In this document: positions 1 through 38,116 of the stretch, in pieces
Position numbering within the stretch: the first letter of the stretch is position 1
How the letters are laid out: every line of letters begins with the position of its first letter
Notes under the pieces: model-generated
What the model saw: only the letters and a program-made list of their open reading frames with translations
The model's database searches: none
What the model was told of the DNA's origin: nothing
Program-made: the position numbers and the translations under genes
From: a virus
Taxonomy: Duplodnaviria > Heunggongvirae > Uroviricota > Caudoviricetes
IMG/VR virus record: IMGVR_UViG_2802429226_000004
Span: 1 to 38,116 of that record
Length of the DNA stretch: 38,116 bases
Strand: one strand, 5' to 3'

Positions 1-1251
1 GTGCTTACCGATACAAAATTAAAAAACCTCAAGCCGCAGGACAAACTATACAAAGTCTCCGATCGTGACGGGCTGTATGTAGCTGTGCTTACGTCAGGTA
101 CGGTCTCGTTTCGCTATGACTACCGTATCAACGGTCGCCGCGAAACACTGGTAATCGGGCAGTATGGGCGTGACGGTATCAGCCTGGCAGAAGCGCGGGA
201 AGAACTGATTGCTGCAAAGAAGCTGCTTAAAGCAGGCCAGTCGCCGGCTGCGGCTAAACGTGACGGTATCAAAAAGATTCGTGGTGCCGAGACGTTTGCG
301 GTACATACCGACAGTTATATGAAACACGTCATCCTGGCTGACAGTACCCGCGCAATGAAGCAGGCGGTGATCGACCGTGACATACTTCCGGTTCTTGGCA
401 ACAAAATGATGGCTGAAATTACCACATCGATGGTTCGTGATTTGTGTGACCGGATTGTCGAACGCGGTGGTCGGGCAACAGCAGTACAGGCCAGGGAGAT
501 CATCAGCAGCGTATACCGTCACGCTAATGACCGTGGTCATGGTTTGTTTAATCCTGCGGCTGACATTAAACCTTCGTCTATCGCCATATTTAAACCAAGA
601 GAGCGAACACTGACACCAGAAGAAATTGGCCTGTTCTTCCGCACGCTGGATGCCATTGGTGCTATGGGCACTATGAAAATGGCTTTAAAGTTGGTGCTTA
701 TCACTATGGTTCGTAAAGGCGAATTCACCAATGCAACGTGGGATGAAATAGATTTTAAAAAATGGACATGGACAATTCCTTCAGACCGCATGAAAGGAAG
801 CCGGGCGCACGTTATTTACCTGCCTAAACAGGCACAGGATATATTGGTCGGGTTGCAGATGTGCGCTGGTGGAAGTGAATACCTGGTTCCTGGTCGTTAC
901 AATTTCCGGAAGCCATTATCTAATGCCGCACTGAACTCTCTGATCGACAGAACGGTGAAAATAATAAATGAAGATGGTGAGCATATTCAGGACTTCACCG
1001 TACACGATATGCGCCGTACAGCCAGTACGTTGTTGCATGAGGCTGGTTATCCTTCAGACTGGATTGAAAAGGCTCTGGCACATGAGCAGAAAGGTGTGCG
1101 CGCCGTATATAACAAAGCGGAATACGCCAGACAGCGCGCCTACATGTTGCAGCAGTGGGCCGATATGATTGATTCTTGGATTGACGGGGAGCATACGGAT
1201 CTGATTCCGTTCTCCCCGTCGAAGTTTGAGAAGTGGATGGCGGGGGAATAA
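1..1251 (+). CDS. int: tyrosine integrase (P4-type, N-terminal arm-binding domain); begins at the window edge with GTG, may be 5'-truncated by a codon or two
   Basis: 416-aa ORF; N-terminus LTDTKLKNLKPQDKLYKVSDRDGLYVAV...FRYDYRINGRRETLVIG matches the conserved N-domain of P4-family integrases; C-terminal HDMRRTASTLL...AHEQKGVRAVYNKAEY fits the R..H..R..Y catalytic region. Confidence 0.9.
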   Translation: MLTDTKLKNLKPQDKLYKVSDRDGLYVAVLTSGTVSFRYDYRINGRRETLVIGQYGRDGISLAEAREELIAAKKLLKAGQSPAAAKRDGIKKIRGAETFAVHTDSYMKHVILADSTRAMKQAVIDRDILPVLGNKMMAEITTSMVRDLCDRIVERGGRATAVQAREIISSVYRHANDRGHGLFNPAADIKPSSIAIFKPRERTLTPEEIGLFFRTLDAIGAMGTMKMALKLVLITMVRKGEFTNATWDEIDFKKWTWTIPSDRMKGSRAHVIYLPKQAQDILVGLQMCAGGSEYLVPGRYNFRKPLSNAALNSLIDRTVKIINEDGEHIQDFTVHDMRRTASTLLHEAGYPSDWIEKALAHEQKGVRAVYNKAEYARQRAYMLQQWADMIDSWIDGEHTDLIPFSPSKFEKWMAGE

Positions 1252-1254
1252 CGT

Positions 1255-1449
1255 TTAATTATTCTGCTGATTTTCTTCCATCTCTGCTTCTGCTGCCAGT
1301 GATTCAATTTTGTTTTCGAATATTGCTGACAGTGTTGCAAATTCAGCATCAGTGACAGCGGGAATTGGAACAAACCTGATCCCGCTGTGTGCAAGCATGT
1401 TTGCAGTTTCAAGGCATTTTCTTAAATCTGCTGGTGATGCCCTGTTCAT
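1255..1449 (-). CDS. hypothetical small acidic protein (64 aa from internal ATG)
   Basis: Minus-strand ORF; ATG at 1449 overlaps the stop of the upstream methyltransferase gene (ATGA overlap), suggesting translational coupling; no family recognised. Confidence 0.4.
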   Translation of the reverse strand: MNRASPADLRKCLETANMLAHSGIRFVPIPAVTDAEFATLSAIFENKIESLAAEAEMEENQQNN

Positions 1450-2096
1450 ACAGCACGCTCCCGCCCCTGGATGTCTGTTGGTGACAGCGGAGCATTGCTG
1501 AATGCATTTGTTAATCCGCCAATATCCAACGCGTATCCAGGGTGTAGTTGCACTGCCGGGTCTTCGCACTGATTACCCCAAACATCGAAGCCATGAGACG
1601 TCTGGCGGGCGAACAGTTCAATGCGAGAAACATCGCCTAATAATTGCACAAGTTTTTCACGAACGATATCTGGCTTTCTTGAATGCTCAAGCCGCGGTGC
1701 GGTAAATGACTGAACGATCCCTGCATTAATGCGCGTAGGTAGTTTTCCCTTTACCGCAAACAGGCAATCTTCACTATTGGCGCGAGTCATGTGTCCCATA
1801 CCCATAACCAGTTTATCTGGTTGTCGACTACCACATTTTATCCACGTGAAGCCCTTCATCGTCATCAGACGGAATCCCCAGGCTTCAACAACTTTTAGTG
1901 CTTCGAGTGGTTGTGTTGGCACCCACCACATGGCCAACAGACAGTTTTCATCGGCCAAATCCCACACAGGAAGGCGGCAGATATCCAGCACACTCATAAC
2001 CGGATATTTAAAACCGGCACCGCGATTACCATCTGCGGCTTTGTCCCGGTATACCCAGGGTGGATCTGCATAGATTAGTGTGTATTTCTTAGTCAT
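1446..2096 (-). CDS. MT-A70-like N6-adenine DNA methyltransferase (orphan, no cognate nuclease seen)
   Basis: 216-aa ORF with N-terminal YTLIYADPPWVY (DPPW catalytic motif of MT-A70/Dam-type adenine methyltransferases). Confidence 0.75.
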   Translation of the reverse strand: MTKKYTLIYADPPWVYRDKAADGNRGAGFKYPVMSVLDICRLPVWDLADENCLLAMWWVPTQPLEALKVVEAWGFRLMTMKGFTWIKCGSRQPDKLVMGMGHMTRANSEDCLFAVKGKLPTRINAGIVQSFTAPRLEHSRKPDIVREKLVQLLGDVSRIELFARQTSHGFDVWGNQCEDPAVQLHPGYALDIGGLTNAFSNAPLSPTDIQGRERAV

Positions 2097-2388
2097 AAAC
2101 CACCCCGCAACATCCTATACCGCTATAGTCTCCACGGCGAAGGCCGTTACCTTTTGTGATACATTGGTCCCTGCGAACCGCGATCCTTGCACGCTCAACA
2201 TCACCAGAAGCAACATCCATACACTGAAGCCAAAGGTGAGCGGCAATGCGGAACTGCCCTTTTTTCTCTCTTTCAATCGCGCGTTTTTCGATCTCTATCG
2301 CCGCAGGAGTAACGGCGACAATCTTTGACGGACTGCGCATTGAAACCTTGTTCATGTGATATTTTTCAAGTCGGCTTAACTTTCTCAC
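2089..2388 (-). CDS. hypothetical protein
   Basis: 99-aa minus-strand ORF; GTG start preceded by GAGGG; 3' end overlaps the methyltransferase start. Confidence 0.45.
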   Translation of the reverse strand: MRKLSRLEKYHMNKVSMRSPSKIVAVTPAAIEIEKRAIEREKKGQFRIAAHLWLQCMDVASGDVERARIAVRRDQCITKGNGLRRGDYSGIGCCGVVYD

Positions 2389-2497
2389 TTAATCCAACCC
2401 TCTCTGAAAATTAATGCCAGCAGATAAAGCCATGCTGAAACAGAGGCCAGGAATAAGTACCATCCTGACCATTTGCTCCAGTGACTTAGCAGCACAC

Positions 2498-2746
2498 TCA
2501 TGCAGCGTTGCTCACAGGACGATATACACGTTGCTGAACAGGAGGCTTTTTACCCTGGAACTCTGCCGGGCTTGCTGCCTGACGTTCATCAAGCCAACGC
2601 TCAACTTCGTCACGGTTCCATGCGCAGCGTTTGTCAGTGATATACCAGCGTTTAGGAAATTCCCCTGCGCGCTCCATACGGTCGATAGTGCTCCATGACA
2701 GTGGCACCACCGCCAGGAGTTCCTTCTTACCTAATGCACCTTTCAT
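2498..2746 (-). CDS. AlpA-family / excisionase-like HTH DNA-binding protein
   Basis: 82 aa; KKELLAVVPLSWSTIDRMERAGEFPKRWYI...WNRDEVERWL resembles the AlpA/Xis winged-helix signature; GAGG Shine-Dalgarno 6 nt upstream of ATG; sits between integrase and recombination genes. Confidence 0.7.
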   Translation of the reverse strand: MKGALGKKELLAVVPLSWSTIDRMERAGEFPKRWYITDKRCAWNRDEVERWLDERQAASPAEFQGKKPPVQQRVYRPVSNAA

Positions 2747-2795
2747 AAATACCTCTCTTGGTTGCAGTGCGGCGCGTGTGGCACCGCGGTGGTGG

Positions 2796-3818
2796 TTACT
2801 CGAATTCTGGACGCATATCGTTAAGCGTCATCATGAATTTTTGGTGATATTCATCACCGAGCTTTTCAGCCATGGTGTTAATCTCATTTTCAGCGCGCTT
2901 GAACATCGTTTTTGCATCTTCAGCAGATGGATCCAGGCTATTAAGTATCGCGATGATATATTCTCGAGCTTCTTCTCGTTCTGAATCTGAAATTGGCGAC
3001 AGGTGTTGACGCTCATCGTCAACTACGGAATATTCACCAGTGATAACAGCTGCGTTATCTTGGCTAAGTCCAGCTTCAGCGCGCTCATCCATAACAACAG
3101 CCTTCTGCATTTCAATAGAAACAGGAAGATATTTGAATAGTCGGCGAATTACTGTTTTTTTAGCCATCTCATCGAAGTGATCAACCCATGGGCCGCTGCT
3201 ACCGGCTTTGCTCAGTGCACGAACTTTCTCAATGTCTGCCCGGCTCATAACTTCAAATTGGACTCCGCCATCTTTCAGTCGTGCAACGGCGTAAACGTGC
3301 GTTAATTCTCCGCGGTCACCTGTTTCGCAAGGTAAATGCTCGAGCGTTTCTTCCAGGCCGTATGAGTAGCTGAATTTGTCGTTTGTATGTACGGTACGAG
3401 CCGAGATACTCAGGATCTGCCCAGAGCGGCGGGCAAGGTCAATCATTCCGCGATAGCCGATAATCAGCTGTGCTTCTGTAGATACGGTTTCCCATCTTCC
3501 ATTTACTTTCTGGCGTTTGTCGAACGGTATCAGGTAAGCGTGTCCAAGAGCTCCGCCTGGTTCAAGACCCAATTGGGCACATTGCATAATTGCCCCCAGG
3601 AAGCTGGCTTGGTCGCATGATGCAAGTTTTGGAACCTTTCGGATCTCTGTGGTTGCTATGCGCGCCAGACGGTCTGCTGTCATGTGCTTTGGAAGTGCCA
3701 AAGCCATCTGAGCTTTAATTTTTGGGTCTGCCAGAAGTCCGGCCAGAGTTGTTGGTTTCTCATTATGATGTGCAACTTGGTTACCGGTAGCCGCTGCCTT
3801 AAGTGCATTGATAGACAT
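2796..3818 (-). CDS. recT: RecT-family single-strand annealing protein
   Basis: 340 aa; central ...QCAQLGLEPGG..GHAYLIPF... region typical of RecT/Bet annealing proteins; immediately downstream of a YqaJ-type exonuclease gene. Confidence 0.8.
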   Translation of the reverse strand: MSINALKAAATGNQVAHHNEKPTTLAGLLADPKIKAQMALALPKHMTADRLARIATTEIRKVPKLASCDQASFLGAIMQCAQLGLEPGGALGHAYLIPFDKRQKVNGRWETVSTEAQLIIGYRGMIDLARRSGQILSISARTVHTNDKFSYSYGLEETLEHLPCETGDRGELTHVYAVARLKDGGVQFEVMSRADIEKVRALSKAGSSGPWVDHFDEMAKKTVIRRLFKYLPVSIEMQKAVVMDERAEAGLSQDNAAVITGEYSVVDDERQHLSPISDSEREEAREYIIAILNSLDPSAEDAKTMFKRAENEINTMAEKLGDEYHQKFMMTLNDMRPEFE

Positions 3819-3827
3819 TTTTTCTCC

Positions 3828-4727
3828 TTACTTCATTCTGAAGACGCGTTGTGTCGTTGTTGTTTTGAATTTTTCGAATAACTCAGGGTGTACTGACTGG
3901 AATAGCTTCTGGTCGAATCTGTTGCTGATCTGAGATTTCCATGTGCAGAGCGGCTTTCCGTCCAGGGTCAGGACTGAGTGCTCTTGCATGTACATCTTCA
4001 GCTTCTCTTCTGATATAGCTATTTCTTCTTCCAGTGATTTTCTGCGTGACTTCATGTCTCGTAGATCGTTGAATAGTGCGAGTGCCTTTCCGTCAGCCTC
4101 GATACTTGTCCCGGCATCTTTCTCAAACATCAGCGATACATCGCTTACGCTGGTAGCTTCCGGCGGGTTAAGATTTTTCACTCGGTCCCAGAAAGCGATT
4201 TCTTTTTCTAAGATCGCCTGGATAGTTTCTTCATCACGCTCAACCCGATAGATTCGGAAGTCGTCGCCACCGATAAGCACACCGAAAACGCATACCTGTT
4301 TGTTTGTAACCATCAACCCGTGCATGGCCTGGGCCGTGTAATGCACAGGAATTGCATCTGTCTGGATTTCTCCCCATTCTTTGGCTTTGAACGGACTAAC
4401 TGTTTTGATCTCAATGTTCTCGCCTGACGCTGCTTCTGCATCGATCTCAGCTGCAATAAAATCGTAATCACGGTGGATATAGCGGTTTCCGCGATGAACG
4501 ATTTCCATCCCTGTTTCCTCAGAAAGCAGGTCTATTACGTATGGCTCCATACGCTGGCCACGCGTGAAAACTTTCTGCTTGCTTGGGTCTACTGGTTTGA
4601 CACGTGGCTGGACCTTATCCAGATAAACCTCAAGCGGGGTGCGCCATGGGCTAATTCCAAGAATCCCTGCAACATCGCTTCCTCCGATGTATTTTGTTCT
4701 ATCCATGATTCCAGCGTTCTGCATCAT
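3828..4727 (-). CDS. YqaJ-like viral recombinase-domain exonuclease (lambda Exo functional analogue)
   Basis: 299 aa; N-terminus DRTKYIGGSDVAGILGISPWRTPLEVYLDK is the hallmark of YqaJ/lambda-exonuclease family proteins. Confidence 0.85.
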   Translation of the reverse strand: MMQNAGIMDRTKYIGGSDVAGILGISPWRTPLEVYLDKVQPRVKPVDPSKQKVFTRGQRMEPYVIDLLSEETGMEIVHRGNRYIHRDYDFIAAEIDAEAASGENIEIKTVSPFKAKEWGEIQTDAIPVHYTAQAMHGLMVTNKQVCVFGVLIGGDDFRIYRVERDEETIQAILEKEIAFWDRVKNLNPPEATSVSDVSLMFEKDAGTSIEADGKALALFNDLRDMKSRRKSLEEEIAISEEKLKMYMQEHSVLTLDGKPLCTWKSQISNRFDQKLFQSVHPELFEKFKTTTTQRVFRMK

Positions 4728-5038
4728 GCCGCTTCCCTCTGCCCATCAATCCGATCCGCCAGATCCCAGCGGGCGATAATTGCCATTGCCTCGCGCCGGT
4801 AGGAATCCATCAGTTCTTCGAACTCAGGGCTGTCTTTAGCAGCCTCCAGCACTTCCTGACGAACGCCTTTGCCTGTTACAACGTCGAAAGTTGAGGACAG
4901 TTGATGAAGTCGGATGCTCTCAATCAGTTCAACTTGTCGGTCATATAGCTGTTCTGACAGGCGGTAGTCCTTGTCGAATGCCAGCATGATTTTTTGAAGA
5001 TTTTTCTGCTGATTAACGTTCATTATCAGCCCTCCCAT
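4724..5038 (-). CDS. hypothetical protein
   Basis: 104-aa ORF, 4-nt overlap with the downstream exonuclease gene; RBS GGAGGG provided by the 3' end of the upstream small ORF. Confidence 0.55.
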   Translation of the reverse strand: MGGLIMNVNQQKNLQKIMLAFDKDYRLSEQLYDRQVELIESIRLHQLSSTFDVVTGKGVRQEVLEAAKDSPEFEELMDSYRREAMAIIARWDLADRIDGQREAA

Positions 5039-5178
5039 ATCTCGTTATCGTTGGCTACATCGCGAGCTTCTTTGCTGACGAAAGCCCACTTAATGCCTTC
5101 CTGTAAGGTGCGGAACTTCCAGCTCATGAATCCGCATGCAGTAACGCAGTACCAACCGTTGATGATTTTCCACTGCAT
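5026..5178 (-). CDS. small protein (50 aa), first gene of the leftward early operon; Kil-like position
   Basis: Hand-translated minus-strand ORF MQWKIINGWYCVTACGFMSWKFRTLQEGIKWAFVSKEARDVANDNEIWEG; GAGGT 7 nt upstream of ATG; not in the supplied ORF track (below length cutoff). Confidence 0.35.
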   Translation of the reverse strand: MQWKIINGWYCVTACGFMSWKFRTLQEGIKWAFVSKEARDVANDNEIWEG

Positions 5179-5196
5179 AACTTGTTACCTCGGTCT

Positions 5197-5275
5197 GTTA
5201 CCGTTGAGGTAATAATTATGCTTATTTGGTTTGGTGTCAATAGATATGAGTTAAAAAAATTACCCGTAAGGTAAT
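5197..5275 (-). promoter_or_regulatory. OL/PL-like region: two 17-bp inverted-repeat operators (5197-5213, 5259-5275) flanking a leftward promoter-like element
   Basis: GTTACCGTTGAGGTAAT and ATTACCCGTAAGGTAAT; the minus strand between them reads TTGACA-N17-AATTAT; directly upstream of the leftward operon. Confidence 0.5.
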
Positions 5276-5284
5276 CTATCTGGC

Positions 5285-5309
5285 AATAAAAAAGCCGCCA
5301 TGAGGCGGC
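5285..5309 (-). terminator. rho-independent terminator downstream of the repressor gene
   Basis: GCCGCC-ATGA-GGCGGC hairpin; on the minus strand it is followed by a T-run (plus strand AATAAAAAA precedes it). Confidence 0.6.
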
Positions 5310-5331
5310 TTACTTACTGAAAACTATAGTT

Positions 5332-5916
5332 TTATTGTTTGCTTTTTTCGTTCTGGTTGATGACAAATTCAATGTAACTTTCGATCTTTGCTTTCTCGGT
5401 TTCGGGTAACAATGCGTAGCGTGAGCGGTCATAGTTGATAGTCGCAGGGTCGTGCGGGTGAATCAGTAGTTCATATCCGTGACGCCCGAATGCGGATGCA
5501 ACATTCTCCAGGGTGGAAATGGAAACGCTGACCTCATTGTTTAACAGGCGGCTGATTGTCACCTGGGCGACGCCGGATGCGCGGTGAAGTTTTCCCTGTG
5601 TTGAAAGGTCGCGGCTTTCGCTCATCCAGCGTTCCAGGTTGTGAGCCGCCAGCTGACCTATATCGCTCGGGCCGACAGGCTGAAAACCCTCCTGAGAAAG
5701 CGAACGATCAATATCAAGCCAGTTACGGGGTTTATTGGCGGCAGCTTCAATTTTTCGTGCAACCTGGTCGCCGATAACCTTCTTGCCAAGAGCCCAGCGG
5801 TTTACCAGATTTGCCTGAGTTCCAAGTTTTTCTGCCATCCGCGTCTGAACACCATTGAATTCACGGTCGATCAAGTCGTTGAGATTTTGCCTGCGGACGT
5901 CCTGGATACTTTTCAT
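5332..5916 (-). CDS. phage repressor (CI functional analogue) with two XRE-type HTH regions and no S24 peptidase domain
   Basis: 194 aa; N-terminal ...QTRMAEKLGTQANLVNRWALGKK... and a second ...SGVAQVTISRLLNNEVSVSISTLENVASAFG... HTH-like segment; divergent from a Cro-like gene across an operator-rich intergenic region. Confidence 0.75.
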   Translation of the reverse strand: MKSIQDVRRQNLNDLIDREFNGVQTRMAEKLGTQANLVNRWALGKKVIGDQVARKIEAAANKPRNWLDIDRSLSQEGFQPVGPSDIGQLAAHNLERWMSESRDLSTQGKLHRASGVAQVTISRLLNNEVSVSISTLENVASAFGRHGYELLIHPHDPATINYDRSRYALLPETEKAKIESYIEFVINQNEKSKQ

Positions 5917-5970
5917 TTTCTGGAAAATCGCCTCATATATGAATCAGTAGATGATTCAATTTAAAGCAAT

Positions 5971-6035
5971 ATTACCCAACAGGTAAATGCACCTCATAGG
6001 TAACTATCCTTGATTTTTGTTACCTTATGGGTGAA
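5971..6035. promoter_or_regulatory. OR-like operator/promoter region between repressor and Cro-like gene (three 17-bp sites)
   Basis: ATTACCCAACAGGTAAA (5971-5987), TGCACCTCATAGGTAAC (5988-6004), GTTACCTTATGGGTGAA (6019-6035); TTGATT-N17-GAATAT promoter-like element overlaps the third site and faces the Cro-like gene. Confidence 0.5.
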
Positions 6036-6070
6036 TATTTATTATCTGAAATAAATATCAGGCAATAGCT

Positions 6071-6301
6071 ATGAGCGATAACGGACATTTCGATTTCAAA
6101 AAGCACTGGCTTGCACTTACTCCGGATGAGCGTGAAGCCTTCGCACAGGAAGCCGGAACGACGAGTCACTATATCCAGACTCACTTAACAGGTAAGCGCA
6201 AAATGCCAGGTAAAGTATTGATGAATGGGCTTTTTAAAGCCTGTAAAACAAGACAATGGCTGCGCTCAAAAGCAGAACTGGCATACTTCTTCTACTCATG
6301 A
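6071..6301 (+). CDS. Cro-like / YdaS-like small HTH regulator
   Basis: 76-aa ORF divergent from the repressor and followed by a terminator; LTPDEREAFAQEAGTTSHYIQTHLTGKR looks HTH-like. Confidence 0.55.
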   Translation: MSDNGHFDFKKHWLALTPDEREAFAQEAGTTSHYIQTHLTGKRKMPGKVLMNGLFKACKTRQWLRSKAELAYFFYS

Positions 6302-6322
6302 TATCCAGCCACAACCCTCTGT

Positions 6323-6348
6323 AGACCGCCATCCGGCGGTCTTTTCAT
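6323..6348 (+). terminator. rho-independent terminator after the Cro-like gene (tR1-like position)
   Basis: AGACCGCC-ATCC-GGCGGTCT hairpin followed by TTTTCAT. Confidence 0.6.
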
Positions 6349-6449
6349 ATCTATTCGCACCTTAAAGGTAATAAAAAACCAAATCTGGTTGATCAAATTT
6401 TCCAATTGTGCAAAATAGCCAATATCAATAACAAAAAGGGGCGGAAAAA

Positions 6450-6662
6450 TTGAAGATAGTAACCAGAATGGAGGCCGCAAAAGCCGGGTTAAATCGCTAT
6501 TTCACAGGAAAGCGGTGCCGTCACGGCCATCTCTCTGAAAGGTATGTTCTGAACGGAACATGTGTTGAATGTGCAATGAATAGCGCCAACCGCCATCGTA
6601 ATGAATTTGCTTGTGCACTAAAGAGTGCAAGAGGGGAAACCTATGGCAAGCAGCTGGATTAA
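6450..6662 (+). CDS. small zinc-ribbon protein (CII position); TTG start inferred
   Basis: 70 aa with C..H...C..C cluster (RCRHGH...CVECAM); AAGGGG 8 nt upstream of TTG at 6450. Confidence 0.4.
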   Translation: MKIVTRMEAAKAGLNRYFTGKRCRHGHLSERYVLNGTCVECAMNSANRHRNEFACALKSARGETYGKQLD

Positions 6663-7473
6663 GGTTGAAGTTATCACTCCTGATAAACCTGAAATTTTTC
6701 AGATAGCAGAAATTCTGGGTATTGATCCAGATGCTGTTCTTGGAAAGCTGGTTCGTATATGGGCATGGGCTGACCAGCAAACAATAGACGGTAACGCTGG
6801 CAGCGTTACAAAAGGAGTACTTGATAGACTCGCTTTTATTACAGGATTTGCTGACGCCCTCATTAGCGTCGGATGGCTTGCTTATCATGACGGCAAACTA
6901 ATTCTTCCAAACTTTGAGCGACACAATGGAGAATCATCGAAAAAACGTGCACTTACGAATAGAAGAGTGGCAGAGCATCGAAAACGAGTAACGCAAAAAG
7001 TAACGCCAACAGCGTTACAAAAGGAGTTACCAGAGGAAGAGGAAGAGGAAGATATATATAAAACCCCACACATAGCGCACGTGCGCGAGGGTGCTCCGAC
7101 CAGTGAAGCGAACAGTACGCCGTTGCAGGTGGCAGAACCTGAATTTCTGGATGGCCTGAGTGAACCCATCGGGAAATTTCCGATGACAGATGGCTGGCTA
7201 CCGTCGCCAGATTTTCGGCGGCGTGCTGCGCTGTGGGGAACGGCCCTGCCGGAACCGGAATTTACACCTGCTGAACTTGCTGCATTCCGGGATTACTGGA
7301 TGGCTGAGGGCAAAGTGTTCACGCAGGTTCAGTGGGAACAAAAATTCGCCAGGCACGTAAATCATATCAGGGGAAAATCAAAAAATGCCGGGAAAAGCGA
7401 TGAGCTTGACTGGAATAACACTGACTGGATAGAAGGGGTGTGGGATGAAATCAACTCCAGAACTTCTCAATGA
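6643..7473 (+). CDS. replication initiation protein (lambda O functional analogue), contains the putative origin
   Basis: ATG at 6643 with GAGGGGA RBS; position directly upstream of a P-like gene; internal iteron-like DNA repeats and a Glu-run linker. Confidence 0.6.
   Translation: MASSWIKVEVITPDKPEIFQIAEILGIDPDAVLGKLVRIWAWADQQTIDGNAGSVTKGVLDRLAFITGFADALISVGWLAYHDGKLILPNFERHNGESSKKRALTNRRVAEHRKRVTQKVTPTALQKELPEEEEEEDIYKTPHIAHVREGAPTSEANSTPLQVAEPEFLDGLSEPIGKFPMTDGWLPSPDFRRRAALWGTALPEPEFTPAELAAFRDYWMAEGKVFTQVQWEQKFARHVNHIRGKSKNAGKSDELDWNNTDWIEGVWDEINSRTSQ
6790..7063. repeat. putative replication origin: iteron-like repeats plus AT-rich tract inside the O-like gene
   Basis: 18-bp direct repeat CAGCGTTACAAAAGGAGT at 6802-6819 and 7010-7027, read in different codon frames; GTAACGC at 6792, 6988 and 7000; GAGGAA x3; then GATATATATAAAA at 7051-7063. 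Confidence 0.4.
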
Positions 7474-8221
7474 GTACGATCGCTTACGTGAGCATGGTGT
7501 TGCTGTGCATGAAGAGCGGCGTGACAGCAATGGCAAAAAGGAGCAGGTTGCTAGAATTTTCAATGAACTATTTGTCCAGTTACAGGCTGCATTTCCTGCA
7601 AGCGTTTCGACCATAAGGGAGCAGAACAAACTTAATGAATTCCGTAAGCAATGGATGCTTGCGTTTCTGGAGAATGGGATCACTACAATGGAACAGGTTA
7701 ACGCTGGTATGCGCCACGCCCGCGCCAGTGAATCTCCGTTCTGGCCGTCGCCAGGGCAATTCATCAAGTGGTGCAAAGACAGCAAGATGGTTCTTGGCGT
7801 CACCATTGACGATGTGATGGCGGAGTTTCACCGGTACAGCAAGGAAAAAAGTTTATATCCTGGTGGTCCAGAAAGATTCCCGTGGCGGCATCCGGTTATG
7901 TACTGGGTCGTATGTGATACCCGCCGTGCAATGTATCAGCGCCAGCTTAGCGAGATTGAAGTTGAGAAACACGCGCGCAGGCTGCTCGATGATTGGGCGA
8001 AAAAGGTGGCTTCCGGACAGCAGATACCCGATCCGGTGATCAGCATACAGGCAAAGCCAGAGCCCATGAGTACACCTCCGGACACAGGGAGAGACGTTTA
8101 CCACCCACCAGGGCGAAGTTTCGGGTGCATGCCTAACGCCGCCACCCTTGGGGGAATAACACCGGCTCAGTGGCTGATGGAGGAATACAGGCGGGGAAAG
8201 GCGGCAGGATTTATCAAGTAA
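7445..8221 (+). CDS. replication protein P-like helicase loader
   Basis: 258 aa; follows the O-like gene with overlap; contains ...SPFWPSPGQFIKWCK..., which I recall as a lambda-P-family signature. Confidence 0.7.
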   Translation: MKSTPELLNEYDRLREHGVAVHEERRDSNGKKEQVARIFNELFVQLQAAFPASVSTIREQNKLNEFRKQWMLAFLENGITTMEQVNAGMRHARASESPFWPSPGQFIKWCKDSKMVLGVTIDDVMAEFHRYSKEKSLYPGGPERFPWRHPVMYWVVCDTRRAMYQRQLSEIEVEKHARRLLDDWAKKVASGQQIPDPVISIQAKPEPMSTPPDTGRDVYHPPGRSFGCMPNAATLGGITPAQWLMEEYRRGKAAGFIK

Positions 8222-8225
8222 TACC

Positions 8226-8247
8226 AGCGCGATAGCGCATTTTTTTA
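8226..8247 (+). terminator. weak rho-independent terminator after the replication genes
   Basis: GCGC-GATA-GCGC short stem followed by ATTTTTTT. Confidence 0.35.
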
Positions 8248-8292
8248 CGTCTCAACAATTACCTATCAGGTAATAAAATATTCTAAACTCTA

Positions 8293-8682
8293 TTGATTTC
8301 GTGTCTTATGTGGTTTTTAATTACCTTAGAGGTAAATCATGAGAAAACAGATACAGGCTCTTGGTCGACTCAAAACAGGCCAGATGAACAAAACAGAATC
8401 TGCGTATTGCCAGCACCTTGGCTGCGTAAACGTGCAGGGGAAATCGCCTGGTATCGATTCGAGGGTATCAAGCTGCGGTTAGCTAATAACACGTTCTATA
8501 CGCCAGATTTCGCTGTGATGCTCGCCACCGGCGAGATGGAACTGCACGAAGTGAAAGGTTTCTGGACCGACGACGCCAGGGTGAAAACCAAAGTCGCCGC
8601 AGATCAGTATCCGTTCCGAATCATCGGGGTAACGGTTAAGCCAAAGAAAGCAGGTGGTGGCTGGAACATCGAAGAGTTCTGA
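8293..8682 (+). CDS. DUF1064-like phage protein; probable true start at ATG 8339 in a different frame (apparent frameshift)
   Basis: C-terminal LRKRAGEIAWYRFEGIKLRLANNTFYTPDFAVMLATGEMELHEVKG is DUF1064-like; the GAGG-ATG at 8339 opens MRKQIQALGRLKTGQMNKTESAY in the +1 frame relative to the rest of the gene. Confidence 0.5.
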   Translation: MISCLMWFLITLEVNHEKTDTGSWSTQNRPDEQNRICVLPAPWLRKRAGEIAWYRFEGIKLRLANNTFYTPDFAVMLATGEMELHEVKGFWTDDARVKTKVAADQYPFRIIGVTVKPKKAGGGWNIEEF

Positions 8683-8743
8683 ATCGACGATCTTTTTAGT
8701 TATCAATGTAATCAATAAGTTATGTGGATAAGCGAGGGTAAAG

Positions 8744-9223
8744 ATGGAAAGTAATATCAAAGGGTTAGTTGCCGCCGGGCATGAGATGGCTTCGGAACTG
8801 AAAGCAGAATGTGGTGCCGTTGATATGCGCAGTGTGGCAAAGCTGATCAGCGATTTGGCAACGCAACTGGAAGTGCAACTGGTGCGTGCTAATGCGCTGG
8901 CAGCGGAGAATGCGGGGATGAAGTCTGGCGCAATGGACGAAATCAAGGTTATCAACCGTGGAGGTCAGGCATATTGCGTAAAAGATGGAGTGCAAGTTAA
9001 TCCCATGTATGCAAGAGGGTGGAATGACTATCGCGCAAAGTCTCTGCAATCAGACACCCCAGCCACCGATGCTTTTCTGGCTGAAATTGAACGCAAAGCA
9101 ATCCGAAAGTTCATTAACAGCATTGAACACATCCTGTGTGACAAGCTGTCTCCGTATGACACCGAAGAGATGCTTGAGGCTATGCGTATTTTTCTGGAAG
9201 AACAGGGAGGTGAGCAAAAATGA
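8744..9223 (+). CDS. hypothetical phage protein
   Basis: 159-aa ORF with GAGGG RBS; 4-nt overlap with the next gene. Confidence 0.55.
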   Translation: MESNIKGLVAAGHEMASELKAECGAVDMRSVAKLISDLATQLEVQLVRANALAAENAGMKSGAMDEIKVINRGGQAYCVKDGVQVNPMYARGWNDYRAKSLQSDTPATDAFLAEIERKAIRKFINSIEHILCDKLSPYDTEEMLEAMRIFLEEQGGEQK

Positions 9224-9537
9224 CGATCACAAAACAACGGGTAGAAGAAATCATATTCCGCATTGAAATGTATGGGCATGGTGCAGGGTATACCGCCGAA
9301 GAGGTTTATGACCTGGCTGTACTGGCGCTGAATTTATCAAATATCGCAAACCTGAAGCGATACGAGCTTGATATGGATGGTTGTGACTCGTTCGGTCAGG
9401 ATTGTGGCGCTGACATGACTGAAGATTCTGATGGCGATTATGTCCTGTTTGATGACGTGGTTAAGTTGTTTGAGTTTGATACAACCACTCAGAAGCTAGA
9501 AAGCCCAGCAAAGGAGTCAACCAGTGAGCAAAATTAA
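9220..9537 (+). CDS. hypothetical acidic phage protein
   Basis: 105-aa ORF, ATGA-coupled to the upstream gene, GGGAGGTGA RBS. Confidence 0.5.
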   Translation: MTITKQRVEEIIFRIEMYGHGAGYTAEEVYDLAVLALNLSNIANLKRYELDMDGCDSFGQDCGADMTEDSDGDYVLFDDVVKLFEFDTTTQKLESPAKESTSEQN

Positions 9538-10183
9538 TTACCAGGCACTGCGTGAGGCGGCGGAACGTGCAATTCCAGCAATGGAACGCCTGTTAATGTT
9601 GCCAGCTGATGATGATTTGTTAAGTGAACAGGAACTTAAAGATTATGGTGTGGATATTGATGCGCTCAACGCCTTCAAATTTCTGACCGGACCAGAAACC
9701 GTGCTGACGCTGCTGGATGAACGGGAAAGGAACCAGCAATACATCAAATCCCGCGACCAGGAGAACGAGGATATTGCGCTAACGGTAGGGAAACTGCGTG
9801 TTGAGCTTGAGGAAGCAAAATCAAAACTCAACGAGCAACGCGAGTATTACGAAGGTGTTATCTCGGATGGGAGTAAGCGTATTGCTGAACTGGAAGCACG
9901 GGAAATAAAACCAGCCAAAGGTGAAGTTCTTGTCGTTGTTTCTGGTTTTACTGGTTGCGGAAAAAGCGCCATTGCCGGGGAAATAGAAATCGCGATGAAG
10001 GCTATTGGTGTACCGGTTAAGTGGACTACTGGCGATGCAGAAAAGCGCATGACTGGCGCTGACTGGCTGACAGCAATTGAGATGTACAAACCAACTGTGC
10101 GCATTGTGGAAGTTAATGTGCCGCGCGTCGCTGGCATTCGCATCAAAGGAGACGCAGGAGAACAAAACGATGAAAAACCGTAA
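9524..10183 (+). CDS. Ead/Ea22-like protein
   Basis: 219 aa; coiled-coil middle and C-terminal VVVSGFTGCGKSAIAGEIEIAMKAIGVPVKW resemble Ead/Ea22-like prophage proteins; GTG start with AAGGAG. Confidence 0.6.
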   Translation: MSKINYQALREAAERAIPAMERLLMLPADDDLLSEQELKDYGVDIDALNAFKFLTGPETVLTLLDERERNQQYIKSRDQENEDIALTVGKLRVELEEAKSKLNEQREYYEGVISDGSKRIAELEAREIKPAKGEVLVVVSGFTGCGKSAIAGEIEIAMKAIGVPVKWTTGDAEKRMTGADWLTAIEMYKPTVRIVEVNVPRVAGIRIKGDAGEQNDEKP

Positions 10184-10346
10184 AGCAAAATTACTTCTTT
10201 TATCGCGTTCGACGGGGTACGAGAAGCTACCAATCAGCAATCACAAACGGGCGGTGATCGGCATGTTTGGTAGGGTGGTATTCGCATTTAACTATAAACC
10301 CACCGCGTCGCGGAACAGACGAGAGAAGGGGGACGCAGTGCGATGA
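10169..10346 (+). CDS. small basic protein, first of a tandem pair sharing the N-terminus MKNRKAK
   Basis: 59-aa ORF from ATG 10169 (AGGAG upstream); ATGA-coupled to the next ORF; speculative. Confidence 0.3.
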
Positions 10347-10534
10347 AAAACCGTAAAGCTAAGATGCTTATCTCCCGTGTATACAGACTTTGCTATCCCA
10401 GCCAGTGGTTGAGAGTTAGCAATCGTCGTGTGGTGTTGTTTTCATTTTCTGGAATTGCCAGAGAGGGAGTTCGAGATAAGGGCAGCACGGCGCAAAACCG
10501 CTGGAAAAACCACTTGCGCACTAAAGGAGACTGA
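10343..10534 (+). CDS. small basic protein, second of the tandem pair (MKNRKAKM...)
   Basis: 63-aa ORF; AAGGGGGA upstream; shares a 19-bp identical start region with the preceding ORF. Confidence 0.3.
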   Translation: MKNRKAKMLISRVYRLCYPSQWLRVSNRRVVLFSFSGIAREGVRDKGSTAQNRWKNHLRTKGD

Positions 10535-10535
10535 T

Positions 10536-10745
10536 ATGGCTATTGCCGCAAGTTACACCATGCATCTCTACTGTGATTGTCGCCAGTGTACAAATGGTAA
10601 ATATCAAACGCCAGACTTCGGTGAGTATATCGGTACGTCATGGGCTGGCTGTGCAAAAGAGGCACGTAAGGATGGCTGGCGAATAAGCAAAGACAAAACA
10701 CGTGCTTTTGCGCCAGGGCATAAAGTTTTAAGGATTAACAAATGA
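10536..10745 (+). CDS. small Cys-rich hypothetical protein
   Basis: 69 aa from ATG 10536, preceded by AAGGAG; MAIAASYTMHLYCDCRQCTNGK... Confidence 0.45.
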   Translation: MAIAASYTMHLYCDCRQCTNGKYQTPDFGEYIGTSWAGCAKEARKDGWRISKDKTRAFAPGHKVLRINK

Positions 10746-11482
10746 CCACTATTACCAGAGAAAACGCGGAAATTAAATCATTCATCGCTGGTTTCCTGAG
10801 CGACCCGGCGCACGATAACCAATCTACAGACAGCCTGCTTGCCAATGTGTTTCGTATCGCACAGGCATCGCTGGAAGCAGAACCAGTTGCTTATATTTTC
10901 AAGCATCCGGCCGGGAAATTATTCTGGGCTTTAACGGATGAAAGCAATAAAGAGCAAGCGGACGTTATTCCTGTTTATGCTGCCGCGCCTGCGTCGGTTG
11001 TGCCGGATAATGCATCAGAGCCTCTTGCTTATGCTTACAAAGAGCTTACGCCTGAGATTATGCGCAACCATTTAGCTGTATTCGAGCGATATGGAATAGC
11101 CCCAAACGATAGCTCTACCACAATTCAGGCACTGCGAATCGCGCTGGATGGCAATCATACAGAGCAAAACCTCGATATGGTAGACCATTTCGGTGACGCC
11201 ACCAAAAAGGCCATGCTTCATGGTGCCGAACCTGTAAGCCAAACTTACAAGTTGAACGAGCTATCTGGCAACTCTCCGGTAACTCCGGATGGTTGGATAA
11301 GCTGTAGTGAGCGAATGCCGGATGACGGGCAGTGGTGCGTAGTGAACACAGAATACGGGTATTACGTGCAATGCTGGTCTGAAGGTCAAGGATGGCTTGG
11401 TGATGATATCAGCATCCCTGAATGCGATGTAATCAATTGGATGCCGCTACCAGAACCGCCACAGGAGGTTAACCGTGGCTAA
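10742..11482 (+). CDS. hypothetical protein with C-terminal DUF551-like domain
   Basis: 246 aa; C-terminus WISCSERMPDDGQWCVVNTEYGYYVQCWSEGQGWLGDD...WMPLPEPP resembles DUF551. Confidence 0.6.
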   Translation: MTTITRENAEIKSFIAGFLSDPAHDNQSTDSLLANVFRIAQASLEAEPVAYIFKHPAGKLFWALTDESNKEQADVIPVYAAAPASVVPDNASEPLAYAYKELTPEIMRNHLAVFERYGIAPNDSSTTIQALRIALDGNHTEQNLDMVDHFGDATKKAMLHGAEPVSQTYKLNELSGNSPVTPDGWISCSERMPDDGQWCVVNTEYGYYVQCWSEGQGWLGDDISIPECDVINWMPLPEPPQEVNRG

Positions 11483-11756
11483 CCTGCAACTTGCCGTCAA
11501 AGGTGAATACTTCGATGCCATGATTCGCGGAGAGAAAACGGAAGAGTATCGCTTGTGTAATGACTACTGGAATAAGCGAATTATGTTACGCGAGTATGAC
11601 CGCCTGATTATCACAAAGGGATATCCGAAGCGCGACGACTCCAGTCGCAGAATTGATGTTCCGTATGGAGGATATGAAGTGAAAACAATCACACACCCCC
11701 ACTTCGGTGATAAACCGATAAAGGTTTACGCGATAAAGGTGAATATTGATGGCTAA
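11475..11756 (+). CDS. ASCH/DUF3850-like small protein
   Basis: 93 aa, GTG start after AGGAGG; LAVKGEYFDAMIRGEKTEEYR...RLIITKGYPK pattern resembles the ASCH-like fold. Confidence 0.5.
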   Translation: MANLQLAVKGEYFDAMIRGEKTEEYRLCNDYWNKRIMLREYDRLIITKGYPKRDDSSRRIDVPYGGYEVKTITHPHFGDKPIKVYAIKVNIDG

Positions 11757-12087
11757 ATCAGCAGCAGAGCGCAAAGCCGCTCAGAGAGCCAGACAAGCTG
11801 CATCTGGTGTGCGTAAGCTGGAGATTGTGCTTGATGCTCAGGAAATTGAAATGCTTGAGCGTAACTGTGCCGCGCGTCGCCCCGGGCGTGCGCCTTACGA
11901 ATTTGGTGAGTATATAGCGTTACTTATCCGCCAGGATGATGCACGCGTGCGCGGGCGTATAAAATCGATCAGCAGAAAACGTTGCGGTAAGTGCGGCGAG
12001 AGAGTTCCAGTTAATTCATGCCCGTGTAATGGTGACTCGCAATGCTGGGTGACTAAAGGCTGGCATGAAACGAAATTAATAGTGTGA
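11749..12087 (+). CDS. zinc-finger protein, candidate late-gene regulator
   Basis: 112 aa; C-terminal CGKCGERVPVNSCPCNGDSQC Cys4 cluster; last gene before a strong terminator and the terminase operon. Confidence 0.5.
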   Translation: MAKSAAERKAAQRARQAASGVRKLEIVLDAQEIEMLERNCAARRPGRAPYEFGEYIALLIRQDDARVRGRIKSISRKRCGKCGERVPVNSCPCNGDSQCWVTKGWHETKLIV

Positions 12088-12135
12088 CATGTCACGAGTA
12101 GATTATGCATGATGAATTTGATGTGTTTTGAATAC

Positions 12136-12162
12136 TGCCGCCAACTATGGCGGCTTTATTTT
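12136..12162 (+). terminator. rho-independent terminator between early/accessory genes and the late operon
   Basis: CTGCCGCC-AACTAT-GGCGGC hairpin followed by TTTATTTT. Confidence 0.7.
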
Positions 12163-12172
12163 GCATGGTACT

Positions 12173-12207
12173 ATTACCACAACGGTAACTATTACCACGG
12201 TGGTTAT
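12173..12207. promoter_or_regulatory. two tandem 17-bp inverted repeats abutting the terminase small subunit start
   Basis: ATTACCACAACGGTAAC (12173-12189) and ATTACCACGGTGGTTAT (12191-12207), same family as the OL/OR operators. Confidence 0.45.
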
Positions 12208-12802
12208 GATGCCTGCTGAACCTAAAACCTATAAACGCAAATCAACGCAATTTAAGCCACTAACAGCAATGCAGGAGGCTTATTGCCAGTCATACATCAA
12301 AACGCCTGAAAACCAGACTCAGGCAGCGATTAACGCAGGATTCTCCCCAAATACAGCGGCAGTTAAAGCCAGCGTCATGATGCGCGATGAACGCATTCAA
12401 AAACGGATTGCCGAGTTGATGGAAGAGCGCAACAAACGAATGCGCGTCAGTGCTGATTACGTTCTCATGCGCCTGGTGGAGATCGACCAGATGGACGTGA
12501 TCGATATCCTCAACGACGATGGGAGCCTTAAACCAATCCGTGAGTGGCCGAAAATCTGGCGCACTACGCTTAGTGGCTTTGATCTGTCATCGACCATCAT
12601 GAACATGAACGAGGATTCGATAGAGACAATCCTCAAAAAAATTAAATGGCCTGACAAGGTGAAGAACCTTGAGCTTATTGGTAAGCATGTTGATGTCAAC
12701 GCGTTCAAAGAACGTCTGGATGTTAATGTGAATGTGACAATTGCTGATCGCATAGCAGCAGCTAGGAAGCGACTCAAAGAACGTCAGGATGGTAATCAGT
12801 GA
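12208..12802 (+). CDS. terminase small subunit
   Basis: 198 aa from ATG 12208; directly precedes and overlaps the large subunit gene; the upstream TTG extension was rejected because it runs through the terminator hairpin. Confidence 0.65.
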
Positions 12803-14274
12803 CAGATACAGCGTTATCTCCTGAAGAGCAGTTAATCGAGGATATTGCAGGGTTCACTCACGATCCGCTTGGCTATGCCCTCTATGCGTTCCCTTGGGGG
12901 GAAGAGGGGACTGAACTGGCACATGCCACCGGTCCACGTCAGTGGCAGGCCGATGCGTTCCGAGAGATACGTGATCACCTGCAGAATCCAGAGACGCGCT
13001 ATCAGCCGCTTATGCTGGCACGCGCTTCTGGTCACGGTATTGGTAAATCCGCATTCATCTCAATGCTGATCAACTGGGGCATGTCCACTTGCGAGGATTG
13101 TAAGGTCGTGGTGACCGCCAACACCGACAACCAGCTACGAACGAAGACCTGGCCGGAAATTATCAAGTGGTCGAACCTTGCTATCACGAAAGACTGGTTT
13201 ACCTGTACCGCTACCGCGATGTACAGCAATGATCCTGGGCACGACAAGCGGTGGCGAGCTGACGCAATCCCCTGGTCTGAGCACAACACTGAGGCATTCG
13301 CCGGACTACACAACGAGCGCAAACGCATCATCGTGGTATTCGATGAAGCGTCGAACATTGCGGATCTGGTGTGGGAAGTTGCTGAGGGTGCGCTTACGGA
13401 CGAAGACACTGAGATTATCTGGGTGGCGTTCGGAAACCCTACACGTAATACCGGGCGTTTTCGCGAATGTTTCCGCAAATACAAACACCGCTGGAAAACT
13501 GCGCAGATTGACAGCCGGACGGTGGAAGGTACTAACAAACAGCAGTTGCAGAAATGGGTTGATGACTACGGGGAAGACAGCGACTTCGTTAAAATCCGTG
13601 TGCGCGGCATATTCCCTGATGCATCTGAATTGCAGTTTATCCCTACCGGTCTTACTGATGAGGCAATGAAACGGGTGGTAACCGCTGCGCAGGTGGCACA
13701 TGCTCCGGTGATAATCGGTGTTGACCCGGCATATTCAGGCGTTGATGACGCGGTGATATACCTGCGGCAGGGGCTGCATAGTAAGGTGCTATGGACTGGC
13801 AACAAGACCACCGACGATCTGATTATGGCGAAGCGCATCGCTGACTTTGAAGACCAGTATCAGGCTGACGCGGTATTCATCGACTTCGGTTACGGAACCG
13901 GTTTGAAGTCAATCGGTGATGGCTGGGGACGTACATGGCAACTTGTTCCGTTCGGTGGTGCGTCAACTGACCCTCAGATGCTCAACAAGCGCGGGGAGAT
14001 GTTCAACTCATGCAAGACATGGCTGAGGTTGGGCGGGATGCTGGATGACCAGGAAACAGCGGACGATCTGTCTGCGGCAGAGTACAAAGTTCGCGTGGAC
14101 GGTAAAATCGTTATCGAACCGAAGGAAGATATCAAAGAACGACTTGGGCGTTCACCTGGTAAAGGCGATGCGCTACTGCTGACGTTTGCGTTCCCTGTGT
14201 CAAAGCGTCTGCTAATTCCCGGGCAGCAGAACCAGCAAGGCAAGGCCATTACAGATTACGATCCCTATGCTTAA
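12799..14274 (+). CDS. terminase large subunit
   Basis: 491 aa; Walker-A-like GHGIGKS near the N-terminus, ...IVVFDEASNI... and C-terminal nuclease-like region typical of terminase large subunits; GTG start overlapping the small subunit stop. Confidence 0.9.
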   Translation: MTDTALSPEEQLIEDIAGFTHDPLGYALYAFPWGEEGTELAHATGPRQWQADAFREIRDHLQNPETRYQPLMLARASGHGIGKSAFISMLINWGMSTCEDCKVVVTANTDNQLRTKTWPEIIKWSNLAITKDWFTCTATAMYSNDPGHDKRWRADAIPWSEHNTEAFAGLHNERKRIIVVFDEASNIADLVWEVAEGALTDEDTEIIWVAFGNPTRNTGRFRECFRKYKHRWKTAQIDSRTVEGTNKQQLQKWVDDYGEDSDFVKIRVRGIFPDASELQFIPTGLTDEAMKRVVTAAQVAHAPVIIGVDPAYSGVDDAVIYLRQGLHSKVLWTGNKTTDDLIMAKRIADFEDQYQADAVFIDFGYGTGLKSIGDGWGRTWQLVPFGGASTDPQMLNKRGEMFNSCKTWLRLGGMLDDQETADDLSAAEYKVRVDGKIVIEPKEDIKERLGRSPGKGDALLLTFAFPVSKRLLIPGQQNQQGKAITDYDPYA

Positions 14275-14316
14275 TCCGCTGGTGGGGATAATGTCGTTGA
14301 TATCCTCTGGTGAGGA

Positions 14317-14350
14317 TAAAACAAAGCCAGCTCGTAGGCTGGCTGTTTGT
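14317..14350. terminator. bidirectional rho-independent terminator between the terminase gene and the reverse-strand moron
   Basis: AGCCAGC-TCGTAG-GCTGGCT hairpin with T-rich tracts on both strands. Confidence 0.6.
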
Positions 14351-14364
14351 GACATGTCACGGTG

Positions 14365-14736
14365 TTATTGCTCGCTTAACTTCTGCTTCAGCAAGTAACC
14401 TTCAAGCATCCAGATTTTGTTTACAGCATTCTGCCGGGCAATCTTCCGACCAATTTCTGCATCAAAGTTTTCCGGGCTTGCACAGGCGCTCTCTCCGGTG
14501 ACGGTGAAGCCGTTGCGCAGCACCAGGACGCAGAACGTCAGCAGAGAAAGTGATTCGTGCGGCTGGTAGTTTACCTCTCCGCCAGTATGTTTCGCTTTTA
14601 TGGCTTTGCCAAAGGCACCATCCTCTGCTGTGAAATATGCCTCCTGAGCAATAATGCTTTCGATATGGTCTGGCGTAACGCGCGGAGCAGTTTTGCCTTT
14701 CTCAACGATTTCTTTTTCGATTTGCTGGTCGTTCAT
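14365..14736 (-). CDS. Gp49-like (N4 gp49 / Sf6 gp66 family) protein; moron
   Basis: 123-aa minus-strand ORF embedded in a plus-strand late operon; family assignment is tentative, from memory. Confidence 0.5.
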   Translation of the reverse strand: MNDQQIEKEIVEKGKTAPRVTPDHIESIIAQEAYFTAEDGAFGKAIKAKHTGGEVNYQPHESLSLLTFCVLVLRNGFTVTGESACASPENFDAEIGRKIARQNAVNKIWMLEGYLLKQKLSEQ

Positions 14737-14934
14737 AATCTCACCTTAAAAAAATGCCCGGCGAACCGGGCGAACTGGAAGCAATGAGTTATGCCTTCCG
14801 TGGCTGTACTGGTTTACAGCATGAAGTCATCGCAATGGCGTCCTGCTGTAAAAAGGGCGGTGATAGTCCTTCAAGGGAAACCATCACCGCCAAGCCCCTG
14901 GAACTTCTGGCATCACGGTCCTTAGGCGTGATTC

Positions 14935-15011
14935 TGGCGTGGCATGCAGGATTCGAACCTGCGACCAACCGCTTAGAAGGCGGTTGCTCTGTCCAGCTGA
15001 GCTAATGCCAC
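14935..15011 (-). tRNA. tRNA-Arg (anticodon UCU)
   Basis: Hand-folded 77-nt cloverleaf on the minus strand: acceptor GUGGCAU/AUGCCAC, D-arm GCUC/GAGC, anticodon stem ACCGC/GCGGU with loop CUUCUAA, T-arm GCAGG-UUCGAAU-CCUGC, discriminator G and encoded CCA. Confidence 0.85.
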
Positions 15012-15332
15012 AACGCTGAGAGCACTTAGCCTGTTAAGGCGCCACACTTTGTCGCGGCTCCATAAATGCTCTCATCGTTGTACCCTCGTCTCTTCCGAGG
15101 CGTTACACCGAATCGCCGGGATGGTGAATCCCCGTGCGCGGAATAAAACCGCTCGACTTGCACATTCCGGCTACCTGGTTCGTTTGCCCGAGCAAGGGAG
15201 GGTGCCCCTTAAACGTATCCAGACCGCTATCGGCGCATGTGCCATACGCCGTACTGCTCAAAATAAAAGCTCACTCCACCTGTTCAATTTAACGACAAGC
15301 CAGTCAGGTTAATAACCGGAATGAACTCTTTG

Positions 15333-15411
15333 CTTACCTGAAAGGTAATAATTAGTGCGTTAAATGTCAAGTATCTACGATAAATAAATCACATGTGGTT
15401 AAATTGGTAAT
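15333..15411 (+). promoter_or_regulatory. late-operon control region: operator-like 17-mer plus ACATGTGGTT-N5-GGTAAT element upstream of the portal operon
   Basis: CTTACCTGAAAGGTAAT at 15333-15349; ACATGTGGTT at 15391-15400; GGTAATAAT at 15406-15414. Confidence 0.4.
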
Positions 15412-15438
15412 AATTTAATTGCGTACGGAGTCATTGAT

Positions 15439-15645
15439 ATGTGCATGGGTAGCTCACCATCAGTGCCTGCAACACCAGAAGTTCAGGCAGCACCACAGGA
15501 GCAGGATGCCGCCGTTGTTGATGCCCGCGACGAAGAAACACGTCGCCGTCGCGCTGCTGCTGGTCGTAGTTCTACGCTGCTTACCGGTTCTCAGGGCGAC
15601 ACATCAACCGCTAATACCAGCGGTAAAACGCTGCTTGGTCAGTAA
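15439..15645 (+). CDS. small hypothetical protein (68 aa)
   Basis: GGAG RBS; Ala/Arg-rich low-complexity sequence; shares an identical 11-nt translation-initiation context with the portal gene. Confidence 0.4.
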   Translation: MCMGSSPSVPATPEVQAAPQEQDAAVVDARDEETRRRRAAAGRSSTLLTGSQGDTSTANTSGKTLLGQ

Positions 15646-15659
15646 CCGGAGTCATTGAA

Positions 15660-17339
15660 ATGGCGGAAACAACTAAAGAGCGATTGAACAAACAGTTCGC
15701 ACAACTTGAAAGCGAGCGTCAGTCGTTCGAGCCGCACTGGCGCGAGTTGAGTGATTACATCAACCCGCGTGGTTCCCGCTTTCTGACTTCTGAGGTCAAC
15801 CGTAACGATCGACGCAATACACGCATTATTGATTCGACCGGGACTATGGCGGCGCGCACTCTCGCCAGCGGCATGATGTCAGGCATCACAAGCCCCGCGC
15901 GTCCGTGGTTTCGCCTGGCTACGCCAGATCCTGAAATGATGGATTATGGCCCTGTTAAGTTGTGGCTTGAGGCGGTGCAGAACCGCATGAACGATATGTT
16001 CAATAAGTCGAATCTCTACCAGTCTCTTCCGCAGTTATACGGAAGCCTCGGCACATACAGCACTGGTGCAATGGCGGTGCTGGAGGATGACGAGGACATC
16101 ATTCGCACAATGCCATTCCCGATAGGCAGTTACTACCTGGCTAACTCACCTCGTGGCAGTGTGGACACCTGTTTTCGCAAGTTCTCTATGACTGTTCGTC
16201 AGCTTGTTCAGGAGTTCGGGCTAAATAACGTCAGCAAATCCGTAAAAAGCATGTGGGAAAGCGGCACCTACGAGAAGTGGATTGAAGTGATGCATTCGGT
16301 TTACCCGAACATTGACCGCGATACATCGAAGCTGGATAGCAAGAACAAGCCATTCAAATCGGTTTATTACGAGGTCGGTGGCGATAACGACAAGTTGTTG
16401 CGTGAGTCCGGATTCGATGAGTTTCCAATTATGGCTCCGCGCTGGGAAGTTAACGGCGAAGATGTTTATGGATCATCATGCCCGGGTATGCTGGCGCTTG
16501 GACCTGTTAAGGCATTGCAGCTTCTCCAGAAGCGCAAGTCGCAGTTGATTGATAAAGCCACCAATCCTCCGATGGTTGCTCCGACTTCCCTCAAGAATCA
16601 GCGCGCCTCCCTTCTTCCTGGCGACATCACGTATATCGATCAGATTACTGGTCAGGATGGCTTCAGGCCTGCTTATCTGGTTAACCCCAGTACAGCAGAT
16701 TTGGTGGCAGACATTCAGGACACTCGTCAAATCATTAACAGCGCCTACTTTGTCGATCTGTTCATGATGTTGCAGAACATCAATACCCGCTCGATGCCTG
16801 TTGAAGCGGTGATCGAAATGAAAGAAGAAAAACTTCTGATGTTGGGGCCGGTTCTGGAGCGTCTGAACGACGAATGTCTTAATCCTCTCATTGACCGCGC
16901 TTTCTCGATGATGGTGCGTAAAAACATGCTGCCGCCACCGCCTGACGCGATGGAAGGCATGCCACTGAAGGTCGAATACATTTCCGTCATGGCTCAGGCG
17001 CAGAAGTCTATCGGCCTGTCCAGTCTGGCGTCCACGGTTAACTTCATTGGTCAACTTGCACAAGCGAAACCAGAAGCTCTCGACAAACTCAACGTTGATC
17101 AGGCGATCGATGCATTCGCTGATATGTCTGGAGTGTCTCCAACCGTCATTGTTCCGCAGGAACAGGTTGAGCAGGCTCGCCAGCAACGGGCACAGCAGCA
17201 ACAGCAGCAACAAATGATGGCGATGGGGATGGCGGCGGCACAGGGTGCCAAGACGCTAAGCGAAGCTAAAACTTCGGATCCGAGTGTTTTGTCAGCTATG
17301 GCGAATGCAGTTAGTGGTCAGGGTGGGCAATCACAATGA
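15660..17339 (+). CDS. portal (head-to-tail connector) protein, T7 gp8-like
   Basis: 559 aa; C-terminal Gln/Ala/Met-rich tail ...QQQQQQQMMAMGMAAAQGAKT... resembles the T7 gp8 C-terminus; gene order portal-scaffold-capsid. Confidence 0.8.
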   Translation: MAETTKERLNKQFAQLESERQSFEPHWRELSDYINPRGSRFLTSEVNRNDRRNTRIIDSTGTMAARTLASGMMSGITSPARPWFRLATPDPEMMDYGPVKLWLEAVQNRMNDMFNKSNLYQSLPQLYGSLGTYSTGAMAVLEDDEDIIRTMPFPIGSYYLANSPRGSVDTCFRKFSMTVRQLVQEFGLNNVSKSVKSMWESGTYEKWIEVMHSVYPNIDRDTSKLDSKNKPFKSVYYEVGGDNDKLLRESGFDEFPIMAPRWEVNGEDVYGSSCPGMLALGPVKALQLLQKRKSQLIDKATNPPMVAPTSLKNQRASLLPGDITYIDQITGQDGFRPAYLVNPSTADLVADIQDTRQIINSAYFVDLFMMLQNINTRSMPVEAVIEMKEEKLLMLGPVLERLNDECLNPLIDRAFSMMVRKNMLPPPPDAMEGMPLKVEYISVMAQAQKSIGLSSLASTVNFIGQLAQAKPEALDKLNVDQAIDAFADMSGVSPTVIVPQEQVEQARQQRAQQQQQQQMMAMGMAAAQGAKTLSEAKTSDPSVLSAMANAVSGQGGQSQ

Positions 17340-17632
17340 CAGATTACGAAGACGATCAACTGAAAGAAGAAAACGCCCGTAAGCAACGTGACATGGCACA
17401 GCGTGAAATTGATGACATTCGCTTTGTCATGAGCAGTGAACAGGGGCGTCGCGTTGTCTGGTCTGTGCTGGAGAAAGGCCGTGTGTTTTCCGCTATCTCA
17501 CCGATGGACGCTATGGCAATGGCATTTAATGAGGGGCAGCGCAATCTGGCGCTGGAACTGTTTCAGCGCGTTATGGCGCATTGCCCTGAACAGTATTTGA
17601 AGATGGCCAAAGAGGCCAGTGAACAGGAGTGA
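17336..17632 (+). CDS. hypothetical virion-module protein
   Basis: 98-aa ORF, ATGA-coupled to the portal gene. Confidence 0.5.
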   Translation: MTDYEDDQLKEENARKQRDMAQREIDDIRFVMSSEQGRRVVWSVLEKGRVFSAISPMDAMAMAFNEGQRNLALELFQRVMAHCPEQYLKMAKEASEQE

Positions 17633-17634
17633 TC

Positions 17635-18330
17635 ATGAATTTATTTGAGCGTTTGCTGTATCGCCGTCTTTGCAATGAGCAACCAGTCGATGGTGGAGCA
17701 GCTCCGGCTGCGTCAGAACCGTCAGCGCCTGCAGGTGATAACCCTGCTCCAGCTGGTGATCCATCACAACAAGAAGGTGATAAGCCGCAACCTGTTGCTG
17801 ATGGCGATAAACCTGCTGATGACAAAAAGCCTGAAAGCGATAAGCAGGGTGAAAAAAAGGACGGCGATAAACCGGATGGTGCGCCGGAGAAGTACGAGTT
17901 TCAGGCTGCCGAAGGCGTAGAGCTGGATACAGAAGCGTTAAAGGAATTCGAGCCGGTGGCGCGAGAACTTAACCTGACCAACGAGCAAGCGCAAAAGCTG
18001 GTTGATGCTTATCCGAAGATTCTGGCAGGTGTTCAGCAGCGCCAGGCAGAAGCCTGGCAGAAAACAACCGAGCAGTGGGCTGCGGATGTAAAAGCTGACA
18101 AAGAAATCGGTGGCGACAAGTTGATTTCTAACCTTAGCGCCGCACAGCGTGCGCTTGACCAGTTCGGGACACCTGAACTCAAAGAATATCTGAACACCAC
18201 CGGGCTGGGTAATCACCCTGATCTGGTCAAAACGTTTGTGAAAATCGGAAAGGCTATGTCTGAAGATGGCATGGTCACCGGTGGTAATGAAGGCCAGCGT
18301 AGTGCGGCCGAAGTGCTCTATGGCAAATAA
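17635..18330 (+). CDS. scaffolding protein (putative)
   Basis: About 232 aa from ATG 17635 (AGGAG upstream); acidic, Pro/Ala/Asp-rich low-complexity N-half followed by helical region; located between portal and major capsid genes. Confidence 0.55.
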   Translation: MNLFERLLYRRLCNEQPVDGGAAPAASEPSAPAGDNPAPAGDPSQQEGDKPQPVADGDKPADDKKPESDKQGEKKDGDKPDGAPEKYEFQAAEGVELDTEALKEFEPVARELNLTNEQAQKLVDAYPKILAGVQQRQAEAWQKTTEQWAADVKADKEIGGDKLISNLSAAQRALDQFGTPELKEYLNTTGLGNHPDLVKTFVKIGKAMSEDGMVTGGNEGQRSAAEVLYGK

Positions 18331-18344
18331 GAGAGGAAATAACA

Positions 18345-19331
18345 ATGACTGTTAAAGGCTTAACTGCGCTAACGCTGGCTGACTGGGGTAAGCGCGTCGA
18401 TCCAAACGGGAAAGTCGATAAGATTATCGAGCTTCTCGGTCAAACTAACCCGATCCTTCAGGATATGCCTTTTGTCGAAGGGAACCTTCCTACCGGACAC
18501 CGAACCACCATTCGTTCTGGTTTACCTTCAGCTACCTGGCGTTTGCTGAACTATGGCGTACAGCCAAGCAAATCAACCACAGTGCAGGTAACCGATTCCG
18601 TTGGCATGCTGGAAACCTATGCTGAAGTCGATAAGTCACTGGCTGATCTGAACGGCAATACCGCCGAATTCCGCCTGTCTGAAGACCGCGCATTTATTGA
18701 AGCGATGAATCAGCAGATGGCGCAGACGCTGTTTTATGGTGATTCCAGCGTTAACCCTCAGCAGTTTATGGGACTGTCCTCCCGCTATTCCAGCCTGTCT
18801 GCAGGTAATGCTCAGAACATCATTGATGCTGGTGGCACGGGTACAGATAACACCTCAATCTGGTTAGTGGTGTGGGGCGAAAACACCGTGCATGGCATCT
18901 TCCCGAAAGGGCAGAAGGCTGGCATTCAGATGGAAGATAAAGGCCAGGTGACACTTGAAGATGCTAATGGCGGCAAGTACGAAGGCTACCGTACCCATTA
19001 CAAATGGGACAACGGACTTGCTCTGCGTGACTGGCGTTATGTTGTTCGCATTGCAAACATCGATGTCAGCAATCTTTCAGAACCTTCCTCTGCCGCAAAT
19101 ATTGCGAAGTTGATGGTTAAAGCACTGCATCGCATTCCAAACCGTGGCATGGGTCGCCCGGTGTTCTACATGAACCGCACTGTAGGCCAGGCTCTTGATT
19201 TGCAGTCTCTGGAGAAAACATCTCTGGCGATTAGCGTAAAAGAGACTGAAGGCGAGTGGTGGACGTCATTCCGTGGTGTACCAATCCGTGAAACTGATGC
19301 GCTTCTGGAAACAGAAGCCCGCGTGGTGTAA
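18345..19331 (+). CDS. major capsid protein
   Basis: 328 aa; GAGAGGA RBS; position after the scaffold gene, followed by a terminator a few genes later. Confidence 0.75.
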   Translation: MTVKGLTALTLADWGKRVDPNGKVDKIIELLGQTNPILQDMPFVEGNLPTGHRTTIRSGLPSATWRLLNYGVQPSKSTTVQVTDSVGMLETYAEVDKSLADLNGNTAEFRLSEDRAFIEAMNQQMAQTLFYGDSSVNPQQFMGLSSRYSSLSAGNAQNIIDAGGTGTDNTSIWLVVWGENTVHGIFPKGQKAGIQMEDKGQVTLEDANGGKYEGYRTHYKWDNGLALRDWRYVVRIANIDVSNLSEPSSAANIAKLMVKALHRIPNRGMGRPVFYMNRTVGQALDLQSLEKTSLAISVKETEGEWWTSFRGVPIRETDALLETEARVV

Positions 19332-19382
19332 CGCCTGTTATTAACCTGTGGGTCGTAACAGACCCACTAATGGAGAAAGAAG

Positions 19383-19820
19383 ATGATCACCGACAAACTG
19401 TTGATGTTCTCCGAAGCACAGGCGGTAACTGATACCGCGGCTTCTACTGACGTAATCGATCTCGGTCCAATTGACGGAAAACGTCGTGATATCGGCGTGG
19501 GTTACCCGCTTGAGTTTTGGGCGCTGGTTAACACAGCCGCCGCAGCAAGCGGTGATGCAACTGTAAACATCCAGTTGCAGACGAGTGAGGATAACAGCTC
19601 ATGGACCACTATTTATGATAGTGGTGCACTGGCAAAGACCACCCTGACAGCAGGTAAACGAGTTGTTTCTGCAAAGGTGCCTGCCGGTGTTCAGCGATAT
19701 CTGCGTGTTAACTACTCCGTCGCAACTGGCCCACTAACGGCTGGCGAATTCACTGCTGGTATCAGTCTTGATGTTGATGCCAATACGCCGTATCCGACCC
19801 GCTCAAAAGTAACTGGTTAA
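19383..19820 (+). CDS. head decoration / capsid-stabilising protein (putative)
   Basis: 145 aa, Thr/Ala/Gly-rich, immediately after the major capsid gene. Confidence 0.5.
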   Translation: MITDKLLMFSEAQAVTDTAASTDVIDLGPIDGKRRDIGVGYPLEFWALVNTAAAASGDATVNIQLQTSEDNSSWTTIYDSGALAKTTLTAGKRVVSAKVPAGVQRYLRVNYSVATGPLTAGEFTAGISLDVDANTPYPTRSKVTG

Positions 19821-19830
19821 GGTGATATCG

Positions 19831-20166
19831 ATGTCAGGTGAGAAACCAAGATACCGCGTTCTGCGCCTCTCTCATATCCATAACACTCTGTGGCCGGAGG
19901 GGGCAGAAATCGAATACGAAGGTGAGCCTGGTAGCGCACTGGAACCTGTTAACGATGCAGCCAGACAGGCAAAAGCAAAGGTTGCAGGAAAGGTGACTAT
20001 GGCAGCAACCAGCACCAAAATCATCAACGATGTGTCAGATGATGGTGAACTGGATAAGCTCCGTGAAGAGTACGAATTGCTCTTTAACGAGAAGCCACAC
20101 CATAACGCCAAAGCCGAAACGCTCCGCGAGAAGATCGCAGATAAGCGTAAAGAACTGGGCGTGTAA
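19831..20166 (+). CDS. hypothetical virion-module protein
   Basis: 112 aa from ATG 19831 with AAGGTG RBS. Confidence 0.45.
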   Translation: MSGEKPRYRVLRLSHIHNTLWPEGAEIEYEGEPGSALEPVNDAARQAKAKVAGKVTMAATSTKIINDVSDDGELDKLREEYELLFNEKPHHNAKAETLREKIADKRKELGV

Positions 20167-20184
20167 GCCTCGCGAATCAGACAA

Positions 20185-20204
20185 GGGGCTTCGGCCCCTT
20201 TATT
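20185..20204 (+). terminator. rho-independent terminator after the capsid gene block
   Basis: GGGGC-TTCG-GCCCC hairpin followed by TTTATT. Confidence 0.7.
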
Positions 20205-20216
20205 GCAGGAGTGTAT

Positions 20217-20540
20217 ATGGAACTCGTAAACCTCAAAACCGGCACTGACAGCTACCAGGATGAGAGCGGAGAAACCAGAACTCGCGATGAATACCCGTGG
20301 GGGCTGTGCATCACTCTTAATAACGACACATTGAATAAGCTGAAGGCGCAACCTCAGGGCGTCGGAACAGAAGTGATGATAACTGCAAAGGCTGTTATTC
20401 GAGGCCTGTCTGCCAGAGAAACTGACGATGGTGTTAATCGCAGCGCCGATCTGCAGATCACTGATATGGCGATCGCTCCTGTTTCCGGGGATGTAGAAAA
20501 ATCAGCGGCTGAAACACTGTACGGCAATGGGGGTGAGTAA
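20217..20540 (+). CDS. hypothetical virion protein
   Basis: 108 aa; AGGAG RBS; ATGA-type overlap with the next gene. Confidence 0.45.
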   Translation: MELVNLKTGTDSYQDESGETRTRDEYPWGLCITLNNDTLNKLKAQPQGVGTEVMITAKAVIRGLSARETDDGVNRSADLQITDMAIAPVSGDVEKSAAETLYGNGGE

Positions 20541-21145
20541 TGGCCTCTGTAGTAGAGATCTGCAATCGTGCGCTGTCCAATATTGGCAATAGCCGCAGCA
20601 TTAACAGCCTGACGGAAGCCAGCAAGGAAGCGGGGGAATGTTCACTGCACTTTGAGGCCTGCCGTGATGCTGTGCTTTCTGATTTTGACTGGAACTTTGC
20701 TACCAAACGCGTGGTGCTTGCAGATACGAACAATCCACCGCCTGACTGGGAATATGCGTACCAGTACCCGTCCGATTGTCTGCGCATTACTGAAATTATG
20801 CTTCCTGGTGTACGCAATCCAACAACAGCAATGCGCGTTCAGTACGAAGTTGGTGCAGACACCAACGGAACAGGAAAATTGATCTACACAGACCAGCCGC
20901 AGGCATGGCTCAAGTATGTCTCTCGCGTTTCAGATGTGAACATGTTTGATGCCATTTTTATGGAGGCGTTGGCCTGGCGTCTTGCGGCAGCTATTAACAT
21001 GGCGCTGACTGGGAATGCAGACCTCGGTACGTTTGCCCTCAATATGTACAATCGCGTGATTCTTAGTGCTGGCTCGCATAGCCAGAATGAATCACAGGAA
21101 CCTCAGCCACCGGTTGATGAGTTTACCATTGCGAGGTTGTCCTGA
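20540..21145 (+). CDS. tail tubular protein A-like adaptor (T7 gp11-like)
   Basis: 201 aa; N-terminal ICNRALSNIGNSRSINSLTE...RDAVLSDFDWNF parallels the T7 gp11 N-terminal pattern (ILASIG...VSTLEG...SRGWTF) as I recall it. Confidence 0.6.
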   Translation: MASVVEICNRALSNIGNSRSINSLTEASKEAGECSLHFEACRDAVLSDFDWNFATKRVVLADTNNPPPDWEYAYQYPSDCLRITEIMLPGVRNPTTAMRVQYEVGADTNGTGKLIYTDQPQAWLKYVSRVSDVNMFDAIFMEALAWRLAAAINMALTGNADLGTFALNMYNRVILSAGSHSQNESQEPQPPVDEFTIARLS

Positions 21146-23616
21146 TGGCTATCAGTTGGATCCAGCCCAGCTTTGCTGGTGGTGAGATTGGACCGTCGTT
21201 GTACGGACGTATCGACATGGCGAAGTACCAGGTGGCATTGCGCAAGTGCGATAACTTTATCGTGCGGCAGTATGGCGGCGTTGAGAATCGACCTGGTACG
21301 CATTTTGTCGGTGCCGCCAAATACCCAAATCGGAAATGCCGCCTGATCCCGTTCCAGTTCTCGACGGTTCAGACTTATGCTCTGGAGTTCGGACACCAGT
21401 ACATGCGCGTTATCAAAGATGGTGCGTTGGTGCTGAACAGCAGCAATGTTATTTATGAAATTGCCACGCCATATACTGAAGCCGATCTGTTCAGAATTAA
21501 ATTCACGCAAAGCGCAGACGTGCTTACGCTGGTTCATCCGGCATACCCGCCGAAAGAGTTGCGCCGCTATGCGCATGACAACTGGCAACTGGTTGATGTG
21601 GTAACGAAGAACGGGCCATTTGAAGATATCAATATTGACGAGTCAGTGACGGTTTATGCCAGCGCCAGCACCGGGACAATTACGTTAACGGCAAGCGCCT
21701 CTATTTTTGGCGCGGAGCAGGTAGGCAAATTGTTCTATCTGGAACAGCCAGCAGTGGATTCAGTACCGGTATGGGAAACCAGTAAGAGTACGTCGATTGG
21801 CGATATTCGCCGTGCAGACAGTAACTACTATCGCGCCGTTACAGCAGGCAAAACAGGCACTTTGCGCCCTTCGCATACAGAAGGCACATCATGGGATGGC
21901 TGGGGCGGCTCCGGTGATGATGATACTGGCATTGAGTGGGAGTATCTGCACAGTGGTTTTGGCATTGCCCGTATAACTGCTGTAAATGGCACTACTGCAA
22001 CTGCTGAGGTGATTTCCTATATCCCTTCGCAGGTCGTTGGCGAGGATAATGCCAGCTATAAATGGGCTAAATATGCCTGGAACAGTGTTAATGGTTATCC
22101 TGGCACTGTTGTTTATTATCAACAGCGTCTTTACTTCGCCGCATCGACTGCGTTCCCTCAGACTATCTGGGCCAGCCGTACTGGGGATTATAAGGATTTT
22201 GGCAAAAGCAATCCTACGCAGGATGACGATAGAATTATCTACACCTATGCCGGGCGTCAGGTTAATGAGATCCGCCACCTGATTGATGTTGGTTCGCTGG
22301 TGGCGCTGACTTCCGGAGGTGAGTACGTCATCACCGGCGACCAGAACAAAGTGTTAACCCCATCATCATTTGCATTCAGCTCTCAGGGATCAAATGGCTC
22401 AAGCAACGTCCCACCAATTGCCGTGGCGAATATTGCTCTGTTCGTCCAGGAGAAAGGCAGTGTTGTCCGTGATCTGGCCTATTCATTCGATGTTGACGGC
22501 TATCAGGGGAACGACCTTACTATCCTTGCCAATCATCTTTTTCAGAAGCACAGCATTGTTGACTGGTGCTTCTCGATTGTCCCTTACTCCAGTGCCTTCT
22601 GCATTCGTGATGACGGTAAATTACTGGTGATGACCTATTTGCGTGATCAGCAGGTTTTTGCATGGGCACCACAATCCAGTACCGGAAAATATGAAAGCAC
22701 ATGCAGTATCAGCGAAGGCAATGAAGATGCGGTGTATTTCGTCGTTAACAGAACCGTTAACGGGCAAACAGTGAGATACATCGAGAGACTGTCCAGCCGT
22801 TTATTTACCAGCGATGAAGATGCTTTCTTTGTTGATTCTGGCCTTAGCTATGATGGAAGAAATACGTCTGACAGAACGATGACCATCACTGGTGGTTCTG
22901 GTGAATGGGATTACCACGCGGAATATACAATCAGTGTTTCTGGTGGTGCGTACTTCACCAGTAGTGATGTTGGTGCGCAACTACAGTTCCCTTATACCGG
23001 AGCTGATCCTGATACTGGCGATGAAGTGTCAAAAGAATTACGTTGCGACATTATTTCTGTAACCAGCAATACCGCAGTAGTGGTTCGTGCTAACAGGAAC
23101 GTCCCGCCATCCCTCAGGAATGTGGCCACCACGAACTGGCAGATGGCGCGCCGGACATTTGGCGGCTTGTCTCATCTTGAAGGCCAGACCGTAAACATCC
23201 TCTCTGATGCGAACGTGGAACCACAAAAAGTGGTTTCCGGAGGTGCCGTCACGCTGGAATCACCGGGGGCTGTTGTGCACATCGGCCTGCCAATAACTGC
23301 TGAATTCGAAACACTGGATATCAACATTAACGGACAGGAAACGCTGCTGGACAAAAAACAGGTGATCCCGTCCGTTACTCTGGTTGTGAATGCCAGTCGC
23401 GGCATCTGGGCGACTACGCCCGGCGGTAAATGGTACGAATATCCACAGCGTGAATTCGAGTTCTACGATGATCCTGTTGATGATGCTACCGGAAAAGTAG
23501 AAGTGAAACTGGACAGTAACTGGGGCAAAAACGGGCGTGTAAAAATCCGTCAGCTTGACCCGTTGCCGCTGTCTGTTCTTGCCGTTATTCCTCGCCTTAC
23601 TGTTGGGGGATTCTGA
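21145..23616 (+). CDS. tail tubular protein B-like (nozzle) protein
   Basis: 823-aa ORF directly after the gp11-like gene, matching the conserved podovirus order gp11-gp12; assignment by size and synteny. Confidence 0.55.
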   Translation: MAISWIQPSFAGGEIGPSLYGRIDMAKYQVALRKCDNFIVRQYGGVENRPGTHFVGAAKYPNRKCRLIPFQFSTVQTYALEFGHQYMRVIKDGALVLNSSNVIYEIATPYTEADLFRIKFTQSADVLTLVHPAYPPKELRRYAHDNWQLVDVVTKNGPFEDINIDESVTVYASASTGTITLTASASIFGAEQVGKLFYLEQPAVDSVPVWETSKSTSIGDIRRADSNYYRAVTAGKTGTLRPSHTEGTSWDGWGGSGDDDTGIEWEYLHSGFGIARITAVNGTTATAEVISYIPSQVVGEDNASYKWAKYAWNSVNGYPGTVVYYQQRLYFAASTAFPQTIWASRTGDYKDFGKSNPTQDDDRIIYTYAGRQVNEIRHLIDVGSLVALTSGGEYVITGDQNKVLTPSSFAFSSQGSNGSSNVPPIAVANIALFVQEKGSVVRDLAYSFDVDGYQGNDLTILANHLFQKHSIVDWCFSIVPYSSAFCIRDDGKLLVMTYLRDQQVFAWAPQSSTGKYESTCSISEGNEDAVYFVVNRTVNGQTVRYIERLSSRLFTSDEDAFFVDSGLSYDGRNTSDRTMTITGGSGEWDYHAEYTISVSGGAYFTSSDVGAQLQFPYTGADPDTGDEVSKELRCDIISVTSNTAVVVRANRNVPPSLRNVATTNWQMARRTFGGLSHLEGQTVNILSDANVEPQKVVSGGAVTLESPGAVVHIGLPITAEFETLDININGQETLLDKKQVIPSVTLVVNASRGIWATTPGGKWYEYPQREFEFYDDPVDDATGKVEVKLDSNWGKNGRVKIRQLDPLPLSVLAVIPRLTVGGF

Positions 23617-24080
23617 TGATTGATGTTCAAATTATTCCCGCTACCGAAGAGCATCTTCAGATGATTTTGCCGGATGTTCGTCAGGCTGATATTGACGAAC
23701 TGTATGCGGTATCGCTGATGACTACCGAAGATGCGCTGCGCGTTGGTCTTCGCACTGCGACTATGGCCTGGTCAGGGTTCGCGAACGGAGAACTGGTAAC
23801 CATGTTTGGTGTATCTCCGGCGTCAATGATCGGTGGCAATGGTACGCCCTGGCTGGTAGGAACCAGCCGTATTGAAAAATATCAGAAGACATTTCTGCGC
23901 CACTGCCGCCCTGTATTGCAGCAGATGCTGGCAGTTTATCCGCGCCTGGAAAACTACGTCGACGAGCGAAACCATGTTGCCAAAGCATGGCTGCACTGGC
24001 TTGGATTCAGGCTTGAAGAAGCCGCGCCTTATGGTGCTCTTGGTCTTAATTTCCACAGATTTCACATGGAGAGAAAATAA
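23616..24080 (+). CDS. internal virion protein (gp13 position), hypothetical
   Basis: 154 aa; overlaps the upstream stop; synteny only. Confidence 0.45.
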   Translation: MIDVQIIPATEEHLQMILPDVRQADIDELYAVSLMTTEDALRVGLRTATMAWSGFANGELVTMFGVSPASMIGGNGTPWLVGTSRIEKYQKTFLRHCRPVLQQMLAVYPRLENYVDERNHVAKAWLHWLGFRLEEAAPYGALGLNFHRFHMERK

Positions 24081-24625
24081 TGTGCGATCCGGTTATTGCT
24101 GGTGGCGCAATGCTCGCCATGAGTGGCATTCAGGCATACACCCAGTACCAACAGGGAAAGTATGCCTCGAAGGTTGCAGAAGCGAACGCAGATATAGCCA
24201 CAGCTCAGGCAAATGATGCAATAAACAGAGGTAACGCTGAAGCTGAGCAACGACGCAGAGAGACCCGACAGCGGCTTGGTACACAGGCGGCGACAATGGG
24301 GGCTACCGGCGCTGATTTATCTACAGGTAACGCGCTGGATATATTTGGCGACACTGCCAAGTTTGGCGCTCTTGATTCGCTGACGACGGTGAATAACGCG
24401 CAACGCGAGGCTTACGGTTATCAGGTTCAGGCTGCCAACTATAAAGCAGAAGCCAGTTCAGCCCGTAAACAGGGGAATGTGGGAGCAGCAACAACATTGC
24501 TCACTGCGCCTCTGAAGGCATACGGTGCGTACCAGATGTTTGGTGGGACGTGGAGTCCGTTTACTCAAAGCACTCCTGCGCCAATCGGGGCAGCAGCAGG
24601 AACCAGATTACCCGGAGGATTATAA
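24080..24625 (+). CDS. internal virion protein B-like (T7 gp14-like)
   Basis: 181 aa; N-terminus MCDPVIAGGAMLAMSGIQAYTQYQQGKY resembles the T7 gp14 N-terminus (MC...AISGAQA...) as recalled; Ala/Gly-rich. Confidence 0.55.
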   Translation: MCDPVIAGGAMLAMSGIQAYTQYQQGKYASKVAEANADIATAQANDAINRGNAEAEQRRRETRQRLGTQAATMGATGADLSTGNALDIFGDTAKFGALDSLTTVNNAQREAYGYQVQAANYKAEASSARKQGNVGAATTLLTAPLKAYGAYQMFGGTWSPFTQSTPAPIGAAAGTRLPGGL

Positions 24626-27138
24626 TGCCAGTCGTACCAACAGTATCCGGACGTCAGGTTGAGAGCCGTGGAGTTCAGTCAGCAGGCTTGCAGACGTTTT
24701 CTCAGCCAGGTATTGGTGATGCTTTTGTTCTGGCAGGGGAAGAGGCAATTGATGTTTTTGGGCAGGCAAAACAGCGTGCCAATATTGCCTTGGCTCAGGA
24801 GGCATCTCTTAACCTCAGTCAGATAAGCAGTGATTTGCTGAATAATCCTGAAACAGGATTGCTTAACCTGAAAGGGAAAAATGCTATTGGAAAAGGCCAT
24901 GAGTATACGCAGCAGTTTGATGCTCAGGTCGAACAATTGGCTATGTCGCTGCCGGATGAACAGGCTCGTAATGCTTTCATGCAGCAGGCGCAGCAGCAGC
25001 GCATTCAGTTCACTACGCAGGCCGGGCGGCACGAGATAGGGCAAATAAATGCCTACGAAGAAGGCCAGTTTCAGGCGACGCTGCTGAACAATGGTAAAAA
25101 TGCCGCAGCATTGTATGGCGACAACGCCGCATACGTATTGGCTAATAAGCAAACTTTCCAGCAAATTGAGGATTACGGTGTTGCACATGGCTGGAGCAAC
25201 GAGCAAATCCATGCCAAGAAAATCGAGTTTAAAGAGAAGGTTGCTGATGCTGCATTGTCCCAGTGGTCGGCAAACAATGCGACCGCATTCATCCAAAGTA
25301 ATGGCGAGTTAAGTGATACTGCTGCTGGAGCTCGCCGTGCTGTAGCAGATAGTGACTCTTCCGAGCGTGCCCGTGGCATACGCAACAATAACCCAGGAAA
25401 TCTCGAATACAGCAAAACTAATCCGTGGGTAGGCCAGACCGGTGATGATGGTCGATTTGCTAAATTCGAAACACCTGAACACGGGATTCGTGCATTAGGG
25501 CGGAACCTGATGTCGTATCAGAGGCAGGGTATTGATACCGTCAGCGAGATAATTAATCGCTGGGCACCGCCTGCTGATAAAAATGACACTATGTCGTATA
25601 TCAAAGCAGTGTGCGAACAACTTGGCGTTTCTGCTGATGAGCCTCTCGATGCATCTAATCCTGATACCCTGAAGGCGCTTTGTGCAGCCATTATCCATCA
25701 TGAGAACGGTAGCCAGCCATACAGTGATCAGCAGTTAACTGCTGGTGTCAGTGCAGCACTTGGTTTATCAACAATTCCAACCAACACCAAACGCTATACC
25801 GGTAATGCAGCATTCGATGCGGCATCTCCTGAGGCGCAGGCAAGTTTTATGCGACAGGCGGATCAACTGCGTCGGCAGCAGCAGGCTGAATATAAAACGA
25901 TGATTGACAGCCAGGTTCGCGATGCGACAGCTGCGTATATGCGTGGCGTTGAATTTCCTAACCCACCTGGTGAGGCTGATTTTATTGCAGCTTATGGAGT
26001 AAGAGAAGGAAACCTGCGATATACCGAGTTCAGAAATACGCAAATCGCCGGACAGTATATAGGCTCTTTCCGCAACATGCCGACAAGCAGCATTACAGCA
26101 TATGTTGAGCAATTACGCCCGGATACTGGTGAGACAGGGGAGGGTTATGCGGCACGAGCCGCTCTTTATGACAACGTTGTGTCGGCTGCAAGTCAGGTGA
26201 TAAAGCAGCGACAGGCTGATCCTGTACAGTTCTCTCTTGCCGCCGGACAGGCAAAGCCTATCGACATGAGCAATAAGGATAACTTTGGACAGAGCGTTGC
26301 CTTGCGTGCTGCTCAGGTCAGTGACCTTGCTAAGTCATATGGCACTCCACTGACGTTCTTTTCCAAAGACGAGGCCAATCAGATCGGTGTTTTCTTTCGT
26401 GATGCGCCCGTTTCCCAACAGGCAGCATATCTCGATACCATCAGGCAGAGCACTGGTGGTGGGCAGGTGTATATGTCAGCACTACAGCAGATCAGTGCCA
26501 ACGCTCCATCTGCTGCCGTTGCCGGGATACTGATGGATAAGCCAGGTGGTATTTTGGCAGAAAAAAACTGGTTTAATCCGGATGTTTCCGTGTCTCCAGA
26601 AACCGCTGCGCAGACAATTCTTGCTGGCGCGGCGGCTCGTAAAGGTACTGATGACGCGAAAGGTATTCCGATGCCTAAAGATGCTGATCTTCGCCTTGAG
26701 TTTTCTGACATGGTGAAGAATGCATTTGCTGGTGATGCTCAGGGGGCATCAATGGCATACGAGATCGCAAAGGACTATTACGCTGGTGTGATGGCGAAAA
26801 AAGGCGTGGTATCAGGCGAAATTGACAATGATATCTGGAAACAGGCTGTTAACGTAGCTACAGGTGGCGTGCATGACTATAACGGAATGGGGAATGTTCT
26901 TTTGCCGTGGGGAATGTCTGCAGAGCAATTCGATAAGCAGGTTAATCAGGCTTGGAATGAACAAGTTGTTGGCACAGGGATAAAAACACCGCCTGGTCAG
27001 TATGGTTTGCAAAGTTACGGCGATAGTCAGTACCTGGTGAAACTTGGTACTGGTTATCTGCTAAAAGATGATGGTTCTCCCGTTGTTCTTGATCTGACAC
27101 AGAAGCGTCAGAGATTCTCCGGAGATATTCCGCAATGA
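24625..27138 (+). CDS. internal virion / ejection protein (gp15 position) with a conserved NNPGN...WAPP segment
   Basis: 837 aa from ATG 24625 (GGAGG RBS, TAATG overlap); contains RNNNPGNLEY...GIRALGRNL...IINRWAPP. Confidence 0.6.
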   Translation: MPVVPTVSGRQVESRGVQSAGLQTFSQPGIGDAFVLAGEEAIDVFGQAKQRANIALAQEASLNLSQISSDLLNNPETGLLNLKGKNAIGKGHEYTQQFDAQVEQLAMSLPDEQARNAFMQQAQQQRIQFTTQAGRHEIGQINAYEEGQFQATLLNNGKNAAALYGDNAAYVLANKQTFQQIEDYGVAHGWSNEQIHAKKIEFKEKVADAALSQWSANNATAFIQSNGELSDTAAGARRAVADSDSSERARGIRNNNPGNLEYSKTNPWVGQTGDDGRFAKFETPEHGIRALGRNLMSYQRQGIDTVSEIINRWAPPADKNDTMSYIKAVCEQLGVSADEPLDASNPDTLKALCAAIIHHENGSQPYSDQQLTAGVSAALGLSTIPTNTKRYTGNAAFDAASPEAQASFMRQADQLRRQQQAEYKTMIDSQVRDATAAYMRGVEFPNPPGEADFIAAYGVREGNLRYTEFRNTQIAGQYIGSFRNMPTSSITAYVEQLRPDTGETGEGYAARAALYDNVVSAASQVIKQRQADPVQFSLAAGQAKPIDMSNKDNFGQSVALRAAQVSDLAKSYGTPLTFFSKDEANQIGVFFRDAPVSQQAAYLDTIRQSTGGGQVYMSALQQISANAPSAAVAGILMDKPGGILAEKNWFNPDVSVSPETAAQTILAGAAARKGTDDAKGIPMPKDADLRLEFSDMVKNAFAGDAQGASMAYEIAKDYYAGVMAKKGVVSGEIDNDIWKQAVNVATGGVHDYNGMGNVLLPWGMSAEQFDKQVNQAWNEQVVGTGIKTPPGQYGLQSYGDSQYLVKLGTGYLLKDDGSPVVLDLTQKRQRFSGDIPQ

Positions 27139-28937
27139 GTTACTTTGGCCTTAATCCAGTAAACCAGAATCAGCAGCTTGACGAAGCAGCATCAAATCCA
27201 GTTGGCTTTAACAGCGATGTTGGTTTTTTCGACAATGCTGTAGGAGCGGCATTGTCTGGTTTGTACTCCGGGCTGGTGGCAAAGCCAGATCAGTTGCTAT
27301 GGGCAGGGATGGATAAAATCGTATCCCCGATTGCTCAGCTTGTTAACGAAAACACCTCGCTCAATGACACTTCAGTTTCATACATTGCTGAGCAGAGAAA
27401 ACTAGCAGAGCAGCAGGTTAAGCGGCTGACGCCTGATGCCGCGACAACCGGAACCGCCGGGCAGGTCCTTTATGGGTTGTTCGATATGGGCGGGCAGGCT
27501 GTTGTCGGTACAACGCTCGGTGGTCCGGTCGGAGGTGCTGCGGCGGTAACTTCTCTACAGGGTTTTTCTGAGTTTGAACGGTTGACAGCACAGGGTGTTG
27601 ATTTCAGGACGGCGCAGGAAGCGGGATTAGTGCAGGGTATTACTGCTGGTGCCGGAACACTGATCCCTATGAGCCTCGGGTTACGTGCTGGTGGTGCGCT
27701 GGCGGAAGGTGTGGCGGCTCAGCTTGCGCGGACGGGTGAAAGTTCAGTGCGACGCGCCGCAGCAACAGCAGTACGTGCAACGCCAGATATTGCCTATGCC
27801 GCAGGTACAAATATTGCGTTCGGTATGGCACAGCGTGGGCTTACTGCAAAAACGCTTCGTGATGGTGGCTATAGCGAAATGGCTAACCAGTATGATGTGT
27901 TGGATCGACAGGCAATTGCTATTGATGCTGTTCTTGGGGTGGCGTTTGGTGGTGTCGGCAGATTTATTAACTCTCGCGGCGAGTCTACAAGCGCACCAAA
28001 TTTTTCACCAGTTGATATTGATGCTGCACTGGCGGCGAATGCCGCTCATCATGCTGAAATTGATATTGCTCCCGGCGTTCCGATCAACGTGCTTTCGCGT
28101 AATTCGCACATTCAGGCTCTGCGAAAAGCCATGTCTGATGTTAGCCAGGGGAGACCTGTAGACGTTGCCAGCATTGTTGAGTCTGCATCTTTCAGTGAAA
28201 TTCCTGGGCGCAAGAGTCTGCTGTCTCAGGCAGTTAATGAGGCTCTGTCATCTGTAGATGATGGAGTAACGGCGCGCGCTATAGAAAATCGGTTGCTTGA
28301 AGAACAGGCCGCGCAGCTTTTGTCGCGTGGCGATAGAAAGGTTTACCAGTCTGAAATCGCTAATAGCCAACGAATTATTGAAAATCTCACTGAACAGCGC
28401 GCACAAATTCTTGCAGAAGAGCCAACCGGTAGCGGTAAGGCTTTATCTCGTGCTAGATCAGATAAACAGGCCAGACTTCGCGATATTGACCAACGAATCC
28501 GGCAGGCACAAGAACGCCTGGAATTTTCTCGTAACGCGTTGGCGCCGCACGAGCCTGGAGGTCAGTTTTTTGAAGCTCGAGCAGAACTGGCACGACGACA
28601 GCAGGCAGAAAGTGAACTTAATGCTCAGGCTGTTTCATTCTATAAAACAGCAGAGGTCAGGACGCCAGAAGAAGTAGCTCCTTTTGAGCCCGGTAAGATA
28701 TTGCAACAGACAGAACAAAAAATGATGGCAGATCCGGCAGGAGATATTGATCTGCGTATAGCTGAAGACTCGCTGCTTGAATCACCTGACATGATAATCA
28801 CCGTGCTGGATGATGATGGTAATCCACAATCGCGCAGTGCGCGTGAAGTACTGGATGAAGCGAACAGGGAAAGTGAGCAGGCAATACAGGATTCCAGCCT
28901 GTTTGATGTTGCTGTGGCGTGTTTCTTGAGAGGTTAA
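27135..28937 (+). CDS. internal virion / ejection protein
   Basis: 600 aa, Ala/Gly-rich with long helical C-half; ATGA overlap with the upstream gene. Confidence 0.6.
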   Translation: MSYFGLNPVNQNQQLDEAASNPVGFNSDVGFFDNAVGAALSGLYSGLVAKPDQLLWAGMDKIVSPIAQLVNENTSLNDTSVSYIAEQRKLAEQQVKRLTPDAATTGTAGQVLYGLFDMGGQAVVGTTLGGPVGGAAAVTSLQGFSEFERLTAQGVDFRTAQEAGLVQGITAGAGTLIPMSLGLRAGGALAEGVAAQLARTGESSVRRAAATAVRATPDIAYAAGTNIAFGMAQRGLTAKTLRDGGYSEMANQYDVLDRQAIAIDAVLGVAFGGVGRFINSRGESTSAPNFSPVDIDAALAANAAHHAEIDIAPGVPINVLSRNSHIQALRKAMSDVSQGRPVDVASIVESASFSEIPGRKSLLSQAVNEALSSVDDGVTARAIENRLLEEQAAQLLSRGDRKVYQSEIANSQRIIENLTEQRAQILAEEPTGSGKALSRARSDKQARLRDIDQRIRQAQERLEFSRNALAPHEPGGQFFEARAELARRQQAESELNAQAVSFYKTAEVRTPEEVAPFEPGKILQQTEQKMMADPAGDIDLRIAEDSLLESPDMIITVLDDDGNPQSRSAREVLDEANRESEQAIQDSSLFDVAVACFLRG

Positions 28938-28942
28938 ATTAA

Positions 28943-31417
28943 ATGAGACAGGAATGTATACAAGCGGTCCAGCAGGCGGCGCAGCGCACGTTAACGGCGC
29001 GAGAAATACAGAACATTGAAGACCGCATTTATCGAAATATGCGCTCCATTGCTCGTGATGACCCGATGTCGTGGCGACAACTTTCCGAATCAGAGCGGCT
29101 GTATCGTGCAGCACAATTGGCATCTGAAGAATTACAGCGAGAAGCGGCATTAAAGAAACGTCGTGTGGCCCTCACTATAGCCGCACGTCAGAGATTGGAT
29201 AAATTTATCAATAGCTATCAAGGGGCTGATGGGAAACTTGGCGCTCTTAACCGTACTATTGCTTTTAATGCAGACGGTAAATCGAATTTCCTCTCTGTTG
29301 AATCCAGAACAAAAGCCACCCGTGATTATGCATTGAGTCAATTGCAGGAGGCATTCGAAGCAGTTGATCCTCGCTTTTTTGGTCTGTTTGAAGATGAAGC
29401 GGGCGTACGTGACCTGGTATATGAAATGCGGGGGCAAAATACTGGCAATGCTAAAGCAAGAAAAGGTGCTAAGGCGTGGAGAGAAGTGACAGAGCTACTG
29501 CGCCGCCGGTTTAATGATGCTGGTGGGGACATTGGCTATCTCGAAAACTGGGGGATCCCTCAACATCATTCTATGGAAAAGGTTGGGGCGGTATCAAAAG
29601 ATAAATGGGTTAGCGATGTTATAGGTAAGCTGGATCGCAAATATTATACCCGAGCCGATGGACAACTGATGAACGATGCCGAGTTGTCTGCATTTCTTGG
29701 AGAGGCTTATAACACGATCGCTACTGGTGGGCTGAATAAGCTTACTGATACCGGAATGCGAATTTCCGGCGCACGTGCTAACCGTGGTAATGCATCACGA
29801 CAGATACATTTCAAAGATGCAGATTCCTATCTGCAATATCAGCAACTTTATGGCGATCGCTCTCTATGGGAAATCATGGTCGGTCACCTGGAAGGTATCA
29901 GTAAAGATATTGCACTGGTGGAAACATATGGTCCAAACCCCGATCATGTTTTCCGCTCTCTTCTTGATCAGGTGAAGGCAGAAACGGCAACAGCTAACCC
30001 GAGTAAAACCGGTAAAGTCGAGCGGCTGGCGAACAACACAGAGAATCTGTACAACTTTATTTCCGGAAAGACACAGCCTGTAGCGAATCCGCACATCGCG
30101 CGATGGTCTGACAATATCCGCAACTGGCTGGTTGCCAGCAGACTCGGATCCGCGTTGCTGTCATCGTTCTCTGATCTTGGAACCATGTATCTGTCTGCGA
30201 AGGTTACCAACCTTCCAATGAACCAGTTATTCCGCAACCAGCTTGAAGCTATGGACCCAACGAACCGTACAGAACTTGCGCGGGCGCGCCGCGCTGGTCT
30301 GGCGATGGAATCTCTACTTGGCAGCGTTAACCGCTGGGCGATGGATAATATGGGGCCGTCTGTGTCTCGTTGGGCTGCAACGGCGGTAATGCGTGCCAGT
30401 GGGCTTACAGCATGGTCAGATGCGCACAAGCGCGCCTATGGCGTAACCATGATGGGAAGCCTGGGAGAAGTAGTGTCACGGACACCAGACCTTCGTCGCC
30501 TCGATGACTCTGATTTTCGTATCCTGAAAAGCAAAGGGATTACTGACACAGACTGGAGCGTATGGAAGTTGGCGCAACAGGAGGACTGGGGGAACGGTAA
30601 TAATACGATGCTGACACCGGAAAGCATTATGCGTATCCCTGATTCAGCAGTTAAACATCTTGGTGAGCCTGAACGCGTGAAATTTGAGGCAATGCGTAAA
30701 CTGCTCGGTGCCGTAACTGAAGAAGTTGATATGGCTGTTATTACACCGGGAGCACGTGAGCAACTGATAACCGGTTCTGGTATTCAGCGTGGAACATGGA
30801 AAGGTGAATTAACGAGAAGTGTTTTCCTGTTTAAATCGTTCCCTATCTCGGTTGTTATGCGTCACTGGTCACGCGCTATGGGTATGCCGTCTGCTGGTGG
30901 GCGTGCGGCATATATTGCGACGTTTATTGCCAGTACGACCATTCTTGGCGCTTTGTCGCAACAACTTAACGACCTTGCGTCTGGTCGTAATCCTCGAGAG
31001 ATGACAGGAGAAGATGCCGCAAAATTCTGGCTTGGTGCTCTACTGAAAGGTGGTGGTCTTGGCCTTTACGGTGACTTTTTATTGTCAGATCACACTAGGT
31101 ACGGAAGCGGCGCGCTGGCGTCGATGCTTGGCCCGGTAGCTGGTCTAGTTGATGACGTAGTGAAGATTGCTCAGGGCATACCGTTAAATGCTGTGGAAGG
31201 GAAGAGTGAGCAGACTGGTGGTGATCTGGTGAAGCTGGGGAAAGGTTTGATGCCTGGTGCGAATCTCTGGTACTTGAAGGCGGCTCTCGATCACATGATC
31301 TTTAACCAGATGCAGGAGTATTTTTCACCAGGCTATTTGCGTAAAATGGAGCAACGTTCGAAGAAAGAGTTTAACCAGACATACTGGTGGCGACCTCAGG
31401 ATGTCACTCCGCAATAA
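28943..31417 (+). CDS. large internal virion / ejection protein (gp16 position)
   Basis: 824-aa ORF, last of the large ejection-protein series before the tailspike region. Confidence 0.6.
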   Translation: MRQECIQAVQQAAQRTLTAREIQNIEDRIYRNMRSIARDDPMSWRQLSESERLYRAAQLASEELQREAALKKRRVALTIAARQRLDKFINSYQGADGKLGALNRTIAFNADGKSNFLSVESRTKATRDYALSQLQEAFEAVDPRFFGLFEDEAGVRDLVYEMRGQNTGNAKARKGAKAWREVTELLRRRFNDAGGDIGYLENWGIPQHHSMEKVGAVSKDKWVSDVIGKLDRKYYTRADGQLMNDAELSAFLGEAYNTIATGGLNKLTDTGMRISGARANRGNASRQIHFKDADSYLQYQQLYGDRSLWEIMVGHLEGISKDIALVETYGPNPDHVFRSLLDQVKAETATANPSKTGKVERLANNTENLYNFISGKTQPVANPHIARWSDNIRNWLVASRLGSALLSSFSDLGTMYLSAKVTNLPMNQLFRNQLEAMDPTNRTELARARRAGLAMESLLGSVNRWAMDNMGPSVSRWAATAVMRASGLTAWSDAHKRAYGVTMMGSLGEVVSRTPDLRRLDDSDFRILKSKGITDTDWSVWKLAQQEDWGNGNNTMLTPESIMRIPDSAVKHLGEPERVKFEAMRKLLGAVTEEVDMAVITPGAREQLITGSGIQRGTWKGELTRSVFLFKSFPISVVMRHWSRAMGMPSAGGRAAYIATFIASTTILGALSQQLNDLASGRNPREMTGEDAAKFWLGALLKGGGLGLYGDFLLSDHTRYGSGALASMLGPVAGLVDDVVKIAQGIPLNAVEGKSEQTGGDLVKLGKGLMPGANLWYLKAALDHMIFNQMQEYFSPGYLRKMEQRSKKEFNQTYWWRPQDVTPQ

Positions 31418-31426
31418 GGAAGTGTT

Positions 31427-31600
31427 GTGTTTTTAATTATTTTGAGTGTGATAATTTCTGGTGTATTGTTATTTATTGACCGCTACAAATATTTTCTTAA
31501 CCCTCAGACTCAAGCTATTTGCTGGTTCATCTTTGTTGTGCAGGGAGTAGTTCTTGTTGCAAGCCTTATTGAGGGGAGGCCTCTTATTTTTACTGGGTAA
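31427..31600 (+). CDS. small hydrophobic membrane peptide (57 aa, GTG start)
   Basis: Hand-translated VFLIILSVIISGVLLFIDRYKYFLNPQTQAICWFIFVVQGVVLVASLIEGRPLIFTG with two predicted TM segments; AAGGA 6 nt upstream; AT-rich; not in the ORF track. Confidence 0.4.
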   Translation: MFLIILSVIISGVLLFIDRYKYFLNPQTQAICWFIFVVQGVVLVASLIEGRPLIFTG

Positions 31601-31612
31601 ATAGGTGACTAC

Positions 31613-31909
31613 ATGCAAGCTATAGGATTCATTGTTTATATCGTCGTTGGTCTTTTTCAGTTGGCAGCAATTATGGCTGGGCTTGAATCATGGTGGGGAT
31701 TGCACTGGATAATTGCAGCCCCCATTGCTTTCATCGTGAGCTATATTCCATTTGTTGGAGCGATTGTTGGTATGGTTGGCGCTGTGGATGTATGGCGGTG
31801 GGAGTGGTGGCAGGCTGGCCTTCTCTTCTTTGGTGGGATCATCTTTGCTATTGTCTGCGGTGGAATGTCATCATTTTTCGAATGGCTATCATTCAGAAAA
31901 GGTACGTGA
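31613..31909 (+). CDS. small integral membrane protein (98 aa, Trp-rich)
   Basis: AGGTGA RBS; three hydrophobic segments (..IVYIVVGLFQLAAIMAGL.., ..IIAAPIAFIVSYIPFVGAIVGMVGAV.., ..LLFFGGIIFAIVCGG..); followed by palindrome and terminator. Confidence 0.55.
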   Translation: MQAIGFIVYIVVGLFQLAAIMAGLESWWGLHWIIAAPIAFIVSYIPFVGAIVGMVGAVDVWRWEWWQAGLLFFGGIIFAIVCGGMSSFFEWLSFRKGT

Positions 31910-31917
31910 CATGTCAC

Positions 31918-31944
31918 AGGCCGCTTTCGCGGCCTTTTCTTTAT
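31918..31944 (+). terminator. rho-independent terminator after the membrane protein genes
   Basis: AGGCCGC-TTTC-GCGGCCT hairpin followed by TTTCTTTAT. Confidence 0.65.
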
Positions 31945-32213
31945 GTGGTTTGTTTTCGTAATTGTTCGGCACAATAGTCGAGATGTGTTTGCAGATCCTG
32001 CATAGACATCTGTGAGCTGGTGACGTAGTTAATCAGTGCAGTCAGTTCGGCAAGTGGGCCATCGACATTAAATCCATCCTTATCGAGATCCCGGAGTAAT
32101 TTCATCAAGTGCGATCCCTCCACCAGTGACCTGACGCCTCCCGGCGTGTGAATCCTTTCGGTAAATCCGTCTTCCAGTGGATAGTGATACTGCTGCATCT
32201 TAATCTTCTCCAT
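31941..32213 (-). CDS. hypothetical protein (90 aa), reverse-strand moron
   Basis: Minus-strand ORF with its own upstream intergenic region; no family recognised. Confidence 0.5.
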   Translation of the reverse strand: MEKIKMQQYHYPLEDGFTERIHTPGGVRSLVEGSHLMKLLRDLDKDGFNVDGPLAELTALINYVTSSQMSMQDLQTHLDYCAEQLRKQTT

Positions 32214-32274
32214 GCAATAACTGTATATTTATACAGTAGCAAATAATTTGTTTGCTATCCAGCACGTTTTGCAA

Positions 32275-32341
32275 ATTACCTGAAAGGTAATATCTATTCA
32301 TATTCACAGTCTTTCTATCCATATGTGGTTTTTCAGGTAAT
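32275..32341 (+). promoter_or_regulatory. tailspike control region: operator-like 17-mer plus ATATGTGGTT-N5-GGTAAT element
   Basis: ATTACCTGAAAGGTAAT at 32275-32291; ATATGTGGTT at 32321-32330; GGTAAT at 32336-32341. Confidence 0.4.
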
Positions 32342-32394
32342 AGAATAACCAGATATGCGGCGCAACGGGTGCTGCGACTATCTGGAGATTTAAC

Positions 32395-34740
32395 ATGACG
32401 GTCTCAACCGAAGTTGACCACAACGAATACACCGGTAACGGCGTTACGACATCGTTTCCGTATACTTTTCGAATTTTCAGAAAATCAGACCTGGTTGTTC
32501 AGGTGTCTGACCTGAACGGGAACGTAACAGAATTGGTTCTGGATACCGGTTATACGGTAACTGGGGCGGGCACTTATAGTGGCGGTTCAGTGGTTCTGCC
32601 GTCTCCGCTTGCTGCTGGCTGGCGAATTACGATAGATCGTGTGCTTGATGTAGTGCAGGAGACAGATCTTCGCAATCAGGGAAAATTTTTCCCCGAAGTG
32701 CATGAAGATGCTTTGGACTACCTGACGATGCTGATCCAGCAATGTTTTGGGTGGTTCAGACGTGCATTGATGAAACCATCTTTGCTTGCAAAATATTACG
32801 ATGCAAAGCAAAACAGAATTTCTAACCTTGCAGATCCATCACTTGAGCAGGACGCTGTAAATAATCGCTCAATGCGTAATTATGTCGATGCTGCAATCGC
32901 CGGGGTTGTTGGTGGTTTTGGTTGGTTTATTCAGTATGGTTCTGGGGCAGTATACAGAACGTTCCAGGATAAAATGCGAGATAATTTTAGTGTTAAAGAT
33001 TTTGGGGCGAAAGGGGATGGGGTATATTCAGACTCTGATGCCATTAATGCCGCAGCATTAGCTGCTTTTAATAATGGTGGCGGGGGAATATTTTACCCTC
33101 CAGGTGTTTATTTAATAGATTCTCCTATCATTCTTTATACAGGCGTTCATCATAAAGGCTCTGGAAAGAGAGCAACATTTCTGTATGTTAAAAAAGGTAG
33201 TAATACAGATGTATTTAAAACACATGGCTTTGGCGTTGTGGAAAATCTGTCTGATGCGCCATATGGATTTAGCATAAAAGATATGACCATTGATGGTAAT
33301 TATCTTGACTTGCAAAGAGATACAAACTCATGGAGAACTTGCGACACTGTTAACAATGACTATGGAACTGCCATTAAAATATTCGGCAGCATGTACCACA
33401 TTGATGTTGAGATTAATAATGTTGCAGAACATGCTCTCTATTCAGAGGGGTATGGATCATTTCATGATAATCAGGAACACGCCTCTGAAGTGAGGATAAC
33501 GGGAAGAATTTCAGGGAGAGAGGGGGTTGTGTTCAGGGGGCCAGGTGATATTAACCTGGATTATATTGTTTTTGGCCTGTGTGGACTTCCTCCTTACAGC
33601 GCAAGATTAACAGCAACAAGCCAACAAAGCCTTCTTTATCCCGGAGAACCATGTCATGGAATTGTTCTTGATAATCAGTCTCCTTATACAGGACATGTCG
33701 ATATAAATTACATCCATGTATATGCCGTGTATTATGGCTATGGATTTAAGACGCTGGGTGTTAACCGATTCAATGCGAGGCACGTGTGTGTTGATAATAG
33801 TTTAGGTGGTTACTGGTTTACCAACGGGGCACATGGTGTTGTTGCCATCGCAGAAGCCAGGGCATGCGGAAGAATGCCAGATAACTACACTGGCGATTCA
33901 ATATCTCCTCTCCGCGACATGCTTCTGGATAACGGTACAATCTGGACACTTAACATCAATATAAAAGCACAAAGATATTCACCTTCAATTGATGATGATG
34001 GGTATCAGATAGCTATATCAGGCAACAACAATGTAGTTACAATAAACCAAATAGGTCAGTTACAGAGTGATAATACCCCTATTAAAGCCTCGTTTCTTTC
34101 TGTTACTGGTGACAATAACAATGTTACTTTTACATCCAAGAGGATAAAAGGAAATTTATGTTACTTATCTGGTGGCGGTAATAACATAAGAGGTACGTGT
34201 GATAATTTGTTCTCAGGTGCTGCTTTTATTCGCGACGCAACAAATTCAACAACAATTTGTTTTGCGAACAGTGTAGATATAACTGCGAAGGGGCTTTCTT
34301 CTGATTGTACTGGATTTAATAGTATTGGTACATGTGCATCAGAGAATATAAGGTTAATGATTTCTGGTGCTGTTGGATATACGAAGTTTACTGGCGATCG
34401 TATGGCTGCAATAAATCGAACTTGTGTTTGGATGGTAATGGCAACAATAGGAAATTCAATTAATGGTAAATCGACAGAGGATTATCTTGAGTGGGCTATG
34501 CCTACACCAACCGATGGTGATTTTCATGAGGTAGATATAGAACATAACTTCCTTTATGCTCCAACTTTAAATCAAATTTCATGGGCTTTCAGACAACCCG
34601 GTACTGAAGTTGTTGGTGCAACTATTGATTATATAAGACTCATTGGTGTTCCAACAGATACAACATTTAAAATCAGATATAAGTGGTCTGGTGCAGCCGC
34701 TTCTGGAAGCGCACCTATAGTAACGTTTCATATAAAATAA
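32395..34740 (+). CDS. tailspike protein with pectate-lyase-like beta-helix (probable polysaccharide depolymerase)
   Basis: 781 aa; N-terminal MTVSTEVDHNEYTGNGVTTSFPYTFRIF attachment domain; FSVKDFGAKGDGVYSDSDAINAAAL and repeated beta-helix-like segments; C-terminal two-thirds strongly AT-rich. Confidence 0.8.
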   Translation: MTVSTEVDHNEYTGNGVTTSFPYTFRIFRKSDLVVQVSDLNGNVTELVLDTGYTVTGAGTYSGGSVVLPSPLAAGWRITIDRVLDVVQETDLRNQGKFFPEVHEDALDYLTMLIQQCFGWFRRALMKPSLLAKYYDAKQNRISNLADPSLEQDAVNNRSMRNYVDAAIAGVVGGFGWFIQYGSGAVYRTFQDKMRDNFSVKDFGAKGDGVYSDSDAINAAALAAFNNGGGGIFYPPGVYLIDSPIILYTGVHHKGSGKRATFLYVKKGSNTDVFKTHGFGVVENLSDAPYGFSIKDMTIDGNYLDLQRDTNSWRTCDTVNNDYGTAIKIFGSMYHIDVEINNVAEHALYSEGYGSFHDNQEHASEVRITGRISGREGVVFRGPGDINLDYIVFGLCGLPPYSARLTATSQQSLLYPGEPCHGIVLDNQSPYTGHVDINYIHVYAVYYGYGFKTLGVNRFNARHVCVDNSLGGYWFTNGAHGVVAIAEARACGRMPDNYTGDSISPLRDMLLDNGTIWTLNINIKAQRYSPSIDDDGYQIAISGNNNVVTINQIGQLQSDNTPIKASFLSVTGDNNNVTFTSKRIKGNLCYLSGGGNNIRGTCDNLFSGAAFIRDATNSTTICFANSVDITAKGLSSDCTGFNSIGTCASENIRLMISGAVGYTKFTGDRMAAINRTCVWMVMATIGNSINGKSTEDYLEWAMPTPTDGDFHEVDIEHNFLYAPTLNQISWAFRQPGTEVVGATIDYIRLIGVPTDTTFKIRYKWSGAAASGSAPIVTFHIK

Positions 34741-34776
34741 ACAATTTATTAATTAGTTTTTAATTATATAGAAGGC

Positions 34777-34815
34777 ATCAGTCCCAATAAAATGGGGCTG
34801 ATTACTTTTCATTGT
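34777..34815 (+). terminator. putative rho-independent terminator after the tailspike gene
   Basis: CAGTCCC-AATAAAAT-GGGGCTG imperfect hairpin followed by a T-rich tract. Confidence 0.4.
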
Positions 34816-34957
34816 TTTCATAAAAAGGTAAAAAAATTAAATATTATTATTTGTTTGAACCTGGTTATAGAAGTAATTATTTTAAGGTAACATTAAACCT
34901 TATGTGGTTTGTTGTGTATGATAGTCTGTAAGTGAAGAGGTTCGATATGTACAGAAA

Positions 34958-35371
34958 ATGGTGTGTGCTATGTCAGTTCAAATAACATCAGAGTCTTTAA
35001 ATCAATGGCTTAGTGCTAGTTCTCTGGTTGCAGTGATAGCAGGAGTTCCTCCTGAGGTTGCTTTAGGTGCCTTAGCTGGTGCGGTAATCTTTGTTACCTC
35101 TGCTGTCGAGTATCCGATCCGCCGCCGAGTGCTCCTCTCTATGCTCAGCTTTCTTTGCGGCCTTCTCTTTTACAAACCTGCAGCATCAATTCTTATCGGA
35201 ATAGCCAGTCTGATCCCTACCATCACGAAGGAGTCTTTTGAGAAAGGGATTGTTTTCTCTGCTGGCGCATTCGTGTCAGCAATTGTCGCTGTGCGTATTG
35301 GTATATGGCTCTATCACCGTTCCGATAATCCACGCGAGTTAATTCCGGGGAGAAAAGGCGATGGTAACTAA
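34958..35371 (+). CDS. holin-like membrane protein (start uncertain; 34970 is an alternative)
   Basis: 137 aa with several hydrophobic helices; first gene of the cassette ending in endolysin and spanins. Confidence 0.5.
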   Translation: MVCAMSVQITSESLNQWLSASSLVAVIAGVPPEVALGALAGAVIFVTSAVEYPIRRRVLLSMLSFLCGLLFYKPAASILIGIASLIPTITKESFEKGIVFSAGAFVSAIVAVRIGIWLYHRSDNPRELIPGRKGDGN

Positions 35372-35669
35372 TGAGCTTGTTTTGCTTATCACCAATGCAC
35401 TTATTTGTACTGGCATAGCAATTCGTGTTGTCACATTCCGGCGTAACGGTTCACAACACCGAAGATGGGGAGGGTGGCTTGCTTATTTCCTTATTGTTGC
35501 TGCGGCCAGTATTCCTGTTCGTGTCGTCTATGCAATCTGGTTACGCACGCCAATGGCTGTGGATTTATCAGAGGTCATTATCAACGCTGTCATGCTTGCT
35601 GCGGTTCTTAAAACTCGCGGTAACGTCGTTCAGATTTTCAAAATAACGAGGTCTAAACATGGAGATTAA
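35361..35669 (+). CDS. second holin/antiholin-like membrane protein
   Basis: 102 aa, three hydrophobic segments, overlaps both neighbours; directly upstream of the endolysin gene. Confidence 0.5.
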
Positions 35670-36288
35670 ACAATTCCAGCGAGCTGCTGGTATTAGCGAT
35701 GCGCTGGCCGCACGCTGGTTCTCGCATATAACTTCTGCGATGAAAGAGTTTGGTATCAGCAAACCAGAAGATCAGGCAATGTTTATTGCTCAGGTCGGGC
35801 ATGAGTCTGGAGGCTTCACCCGGTTGCAGGAAAATTTCAACTACAGCGTCAGCGGACTGGCTAATTTCGTTCGGGCTGGGCGTCTCACTCAGGGACAGGC
35901 CAACGCATTGGGGCGCCGTGCTGGTGAACCACCATTGCCACTTGAGCGCCAGAGAGCGATCGCCAATCTGGTGTACAGCAAACGCATGGGTAACAATGCC
36001 CCAGGTGATGGCTGGAATTACCGTGGGCGCGGGCTTATCCAGATTACCGGTTTGAATAACTATCGTGACTGTGGAAACGGTCTGAAAGTTGACCTGCTGG
36101 ATAGTCCTGAACTGCTGGCGCAGGACGAATACGCGGCTCGTAGCGCGGCGTGGTTTTTTGCCAGCAAAGGCTGCATGAAGTATACCGGTGATATTGCACG
36201 TGTAACTCTGATTATCAATGGTGGCCGGAACGGCATCGACGACCGGCGCGCGCGGTACGTTACTGCCAGTAAGGTGCTGGTCGTATGA
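35659..36288 (+). CDS. endolysin, glycoside hydrolase family 19 (chitinase-like) type
   Basis: 209 aa; ...[12 protein letters not shown]... and ...[16 protein letters not shown]... match GH19-type phage endolysin signatures as recalled. Confidence 0.85.
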
Positions 36289-36767
36289 TCTGGGCATTCG
36301 TAAAAGCATACTGGAAACAGTTGATTATCATGGCGGTGCTTGCTGTTCTGGTCATATCAGGAGTTGTTGCCTGGAATGTGCACGGCAGTCGTCAGTACGA
36401 CGCCGGGTATGCACAGGCGAAAGAAGACCGCAAAACCGAAGATGAGAGAGTTCGTCAGCACTACGAACAGGAGAAATCGATCAATGAACGTGAAGCGCAG
36501 CAGAGGATCGACCAGGCGCGCAATGATGCTCTTGATGCTGCCGCTCGCGCTGGCCGGTTGCAGCAACAGCTCGTTGCCATCCGTGAGCAGCTCAGGCAGT
36601 ATAACGCCATTGTCGGCGCTGGGACGTCAGCCGCAGACACCGGAGTTTTGCTTGCCGACGTGCTCAGTAAATCTCTCGAGAGAAACAGACAACTGGCAGA
36701 GTATGCTGACCGGGCAGCCGAAGCCGGAAGAGTCTGTGAAAAACAGTACGACACCCTGACCAGATAG
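36285..36767 (+). CDS. i-spanin (Rz-like)
   Basis: 160 aa; N-terminal TM helix ([18 protein letters not shown]) followed by charged coiled-coil periplasmic domain; ATGA overlap with the endolysin gene. Confidence 0.7.
36484..36759 (+). CDS. o-spanin (Rz1-like lipoprotein) embedded in the +1 frame of the i-spanin gene
   Basis: 91 aa from ATG 36484: [26 protein letters not shown], a lipoprotein signal with LAGC lipobox, then Ser/Pro-rich mature region; AGGAG 10 nt upstream. Confidence 0.6.
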   Translation: MNVKRSRGSTRRAMMLLMLPLALAGCSNSSLPSVSSSGSITPLSALGRQPQTPEFCLPTCSVNLSRETDNWQSMLTGQPKPEESVKNSTTP

Positions 36768-36877
36768 CATGGCATTTTTCATGGTACTGATTTCCGGTGA
36801 CGGTATATAAAACGGTACGAGGAAAATTGAGCTTTGGAAAAACGTTATCACTCAATTGGTTATGGTGCCAGTAAATA

Positions 36878-36892
36878 ATTGAGTGGGAATAA
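36878..36892 (+). other. putative attR core / guaA 3'-end remnant (ATT GAG TGG GAA TAA = IEWE-stop)
   Basis: ATTGAGTGGGAATAA read in frame gives IEWE-stop, which I recall as the C-terminus of GMP synthase GuaA; phage genes end just left, host-like genes and a terminator lie to the right. Confidence 0.35.
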
Positions 36893-36953
36893 ACCCGAAC
36901 ACTAAATGCTGAGGTTTGCTATTCGTACGAGGCTTCAGCATATTTTGGTAACA

Positions 36954-36987
36954 AAACCCTCTGTTCATCCACTGGAGGGTTTTTTAT
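36954..36987 (+). terminator. rho-independent terminator (host-side, possibly the gua operon terminator)
   Basis: CCCTC-N13-GAGGG hairpin followed by TTTTTTAT. Confidence 0.55.
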
Positions 36988-37042
36988 GCAATTAAAAAGC
37001 CCATAATCCTCACGAATTACAGGCCTGGTAGTGGAAAGACGA

Positions 37043-37585
37043 TTAATTAAACCAACTGTCTGATTTATTCTCTTCTGCTTTACCCACGCTTTTCATCAAA
37101 TCACGACCACCTTCAGTCATATTCCTGTTAGCGTCAGCTTCAGATTGTACAACATCGGTTTGCGCTGCTTTGTGTTTCAGTTCCTGATCGATAAATTCGT
37201 TCTCACGCTTAACGCGCGCTTCTTCTTTTGCCAGCGCCAGTTTTTGCTTCTGAATCTCTAAGTTGCGCAGCTCATCTTCATAACTTTGATCGCGCTTTTT
37301 ATCCGCAGTGAATTCGGCGTCCCGTTTATCCTGGCGAGCTTTTTTATCCGCTGCTGCTGCTGCCGCTCTTTTATTCGCTGCGGCCTGAGCGTTTGCGCGC
37401 CGTTGCTTCTCTTGCTGGATTTCCCTGTTGCGCTCCGCAACCCATTCGTCATGCTGCCTTTGTTCTTCATTTTTGCCTTGCTGTTCAGCTTCTGCGACCG
37501 CAGAGAGTTGATCCTGTAATGAAGAGGCGAAAGCCGGGCTACTAACAGCAGCTAATATGGCGGCGCAAAGAAAAACTTTCTTCAT
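37043..37585 (-). CDS. secreted coiled-coil periplasmic protein, host-like (possibly YfgI-like)
   Basis: 180 aa; signal peptide MKKVFLCAAILAAVSSPAFA; highly charged Lys/Glu/Ala/Gln-rich helical body; GGAGGA RBS. Confidence 0.55.
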   Translation of the reverse strand: MKKVFLCAAILAAVSSPAFASSLQDQLSAVAEAEQQGKNEEQRQHDEWVAERNREIQQEKQRRANAQAAANKRAAAAAADKKARQDKRDAEFTADKKRDQSYEDELRNLEIQKQKLALAKEEARVKRENEFIDQELKHKAAQTDVVQSEADANRNMTEGGRDLMKSVGKAEENKSDSWFN

Positions 37586-37600
37586 GAGTCCTCCTGATAG

Positions 37601-38116
37601 TTAGCTCTTTTCAGGACATTTTGTATTTGGCTGAATACGCGTTTCGTTATAAGTGGTGGTAATAACAACGGCTAAACCCGTTGTGAACTGGCATTCTTTA
37701 CCCACCTGGGTGGAGGTGTACACTTTGGTGCCTTCCTTATAAGTTAAAGAGACACCTTCCACTAAGGTTTTATCATTCACCATAGTACCCGCTGCCGCGC
37801 CTACAGCTCCGCCACCAACTGCACCAGCCGTTGTTCCGGAGTTACTACCAGATCCAACGTTATGGCCGATAACGCCGCCTGCGACAGCGCCAATAAGTGC
37901 GCCAAAGGCTTGCGCATTCCGTTTATTTTGTGAGTTATCTACGGCAACTTTTGCGGGAAGAATGGAGATAATATTAACGGTTTTAGTTTCTTGCTTTGTA
38001 TTCAGTTGATCGGTTTGATAGACATCGGCGGCATGGTCGTCAGCATTTGACTGGCATCCTGCCAGGGTGAATGACGCTAAAATTGCCACAGGCAGAAAAC
38101 ATTTTTTAAATTTCAT
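37601..38116 (-). CDS. glycine-zipper outer-membrane lipoprotein, host-like (possibly YfgH-like); start codon at window edge
   Basis: 171 aa; lipoprotein signal with LAGC lipobox; Gly-zipper GALIGAVAGGVIGHNVGSG...GAVGGGAVGAAAG. Confidence 0.55.
   Translation of the reverse strand: MKFKKCFLPVAILASFTLAGCQSNADDHAADVYQTDQLNTKQETKTVNIISILPAKVAVDNSQNKRNAQAFGALIGAVAGGVIGHNVGSGSNSGTTAGAVGGGAVGAAAGTMVNDKTLVEGVSLTYKEGTKVYTSTQVGKECQFTTGLAVVITTTYNETRIQPNTKCPEKS

Follow-up and report, generated by a model that had tools for sequence, protein, structure and literature searches.

A conserved pseudoknotted RNA adjoins a tRNA-Arg(UCU) gene in a leftward, putatively repressor-controlled unit of a phiV10-like phage

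We found that the tRNA-Arg(UCU) gene between the terminase and portal genes of a phiV10/epsilon15-like Uetakevirus forms a physical part of a pseudoknotted and conserved RNA that, although widely present in E. coli, has so far gone unannotated. As judged by covariation, the core of this RNA is a widespread RNA family that is unannotated and absent from Rfam. In the window, by which we mean the whole stretch of 38,116 nucleotides that was analysed, the core belongs to a minus-strand insert that can be explained as a leftward accessory transcription unit of a temperate phiV10-like phage; this explanation as a whole, with its proposed repressor control and early expression, is one that we regard as moderately probable. 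The order on the minus strand is promoter and operator, RNA core, helix P6, tRNA-Arg(UCU), hairpin, terminators T1 and T2, an open reading frame (ORF) of the Pfam family PF13876, and terminator T3, with the following features:

12799–14274, plus strand: large terminase gene (terL), named from the phiV10 and epsilon15 annotation
14316–14344, minus strand: terminator T3, hairpin at 14325–14344, predicted to end the minus-strand unit
14349–14360, no strand: perfect 12-bp palindrome GTGACATGTCAC, found in the sequence
14365–14736, minus strand: ORF of 123 aa, Acb4 family (PF13876), by Pfam match
14740–14747, minus strand: putative ribosome-binding site AAGGUGAG, read from the sequence
14748–14771, minus strand: terminator T2, GCCCGGuucgCCGGGC followed by U7, adjoining the ribosome-binding site of the ORF
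14772–14849, minus strand: inter-terminator segment between T1 and T2, with hairpins at 14817–14848 and 14777–14799
14850–14891, minus strand: terminator T1, a 14-bp stem and U-run
14912–14933, minus strand: conserved hairpin AAUCACG-CCUAAGGAC-CGUGAU, directly after the tRNA CCA
14935–15011, minus strand: tRNA-Arg, anticodon UCU, encoded CCA, by ARAGORN and the Rfam tRNA model
15011–15080, minus strand: P6 module, helix CAACGAUGAGAGCA / UGCUCUCAGCGUUG around a hypervariable insert, by covariation
15076–15255, minus strand: conserved structured RNA core of ~180 nt with two pseudoknots, by covariation and covariance model R1
15084–15100, minus strand: core helix P5 (this and the next seven lines from alignment A1)
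Within the core, minus strand: pseudoknot PK2, CACC pairing with GGUG
15118–15133, minus strand: core helix P4
15136–15154, minus strand: core helix P3
15157–15175, minus strand: invariant 19-mer of the core
15219–15228 with 15169–15178, minus strand: core helix P2
Within the core, minus strand: pseudoknot PK1, loop GCACAU pairing with AUGUGC
15231–15251, minus strand: core helix P1
15256–15335, minus strand: variable 5′ leader, from the presumed transcription start to the RNA core, from alignment A4
15333–15349, no strand: repressor-operator-like palindrome cTTACCTGAAAGGTAAt, overlapping the promoter −10
15342–15370, minus strand: candidate sigma-70 promoter, TTGACA at 15370–15365, 17-nt spacer, TACCTT at 15347–15342
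15660–17339, plus strand: portal gene (PF12236, E = 3e-187)

A preliminary description of this DNA had placed a minus-strand insert with its own terminators between plus-strand terminase and portal genes, bounded on the left by a palindrome, and this layout was borne out. Both the tRNA and the Gp49-like gene run opposite to the late operon, three minus-strand terminators were found, and the palindrome at 14349–14360 is perfect over its 12 bp, with three exact copies in the window (12084, 14349 and 31906) and one with a single mismatch, compared with 0.09 expected. The left terminator, T3, had been called bidirectional: its minus strand has a good U-tract, but on the plus strand the T-run is weak. 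The T3 hairpin also stands 3′ of terL on the plus strand, and the phiV10 annotation gives a putative rho-independent terminator. Absent from the preliminary description were T1 and T2, between the tRNA and the ORF, and the RNA core, which sits directly 5′ of the tRNA unit; the 430 bp 5′ of the tRNA are not spacer and consist of the conserved structured RNA together with the promoter and operator. The gap between terL and gp3 was filled in all seven Uetakeviruses examined, with cargo that is Acb4-like, Tad2-like, DUF551 or unknown, and because its content differs among relatives, the insert may be regarded as moron-like.

The fold of the core was derived from alignment A1, which comprises 37 diverged representatives with a mean column identity of 67%. 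Across 31 pairs, 97.9% of cells were paired, compared with 28–45% in slid controls, and 11 pairs carried compensatory changes; none of 500 shuffles matched the observed value. About 60 positions were invariant. The nested pairing given by RNAalifold (columns 6–8/112–114 and 23–25/100–102) gave way to hairpin P1, which is backed by covariation between columns 9 and 21 (18 GC, 18 AU). Covariance model R1 scored 149 bits on the window core and recovered the full-length copies found by an independent pattern in 22 of 23 species genomes, and the full 596-nt transcript had a folding z of −6.0. When the covariance models of Rfam 15 were run on window positions 14250–15500 at E ≤ 10, they returned only the tRNA and chance matches. 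At gathering thresholds, on the window and ten homologous loci, the core was unmatched and the only matches were the tRNA and, elsewhere, C4 and IsrK; in the lambdoid locus L004 the core was likewise unmatched at E ≤ 10. No description of the element emerged from literature searches on antiterminator and tRNA-like RNAs of prophages, on P1 ban and on mEp021, or from a search with its invariant strings. Two candidates for identity were rejected as unrelated, namely the Pas sRNAs, which sit in the late region, and the mechanism of mEp021, which uses Gp17 with nut sites.

Among 5,426 complete E. coli genomes, 1,839 (about a third) carry the core, which also occurs in Stx-converting phages, the O104:H4 outbreak strain and phage P1. 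A pattern match in Acidovorax was discarded as a family member when the covariance model did not confirm it. In lambdoid prophages, the core forms part of PL leaders: a PL-type promoter with operators lies about 50 nt upstream of it, and a terminator and the entire early-left operon come after it, without an intervening N-like ORF. In P1, the core lies upstream of ban, and a tRNA is found directly upstream of the core instead. In epsilon15, most of the core is lost and T2 and the Acb4-like gene are kept, so the core is not indispensable for that gene.

The tRNA is joined to the core by P6, which ends exactly at tRNA position +1 and uses G1 of the tRNA in its last pair. The P6 helix is held by compensatory changes in 24 distinct variants around inserts of 12–275 nt. 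What follows P6 varies: among 130 distinct instances of the family, the slot contains a true tRNA in 27 and, in another 59, a 75–200-nt domain closed by GUUGUGG/CCACAAC with a cloverleaf-like predicted fold. The idea that these non-tRNA units are degenerate tRNAs ending in CCA was set aside: they give no match to the tRNA model, and CCA follows the closing helix in 7 of the 59. A hairpin similar to that after the tRNA CCA occurs in 54 of the 130 instances, and a terminator-like hairpin stands 3′ of the core in 99 of 123 distinct instances, mostly 300–400 nt downstream. In the window, T1 is likely to be the 3′ end of a non-coding transcript of ~485 nt.

The −35 and −10 of the candidate promoter are invariant in seven Uetakeviruses (alignment A4), although the promoter is sub-consensus (−10 TACCTT) and falls under the threshold of a consensus scan. 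Downstream of it, the 5′ leader varies in length from ~25 nt in SPN1S to ~200 nt in PAT1 and epsilon15 (alignment A4). The −10 lies within a palindrome of the form TTACC-N5-GGTAA, of which the window has 10 sites, compared with 0.58 expected. Pairs of such sites flank an HTH repressor ORF at 5332–5916, and the epsilon15 counterpart of the palindrome at the −10, ATTACCTAAAAGGTAAT, carries the annotation 'repressor, lysogeny', with the same site layout as in the window; the operator assignment is one made by annotation and statistics. Because the −10 lies inside the operator-like palindrome, the minus-strand unit is probably repressed in the lysogen and expressed early in the lytic cycle, so that it would be silent in the prophage and fire on infection or induction. 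The expression in the lysogen suggested in the preliminary description is therefore unlikely. The term moron, also used there, suits the insert in that it has at the sequence level its own promoter (TTGACA-N17-TACCTT) and three terminators, but probably not in its implication of expression from a repressed prophage.

Transcription of the ORF appears to depend on passage through terminators. T2, which is annotated as a rho-independent terminator in epsilon15, adjoins the ribosome-binding site and leaves no room for a promoter, which implies that the ORF needs read-through. The segment between T1 and T2 is kept in phiV10, Klebsiella ST512, SPN1S and epsilon15; its sole match in Rfam was RyhB-like and insignificant (E = 2.2). 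Our best guess is that the core is a cis-acting early-operon leader that acts on antitermination or processing. It is possible, and we put this forward tentatively, that the core makes RNA polymerase read through T1 and T2, a put-like role for an unrelated fold. Alternatively, or in addition, the core may give rise to a stable RNA with ends set by the flanking tRNA or tRNA-shaped unit. In its widest and more doubtful form, the proposal is that the core represents a new class of phage RNA heading repressor-controlled early operons in Uetakeviruses, SfV/CPS-53-type lambdoid prophages and P1, which may reprogram polymerase without an N-like protein or form a stable ornate RNA with swappable tRNA or tRNA-shaped cargo.

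Like the retention of T2 and the Acb4-like gene in epsilon15, two further observations speak against read-through. A terminator-resistant polymerase would also tend to pass T3 into terL antisense, and in P1 the core precedes ban without an obvious terminator between them.

It is also conceivable, although we think it rather unlikely, that the main product of the unit is the structured RNA itself, acting in trans as a stable, ornate phage RNA for which the tRNA or tRNA-shaped unit is mainly an RNase P signal or linked cargo. The two pseudoknots and the ~60 positions without variation point to a tertiary structure recognised by a conserved partner, and the unit spans promoter to terminator over ~485 nt. 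The exact end of P6 at tRNA position +1, the tRNA or cloverleaf-like domain in the slot and the tRNA directly upstream of the core in P1 all fit such a product, as does the precedent of GOLLD and ROOL, phage RNAs found by tRNA islands (PMC12286853). By contrast, the core is homologous neither to GOLLD, ROOL or C4 nor to any other family in Rfam, the non-tRNA units lack a tRNA-model match and mostly lack a CCA after the closing helix, and decoding by the tRNA appears to be selected, as described below. The constant placement of the core at the start of early operons is compatible with action in cis no less than in trans.

We then considered the genes that the unit carries. The Gp49-like gene named in the preliminary description was confirmed by a match to PF13876 (Phage_gp49_66; E = 2e-35, 121.5 bits compared with a cut-off of 27, profile positions 1–82 of 82), but the accompanying statement that its function is unknown is outdated. 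PF13876 is now equated with the Acb4 family, whose members counter CBASS as sponges for cyclic dinucleotides; 3′3′-cGAMP was bound by all eight Acb4 homologues tested, and homologues from Gram-negative phages are reported to bind 3′3′-cAA too (bioRxiv 10.1101/2024.12.30.630793). By this published Pfam-based definition, the 123-aa ORF is a member of the Acb4 family, and its product would soak up the cyclic-dinucleotide alarm signals of CBASS. Both it and Acb4 of the Bacillus phage SPO1 are small phage proteins (123 and 96 aa), and phmmer aligned the ORF with SPO1 Acb4 (PDB 9e4w) over the β3–α4 region with E = 0.0067. The ENFxxEIGR motif is kept. We compared the SPO1 contact set K36, F48, E49, V56, Y57, F62, N63, I66, T70 and K81, of which K36 and K81 lie beyond the alignment. 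The hydrophobic adenine-pocket residues F48 (F77 in the ORF), F62 (F91) and I66 (I95) are retained, whereas E49, V56, Y57 and T70 are changed to T78, C85, A86 and I99, respectively, so that the residue specific for guanine (E49) and two that contact phosphate (Y57 and T70) are lost; N63, a backbone-contact position, is D92. Because several ligand contacts are changed, the ligand specificity of the ORF is not predictable from SPO1 Acb4. In Klebsiella phage ST512-KPC3phi13.3, the same slot holds a Tad2-like sponge (PF11195, E = 4e-26). The terL–portal gap of epsilon15-like phages thus appears, from its gene content, to be a swap-in slot for counter-defence genes, which makes its other, unknown genes good candidates for new anti-defence functions. 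We also considered a riboswitch that senses the CBASS signal, which we judge unlikely since the core is set apart from the terminators by P6 and the tRNA and is followed by different genes in different contexts.

The cleanly folding tRNA-Arg(UCU) described earlier was accepted both by ARAGORN, which found it as the single tRNA in the window (anticodon tct at gene position 35), and by the Rfam model RF00005, which was matched in full at 71.7 bits compared with a gathering score of 29. Its T-arm and its anticodon loop, CUUCUAA, are the same as those of K-12 argU, and its D-arm differs at two D-loop positions only, whereas the acceptor and anticodon stems have been remodelled, with compensatory changes only, and position +1 is fused to helix P6. 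The identity elements of ArgRS are A20, C35 and U36, and the alignment with argU placed all three in the phage tRNA. With all identity elements kept, decoding appears to be under selection, and in its sequence the phage tRNA qualifies as an elongator tRNA-Arg(UCU) of the argU type. RNase P and 3′ processing would release it from the transcript. Close relatives and RefSeq prophages already carry the same gene annotated as tRNA-Arg, and phage-borne tRNA-Arg(UCU) is known in T4 and from the annotations of O157 typing phages 9 and 10, SPN9TCW and SPC32H. Unlike known tRNA-Arg(UCU) genes, that of the window is neither free-standing nor within a tRNA array. Taken alone, the tRNA and the PF13876 gene are ordinary, the former being annotated in close relatives and the latter having an assigned function.

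The codon usage of the phage bears on an unlikely but simple reading in which the insert is a classic moron, independent of the late operon and perhaps lysogenic, whose tRNA supplements AGA decoding for late genes and whose neighbour has no known role. E. coli K-12 uses AGA at about 2 per 1000 codons, and the window uses it at 7.2–7.4 per 1000, about 3.5-fold more. AGA is concentrated in the tailspike (16 of 781 codons), tail/ejection and lysis genes, but there are 0 AGA codons from terS through the major capsid gene. The earlier suggestion that the tRNA boosts late-gene translation can hold only in part, as it may apply to the former genes but not to the head genes; for the tailspike, tail/ejection and lysis genes, the released tRNA would add AGA decoding capacity. 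Among three genomes only, the tRNA-bearing phages use somewhat more AGA (7.2 per 1000 in the window and 5.7 in SPN1S) than epsilon15 (4.3), which lacks the tRNA through a secondary 394-bp deletion. The enrichment of AGA, together with a promoter-like site and terminators of its own on the opposite strand, is what a classic moron would lead one to expect. By contrast, such a moron accounts neither for the operator palindrome over the −10 nor for head genes without AGA, its neighbour gene belongs to a characterised anti-defence family, the gap is filled in every Uetakevirus examined with the loss of the epsilon15 tRNA being secondary, and the conserved RNA that embeds the tRNA is left out of the account.

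Less probable still is that the tRNA serves mainly in counter-defence, making up for host tRNA-Arg(UCU) lost to a colicin-type nuclease or to a defence that cleaves tRNAs. There are precedents on both sides of such a conflict, as the tRNAs of phage T5 counter tRNA-targeting defences and colicin D cleaves tRNA-Arg. The tRNA has sponge genes for neighbours, an Acb4-like one here and a Tad2-like one in the Klebsiella relative, and probably shares a transcript with them; early and repressor-dependent control is predicted, and the acceptor and anticodon stems of the tRNA are unlike those of argU. However, its anticodon loop is the same as that of the host argU, so a nuclease that reads the loop would cut the phage tRNA too; no phage-defence nuclease of E. 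coli is known to us that targets tRNA-Arg(UCU) specifically, and other members of the RNA family hold non-tRNA units in the slot.

That the core encodes a small protein, as stop-free frames across many homologues and annotated ORFs (PhiV10p04, mEp460_037 and a 47-aa CDS of a P1-like plasmid, plus-strand in some records) might suggest, is scarcely credible and was rejected, because length differences among homologues are not multiples of three (residues 0/1/2 in 20/8/9), the 19-nt block and others are invariant without third-position variation at a mean column identity of 67%, the 11 compensatory pairs include G–U pairs that fit the minus strand only, and the annotated ORFs differ in strand and frame.

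If the RNA class is real, a functional RNA that awaits characterisation would be present in about one third of sequenced E. coli genomes. If the preferred reading of the core as a leader that controls read-through is correct, it would explain the expression of the left operon in a large group of N-less lambdoid prophages, for which putL/putR of HK022 offer a close known parallel. Both put and the core lie just downstream of a repressor-controlled early promoter and are followed by intrinsic terminators and early genes, and the lambdoid copies of the core likewise have no intervening N-like gene. However, put is ~70 nt long with two stem-loops and occurs in two copies in HK022, whereas the core is ~180 nt long, has two pseudoknots and is found as a single copy in each phage. 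Model R1 gave no match at E ≤ 10 to the HK022 immunity region, which includes putL and putR, and comparison by eye likewise revealed no relationship.

If, instead, the core yields a stable RNA with tRNA cargo, it would offer a small and genetically tractable E. coli counterpart to the puzzle of GOLLD and ROOL. ROOL is roughly 580 nt long and GOLLD more than 800 nt, so the present family is much smaller (core 180 nt, unit ~485 nt), and it differs further in its Enterobacterales hosts and its fixed position at the head of early operons. Like the core, GOLLD and ROOL are structured RNAs of phages and prophages near tRNA genes, lying by tRNA islands, and tRNAs occur within the variable linker of some GOLLD RNAs (PMC12286853); neither GOLLD nor ROOL matches the core in sequence or structure (Rfam, E ≤ 10). 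A C4-family RNA was detected in locus L004 away from the core, and the C4 model gave no match to the core itself. The C4 RNA of P1/P7 and the CI RNA of P4 are phage regulatory RNAs processed by RNase P, and MALAT1–mascRNA has a similar arrangement. In these systems, as in the unit described here, a tRNA or tRNA-shaped element adjoins a functional RNA, the end of which could be set by RNase P cleavage at that element.

Over positions 14250-15460, the window shares 96% identity with Escherichia phage phiV10 and with O157 typing phages 9 and 10, all of the epsilon15-like genus Uetakevirus. Between the large terminase and portal genes lies a minus-strand unit in which the preliminary description had observed a tRNA, a Gp49-like ORF, a hairpin and a palindrome. 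We confirmed all four: the tRNA by ARAGORN and Rfam, the ORF by its match to PF13876, and, in the sequence, a hairpin (14325-14344) and a palindrome (14349-14360). The interpretation built on them was supported in part only. The hairpin, for example, had been called a bidirectional terminator; on the minus strand it makes a good terminator, but its plus-strand T-run is weak.

Features of the unit and its flanks
Flanking the unit, plus strand: small terminase (PF03592)
12799-14274, plus strand: large terminase (named from phiV10 and epsilon15 annotations)
14316-14344, minus strand: terminator T3, ending the unit
14349-14360, also 12084-12095 and 31906-31917 (exact) and 17388-17399 (one mismatch): 12-bp palindrome GTGACATGTCAC
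14365-14736, minus strand: 123-aa Gp49-like ORF (PF13876, Phage_gp49_66; E = 2e-35)
14748-14771, minus strand: terminator T2
14850-14891, minus strand: terminator T1
14935-15011, minus strand: tRNA-Arg, anticodon TCT, the sole tRNA found by ARAGORN in the window
15076-15255, minus strand: structured RNA core
15333-15349: operator-like palindrome cTTACCTGAAAGGTAAt, enclosing the -10
15370-15365 (TTGACA) and 15347-15342 (TACCTT), 17-nt spacer, minus strand: promoter-like site, read from the sequence
Flanking the unit, plus strand: 68-aa homologue of epsilon15 gp3
Flanking the unit, plus strand: portal (PF12236, E = 3e-187)

The tRNA-Arg(UCU) assignment held: in addition to the ARAGORN call, the Rfam tRNA model scored 71.7 bits on 14935-15011, against a gathering score of 29, and a tRNA at this position is already annotated in several relatives and RefSeq prophages. 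The tRNA has the same T-arm and anticodon loop (CUUCUAA) as K-12 argU, with two D-loop positions as the only D-arm differences, and all differences in the acceptor stem (GUGGCAU/AUGCCAC) and anticodon stem are fully compensatory. With A20, C35 and U36 kept and CCA encoded, this looks like a working tRNA-Arg that decodes AGA. AGA accounts for 7.2-7.4 per 1,000 codons in the window (greedy ORF calls) and about 2 per 1,000 in E. coli K-12. It is absent from terS through the major capsid gene (12128-21145) and occurs 29 times in the tail and ejection genes (21145-31417); the tailspike gene (781 codons) has 16 and a lysis-region ORF (160 codons) has five. SPN1S, which has the tRNA, uses 5.7 per 1,000 and epsilon15, which does not, 4.3, a weak trend across three genomes. 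Plus-strand ORFs at 14754-15005 and 15049-15312, and at 2672-2923 of locus L002, lie antisense to the tRNA or the structured RNA. phiV10 annotates one such ORF, PhiV10p04, in place of the tRNA that it overlaps, with akin ORFs in TL-2011b, mEp460_037 and Ayreon; these are probably spurious annotations.

Upstream of the tRNA is a structured RNA core of about 180 nt. An exact-pattern scan of IMG/VR for its invariant 19-mer, GGTAGCCGGAATGTGCAAG, found at least 119 loci, and those among the matches listed grouped into about 40 clusters at an identity of roughly 93%. We derived the following structure from an alignment of 37 representatives of the 19-mer clusters.

Helices and pseudoknots of the core
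P1: hairpin; its loop GCACAU pairs with an invariant AUGUGC (PK1)
P2: AGCGGUCYGG paired with CCRGGUAGCC; variable extension
P3: variable hairpin
P4: hairpin; its loop CACC pairs with a downstream GGUG (PK2)
P5: hairpin CCUCG-GAAGAGA-CGAGG

Across the 31 pairs of the core, 97.9% of alignment cells were paired, compared with 28-45% when the partners were slid, and none of 500 shuffles reached the observed value. Changes on both sides were found in 11 of the 31 pairs. PK1 is invariant and thus has no covariation support; PK2 has a single compensatory change, with CG in 33 sequences and AU in 4. The core's G-U pairs are compatible only with the minus strand of the window. We rejected the core as a coding region, because homologues differ in length by numbers not divisible by three and contain long invariant blocks.

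The core is widespread. When the 702 bp upstream of the 123-aa ORF were searched against complete E. coli genomes, one class of matches comprised phiV10-like prophages, and the other, about 650 records, matched only 15008-15252 at about 83% identity, with no annotation there. The 180-nt core matched 1,839 of 5,426 complete E. coli genomes at 2,468 places (551 on plasmids), none of them annotated among the matches listed. In SfV/CPS-53-type lambdoid prophages and phages, including mEp460, cdtI, Stx2c and Stx2a phages and O104:H4 C227-11, it lies in a gap of about 700 nt between a cI-like repressor gene and yfdP, the first early-left gene, and mEp390 and a Stenotrophomonas phage carry it at the equivalent position. 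P1, P7, D6, SJ46 and RCS47 hold it, unannotated, in the trnI-ban gap, where some 12 nt separate its start from the 3' end of tRNA-Ile (1487-1672 of L007, phage P1 NC_005856; 5001-5169 of L005, a P1-like plasmid); in other Uetakeviruses it lies in the terL-portal gap. Flanking genes have the same orientation as the element in every context listed. An independent pattern from the P1/P2 helix region found 23 loci in a one-genome-per-species collection, of which a covariance model of the core confirmed 22, all in Enterobacterales apart from one 1.7-kb MAG contig labelled Bacillota. In the window the model scores a single copy at 149 bits; epsilon15 has a truncated remnant, at 43 bits, and lacks the tRNA and most of the core (L161 2618-2725, compared with L162, SPN1S, 2380-3330). 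SPN1S has two copies of the 13-nt repeat TTCCCTTGATGCT, one in the P2 extension and one, 394 nt away, in the T1 loop, and epsilon15 has one copy, at the junction, which points to loss by deletion between direct repeats.

Downstream of the core, helix P6 (CAACGAUGAGAGCA paired with UGCUCUCAGCGUUG) encloses an insert of 12-275 nt, is kept through compensatory changes and ends at the boundary GUUG/UGG. A true tRNA-Arg(UCU) follows in 27 of 130 distinct instances (30 of 135 overall), and 59 further instances have a domain of 75-200 nt that GUUGUGG/CCACAAC closes. Its predicted fold resembles a cloverleaf, but it gives no hit with tRNA models, and in only 7 of the 59 does CCA stand behind the closing helix. 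The next module is a conserved hairpin, AAUCACG...CGUGAU (54 of 130 instances), and then comes a strong terminator; terminator-like hairpins were present in 99 of 123 distinct instances, mostly 300-400 nt past the 19-mer. P1-type elements lack P6 and have a tRNA-Ile(CAU), labelled Met by ARAGORN, directly upstream of the core. With either a tRNA or another unit filling the slot after P6, the tRNA is, as judged by sequence comparison, an exchangeable part of a larger, conserved non-coding unit. In the window, the predicted transcript runs from about 15335 to T1 at 14850 (about 485 nt), and the 596-nt stretch comprising transcript and T2 has a folding z of -6.0.

The P6 inserts of SPN1S (L009 1890-2030) and Stx2a_1447 (L012 1390-1530), both minus strand, share a sequence of about 95 nt with two T-arm-like hairpins (CUGG-UUCAAUU-CCAG and GUC(A/C)G-UUCGAUU-CGGAC), and similar hairpins are found in inserts of other family members. 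Two or three tandem P6-plus-cloverleaf modules stand behind a single core in L110, L106, L014, L124, L127 and L045 (IMG/VR loci and SopranoGao), and a further module, GCCCAGACGAUAUCUGAGUGGCUU...GAGCCGGUGGAAUCCCGGCAC, recurs in the cargo region, which thus appears expandable. The T1 3' arm and U-tract are boxA-like, reading CCGCUCUUUUUACAA in lambdoid copies (L004 4825-4885, minus strand) and CCGCCCUUUUUACAG at 14848-14862 of the window; the boxA consensus is GCUCUUUAACAA. Many family members have an ACA motif behind the U-run. The T1-T2 segment (14772-14849, minus strand) is conserved among Uetakeviruses, contains two hairpins and together with T2 has the outline of a small RNA ending at a terminator; its sole Rfam match was insignificant and RyhB-like (E = 2.2).

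The window contains 10 TTACC-N5-GGTAA sites, compared with 0.58 expected (5198, 5260, 5972, 6020, 8259, 8321, 12174, 12192, 15334 and 32276). A repressor ORF with two HTHs (5332-5916) has a pair of sites on each side, 8259 and 8321 make up a third pair, two sites lie ahead of terS, and the tailspike gene and the tRNA unit are each preceded by one. This layout mirrors the epsilon15 'repressor, lysogeny' annotations, including ATTACCTAAAAGGTAAT at the homologous position. Sites 15334 and 32276 are identical, each with CAYATGTGGTT...GGTAATA about 45 bp downstream. The preliminary description raised the possibility of expression in the lysogen. Because the -10 lies inside the operator-like palindrome, and the -35, -10 and operator are invariant in seven Uetakeviruses (followed by leaders of about 25 to about 200 nt), we infer the opposite: a unit kept off by the repressor in the lysogen and turned on early. 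GTGACATGTCAC has three to four copies in the window, compared with 0.09 expected; two adjoin terminator hairpins ending convergent genes and one lies just ahead of terS. It may be a protein-binding site.

The Gp49-like gene, described earlier as of unknown function, is real, but its family is now Acb4. A phmmer search of PDB sequences matched it to 9e4w, 'anti-CBASS 4 (Acb4)' (E = 0.0067). The Acb4 family is defined as PF13876, with 1,331 members, and 8 of 8 homologues assayed bound 3'3'-cGAMP (bioRxiv 10.1101/2024.12.30.630793). Aligned to Acb4, the ORF keeps the segment ENFxxEIGR and, among the contact residues, F48, F62 and I66; E49, Y57 and T70 are not conserved. The PF13876 match places it in the Acb4 family as a predicted sponge. 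T2 (14771-14748) runs directly into its ribosome-binding site, so it could be expressed only by read-through. In Klebsiella phage ST512-KPC3phi13.3 (L013 635-1156), the same position holds a 173-aa Tad2-like anti-Thoeris sponge (PF11195, E = 4e-26). Tyrion carries a DUF551 protein and unknowns (one of 123 aa) in the terL-portal slot, and TL-2011b (115 aa), PAT1 (143 aa) and SPN1S (64 aa) carry unassigned cargo. The differing cargo in relatives thus marks the gap as a slot tending towards counter-defence genes, and the slot genes of TL-2011b, PAT1, SPN1S and Tyrion are candidates for new anti-defence genes.

The list and order of parts, the covariation, the family assignments and the operator statistics come from sequence analysis. 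In the mechanism that we consider most likely, a repressor-controlled early promoter would drive the core, P6, tRNA and T1, RNase P and 3' trimming would free the tRNA, and some polymerases would pass T1 and T2, allowing expression of the Acb4-like sponge. We favour a cis-acting role for the core in early transcription, which may work like the HK022 put antiterminator RNAs without belonging to their family, because the core is invariably promoter-proximal, at the start of an early operon, because it is followed by strong terminators and, after them, genes on the same strand, and because no N-like ORF separates PL from the terminator in lambdoid copies. Against this, read-through would also threaten T3, giving terL antisense, P1 has no obvious terminator ahead of ban, and in epsilon15 T2 and the sponge gene persist although most of the core is gone. 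The chief alternative is that the RNA is stable and acts in trans, the tRNA or tRNA-shaped module serving as cargo or processing signal. Such an RNA would parallel GOLLD and ROOL, phage RNAs found near tRNA islands, the GOLLD linker sometimes containing tRNAs (PMC12286853).

The tRNA and the PF13876 gene are of known kinds and ordinary. The interest of the locus rests not on these previously flagged features but on the embedded, widespread, unannotated pseudoknotted RNA and on the counter-defence cargo slot. The RNA family has no Rfam 15 entry and no RefSeq annotation, and we found no description in the literature searched, although one may exist beyond it. The covariance model had no match in the HK022 region containing putL and putR. 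The family is alike in concept, but not homologous, to two known kinds of phage RNA: the put-type leaders and the ornate tRNA-linked RNAs GOLLD and ROOL.

What the first reader, a model, noticed from the sequence alone, without database searches (positions are those of the whole stretch)
31427..31909. Two small membrane proteins inserted between the ejection-protein genes and the tailspike: candidate lysogenic-conversion or exclusion factors
An AT-rich segment encodes a 57-aa two-TM peptide (GTG start, absent from the ORF track) and a 98-aa Trp-rich three-TM protein. It is bounded upstream by the end of the ejection-protein operon and downstream by the GTGACATGTCAC palindrome and a terminator. 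The separate holin cassette sits beside the endolysin, so these are unlikely to be the lysis holins. In epsilon15-type phages small hydrophobic proteins are reported to inhibit the host O-antigen polymerase (recalled, not verified here), so these are candidates for O-antigen modification or superinfection exclusion.
Basis: inference. Interest (0 to 1): 0.6.

Follow-up and report, generated by a model that had tools for sequence, protein, structure and literature searches.

The report
Swappable membrane-protein cassette ending phage late operon
Two real but uncharacterised small membrane-protein genes sit in an exchangeable accessory slot just behind the DNA-ejection genes of an epsilon15/phiV10-type E. 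coli prophage; they most plausibly block entry of rival phage DNA, not alter the O-antigen, but no function has been shown.

Summary
The window is a Uetakevirus (phiV10/epsilon15-type) prophage. A 57-aa two-helix ORF (31427-31600, GTG start) and a 98-aa three-TM, Trp-rich ORF (31613-31909) follow the last ejection-protein gene. A palindrome and a strong terminator close the segment.

Both ORFs are genuine genes. p57 is intact in 68 related loci (dN/dS about 0.2). p98 is under very strong purifying selection (dN/dS 0.01-0.04). p98 belongs to PHROG 3075 and to a large family of at least 749 clusters that is absent from Pfam, NCBIfam, PADLOC and the PDB.

The segment is an accessory cassette:
- More distant relatives join the ejection gene directly to the tail-fibre gene.
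- phiV10 and SPN1S carry only a 46-aa peptide at this site.
- The position upstream of p98 holds at least six unrelated envelope-targeted genes.

The epsilon15 precedent does not apply. Its polymerase inhibitor (gp22) lies downstream of the tailspike and is unrelated. p98 stays nearly invariant beside more than 20 tailspike types and coexists with gtr modules.

The placement and three-TM topology mirror P22 sieA. There is no homology to SieA, and no own promoter was found, so the genes look like the distal cistrons of the late operon. Exclusion is the best guess (about 0.4). Function is unproven.

The parts
28943..31417 (+). gp17-like internal-virion/ejection protein (824 aa). It is the last large gene of the late structural operon and the left boundary of the cassette.
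   Evidence: ORF. PHROG 684 'virion structural protein'. Homologs are annotated as internal virion protein in Pelagibacter phages and as epsilon15 gp17/BcepC6B gp17-like elsewhere.
31416..31422 (+). Shine-Dalgarno-like AAGGAAG for p57, overlapping the gp17 stop codon (31415-31417).
   Evidence: Sequence. An SD-like element is kept in all 26 p57 nucleotide variants, including the Klebsiella forms (GGGGGA / GGGGAGGGGAG).
31427..31600 (+). p57: 57-aa two-helix hairpin membrane peptide with a GTG start and an invariant DRYKYFL loop. It is the variable member of the cassette.
   Evidence: intact in 68 loci; dN/dS 0.18-0.25; TM 1-20 and 28-51; homologs only in Enterobacteriaceae; alignment; AF2 helices 2-23 and 26-49. 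GC 0.362.
31601..31612 (+). 12-nt spacer containing the SD AGGTGA (31603-31608). It is part of the roughly 14-nt leader (AAATAGGTGACTAC) that travels with p98 in most contexts.
   Evidence: sequence upstream of this leader is unrelated between cassette types.
31613..31909 (+). p98: 98-aa three-TM, Trp-rich membrane protein. It belongs to PHROG 3075 and is the conserved member of the cassette.
   Evidence: PHROG 3075 at E 1.6e-54. Homologs and alignments, with near-invariant Q16, P46, the G49/G53/G56-A57 motif and W61/W63. dN/dS 0.01-0.04. AF2 pLDDT 90.9. 749 family clusters. Present in 216 of 5426 complete E. coli genomes.
31906..31917 (.). Perfect 12-bp palindrome GTGACATGTCAC overlapping the p98 stop codon. 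It is the right boundary of the cassette and one of three exact copies in the window.
   Evidence: It is conserved after every cassette type, including phiV10 p21 and the epsilon15 gp18-like ORF.
31918..31945 (+). Intrinsic terminator: hairpin AGGCCGCTTTCGCGGCCT followed by a T-run.
   Evidence: 7 pairs, 6 GC; one of the two strongest plus-strand hits across 20 kb. (fold z-score -3.0). Annotated as a terminator in phiV10.
31941..32213 (-). Convergent 90-aa gene (epsilon15 gp19 / phiV10 p24-like, PHROG 450). In this window it is the only occupant of the second variable region before the tailspike.
   Evidence: In relatives the same region also holds Bro-N antirepressor, HicAB and small ORFs.
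32395..34740 (+). Tailspike (781 aa): conserved N-terminal head-binding part and variable receptor domain.
12084..12095 (.). Second exact copy of the palindrome. It overlaps the stop codon of the phiV10 p55-like regulator gene. A terminator follows at 12137-12154, just upstream of and into the start of terS.
14349..14360 (.). Third exact copy of the palindrome. It lies between the stop codon of the minus-strand gp66-like gene (14365) and its terminator (14344-14325), just after terL.

Best explanation
The segment is an accessory, horizontally exchanged 'envelope-protein cassette'. It is appended to the 3' end of the late (virion/ejection-protein) operon of a temperate Uetakevirus-type prophage. 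Its left boundary is the stop codon of the last ejection-protein gene. Its right boundary is a conserved palindrome plus an intrinsic terminator.

p98 is the fixed component. It is a small three-TM inner-membrane protein, predicted N-terminus out and C-terminus in, with a Trp-rich periplasmic-face loop and a Gly-zipper-like second helix. p57 is one of several alternative partners that occupy the variable position in front of it.

Both genes are transcribed with, or by read-through from, the late operon and are translated from their own SD sites.

The most likely function is superinfection exclusion at the inner membrane. By analogy with P22 SieA, p98 (with or without p57) would interfere with the channel that incoming podovirus ejection proteins build, so that rival DNA does not reach the cytoplasm. 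Adsorption and LPS would be unchanged.

Shown here: the genes are real, the products are membrane proteins, the cassette is accessory and mobile, it is independent of tailspike type, and it is tightly coupled to the ejection operon. Inferred: inner-membrane location, topology, time of expression, and the exclusion function itself.
For: Real, selected genes.

Accessory cassette:
- The gp17-like gene is followed directly by the tail-fibre gene in BcepC6B, VP2, Ab31 and Skadi-3.
- phiV10 and SPN1S carry only a 46-aa two-TM peptide between the same gp17 stop codon and the same palindrome plus terminator.
- The position between gp17 and p98 holds one of several unrelated genes, or nothing: p57, a 54-aa homolog, a 103-aa TM protein, a 112-aa TM protein, 102/123-aa signal-peptide proteins, or a 175-aa signal-peptide protein. 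All are envelope-targeted.
- p57 has a foreign GC content (0.36 against 0.51).

Linkage to ejection genes. p98 always follows the last ejection-protein gene, even when that gene is only 23-27% identical and even in a different phage backbone: Cronobacter with a 2-nt gap, and a Salmonella prophage where a Bro-N gene and then the terminase gene follow.

Parallel with SieA. SieA is a three-TM inner-membrane protein. Its gene always lies between gene 16 (ejection protein) and gene 9 (tailspike). It acts on the ejection proteins gp16 and gp20, and SieA types only about 25% identical exclude alike (PMC10883804). As in P22, the neighbouring DNA in relatives carries an antirepressor (Bro-N) region.

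Not serotype-linked: near-invariant p98 sits beside more than 20 tailspike receptor types.
Against: - There is no sequence or profile similarity to SieA (hhalign probability 0.2%), no match to any Pfam family including superinfection-immunity families, and no match to PADLOC defence models.
- Unlike sieA, the genes are on the same strand as the ejection genes. No sigma-70-like promoter was found and the conserved leader of p98 is only about 14 nt. Expression in the lysogen, where exclusion pays most, is therefore not supported by sequence.
- The p98 family is large. It also occurs in apparently non-phage contexts (Microvirga, Desulfovibrio, Buttiauxella) and fused to DUF805, RDD or zinc-ribbon domains. 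That fits a generic membrane function as well as it fits exclusion.
- Four complete E. coli records carry two p98 copies (223 places in 219 records), so any exclusion of like phages is not absolute.
- Fold searches gave nothing informative.
Confidence: 0.4

Rival explanations
1. Lytic-cycle membrane function. As distal cistrons of the late operon, p57 and p98 would act in the producing cell. They might tune holin triggering or lysis timing, or shield the inner membrane from the phage's own newly made ejection proteins. They would not protect a lysogen.
For: The genes are on the same strand as the gp17-like gene and tightly packed behind it, with gaps of 9 and 12 nt. No own promoter was found, and the first strong plus-strand terminator after the terS start region comes only behind p98. 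There is a weak sub-threshold match of p98 to Phage_holin_5_2 (E 0.027, 15.2 bits against a cut-off of 29.2). The same slot sometimes holds signal-peptide proteins. From my own knowledge, this recalls periplasmic antiholin-type regulators such as T4 RI.
Against: The lysis cassette after the tailspike is complete: two holin-family genes, an endolysin and an Rz spanin. None of 77 diverse family members hits a holin model at E <= 0.01. p98 is absent from phiV10, SPN1S and the epsilon15-like phage, which share the same lysis genes. p98 also occurs outside phages.
Confidence: 0.2
2. Host-physiology or other defence cargo. The cassette proteins would change a general property of the host envelope, such as stress or serum tolerance, transport or membrane homeostasis. 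Alternatively they could act as membrane effectors against unrelated phages. Neither role would have a specific link to ejection proteins.
For: p98 belongs to a broad family of 749 clusters found in many bacterial phyla. Members are fused to DUF805, RDD, zinc-ribbon or MORN domains, or sit next to DUF6804 membrane proteins, and often lie outside recognisable phage contexts. Extreme purifying selection (dN/dS 0.01-0.04), regardless of phage backbone and tailspike, fits a conserved host target. A phiv142-3 prophage that carries this cassette improves serum survival of its APEC host, although that effect was mapped to other ORFs (PMC7724020).
Against: In Enterobacterales the gene sits strictly behind the last ejection-protein gene across three gp17 types and two phage backbones. 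Random cargo would not be expected to do that. There are no PADLOC hits. No promoter for lysogenic expression was found.
Confidence: 0.2
3. O-antigen / LPS conversion. The small hydrophobic proteins would inhibit the host O-antigen polymerase or otherwise alter LPS, as epsilon15 Iap does, masking the receptor.
For: Small hydrophobic inhibitors of Wzy exist in this phage group (epsilon15 iap, cited in PMC8787464). This window has no O-antigen-modifying gene at the usual site: only a 218-nt gap separates the tailspike from the holin gene. Relatives carry oac, wzy+iap or gtr there.
Against: Epsilon15 Iap is gp22. It lies on the minus strand downstream of the tailspike, next to the phage wzy-like gene, and is unrelated to p57 and p98. 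p98 is 97-100% identical beside more than 20 tailspike receptor-domain clusters, whereas Wzy enzymes are serotype-specific (general knowledge). p98 coexists with gtrA/B and Glucos_trans_II modules. No promoter for prophage expression was found.
Confidence: 0.08
4. One or both ORFs are not expressed as proteins, and the segment is a spacer or regulatory DNA.
For: p57 uses GTG or TTG starts and is left out by PGAP and by most depositors. No proteomic or ribosome-profiling data were found.
Against: p57 keeps its ORF length, its SD and purifying selection across 26 nucleotide variants and several genera. The competing antisense ORF is not conserved. p98 shows dN/dS 0.01-0.04 and has hundreds of homologs.
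Confidence: 0.03

Closest known systems
P22 SieA superinfection-exclusion protein (types A-C; PMC10883804)
   Same: Both are small integral membrane proteins with three predicted TM helices. Both genes lie in the accessory region between the last ejection-protein gene and the tailspike gene of a temperate podovirus, next to an antirepressor region in relatives. Both are present in only some members of the phage group, and in both groups the neighbouring ejection proteins are highly mosaic.
   Different: There is no detectable sequence or profile similarity, and the FxRYPxEAxxFNK motif is absent. p98 is 98 aa against 162-164 aa or more. sieA is on the opposite strand with its own promoter PsieA and is expressed from the prophage. 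p57 and p98 are co-directional with the ejection genes and no promoter was found. No functional data exist.
Epsilon15 gp22 Iap (inhibitor of alpha-polymerase) and the analogous small Iap peptide of Pseudomonas phage D3
   Same: It is a small hydrophobic two-TM peptide encoded by a phage of the same genus (66 aa in the epsilon15-like genome).
   Different: It lies at a different locus, downstream of the tailspike beside the phage wzy-like gene, and on the minus strand. It has no sequence similarity. Its function is tied to one O-antigen type, whereas p98 is independent of tailspike type.
phiV10 p21 / SPN1S_0020 (46-aa 'putative integral membrane protein') and the epsilon15 gp18-like 64-aa ORF
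   Same: They occupy exactly the same slot: they start just after the gp17 stop codon and end at the same GTGACATGTCAC palindrome and terminator. All are two-TM peptides like p57.
   Different: Their sequences are unrelated (PHROGs 7892 and 29212 against no PHROG for p57). Those phages lack p98 altogether. Their function is also unknown.
Classical morons encoding exclusion proteins inside late operons. Examples: HK97 gp15 (cited in PMC11436027) and cor of phi80/N15.
   Same: These are accessory genes embedded co-directionally in a structural operon. Their products are membrane or envelope proteins, their base composition deviates, and a terminator follows.
   Different: From my own knowledge, morons are defined by an own promoter as well as a terminator. 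No promoter was found here. There is no homology.
[quoted passage not shown]
   Same: It is a small multi-TM inner-membrane protein encoded by a phage, with DNA-entry block as the proposed action.
   Different: There is no Pfam match of any kind at E <= 1 apart from a sub-threshold holin hit. The phage type and time of expression differ.

Membership tests
PHROG 3075 (phage protein family of unknown function) | Full-length match to the family profile | tested here: met
   p98 matches at E 1.6e-54 over residues 1-98 of a 98-position profile.
P22 SieA family (types A, B, C) | Sequence homology to SieA, including the conserved cytoplasmic motif FxRYPxEAxxFNK | tested here: not met
   hhalign of the p98 family profile against P22 SieA gives probability 0.2% over 7 aligned columns. 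The motif is absent from p57 and p98 (sequences). Types B and C were not available for comparison.
P22 SieA family (types A, B, C) | Gene located between the last ejection-protein gene and the tailspike gene | tested here: met
   p57 and p98 lie between the gp17-like gene (ends 31417) and the tailspike (starts 32395). The position holds in about 100 loci. The SieA rule is stated in PMC10883804.
P22 SieA family (types A, B, C) | Integral inner-membrane protein of about 160-200 aa with three or four TM helices | tested here: inconclusive
   Three TM helices are predicted, but the protein has only 98 residues. Localisation was not tested.
P22 SieA family (types A, B, C) | Own promoter and expression from the repressed prophage | tested here: not met
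   The genes are on the same strand as the late genes. There is no promoter match of 9/12 or better within 330 nt upstream, and only 8/12 matches inside p57. The conserved p98 leader is about 14 nt. This is sequence evidence only; no transcript data were available.
P22 SieA family (types A, B, C) | Blocks DNA injection by related phages, with escape mutations in ejection proteins | not testable with these tools
   Needs plating, K+ efflux and escape-mutant experiments.
Iap-type inhibitors of O-antigen polymerase (epsilon15 gp22) | Homology to epsilon15 Iap | tested here: not met
   BLASTP of the epsilon15-like 66-aa ORF against p57 and p98 gives no hit even at E <= 10.
Iap-type inhibitors of O-antigen polymerase (epsilon15 gp22) | Encoded beside a phage wzy (beta-polymerase) gene downstream of the tailspike | tested here: not met
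   In the epsilon15-like genome the gene lies at L011 13905-14105 (-), next to the O-antigen-ligase-family gene. The window has no such gene; the tailspike-holin gap is 218 nt.
Iap-type inhibitors of O-antigen polymerase (epsilon15 gp22) | Distribution follows host O-antigen / tailspike specificity | tested here: not met
   There are 42 tailspike receptor-domain clusters among 58 loci. p98 at 97% identity or more is found beside more than 20 of them.
Holins | Membership of a holin family profile | tested here: not met
   The best hit is PF16079 at 15.2 bits against a cut-off of 29.2 (E 0.027). None of the 77 family members scanned matches PF16079 or any other holin family at E <= 0.01. The PHROG is not a lysis family.
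Holins | Gene adjacent to endolysin/spanin genes | tested here: not met
   The lysis cassette lies at 34958-36767, after the tailspike, and already has two holin-family genes.
Moron (autonomous accessory transcription unit in a prophage) | Presence/absence polymorphism among otherwise related phages, and deviating base composition | tested here: met
   GC is 0.362 for p57 and 0.461 for p98, against 0.506 for the late operon.
Moron (autonomous accessory transcription unit in a prophage) | Own terminator | tested here: met
   Strong intrinsic terminator at 31918-31935 plus T-run.
Moron (autonomous accessory transcription unit in a prophage) | Own promoter active in the lysogen | tested here: inconclusive
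   No consensus-like promoter was found. A consensus scan cannot exclude a weak or activator-dependent promoter.

The most novel reading that the evidence does not exclude
p98 would define a large, unrecognised family of three-TM proteins: at least 749 clusters at 50% identity, absent from Pfam, NCBIfam, PADLOC and the PDB. In enterobacterial podovirus prophages it would be the constant member of a palindrome-bounded, cassette-swapping 'envelope defence slot' fused to the ejection-protein operon.

It would block genome delivery at the inner membrane whatever the ejection-protein type. The variable partner gene (p57, other TM peptides, periplasmic proteins) would set or widen the specificity.

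This would be a second, unrelated solution to the problem SieA solves. It would also give a positional rule for finding entry-blocking genes in podoviruses.
Probability: 0.25. Interest if true: 0.7.

Novelty: new variant of a known kind. Interest (0 to 1): 0.45.

Why it matters
About 4% of complete E. coli genomes (216 of 5426, including O26 and other STEC, ETEC and APEC strains) carry p98, so the cassette is common.

If it blocks DNA entry, it would affect the host range of Uetakevirus-type phages used for typing, detection (phiV10 reporter phages) and biocontrol.

It would also add an unrelated protein family to the one characterised inner-membrane entry block of podoviruses, SieA. That offers a handle on how the epsilon15-type ejection proteins cross the inner membrane.

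Independently of function, three results are usable as they stand:
- The 57-aa gene is systematically missed by annotation pipelines.
- p98 belongs to a widespread, strongly constrained membrane-protein family with no database entry.
- The gp17/tailspike junction is a defined hotspot where envelope-targeted accessory genes can be mined.

Tried and rejected
Searches that gave nothing:
- Family scans of p57 and p98 against Pfam, NCBIfam and PADLOC gave nothing above threshold.
- Pfam scans of 77 standalone and 34 fused family members gave no consistent family. Partner domains were only DUF805, RDD, zinc ribbon and MORN.
- A PDB sequence search with the family profile gave 0 hits. gp17-like and gp16-like also have no solved relatives.
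- Cluster names for distant homologs were uninformative.
- The other slot occupants have no known function.

Ideas considered and dropped:
- Stop-codon read-through fusion of p57 and p98. They are in the same frame in the window, but phiv142-3 has a 1-nt insertion in the spacer and other upstream genes are in other frames, so this is a coincidence.
- A terminator inside p57 (31570-31586). The hairpin is not conserved in Klebsiella.
- TM segments in gp17 as support for a membrane-pore role. None pass the threshold.

Literature:
- No paper mentions WP_001147904, PhiV10p21 or epsilon15p18.
- The phiv142-3 paper gives no data for orf12, and its held supplement has none either.
- The epsilon15 genome paper (PMC2698709) is not held.

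Double lysogens: the count of genomes with two p98 copies (4 records) is too small, and too confounded by strain relatedness, to test exclusion.
Full report
**What the window is.** The region matches Uetakevirus genomes (phiV10, phiv142-3, HEMP4, PAS61) at 96-99% identity. The window starts with a 416-aa ORF the same size as the phiV10 integrase and runs through early genes and a late operon: terS at 12128, terL, portal, capsid, tail, and three large internal-virion/ejection proteins at 24550-31417. Then come the tailspike at 32395-34740 and a complete lysis cassette at 34958-36767.

**The observation.** Both ORFs are exactly as described: 31427-31600 (GTG, 57 aa) and 31613-31909 (ATG, 98 aa).
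- Each has an SD-like element at the right distance.
- Hydropathy and AlphaFold agree on a two-helix hairpin for p57 and three TM helices for p98. In p98 the second helix is kinked at the near-invariant Pro46.
- p98 has 8 Trp in 98 residues.
- GC is 0.362 for p57 and 0.461 for p98, against 0.506 for the late operon.
- The palindrome GTGACATGTCAC (31906-31917) overlaps the p98 stop codon. It is followed by one of the two strongest plus-strand terminator matches in 20 kb.
- The separate holin/endolysin/spanin cassette is confirmed.
- A minus-strand 90-aa gene (31941-32213) also lies between the terminator and the tailspike.

**Are they genes?** Yes.
- p57 is absent from the PGAP, phiv142-3 and BUCT711 annotations. 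It is nevertheless an intact ORF in 68 related loci with 26 nucleotide variants. It is 57 codons long in 67 of the 68 loci and always has a GTG or TTG start behind an SD.
- p57 homologs at 74-80% identity occur in Salmonella, Enterobacter and Klebsiella.
- dN/dS against Klebsiella copies is 0.18-0.25 for p57.
- For p98, 44-45 of about 50 differences are at third codon positions, and dN/dS is 0.01-0.04.

**What family?**
- p98 is PHROG 3075, of unknown function.
- A word-seeded search found 52 clusters in Klebsiella, Dickeya, Cronobacter, Kosakonia, Yersinia and Salmonella.
- An exhaustive profile search found 749 clusters at E <= 1e-3 and 320 at E <= 1e-10. Most are standalone proteins of about 100 aa. 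Some are fused to DUF805, RDD, zinc-ribbon or MORN domains.
- The near-invariant positions are Q16 in helix 1, P46 and the G49/G53/G56-A57 motif in helix 2, and W61, W63 and F72 at the loop into helix 3.
- The family is not in Pfam, NCBIfam, PADLOC or the PDB, and the fold search gives nothing.
- Distant members in Microvirga, Desulfovibrio, Mailhella and Buttiauxella are not in obvious phage contexts. In two alphaproteobacterial loci a DUF6804 membrane protein follows directly.
- p57 is a narrow family confined to Enterobacteriaceae.

**The locus is an exchangeable cassette.**
- In distant phages with a gp17-like gene (BcepC6B, VP2, Ab31, Skadi-3), the tail-fibre gene follows within 4-60 nt.
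- In enterobacterial temperate relatives there is an insertion with two parts. Part (a) is a plus-strand cassette of small genes ending in the palindrome and a terminator. Part (b) is a minus-strand region of variable length holding a gp19-like gene with or without Bro-N antirepressor, HicAB and others.
- phiV10 and SPN1S have only a 46-aa two-TM peptide in (a). The epsilon15-like phage has a 64-aa two-TM ORF. Tyrion has an ORF of about 103 aa.
- Where p98 is present it is always the last gene before the palindrome. In front of it lie p57 (68 loci), a 54-aa distant homolog of p57, a 103-aa TM protein, a 112-aa TM protein, 102/123-aa signal-peptide proteins, a 175-aa signal-peptide protein, or nothing.
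- All of these are predicted to go to the envelope, and none has a known function.
- Sequence similarity between contexts breaks immediately upstream of a leader of about 14 nt (AAATAGGTGACTAC) and resumes at the palindrome.
- p98 copies 94-100% identical sit beside gp17-like genes only 23-27% identical to each other.
- In complete E. coli genomes, this gp17 type occurs in 320 genomes, p98 in 216 and the full p57+p98 module in 205 of 5426.

**Expression.**
- The cassette genes abut the gp17 stop codon, with gaps of 1-10 nt, and abut each other.
- No sigma-70-like promoter of 9/12 or better lies within 330 nt upstream. The only 8/12 matches are inside AT-rich p57.
- The parsimonious reading is that p57 and p98 are the distal cistrons of the late operon. 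This is inference from sequence; I found no transcript or proteome data.
- One caveat: the tailspike and lysis genes downstream must also be expressed late. Either they have their own promoter or late transcription reads through the terminator. In the second case, the terminator would serve to stop some other, non-late transcription through the cassette.

- The epsilon15 inhibitor of alpha-polymerase is gp22 (NP_848230; PMC8787464). In the epsilon15-like genome it is a 66-aa minus-strand ORF downstream of the tailspike, next to the wzy-like gene. It has no similarity to p57 or p98.
- Among 58 loci with enough tailspike sequence there are 42 receptor-domain clusters. p98 at 97% identity or more accompanies more than 20 of them.
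- p98 also coexists with gtrA/B and Glucos_trans_II modules.
- A nearly invariant protein is a poor candidate for an inhibitor of the highly serotype-specific Wzy. I rate this reading at about 0.08.
- In its favour, this particular prophage has no O-antigen gene at the usual site.

**Best explanation.** The closest functional analogue is P22 SieA.
- SieA is a three-TM inner-membrane protein. Its gene always lies between ejection gene 16 and tailspike gene 9. It blocks DNA injection, and escape mutations map to ejection proteins gp16 and gp20. SieA types only about 25% identical exclude alike (PMC10883804).
- p98 shares the position, the topology class, the patchy distribution and the mosaic ejection-protein neighbourhood.
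- It fails the membership tests. There is no homology, it has 98 rather than about 160 residues, it is on the same strand as the ejection genes, and no own promoter was found.
- I therefore propose that it works like an entry-blocking exclusion protein (confidence about 0.4). I do not file it as a SieA family member.

**Rivals.**
- A lytic-cycle membrane role such as lysis timing or self-protection (0.2), favoured by the operon structure.
- A generic envelope or host-physiology or other defence role (0.2), favoured by the breadth of the family.
- O-antigen conversion (0.08).
- Non-expression (0.03).

**Side finding.** The palindrome is not just a boundary marker.
- It occurs exactly three times in the window (12084, 14349, 31906), where about 0.002 copies would be expected by chance (my estimate for an exact 12-mer in 38 kb).
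- It sits at the same three places in phiV10 and in the epsilon15-like genome, despite only 27% gp17 identity.
- It is present in 89 of the 111 fetched loci, and it follows the cassette in every cassette-bearing locus inspected except L008 and L102.
- The adjacent terminator hairpins differ in sequence.
- Each copy lies between a stop codon and an intrinsic terminator, read in the direction of the gene that ends there.
- The first copy supplies the -35-like hexamer of a 9/12 promoter match, just after the phiV10 p55-like regulator gene and just before terS.
- It is probably a protein-binding site linked to termination or late transcription. I did not test this.

**Verdict.** The finding is a new, uncharacterised variant of a known kind of phage accessory function. 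Interest is moderate (0.45).

Noticed in passing
window 12084-12095, 14349-14360, 31906-31917 (also phiV10 L105 2262 and 19493; epsilon15-like L112 2324, 19727, 39847): The perfect palindrome GTGACATGTCAC occurs exactly three times per genome, at the same three operon boundaries in three divergent Uetakeviruses. Each copy lies between a stop codon and an intrinsic terminator. The adjacent terminator hairpins differ in sequence between relatives. The first copy doubles as the -35-like hexamer of a promoter match just upstream of terS, right after a 113-aa 'transcriptional regulator' gene. This is probably a regulator-binding site tied to termination or late transcription.
   Followed up: partly
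window 34741-34957: Only a 218-nt, very AT-rich gap (GC about 0.29) separates the tailspike from the first holin gene. Relatives carry an O-antigen-modifying module there: oac in phiV10, wzy-like plus iap in epsilon15, gtrA/B in an O26 prophage, Glucos_trans_II in Cronobacter. This prophage seems to lack a seroconversion module at the usual site.
   Followed up: partly
L069, L071, L059, L092, L102, L103, L084 at about 3620-4000 (between the gp17-like stop codon and the p98 start): The position in front of p98 is hypervariable. It holds unrelated genes for a 103-aa TM protein (PHROG 21905, also seen in phage Tyrion), a 112-aa TM protein, 102/123-aa signal-peptide proteins that are 43% identical to each other, a 175-aa signal-peptide protein, or a 54-aa distant homolog of p57. 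All are envelope-targeted and of unknown function.
   Followed up: partly
L005-L007 (Cronobacter), L071-L075, L086, L103, L059, L008-L010 (Salmonella): Near-identical p98 genes (94-100% identity) sit behind gp17-like ejection genes only 23-27% identical to the window's. In a Salmonella prophage, a more divergent homolog (about 52-58% identical to the window's p98) sits in a different backbone, where a Bro-N gene and then the terminase gene follow. The ejection-protein genes are highly mosaic, as reported for P22 genes 16 and 20.
   Followed up: partly
L017 4308-4646, L019 4304-4594 (L016 4276-5526 starts with a similar N-terminal sequence but had no Pfam hit): In two alphaproteobacterial genomes (a Microvirga MAG and an uncultured alphaproteobacterium), the distant p98 homolog is followed within tens of nucleotides by a DUF6804 membrane-protein gene. 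In at least the Microvirga MAG, a gene that looks like a serine recombinase lies nearby (judged by eye, not tested). This may be a conserved pair of small membrane proteins on mobile DNA.
   Followed up: no
L003 (phiv142-3) 4255-4611; L002 (YDC107_2) 7-1756: There are annotation and sequence-quality issues in public records. phiv142-3 Orf12 is called with an upstream start (118 aa) that overlaps the end of the unannotated p57. The YDC107_2 record has indels that split the gp17-like gene into several fragments and shift the frame of p57.
   Followed up: no
L005-L007 5362-6620; L001 4334-5013; L003 4643-6281: The minus-strand region between the cassette terminator and the tailspike is a second variable accessory region. 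Relatives carry a Bro-N antirepressor, a HicA/DUF1902 toxin-antitoxin pair and small ORFs there. One of these is phiv142-3 orf10, reported to raise serum resistance (PMC7724020). In this window only the gp19-like gene remains. The layout resembles the P22 immI region.
   Followed up: no
window 37043-37585 (-) and 37601-38116 (-): Two minus-strand genes lie after the Rz spanin gene. One is a DUF5384 protein (PHROG 1094). In phiV10 a terminator and then the integrase gene follow Rz. These may be extra cargo next to the attachment site or flanking host DNA.
   Followed up: no
E. coli genome hits, e.g. NZ_CP027599.1 (strain 97-3250): Four complete E. coli records carry two copies of p98, and six carry two copies of this gp17 type. 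Double lysogeny by cassette-bearing prophages therefore occurs, which bears on how absolute any exclusion could be.
   Followed up: no

Follow-up and report, generated by a model that had tools for sequence, protein, structure and literature searches.

A mosaic tailspike in a phiV10/epsilon15-like Escherichia coli prophage joins a genus-specific anchor to an exchangeable beta-helix module

This locus raises the question of whether a single prophage gene joins parts of different history and, if it does, where the parts meet and which host structure the exchanged part would recognize. An earlier note on the window, meaning the whole stretch of 38,116 nucleotides that was analyzed (IMG/VR record IMGVR_UViG_2802429226_000004), had described one of its genes as a modular tailspike, in which a conserved attachment domain is fused to a beta-helix, depolymerase-like domain consistent with horizontal replacement. 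Domain, fold, and comparative evidence all support this description. We consider it probable (roughly 85%) that the gene is the single tailspike of an integrated Escherichia podovirus prophage, a mosaic of an anchor and a beta-helix module with the O25b O-antigen as its probable substrate.

Sequence comparison identifies the open reading frame at 32395–34740 as the tailspike gene of an E. coli prophage of the phiV10/epsilon15 type (Uetakevirus). Its neighborhood follows the Uetakevirus order, in which an 824-aa virion protein and a small membrane protein are followed by a minus-strand 85-aa gene, the tailspike, and then the lysis genes, which are two holins, a GH19 endolysin, and Rz, as in annotated Uetake-like relatives. 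The tailspike is under purifying selection, with 33 synonymous versus 13 non-synonymous codon differences from its counterpart in NR379. The block of 32395–34909 delimited earlier starts correctly at the gene start, but its end overshoots the reading frame into an AT-rich spacer and part of a second 14-mer. The gene and its downstream spacer are divided as follows.

32395–34740, plus strand: tailspike open reading frame, ATG start, 781 aa, with coordinates as in the earlier note
32395–32889, plus strand: codons 1–165, anchor module for genus-wide particle attachment; beta-sandwich (residues 9–82) and helical neck
32890–33027, plus strand: codons 166–211, linker and first rung, ending in the DFGAKGDG motif where crossovers map
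33028–34368, plus strand: codons 212–658, right-handed parallel beta-helix core, receptor-binding and putatively catalytic; GC 0.395, GC3 0.295
34369–34740, plus strand: codons 659–781 and stop, C-terminal beta-rich domain with a separate history
34741–34957, no strand assigned: AT-rich spacer of GC 0.258, in which a hairpin at 34777–34802 resembles a terminator; a variable slot, occupied in phiV10 by the oac O-acetyltransferase gene

The anchor is 68% identical in amino acids to phiV10 gp25 over residues 1–165 (E 5e-66), and no significant similarity to that protein was found past residue 165. Since the identity is confined to these residues, the earlier estimate of a conserved N-terminal domain of about 150 codons is right for the genus-wide anchor. 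In closer relatives, anchor and linker are conserved to about residue 209, and the linker (32890–33027) shares 96–97% DNA identity with Uetake-like relatives bearing other PF12708-type receptor domains. Matches to many PHROG tail spike and tail fiber families cover residues 1–166 up to 1–226, and in the PDB the anchor matches the N-terminus of the Dpo31/Carin-1 tail fibre (E 4e-30); the P22 head-binding domain PF09008 was absent from the window tailspike in the domain search. Among 5426 complete E. coli genomes, 553 match the flanks of the gene and only 1 matches the whole gene. The same anchor is joined to other receptor domains in genes annotated as endosialidase, tail fiber domain, or GH28-related; these C-terminal partners were taken from annotated complete genomes, as a protein search using just the anchor gave mostly truncated proteins at contig ends. 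In the AlphaFold2 model, pLDDT is about 90 at residues 9–82 and below 50 at residues 90–194. A monomer was modelled, and the low-confidence stretch would fit a neck that folds only in the trimer. The spike, presumably trimeric, would be anchored to the tail hub by residues 1–165.

Beyond the linker, the protein adopts a right-handed parallel beta-helix fold, and PF12708 matches residues 198–314 (E 3e-13, 50.5 bits versus a cut-off of 27), which bears out the pectate-lyase-like motifs reported previously. A PDB sequence search with the whole protein detected no close solved relative of the receptor domain: the helix was matched only at residues 185–314, its first rungs matching AlgE, PfbA, and Sf6. 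The beta-helix enzymes that it resembles, namely the AlgE4 mannuronan C5-epimerase A-module, phi29 gp12, CBA120 TSP2, and the Sf6 and HK620 tailspikes, share only 10–18% sequence identity with it. Searched with tblastn in 50,697 phage records, the receptor domain gave only 7 weak matches, of at most 32% identity; the best sequenced-phage matches were 28–30% identical and annotated as "hypothetical protein" and "Endo-alpha-sialidase". The receptor domain is thus judged to be absent from the sequenced phages of this collection. In the C-terminal domain, strands are modelled at pLDDT of about 90–96; residues 659–781 probably serve folding or trimerisation, or extra binding.

Residues ~197–658 would bind a host surface polysaccharide and most likely cleave it, letting the virion reach the outer membrane. 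Most structural neighbors are active tailspike glycosidases or lyases, and E351, E376, D385, and D426 are invariant in 28 homologues with identities down to 31%, which makes these four acidic residues candidates for catalysis. Both observations speak against a beta-helix that only binds its substrate, or modifies it as an esterase or deacetylase, rather than cutting the chain. Such a role would agree with the fact that homology assigns no catalytic residues and that some of the structural neighbors are adhesins (PfbA, Vag8) or epimerases; a preprint on the epsilon15 tailspike is also reported to describe an esterase domain. The domain search of the tailspike detected no SGNH or esterase domain, however, and we regard a non-cleaving role as quite improbable.

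The names attached to related proteins were also considered. Membership in GH28, suggested by the RefSeq name "GH28-related", was rejected, as no PF00295 match was found at E ≤ 0.01; the NCBIfam rhamnogalacturonidase model matched only 44 residues, at 33.8 bits versus a cut-off of 500. The protein does belong to phrog_8280 (E 6.5e-95, residues 181–780 versus profile positions 133–631 of 632), a match taken to indicate family-level homology only. The "colanic acid degradation" label of phrog_8280 is the only functional label nearby; it is itself annotation-based and names a substrate other than O25b, and literature searches found no source for it.

The proposal that the receptor-binding, depolymerase-like part had been exchanged horizontally was upheld by comparison with a P22-like prophage (L004). 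Positions 33028–34010 of the window are 99–100% identical in DNA to the tailspike gene of this prophage, with a sharp onset at 33028, and no DNA similarity between the window and the P22-like prophage was found outside the tailspike gene. The encoded Lederbergvirus tailspike (P0002, a protein cluster of 148 sequences; RefSeq "phage tailspike protein"), from O25b:H4 ST131-type E. coli prophages, is 99% identical over residues 212–560 and 92% over 561–658, but it carries a PF09008 head-binding N-terminus instead of the Uetake anchor, and its C-terminal 123 residues are only 63% identical. Near-identical DNA on an unrelated N-terminus is the strongest item in favor of module exchange. Since 10 independent complete genomes carry the P22-like gene, an assembly artefact is an unlikely source of the identity. 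The same receptor domain is also joined to N-termini of the PF09008, PF18668, and PF03906 types.

Homology to the Uetake-like loci L002 and L003 stops at 33020–33023 and that to the P22-like gene begins at 33028, which places the crossover, as mapped by alignment, within the DFGAKGDG codons at 33021–33028 (conserved stretch 33004–33028). Receptor-domain modules would circulate among unrelated temperate phage groups, and homologous recombination within short conserved stretches would attach them to genus-specific anchors; in this gene, the stretch is formed by the DFGAKGDG codons of the first helix rung. The orthologue in an Atlantibacter Uetake-like prophage shows a uniform 67–81% identity over its full length, while the P22-like gene is mosaic; the recent exchange may therefore have run out of the Uetake-like lineage rather than into it. 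The C-terminal domain (34369–34740) has a DNA identity of only 0.59–0.74 to the P22-like gene, and at the protein level is 81% identical to the Atlantibacter protein (P0003). The P22-like gene, which places a near-identical copy behind a P22-type anchor, cleanly shows a natural joining point for such chimeras.

Composition changes within the gene, in line with the AT-rich shift noted earlier: GC falls from 0.457 in codons 1–211 to 0.393 in codons 212–781, and GC3 from 0.417 to 0.277 (chi-square, p = 0.006 and p = 0.0003, respectively). Nine genes of the phage backbone have a GC of 0.509 and a GC3 of 0.498. Just 2.3% of 1710-bp stretches in the window are as low in GC as the C-terminal module, and the lowest of all begins at 33261. 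When a single GC change point is sought, the best one is broad and near 32766; the homology breakpoints, at 33008–33028, are sharper. The AT-richness was rejected as a proof that foreign DNA entered this gene recently. Other E. coli Uetake-like tailspikes carry alternative receptor domains that are equally AT-rich (GC 0.36–0.42); low GC is therefore a trait of the pool from which receptor-domain modules are drawn and does not mark a recent event in the tailspike gene.

The earlier note had also pointed to two copies of a 14-mer as flanking the block. These copies lie among the following elements around the gene.

31941–32213, minus strand: 85–90-aa gene divergent from the tailspike; homologue of epsilon15 gp19 and phiV10 gp24, phrog_450
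31941–31954, plus strand: 14-mer copy A, coinciding with the last codons and stop of the minus-strand 85/90-aa gene
32276–32290, no strand assigned: putative operator, the palindrome TTACCTGAAAGGTAA between the divergent genes
32322–32346, plus strand: promoter-like element upstream of the tailspike, consisting of TATGTGGTT, 10 nt, and then TAGAAT; degenerate motif copy B
34900–34922, plus strand: 14-mer copy C (34900–34913) followed by TATGAT (34917–34922); conserved and promoter-like, at the left boundary of the lysis module

The window contains exactly two copies of the 14-mer TTATGTGGTTTGTT, at 31941 and 34900, each on the plus strand. The copies are real and do lie on either side of the gene, yet they do not delimit the exchanged segment: on its left, that segment begins within the gene, at about 33021–33028. 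One could suppose that they are crossover or attachment sites of a cassette spanning 31941–34913 that moves the 85-aa gene, the tailspike, and the spacer as a unit. The direct repeats match at 14/14 positions versus 0.01 copies expected, both stand at mosaic junctions, and copy C, extended by the 5 bases upstream of it, agrees with the surroundings of copy A in relatives at 18/19 positions. On the left, relatives carry a moron cassette of ~2 kb (BRO-N antirepressor, YafO toxin, and others) inserted exactly at 31941–31943; on the right, homology to the window resumes at 34879–34898 in most of 310 E. coli genomes, and the spacer up to about that point showed no similarity to any relative except NR379. 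Yet 31941–33020, containing the 85-aa gene and the anchor, is 96–97% identical to relatives with other receptor domains, and the exchanged unit therefore begins inside the gene and not at copy A. Copy C, located 48–70 bp upstream of the holin ATG (34970), is a variant of an element (AACC-nnAnrTGGTTTrTy-GTGTATrAT) that precedes the holin gene in all relatives inspected, including those in which copy A differs. The repeat does not extend, and no associated recombinase gene was found. Together, these observations make a mobile cassette highly improbable, and the 14-mers as cassette boundaries were largely rejected in favor of an exchange that starts within the tailspike gene.

The 14-mers are instead assigned to a recurrent motif of promoter-like regions, whose core TATGTGGWT is found also at 8307, 8721, and 32322, always upstream of genes. 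The element at 32322–32346 is conserved in phiV10, the Atlantibacter prophage, and E. coli relatives and would act as a promoter. The palindrome, allowing at most one mismatch, has 7 copies in the window versus 0.10 expected, and the layout around it is paralogous to the regions 8259–8340 and 15334–15420. The TATGTGGWT motif and the TTACCT-N3-AGGTAA palindrome may represent an uncharacterised regulatory circuit of the genus. The 85/90-aa gene matches phrog_450 with an E value of 5e-48 and, weakly, the C-terminus of an anti-repressor family.

The receptor domain was found in 11 of the 5426 complete E. coli genomes. An O25(b) O-antigen cluster is present in 9 of the 10 carriers checked (background, 425/5426), and O25b is therefore the likely target. 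One carrier, EC32, has an O16 cluster, and the O25b cluster of NR379 is without wzx and rml genes. Clonality confounds this association: the ten genomes with the P22-like gene have it at one and the same relative place in the chromosome, and those whose name allows identification belong to ST131. Literature searches for an O25b prophage tailspike found nothing directly applicable. If the O25b link were a by-product of ST131 clonal inheritance, the spike might be a colanidase- or lyase-type depolymerase directed at colanic acid or a capsule. This is unlikely in our view, as the identity to sequenced phage members is only 28–30%, a level at which substrate is not conserved, and a near-universal target such as colanic acid would not be expected for a domain so rare among E. 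coli genomes. Moreover, the Uetake- and Lederbergvirus prophages with a single spike that have been characterised so far are specific for the O-antigen, the receptor domain following the host serogroup (PMC10408124). The O25b O-antigen of ST131-type E. coli would be the most probable substrate, with the conserved acidic residues making a hydrolytic (endoglycosidase) cut.

It is conceivable, and we put it forward only tentatively, that the receptor domain is an undescribed O25b/ST131-specific subtype swapped very recently between Uetakevirus-like and P22-like phages via the DFGAKGDG-codon crossover site. If true, tailocins, diagnostics, or engineered phages specific for ST131 could take it over directly as their targeting module. 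The practical value is narrow and resides in a well-delimited receptor-binding module (residues ~212–781) that is rare in sequenced E. coli, absent from sequenced phages, and nearly restricted to O25b (ST131-type) hosts; the module could hence be tried out as a binding or depolymerase reagent directed at ST131.

It is textbook knowledge that temperate enterobacterial podoviruses have modular tailspikes and exchange receptor domains across genera, and the gene therefore brings nothing conceptually new; modular receptor-binding proteins are familiar from P22, Sf6, and HK620, as well as from Det7 and 9NA. The window tailspike is an ordinary, clear case of a genus-specific attachment module with a swappable, putatively sugar-degrading beta-helix module. 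It occupies the same genomic slot as phiV10 gp25 and epsilon15 gp20, with the same N-terminal anchor and the same neighboring genes (94% DNA identity to phiV10 over 31905–32518 and ~75% to epsilon15-type Salmonella phages over 31906–32742), whereas the receptor-binding parts are unrelated. Unlike phiV10, the window has no O-antigen-modifying gene such as oac after the spike. Modularity of this kind, with exchange between Uetake- and Lederbergviruses, has been published (PMC10408124, Virol J 2023) as a conserved genus-specific anchor combined with a horizontally exchanged beta-helix domain that tracks host serogroup, and the gene described here adds one more member. That study lists no O25 subtype (0 occurrences) and reports no conserved recombination motifs for Uetake- and Lederbergvirus prophages, whereas the crossover here maps to the DFGAKGDG codons. 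Its limit for the anchor, the first 205 aa of the phiV10 protein, agrees with the junction at residues 205–211 of the window tailspike.

The window is a nearly complete prophage of a phiV10/epsilon15-type temperate podovirus (genus Uetakevirus), with structural genes leading up to the lysis cassette, and its main features are as follows.

1-1251: integrase gene; the window begins within or at this gene
2796-3818, minus strand: RecT gene
32395-34740, plus strand: tailspike gene, 781 aa
34741-34957: spacer after the tailspike stop, 217 bp, GC 0.258
34958-36767: lysis cassette (two holins, GH19 endolysin, Rz-like spanin)
37043-38116: host genes yfgI and yfgH at the window end, annotated from the near-identical prophage locus of Escherichia coli NR379

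With yfgI and yfgH at the window end, the right boundary of the prophage with host DNA falls somewhere within 36768-37042. The 781-aa ORF is real and fills the tailspike slot of phiV10/epsilon15-type phages. The genes in front of it encode a virion protein (824 aa), a membrane protein (98 aa) and, on the minus strand, a product of 85-90 aa; the holins follow it. No ORF is present in the spacer, and a hairpin at 34777-34802 resembles a terminator. In phiV10, by contrast, this position is occupied by oac, an O-acetyltransferase gene whose product modifies the host O-antigen and leads to superinfection immunity; the window prophage has no O-acetyltransferase gene such as oac in this slot. Within the lysis cassette, an ORF at 36340-36759, embedded in the +1 frame of the Rz gene (36285-36767), encodes the lipobox-like sequence LALAGC and, after it, a tail rich in proline. 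It matches what would be expected of an Rz1-type outer-membrane spanin nested in Rz; the phiV10 annotation shows this arrangement.

The tailspike gene was described in the earlier note as a conserved attachment domain (anchor) joined to an AT-rich beta-helix receptor domain. Of 5426 complete E. coli genomes, 553 match the flanks of the tailspike region at 90-99% identity; the whole gene was found only in NR379 (98.3%). In the other flank-matching genomes, homology ends at 32518-33020 and restarts at about 34893 or 34970, and the slot carries annotations such as endosialidase, tail fiber domain, head-binding, and GH28-related. The anchor is 68% identical to phiV10 gp25 across residues 1-165, with no alignment between the two proteins past residue 165. 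The window gene is apparently functional, differing from its NR379 counterpart by 33 synonymous and 13 non-synonymous codon changes. Anchor homologues in the databases (P0032-P0151) are mostly labeled partial, are 150-360 aa long, and stop at contig ends. Draft assemblies seem often to break within such genes, probably owing to anchor sequence repeated in co-resident prophages.

The pectate-lyase-like motifs were borne out at the protein level, as PF12708 (pectate-lyase-like) matched residues 198-314 with a score above the curated cut-off. An AlphaFold2 model built from 51 sequences (mean pLDDT 86) shows a confident beta-sandwich at residues 9-82, helices of low confidence at residues 90-194, a long run of beta-rungs from residue 197 onward (pLDDT mostly >90), and a beta-rich domain at the C-terminal end. 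The modeled helices probably correspond to a neck whose folding depends on trimer formation. Residues E351, E376, D385, and D426 are invariant among 28 receptor-domain homologues with identities down to 31%, and are candidate catalytic residues by inference only.

The shift in composition was also confirmed: codons 1-211 have a GC of 0.457 and a GC3 of 0.417, codons 212-781 have 0.393 and 0.277, and nine backbone genes average 0.509 and 0.498. Across the whole window, the 1710-bp segment with the lowest GC starts at 33261, inside this gene. Alternative receptor domains joined to the same anchor in E. coli are equally AT-rich (GC 0.36-0.42, GC3 0.26-0.32), which rules out AT-richness as a peculiarity of this gene; low GC is therefore a trait of the circulating pool of receptor-domain modules.

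Homologues of residues 201-781 bear N-termini of the PF09008 (P22 head-binding), PF18668, or PF03906 families, and some reside in Pseudomonas and Paenibacillus genomes. The most telling is P0002, a 724-aa protein (148 member sequences) from a P22-like (Lederbergvirus) E. coli prophage, whose gene lies downstream of gp7, gp20, and gp16 homologues and an Arc/Mnt gene.

Identity of the window tailspike to P0002 (amino acids) and to its DNA locus, L004
Residues 1-209 (32395-33021): amino acids 10-21%; DNA about 0.4 up to 33018
Residues 212-560 (33028-34074): amino acids 99%; DNA 99-100% over 33028-34010 (9 differences in 983 nt)
Residues 561-658 (34075-34368): amino acids 92%; DNA 90-96% up to 34368
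Residues 659-781 (34369-34737): amino acids 63%; DNA 59-74% until the stop

Downstream of the tailspike stop, no DNA identity to L004 was found. Uetake-like relatives carrying other PF12708-type receptor domains are homologous up to 33020-33023, and the P22-like gene is homologous from 33028 on, which places the crossover in the codons of the DFGAKGDG first-rung motif. Exchange of the receptor part, as the earlier note proposed, is thus well supported; its import into the window gene is not the favored direction. P0003, a 780-aa full-length orthologue from an Atlantibacter hermannii Uetake-like prophage, shows an even 67-81% identity in all segments, whereas the P22-like gene is a mosaic relative to the window gene. 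Because of this difference, the comparison favors a long-standing pairing of anchor and receptor domain within the Uetake lineage, with residues 212 to ~658 having been transferred recently into a related P22-type gene.

The 14-mer TTATGTGGTTTGTT does occur exactly twice in the window, at 31941 (copy A) and 34900 (copy C), against 0.01 expected. The two copies were ruled out as limits of the exchanged block, since its left boundary lies within the tailspike gene. Copy A, directly after a terminator hairpin (31918-31935), is where the minus-strand 85-aa gene ends, comprising its stop codon and the four codons before it. Relatives have a moron cassette of ~2 kb on the minus strand (L002 2043-3999; L003 2043-4235), inserted exactly at copy A (junction 31941-31943). 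It encodes a BRO-N antirepressor, a YafO-family toxin, DUF4760 or DUF2335 proteins, and small ORFs; it is cleanly missing from the window and NR379, which retain the 85/90-aa gene alone. The last codons of this gene differ by junction type in relatives (TTATCTGG, TTACCGGG, or TTATGTGG). Copy C is the left edge of a conserved lysis-module leader; homology to the window starts at 34879-34898 in most of 310 genomes, and a variant of AACC-nnAnrTGGTTTrTy-GTGTATrAT occupies this position in every relative. A degenerate copy B (ATATGTGGTTTTTC, 32321) lies 74 bp upstream of the tailspike ATG and is followed by TAGAAT; its conservation extends to phiV10 and the Atlantibacter prophage.

Five copies of the core TATGTGGWT are present in the window, always on the plus strand (8307, 8721, 31942, 32322, 34901; 0.59 expected), a count reached in 0 of 100 shuffles, and all copies except copy A are upstream of genes. 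Those at 32322 and 34901 have a -10-like hexamer 7-10 nt further on and are kept in distant relatives; TGGTTT-N6-10-TADRAT is found at copies B and C only (0.08 expected). A similar sequence, CATGTGGTTAAATTGGTAATAAT, is located near 15392. The simplest reading is that the 14-mer would be a recurrent promoter-like or regulatory motif, and TATGTGGWT may serve this phage genus as a late promoter or activator site; the 14-mer might also act as a short homology patch for module shuffling, although nothing requires it to. Part of the exact 14/14 identity of copies A and C is coincidental, arising at flanking positions that vary. The palindrome TTACCT-N3-AGGTAA was found seven times at ≤1 mismatch (5198, 5260, 5972, 8259, 8321, 15334, and 32276; 0.10 expected). 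Those at 8259, 15334, and 32276 lie ~30-45 nt upstream of a (T/C)ATGTGGTT motif, giving three regulatory regions the same layout. The palindrome probably serves as operator for a repressor or regulator of the phage, and its position adjoining the tailspike gene recalls the P22 immI region.

Receptor-domain DNA was detected in 11 of the 5426 complete genomes, ten of which have the P22-type gene, the other being NR379, where it sits in the Uetake context. The O-antigen cluster was located in 10 of these 11 carriers and was O25 in nine, the wzx of intact clusters being annotated as "O25 family O-antigen flippase"; the background of the O25b cluster is 425/5426. Over 5.7 kb, the NR379 cluster shows 100% identity to its counterparts in EC958, JJ1886, and further O25b:H4-ST131 strains. 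In single-spike Uetake- and Lederbergvirus prophages, the receptor domain matches the host serogroup (PMC10408124), and on this rule O25b is our best guess for the receptor, at somewhat under even odds. The association is weakened by the clonal relatedness of the carriers, by an O16 host, and by genes missing from the NR379 cluster. The tenth carrier, EC32, has a P22-type copy and an O16 cluster (NZ_CP085619.1 1894852-1905318), which does not fit O25b specificity; either its prophage is older than a switch of O-antigen, or the O25b specificity of the spike is not strict. A rival target is colanic acid, as the receptor domain carries the PHROG label "colanic acid degradation". Compared with the O25b cluster of GN04171, that of NR379 (NZ_AP040229.1 781950-788350) has lost wzx, rfbC, rfbA, rfbD, rfbB, and part of a GT2 gene, and a GDP-mannose dehydratase gene fragment adjoins galF; this lysogen may have ceased to produce the presumed receptor. 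The possible O25b/ST131 specificity is the sole lead of wider value.

PMC10408124 already describes the architecture, where the anchor ends, and the Uetake-/Lederbergvirus exchange. It makes no mention of O25, and the receptor-domain subtype of the window is absent from it; this subtype was also found in no sequenced phage of the collection searched. Overall, the observation in the earlier note holds and its interpretation is supported, with caveats on AT-richness, transfer direction, and the 14-mers. Tailspike modularity is already known, and the same modular architecture and exchange are familiar from P22, Sf6, and HK620, and from Det7 and 9NA; the window gene adds one more case.

Follow-up and report, generated by a model that had tools for sequence, protein, structure and literature searches.

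The right end of a phiV10/epsilon15-type prophage in Escherichia marmotae: an attR junction at the 3' end of guaA

A stretch of caudoviricete DNA that opens on an integrase gene and closes on genes of bacterial type raises the question of where the phage ends, where the host begins and which chromosomal site has been occupied. We addressed it for the IMG/VR record IMGVR_UViG_2802429226_000004, whose 38,116 nucleotides (hereafter the window) were analysed in full. The initial annotation had placed a prophage right boundary at the guaA 3' end, with phage genes stopping at 36767, and had taken 36878-36892 to encode I-E-W-E-stop, the C-terminus of GuaA. Our results indicate that the region 36768-37040 is almost certainly the attR junction of a 37.1-kb prophage of the phiV10/epsilon15 type (Uetakevirus), site-specifically integrated in the last codons of guaA of Escherichia marmotae, and no finding speaks against this. 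Integration at this gene is already well documented and the present case is an ordinary instance of it, not a new kind of feature, so that beyond correct annotation it has little importance.

The sequence that first suggested guaA is the 15-mer ATTGAGTGGGAATAA, whose sole exact copy in the window lies on the plus strand at 36878-36892 and reads I-E-W-E-stop, as in the C-terminus of E. coli GuaA (...GKPPATIEWE). Its reading frame has only five open codons (ATA ATT GAG TGG GAA TAA), with a TAA before them, and the segment is therefore a detached end of guaA and not a gene. Allowing up to two mismatches, two matches are present in the window against 0.06 expected by chance; a two-mismatch copy at 21931-21945 lies inside a structural gene and was rejected as a secondary att site, being a coincidental coding match. 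All free phage genomes likewise contain the first 13 bases of the 15-mer, which are thus not assignable to either host or phage. This would agree with a chance match or a purely phage-borne sequence, the true prophage boundary being elsewhere.

Chromosomes with an unoccupied site are decisive on this point. In a BLAST search with 36768-37042, six empty E. marmotae loci (L010-L014 and L017) match from 36878 rightward with 98.8-99.4% identity and show no match to the window left of that base, and the match of the free phage genomes (phiV10 and relatives) ends at 36890. These two limits fix the exact prophage boundary, with phage DNA up to 36877, a shared core at 36878-36890 and host DNA from 36891 onwards. 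The empty sites, in which guaA ends ...GCCGCCAGCTACT ATTGAGTGGGAATAA ACCCGAAC... and yfgI is convergent with it, and the occupied sites (L015 and L016) all carry the exact YfgI protein of the window. Host identity that begins exactly at 36878 in six empty sites, the host-type AAAC at 36891-36894 where attP has GATT, and the low chance expectation, which already allows two mismatches, leave the chance or phage-borne explanation with practically no probability, and the empty-site sequences refute it. Both the boundary at the guaA 3' end and the assignment of the 15-mer to the GuaA C-terminus are therefore upheld, the latter also by the E. coli protein. Six independent marmotae-type attR junctions with differing phage arms all read GTAAATA-ATTGAGTGGGAAT-AAACC in an alignment of nine attR/attP arms (alignment A1). 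Within IMG/VR, a scan for the marmotae-type guaA end plus core gave no match, and a degenerate guaA-end pattern retrieved 28 loci, none from a marmotae-type host. In one unrelated IMG/VR contig (3300032132_000708, L089) the guaA end ATTGAGTGGGAATAGGT is followed by two more tandem TGAATGGGAATAGGT copies; these could reflect either several rounds of integration and excision or tandem elements that occupied one site.

As the window begins at the GTG codon of the integrase, attL lies outside it. Its sequence comes from another contig assembled from the same run (L098; Logan assembly SRR3987708, contig 9), which shows no mismatches to window positions 1-7096 and extends further left. Two other contigs, L099 (PTSS01000002.1) and L100 (SRR3987708 contig 7), show no mismatches to 28395-38116, and attL and attR therefore belong to the same isolate. 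L098 carries guaB-guaA with 99.9% identity to E. marmotae CP072689, and its guaA, full length (525 aa) and thus kept intact, stands directly upstream of int and ends ...GCTACT ATTGAGTGGGAATGATT AACAGCTAAC..., followed by the P arm and then by int. The arm to the right of the attL core differs from the P arm of phiV10 by only a few SNPs. An attL and an intact guaA just left of the window had been anticipated, together with the recovery of a guaA ending in the core before the integrase upon leftward extension; both were found in L098, where the attL core starts 207 nt upstream of the integrase GTG, base 1 of the window. The proposed core of 36878-36892 was right in so far as it is present at the left junction, but the exact direct repeat covers 13 bp (36878-36890) and not 15.

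The junction positions, the attB, attL and attR sequences (Table 1) and the homology to phages with proven attP sites are direct observations, and the four att sites are those of a clean reciprocal exchange within 13 bp. The published core is the 17-bp ATTGAGTGGGAATGATT, situated in phiV10 and epsilon15 between the Rz gene and int. For phage ZX5, attgagtgggaatgatt was identified as attP and as attB at the guaA 3' end and confirmed by PCR and Sanger sequencing in a study that also cites the proof of the same core for phiV10 and epsilon15 (PMC9782041), and TL-2011b is likewise reported to be inserted in guaA (PMC3293862). The initial statement that epsilon15 and phiV10 integrate at the guaA 3' end is in agreement with PMC9782041 and with the attP records. 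The E. marmotae attB matches the first 13 bases of the published core contiguously and differs at positions 14, 16 and 17; because it reads ...AATAAAC, the direct repeat at the two prophage ends is exact over 13 bp and the canonical 17 bp are incomplete, attL ending TGA-TT and attR TAA-AC. In E. coli lysogens the attL/attR repeat is the full 17-bp ATTGAGTGGGAATGATT, since the E. coli attB itself ends TGATT.

The same likeness of attL and attR over all 17 bp in E. coli lysogens could be taken to mean that GATT in attL and AAAC in attR differ here through mutation of a canonical 17-bp attB after integration, and not through prior divergence of attB. This is extremely improbable and is refuted by the empty sites: the uninfected E. 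marmotae attB is already ...GAATAAACC, six of six marmotae-type attR junctions with different phage arms read AAACC, and attL is identical to the phage attP. An attB that had diverged before integration is thus the preferred reading, and it narrows the crossover region of the published 17-bp core to 13 bp. Excision would regenerate attB …GAATAAACC and attP …GAATGATTAAC.

Table 1. Positions of the prophage, junction and host features in the window, with the four att sequences (core between hyphens)
Feature	Position	Strand	Sequence or evidence
attB			gctact - ATTGAGTGGGAAT - aaaccc
attP (phiV10)			gtaaata - ATTGAGTGGGAAT - gattaac
attL			gctact - ATTGAGTGGGAAT - gattaac
attR (window)			gtaaata - ATTGAGTGGGAAT - aaaccc
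Tyrosine integrase, P4-like, 416 aa, GTG start, arm-binding N-terminal domain	1-1251	+	Pfam
AlpA-family HTH protein, 82 aa	2498-2746	-	Pfam Phage_AlpA, 24.2 bits against a cut-off of 21
TTACC-N5-GGTAA copies	5198-5212, 5260-5274, 5972-5986, 8259-8273, 8321-8335, 15334-15348, 32276-32290		All in intergenic gaps
Last phage gene, Rz-like i-spanin (DUF2514)	36285-36767	+	Pfam E=2.9e-43
Embedded Rz1 lipoprotein ORF	36484-36759	+	+1 frame, lipobox LALAGC; phiV10 annotated likewise
P' arm of attR (phage DNA)	36768-36877	+	Alignment A1, 9 arms
Common core ATTGAGTGGGAAT, 13 bp, exact direct repeat with attL	36878-36890	+	Empty sites and phage genomes
Displaced original guaA 3' end (I-E-W-E-TAA)	36878-36892	+	Cut off from its gene by the prophage
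Host guaA-yfgI intergenic spacer	36891-37042		99.4% identity to empty sites
Hairpin with 12-bp stem in spacer	36906-36941		RNA folding
Original guaA terminator and U6	36953-36984	+	RNA folding, z = -2.7
Terminator-like hairpin behind yfgI	37026-36997	-	Consensus scan
Host gene yfgI (DUF5384)	37043-37585	-	Pfam E=4.8e-60; exact protein beside guaA in E. marmotae
Host gene yfgH (glycine-zipper outer-membrane lipoprotein)	37601-38116	-	RefSeq, syntenic E. coli locus

The integrase that the window encodes has all the domains expected of such an enzyme, an N-terminal arm-binding domain (PF13356 Arm-DNA-bind_3, E=3.9e-20), a central core-binding domain (PF22022 Phage_int_M, E=5.3e-12) and a C-terminal catalytic domain (PF00589 Phage_integrase, E=1.4e-19), a direct observation from Pfam. 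In all probability it recombined the phage attP ATTGAGTGGGAATGATT, flanked by the P' and P arms, with the host attB guaA...ATTGAGTGGGAATAAAC, strand exchange taking place inside the 13 bp common to both. The host attB matches the core over ATTGAGTGGGAAT only and the six attR junctions keep AAAC, which places both strand exchanges within these 13 bp. Their identity is symmetric (ATT-GAGTGGG-AAT), a pattern that would suit an overlap of 7 bp with inverted core-site ends on either side, the most likely overlap being GAGTGGG (36881-36887) between ATT and AAT. The resulting attR consists of the phage P' arm and the core, followed by AAAC of the host type, by the original terminator of guaA and by yfgI, and the resulting attL of an intact guaA with a phage-supplied end, its stop changed from TAA to TGA, and a phage-borne terminator after it.

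The exact overlap, like the arm-type Int sites and the IHF sites, is predicted from sequence symmetry, conservation and the annotations of related records. Within the P' arm the block 36786-36817 is invariant in the nine aligned arms and holds GTGACGGTAT (36797-36806) and a second ACGGTA, and GTAAATA is invariant directly left of the core. In the P arm GTGACGGTAT recurs, together with the inverted ATACCGTC. In the epsilon15 record GTGACGGTAT is marked as a binding site of the integrase, and IHF sites are marked adjacent to the core; the conserved motifs of the P' arm are probable arm-type Int sites and IHF sites. A literature search found no mapped cleavage positions or binding sites for the phiV10/epsilon15 guaA system. 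Two more copies of this putative arm-site 10-mer, GTGACGGTAT, are found within the integrase coding sequence (170-179 and 260-269), both encoding R-D-G-I. They may be functional or a coincidence of coding; the corresponding positions in epsilon15 carry an integrase-binding annotation.

The TAA stop of the host guaA gives way at attL to the TGA of the phage, with no change to the GuaA protein. The gene is followed there by the phage-borne terminator AACCCTCTGTTTTTACAGAGGGTTTTT, located about 60-90 nt right of the attL core in L098 (reverse strand), which shares 25 of 27 bases with the E. coli guaA terminator (L001, 2675-2701 compared with 42657-42683). The phage end carries both the last codons and a terminator and thus restores both for guaA. 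The likeness of the P-arm terminator suggests that the attP region descends from captured host DNA downstream of guaA.

The original 3' region of E. marmotae guaA was left behind at attR, disconnected from the gene, with its 36906-36941 hairpin and its terminator. The fold confirms the terminator that had been called at 36954-36987, with limits of 36953-36984 and a U6 tract. A consensus terminator scan made no call on the plus strand at this position because of a bulge in the stem; with an A-run alongside, the element is plausibly bidirectional. The hairpin is present in all E. marmotae loci examined; window base 36918, the first loop position, is G where the other marmotae loci have T. A search for it in 5,426 complete E. 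coli genomes gave no match, so that it is not a dispersed repeat there, and a search of 36500-37300 against Rfam returned sub-threshold chance matches only, with no RNA family for the spacer hairpins. If the hairpin has indeed been lost from the guaA transcript, mRNA stability could be altered or a 3'-UTR-derived RNA removed. The full proposal, that the exchanges occur within 13 bp with GAGTGGG as overlap, that a right core site with only four of seven bases matching is tolerated, and that lysogeny rewrites the stop codon, 3' UTR and terminator of guaA and so detaches the 36906-36941 hairpin, is put forward tentatively, as somewhat less probable than its negation.

Right of the spacer, the two genes that had been described as convergent and host-like are indeed host genes, yfgI and yfgH, convergent with guaA and the prophage but not with each other. 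In none of 5,419 complete E. coli genomes does the host flank have a match above 89% identity. Of the loci with the exact YfgI protein, the occupied L016 (CP173213) is E. marmotae F12YCO47 (PMC12017327) and PMC12826111 cites the empty L012 (CP072689) as E. marmotae. The host species is Escherichia marmotae rather than E. coli or Salmonella, and phiV10-type phages thus lysogenise E. marmotae at the same locus as in those two hosts. An exact 37-mer over the core and the host flank had no match in the GTDB species-representative genomes; the E. marmotae representative evidently differs from it by at least one base.

The identity of the element rests on both its nucleotide sequence and its gene content. 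Over its first 25 kb and its final 12 kb the window shows 96-98% identity to HEMP4, vB_EcoP_ZX5, phiv142-3, TL-2011b and phiV10; for epsilon15 the value is about 76% in the structural genes. Pfam assigned a helix-turn-helix repressor, a T7-type portal, an epsilon15 GP7 capsid protein, a T7_gp14 internal virion protein, a pectate-lyase-type tailspike and a GH19 endolysin to the prophage proteins. With nucleotide similarity and gene order as in phiV10 and epsilon15, the element belongs with Uetakevirus. These data substantiate the epsilon15/phiV10-like nature recognised by the initial annotation and the organisation that it had described (P4-type integrase, lambdoid switch, T7-like portal and ejection proteins, tailspike and a lysis cassette at the far end), and the DUF2514 spanin gene does end the phage genes at 36767 as stated. 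A search of NCBIfam yielded no useful assignment for Rz, YfgI or the holins.

From core to core the prophage measures 37,084 bp, about 2 kb less than phiV10 (39.1 kb), and the 218-nt gap between the tailspike gene and the holin gene leaves oac, the O-antigen acetyltransferase gene that phiV10 has there, absent; a gene for serotype conversion is not evident at that position, ahead of the lysis genes. The smaller size and the missing O-antigen-modifying gene would be compatible with a decayed, immobile relic whose attR is a non-functional fossil. We consider this unlikely, given that an open reading frame remains for every gene to be expected (those of the integrase, AlpA, the repressor, replication, the terminase, the portal, the capsid, the internal virion proteins, the tailspike and the lysis cassette), that identity to plaque-forming phages is 96-98%, and that the two att sites are intact, as are the invariant blocks of the arms. 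The prophage is probably still active, and its 82-aa AlpA-family protein is a candidate excisionase (recombination directionality factor).

With phiV10, epsilon15 and ZX5, whose integrases are reported to be 98% identical to one another, the prophage has in common the integrase, both arms (P' and P), a core that precedes int by about 190-207 nt, insertion at the guaA 3' end, between that gene and yfgI, and the organisation of its genome. It differs from that system in its E. marmotae host, in the 13-bp repeat and in the change of the guaA stop from TAA to TGA, and also in having a tailspike allele seen in this isolate only and no oac-type gene beside the lysis cassette. Its exact integrase protein is found in many E. 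coli lysogens, and in eight of eight E. coli loci it lies 192 nt downstream of guaA. As in the lambda and P4 Int proteins, arm-binding N-terminal and catalytic domains are combined with conserved repeated motifs in the P and P' arms, an IHF-type architecture is annotated in epsilon15, and a phage-borne gene end keeps the target intact; the target, however, is the end of a protein-coding gene, whereas P4 uses a tRNA gene and lambda an intergenic site.

We also examined 47 relatives of the integrase from species-representative genomes, among which the guaA-linked ones fall within L023-L061. With the exception of L048, every relative with at least 47% identity and upstream DNA follows a guaA ending ATYGAGTGGGA(A/G)T at a distance of 195-364 nt; in L048 upstream DNA is present and contains no guaA. 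Most of the guaA copies are full length, L041 and L051 having the 3' end only, and integrase homologues are found just after a complete guaA that ends in GAGTGGGA. With identities of 47-91%, the relatives are distributed over Enterobacterales, Aeromonadales, Neisseriales, Burkholderiales, Rhodocyclales and Caulobacterales, in Alpha-, Beta- and Gammaproteobacteria whose hosts range from Citrobacter and Klebsiella through Chromobacterium, Rhodocyclaceae and Cupriavidus to Caulobacter. The linkage to guaA across these orders makes targeting of the guaA 3' end an old, conserved property of this integrase clade.

Another member of the clade is the integrase of the resistance island GIsul2, which inserts at the guaA 3' end with the 8-bp site GAGTGGGA (PMC9376610). 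The GIsul2 integrase of Acinetobacter pAB3, also present on IncC plasmids, has 54% identity to that of the window over 95% of its length and heads an int-alpA-rep-trb-ars-CR2-sul2 element. The two systems have in common a homologous tyrosine integrase, an AlpA-family gene near int and the target motif in the last codons of guaA. In contrast to the prophage, GIsul2 is not a phage but a mobilisable island of 15 kb that carries resistance genes (rep, trb, ars, CR2-sul2); it duplicates a site of only 8 bp and also inserts at secondary plasmid sites. The GIsul2 target GAGTGGGA lends independent support to GAGTGGG as the overlap. The identity and the shared target link the phage integrase to that of the resistance island; together with the E. 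marmotae host and the 13-bp repeat with its TAA-to-TGA swap, this link is all that is added to the published system, and the two gains, the narrowing to 13 bp and the connection to GIsul2, are modest.

Other features of the prophage were observed along the way. A tRNA-Arg gene with anticodon TCT lies at 14935-15011 on the minus strand, between the terminase and portal modules, and is also present in the related E. coli prophage of L001 and in O157 typing phages. The palindrome TTACC-N5-GGTAA, with at most one mismatch, occurs seven times in the window against 0.1 expected, on both sides of the repressor gene, after replication gene P, before the portal operon and before the tailspike gene, and an imperfect eighth copy, TTACCTTAAAGGTAT, is found in the P arm upstream of int (L098). 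From their placement these palindromes look like operator or regulator sites for every transcription unit, perhaps also for int. The tailspike, of 781 aa and pectate-lyase fold (32395-34958), is an allele seen, in a large gene collection, in this isolate only (SRR3987708 contig 7 and GCA_002965295.1 contig PTSS01000002.1). Likewise, the MT-A70 adenine methyltransferase allele at 1446-2096 on the minus strand occurs in two contigs only of a 153-billion-gene collection, both from this isolate, and the adjoining integrase is identical in more than 1,400 blocks of the collection; the presence of a rare allele beside so common an integrase points to mosaic evolution of the early region.
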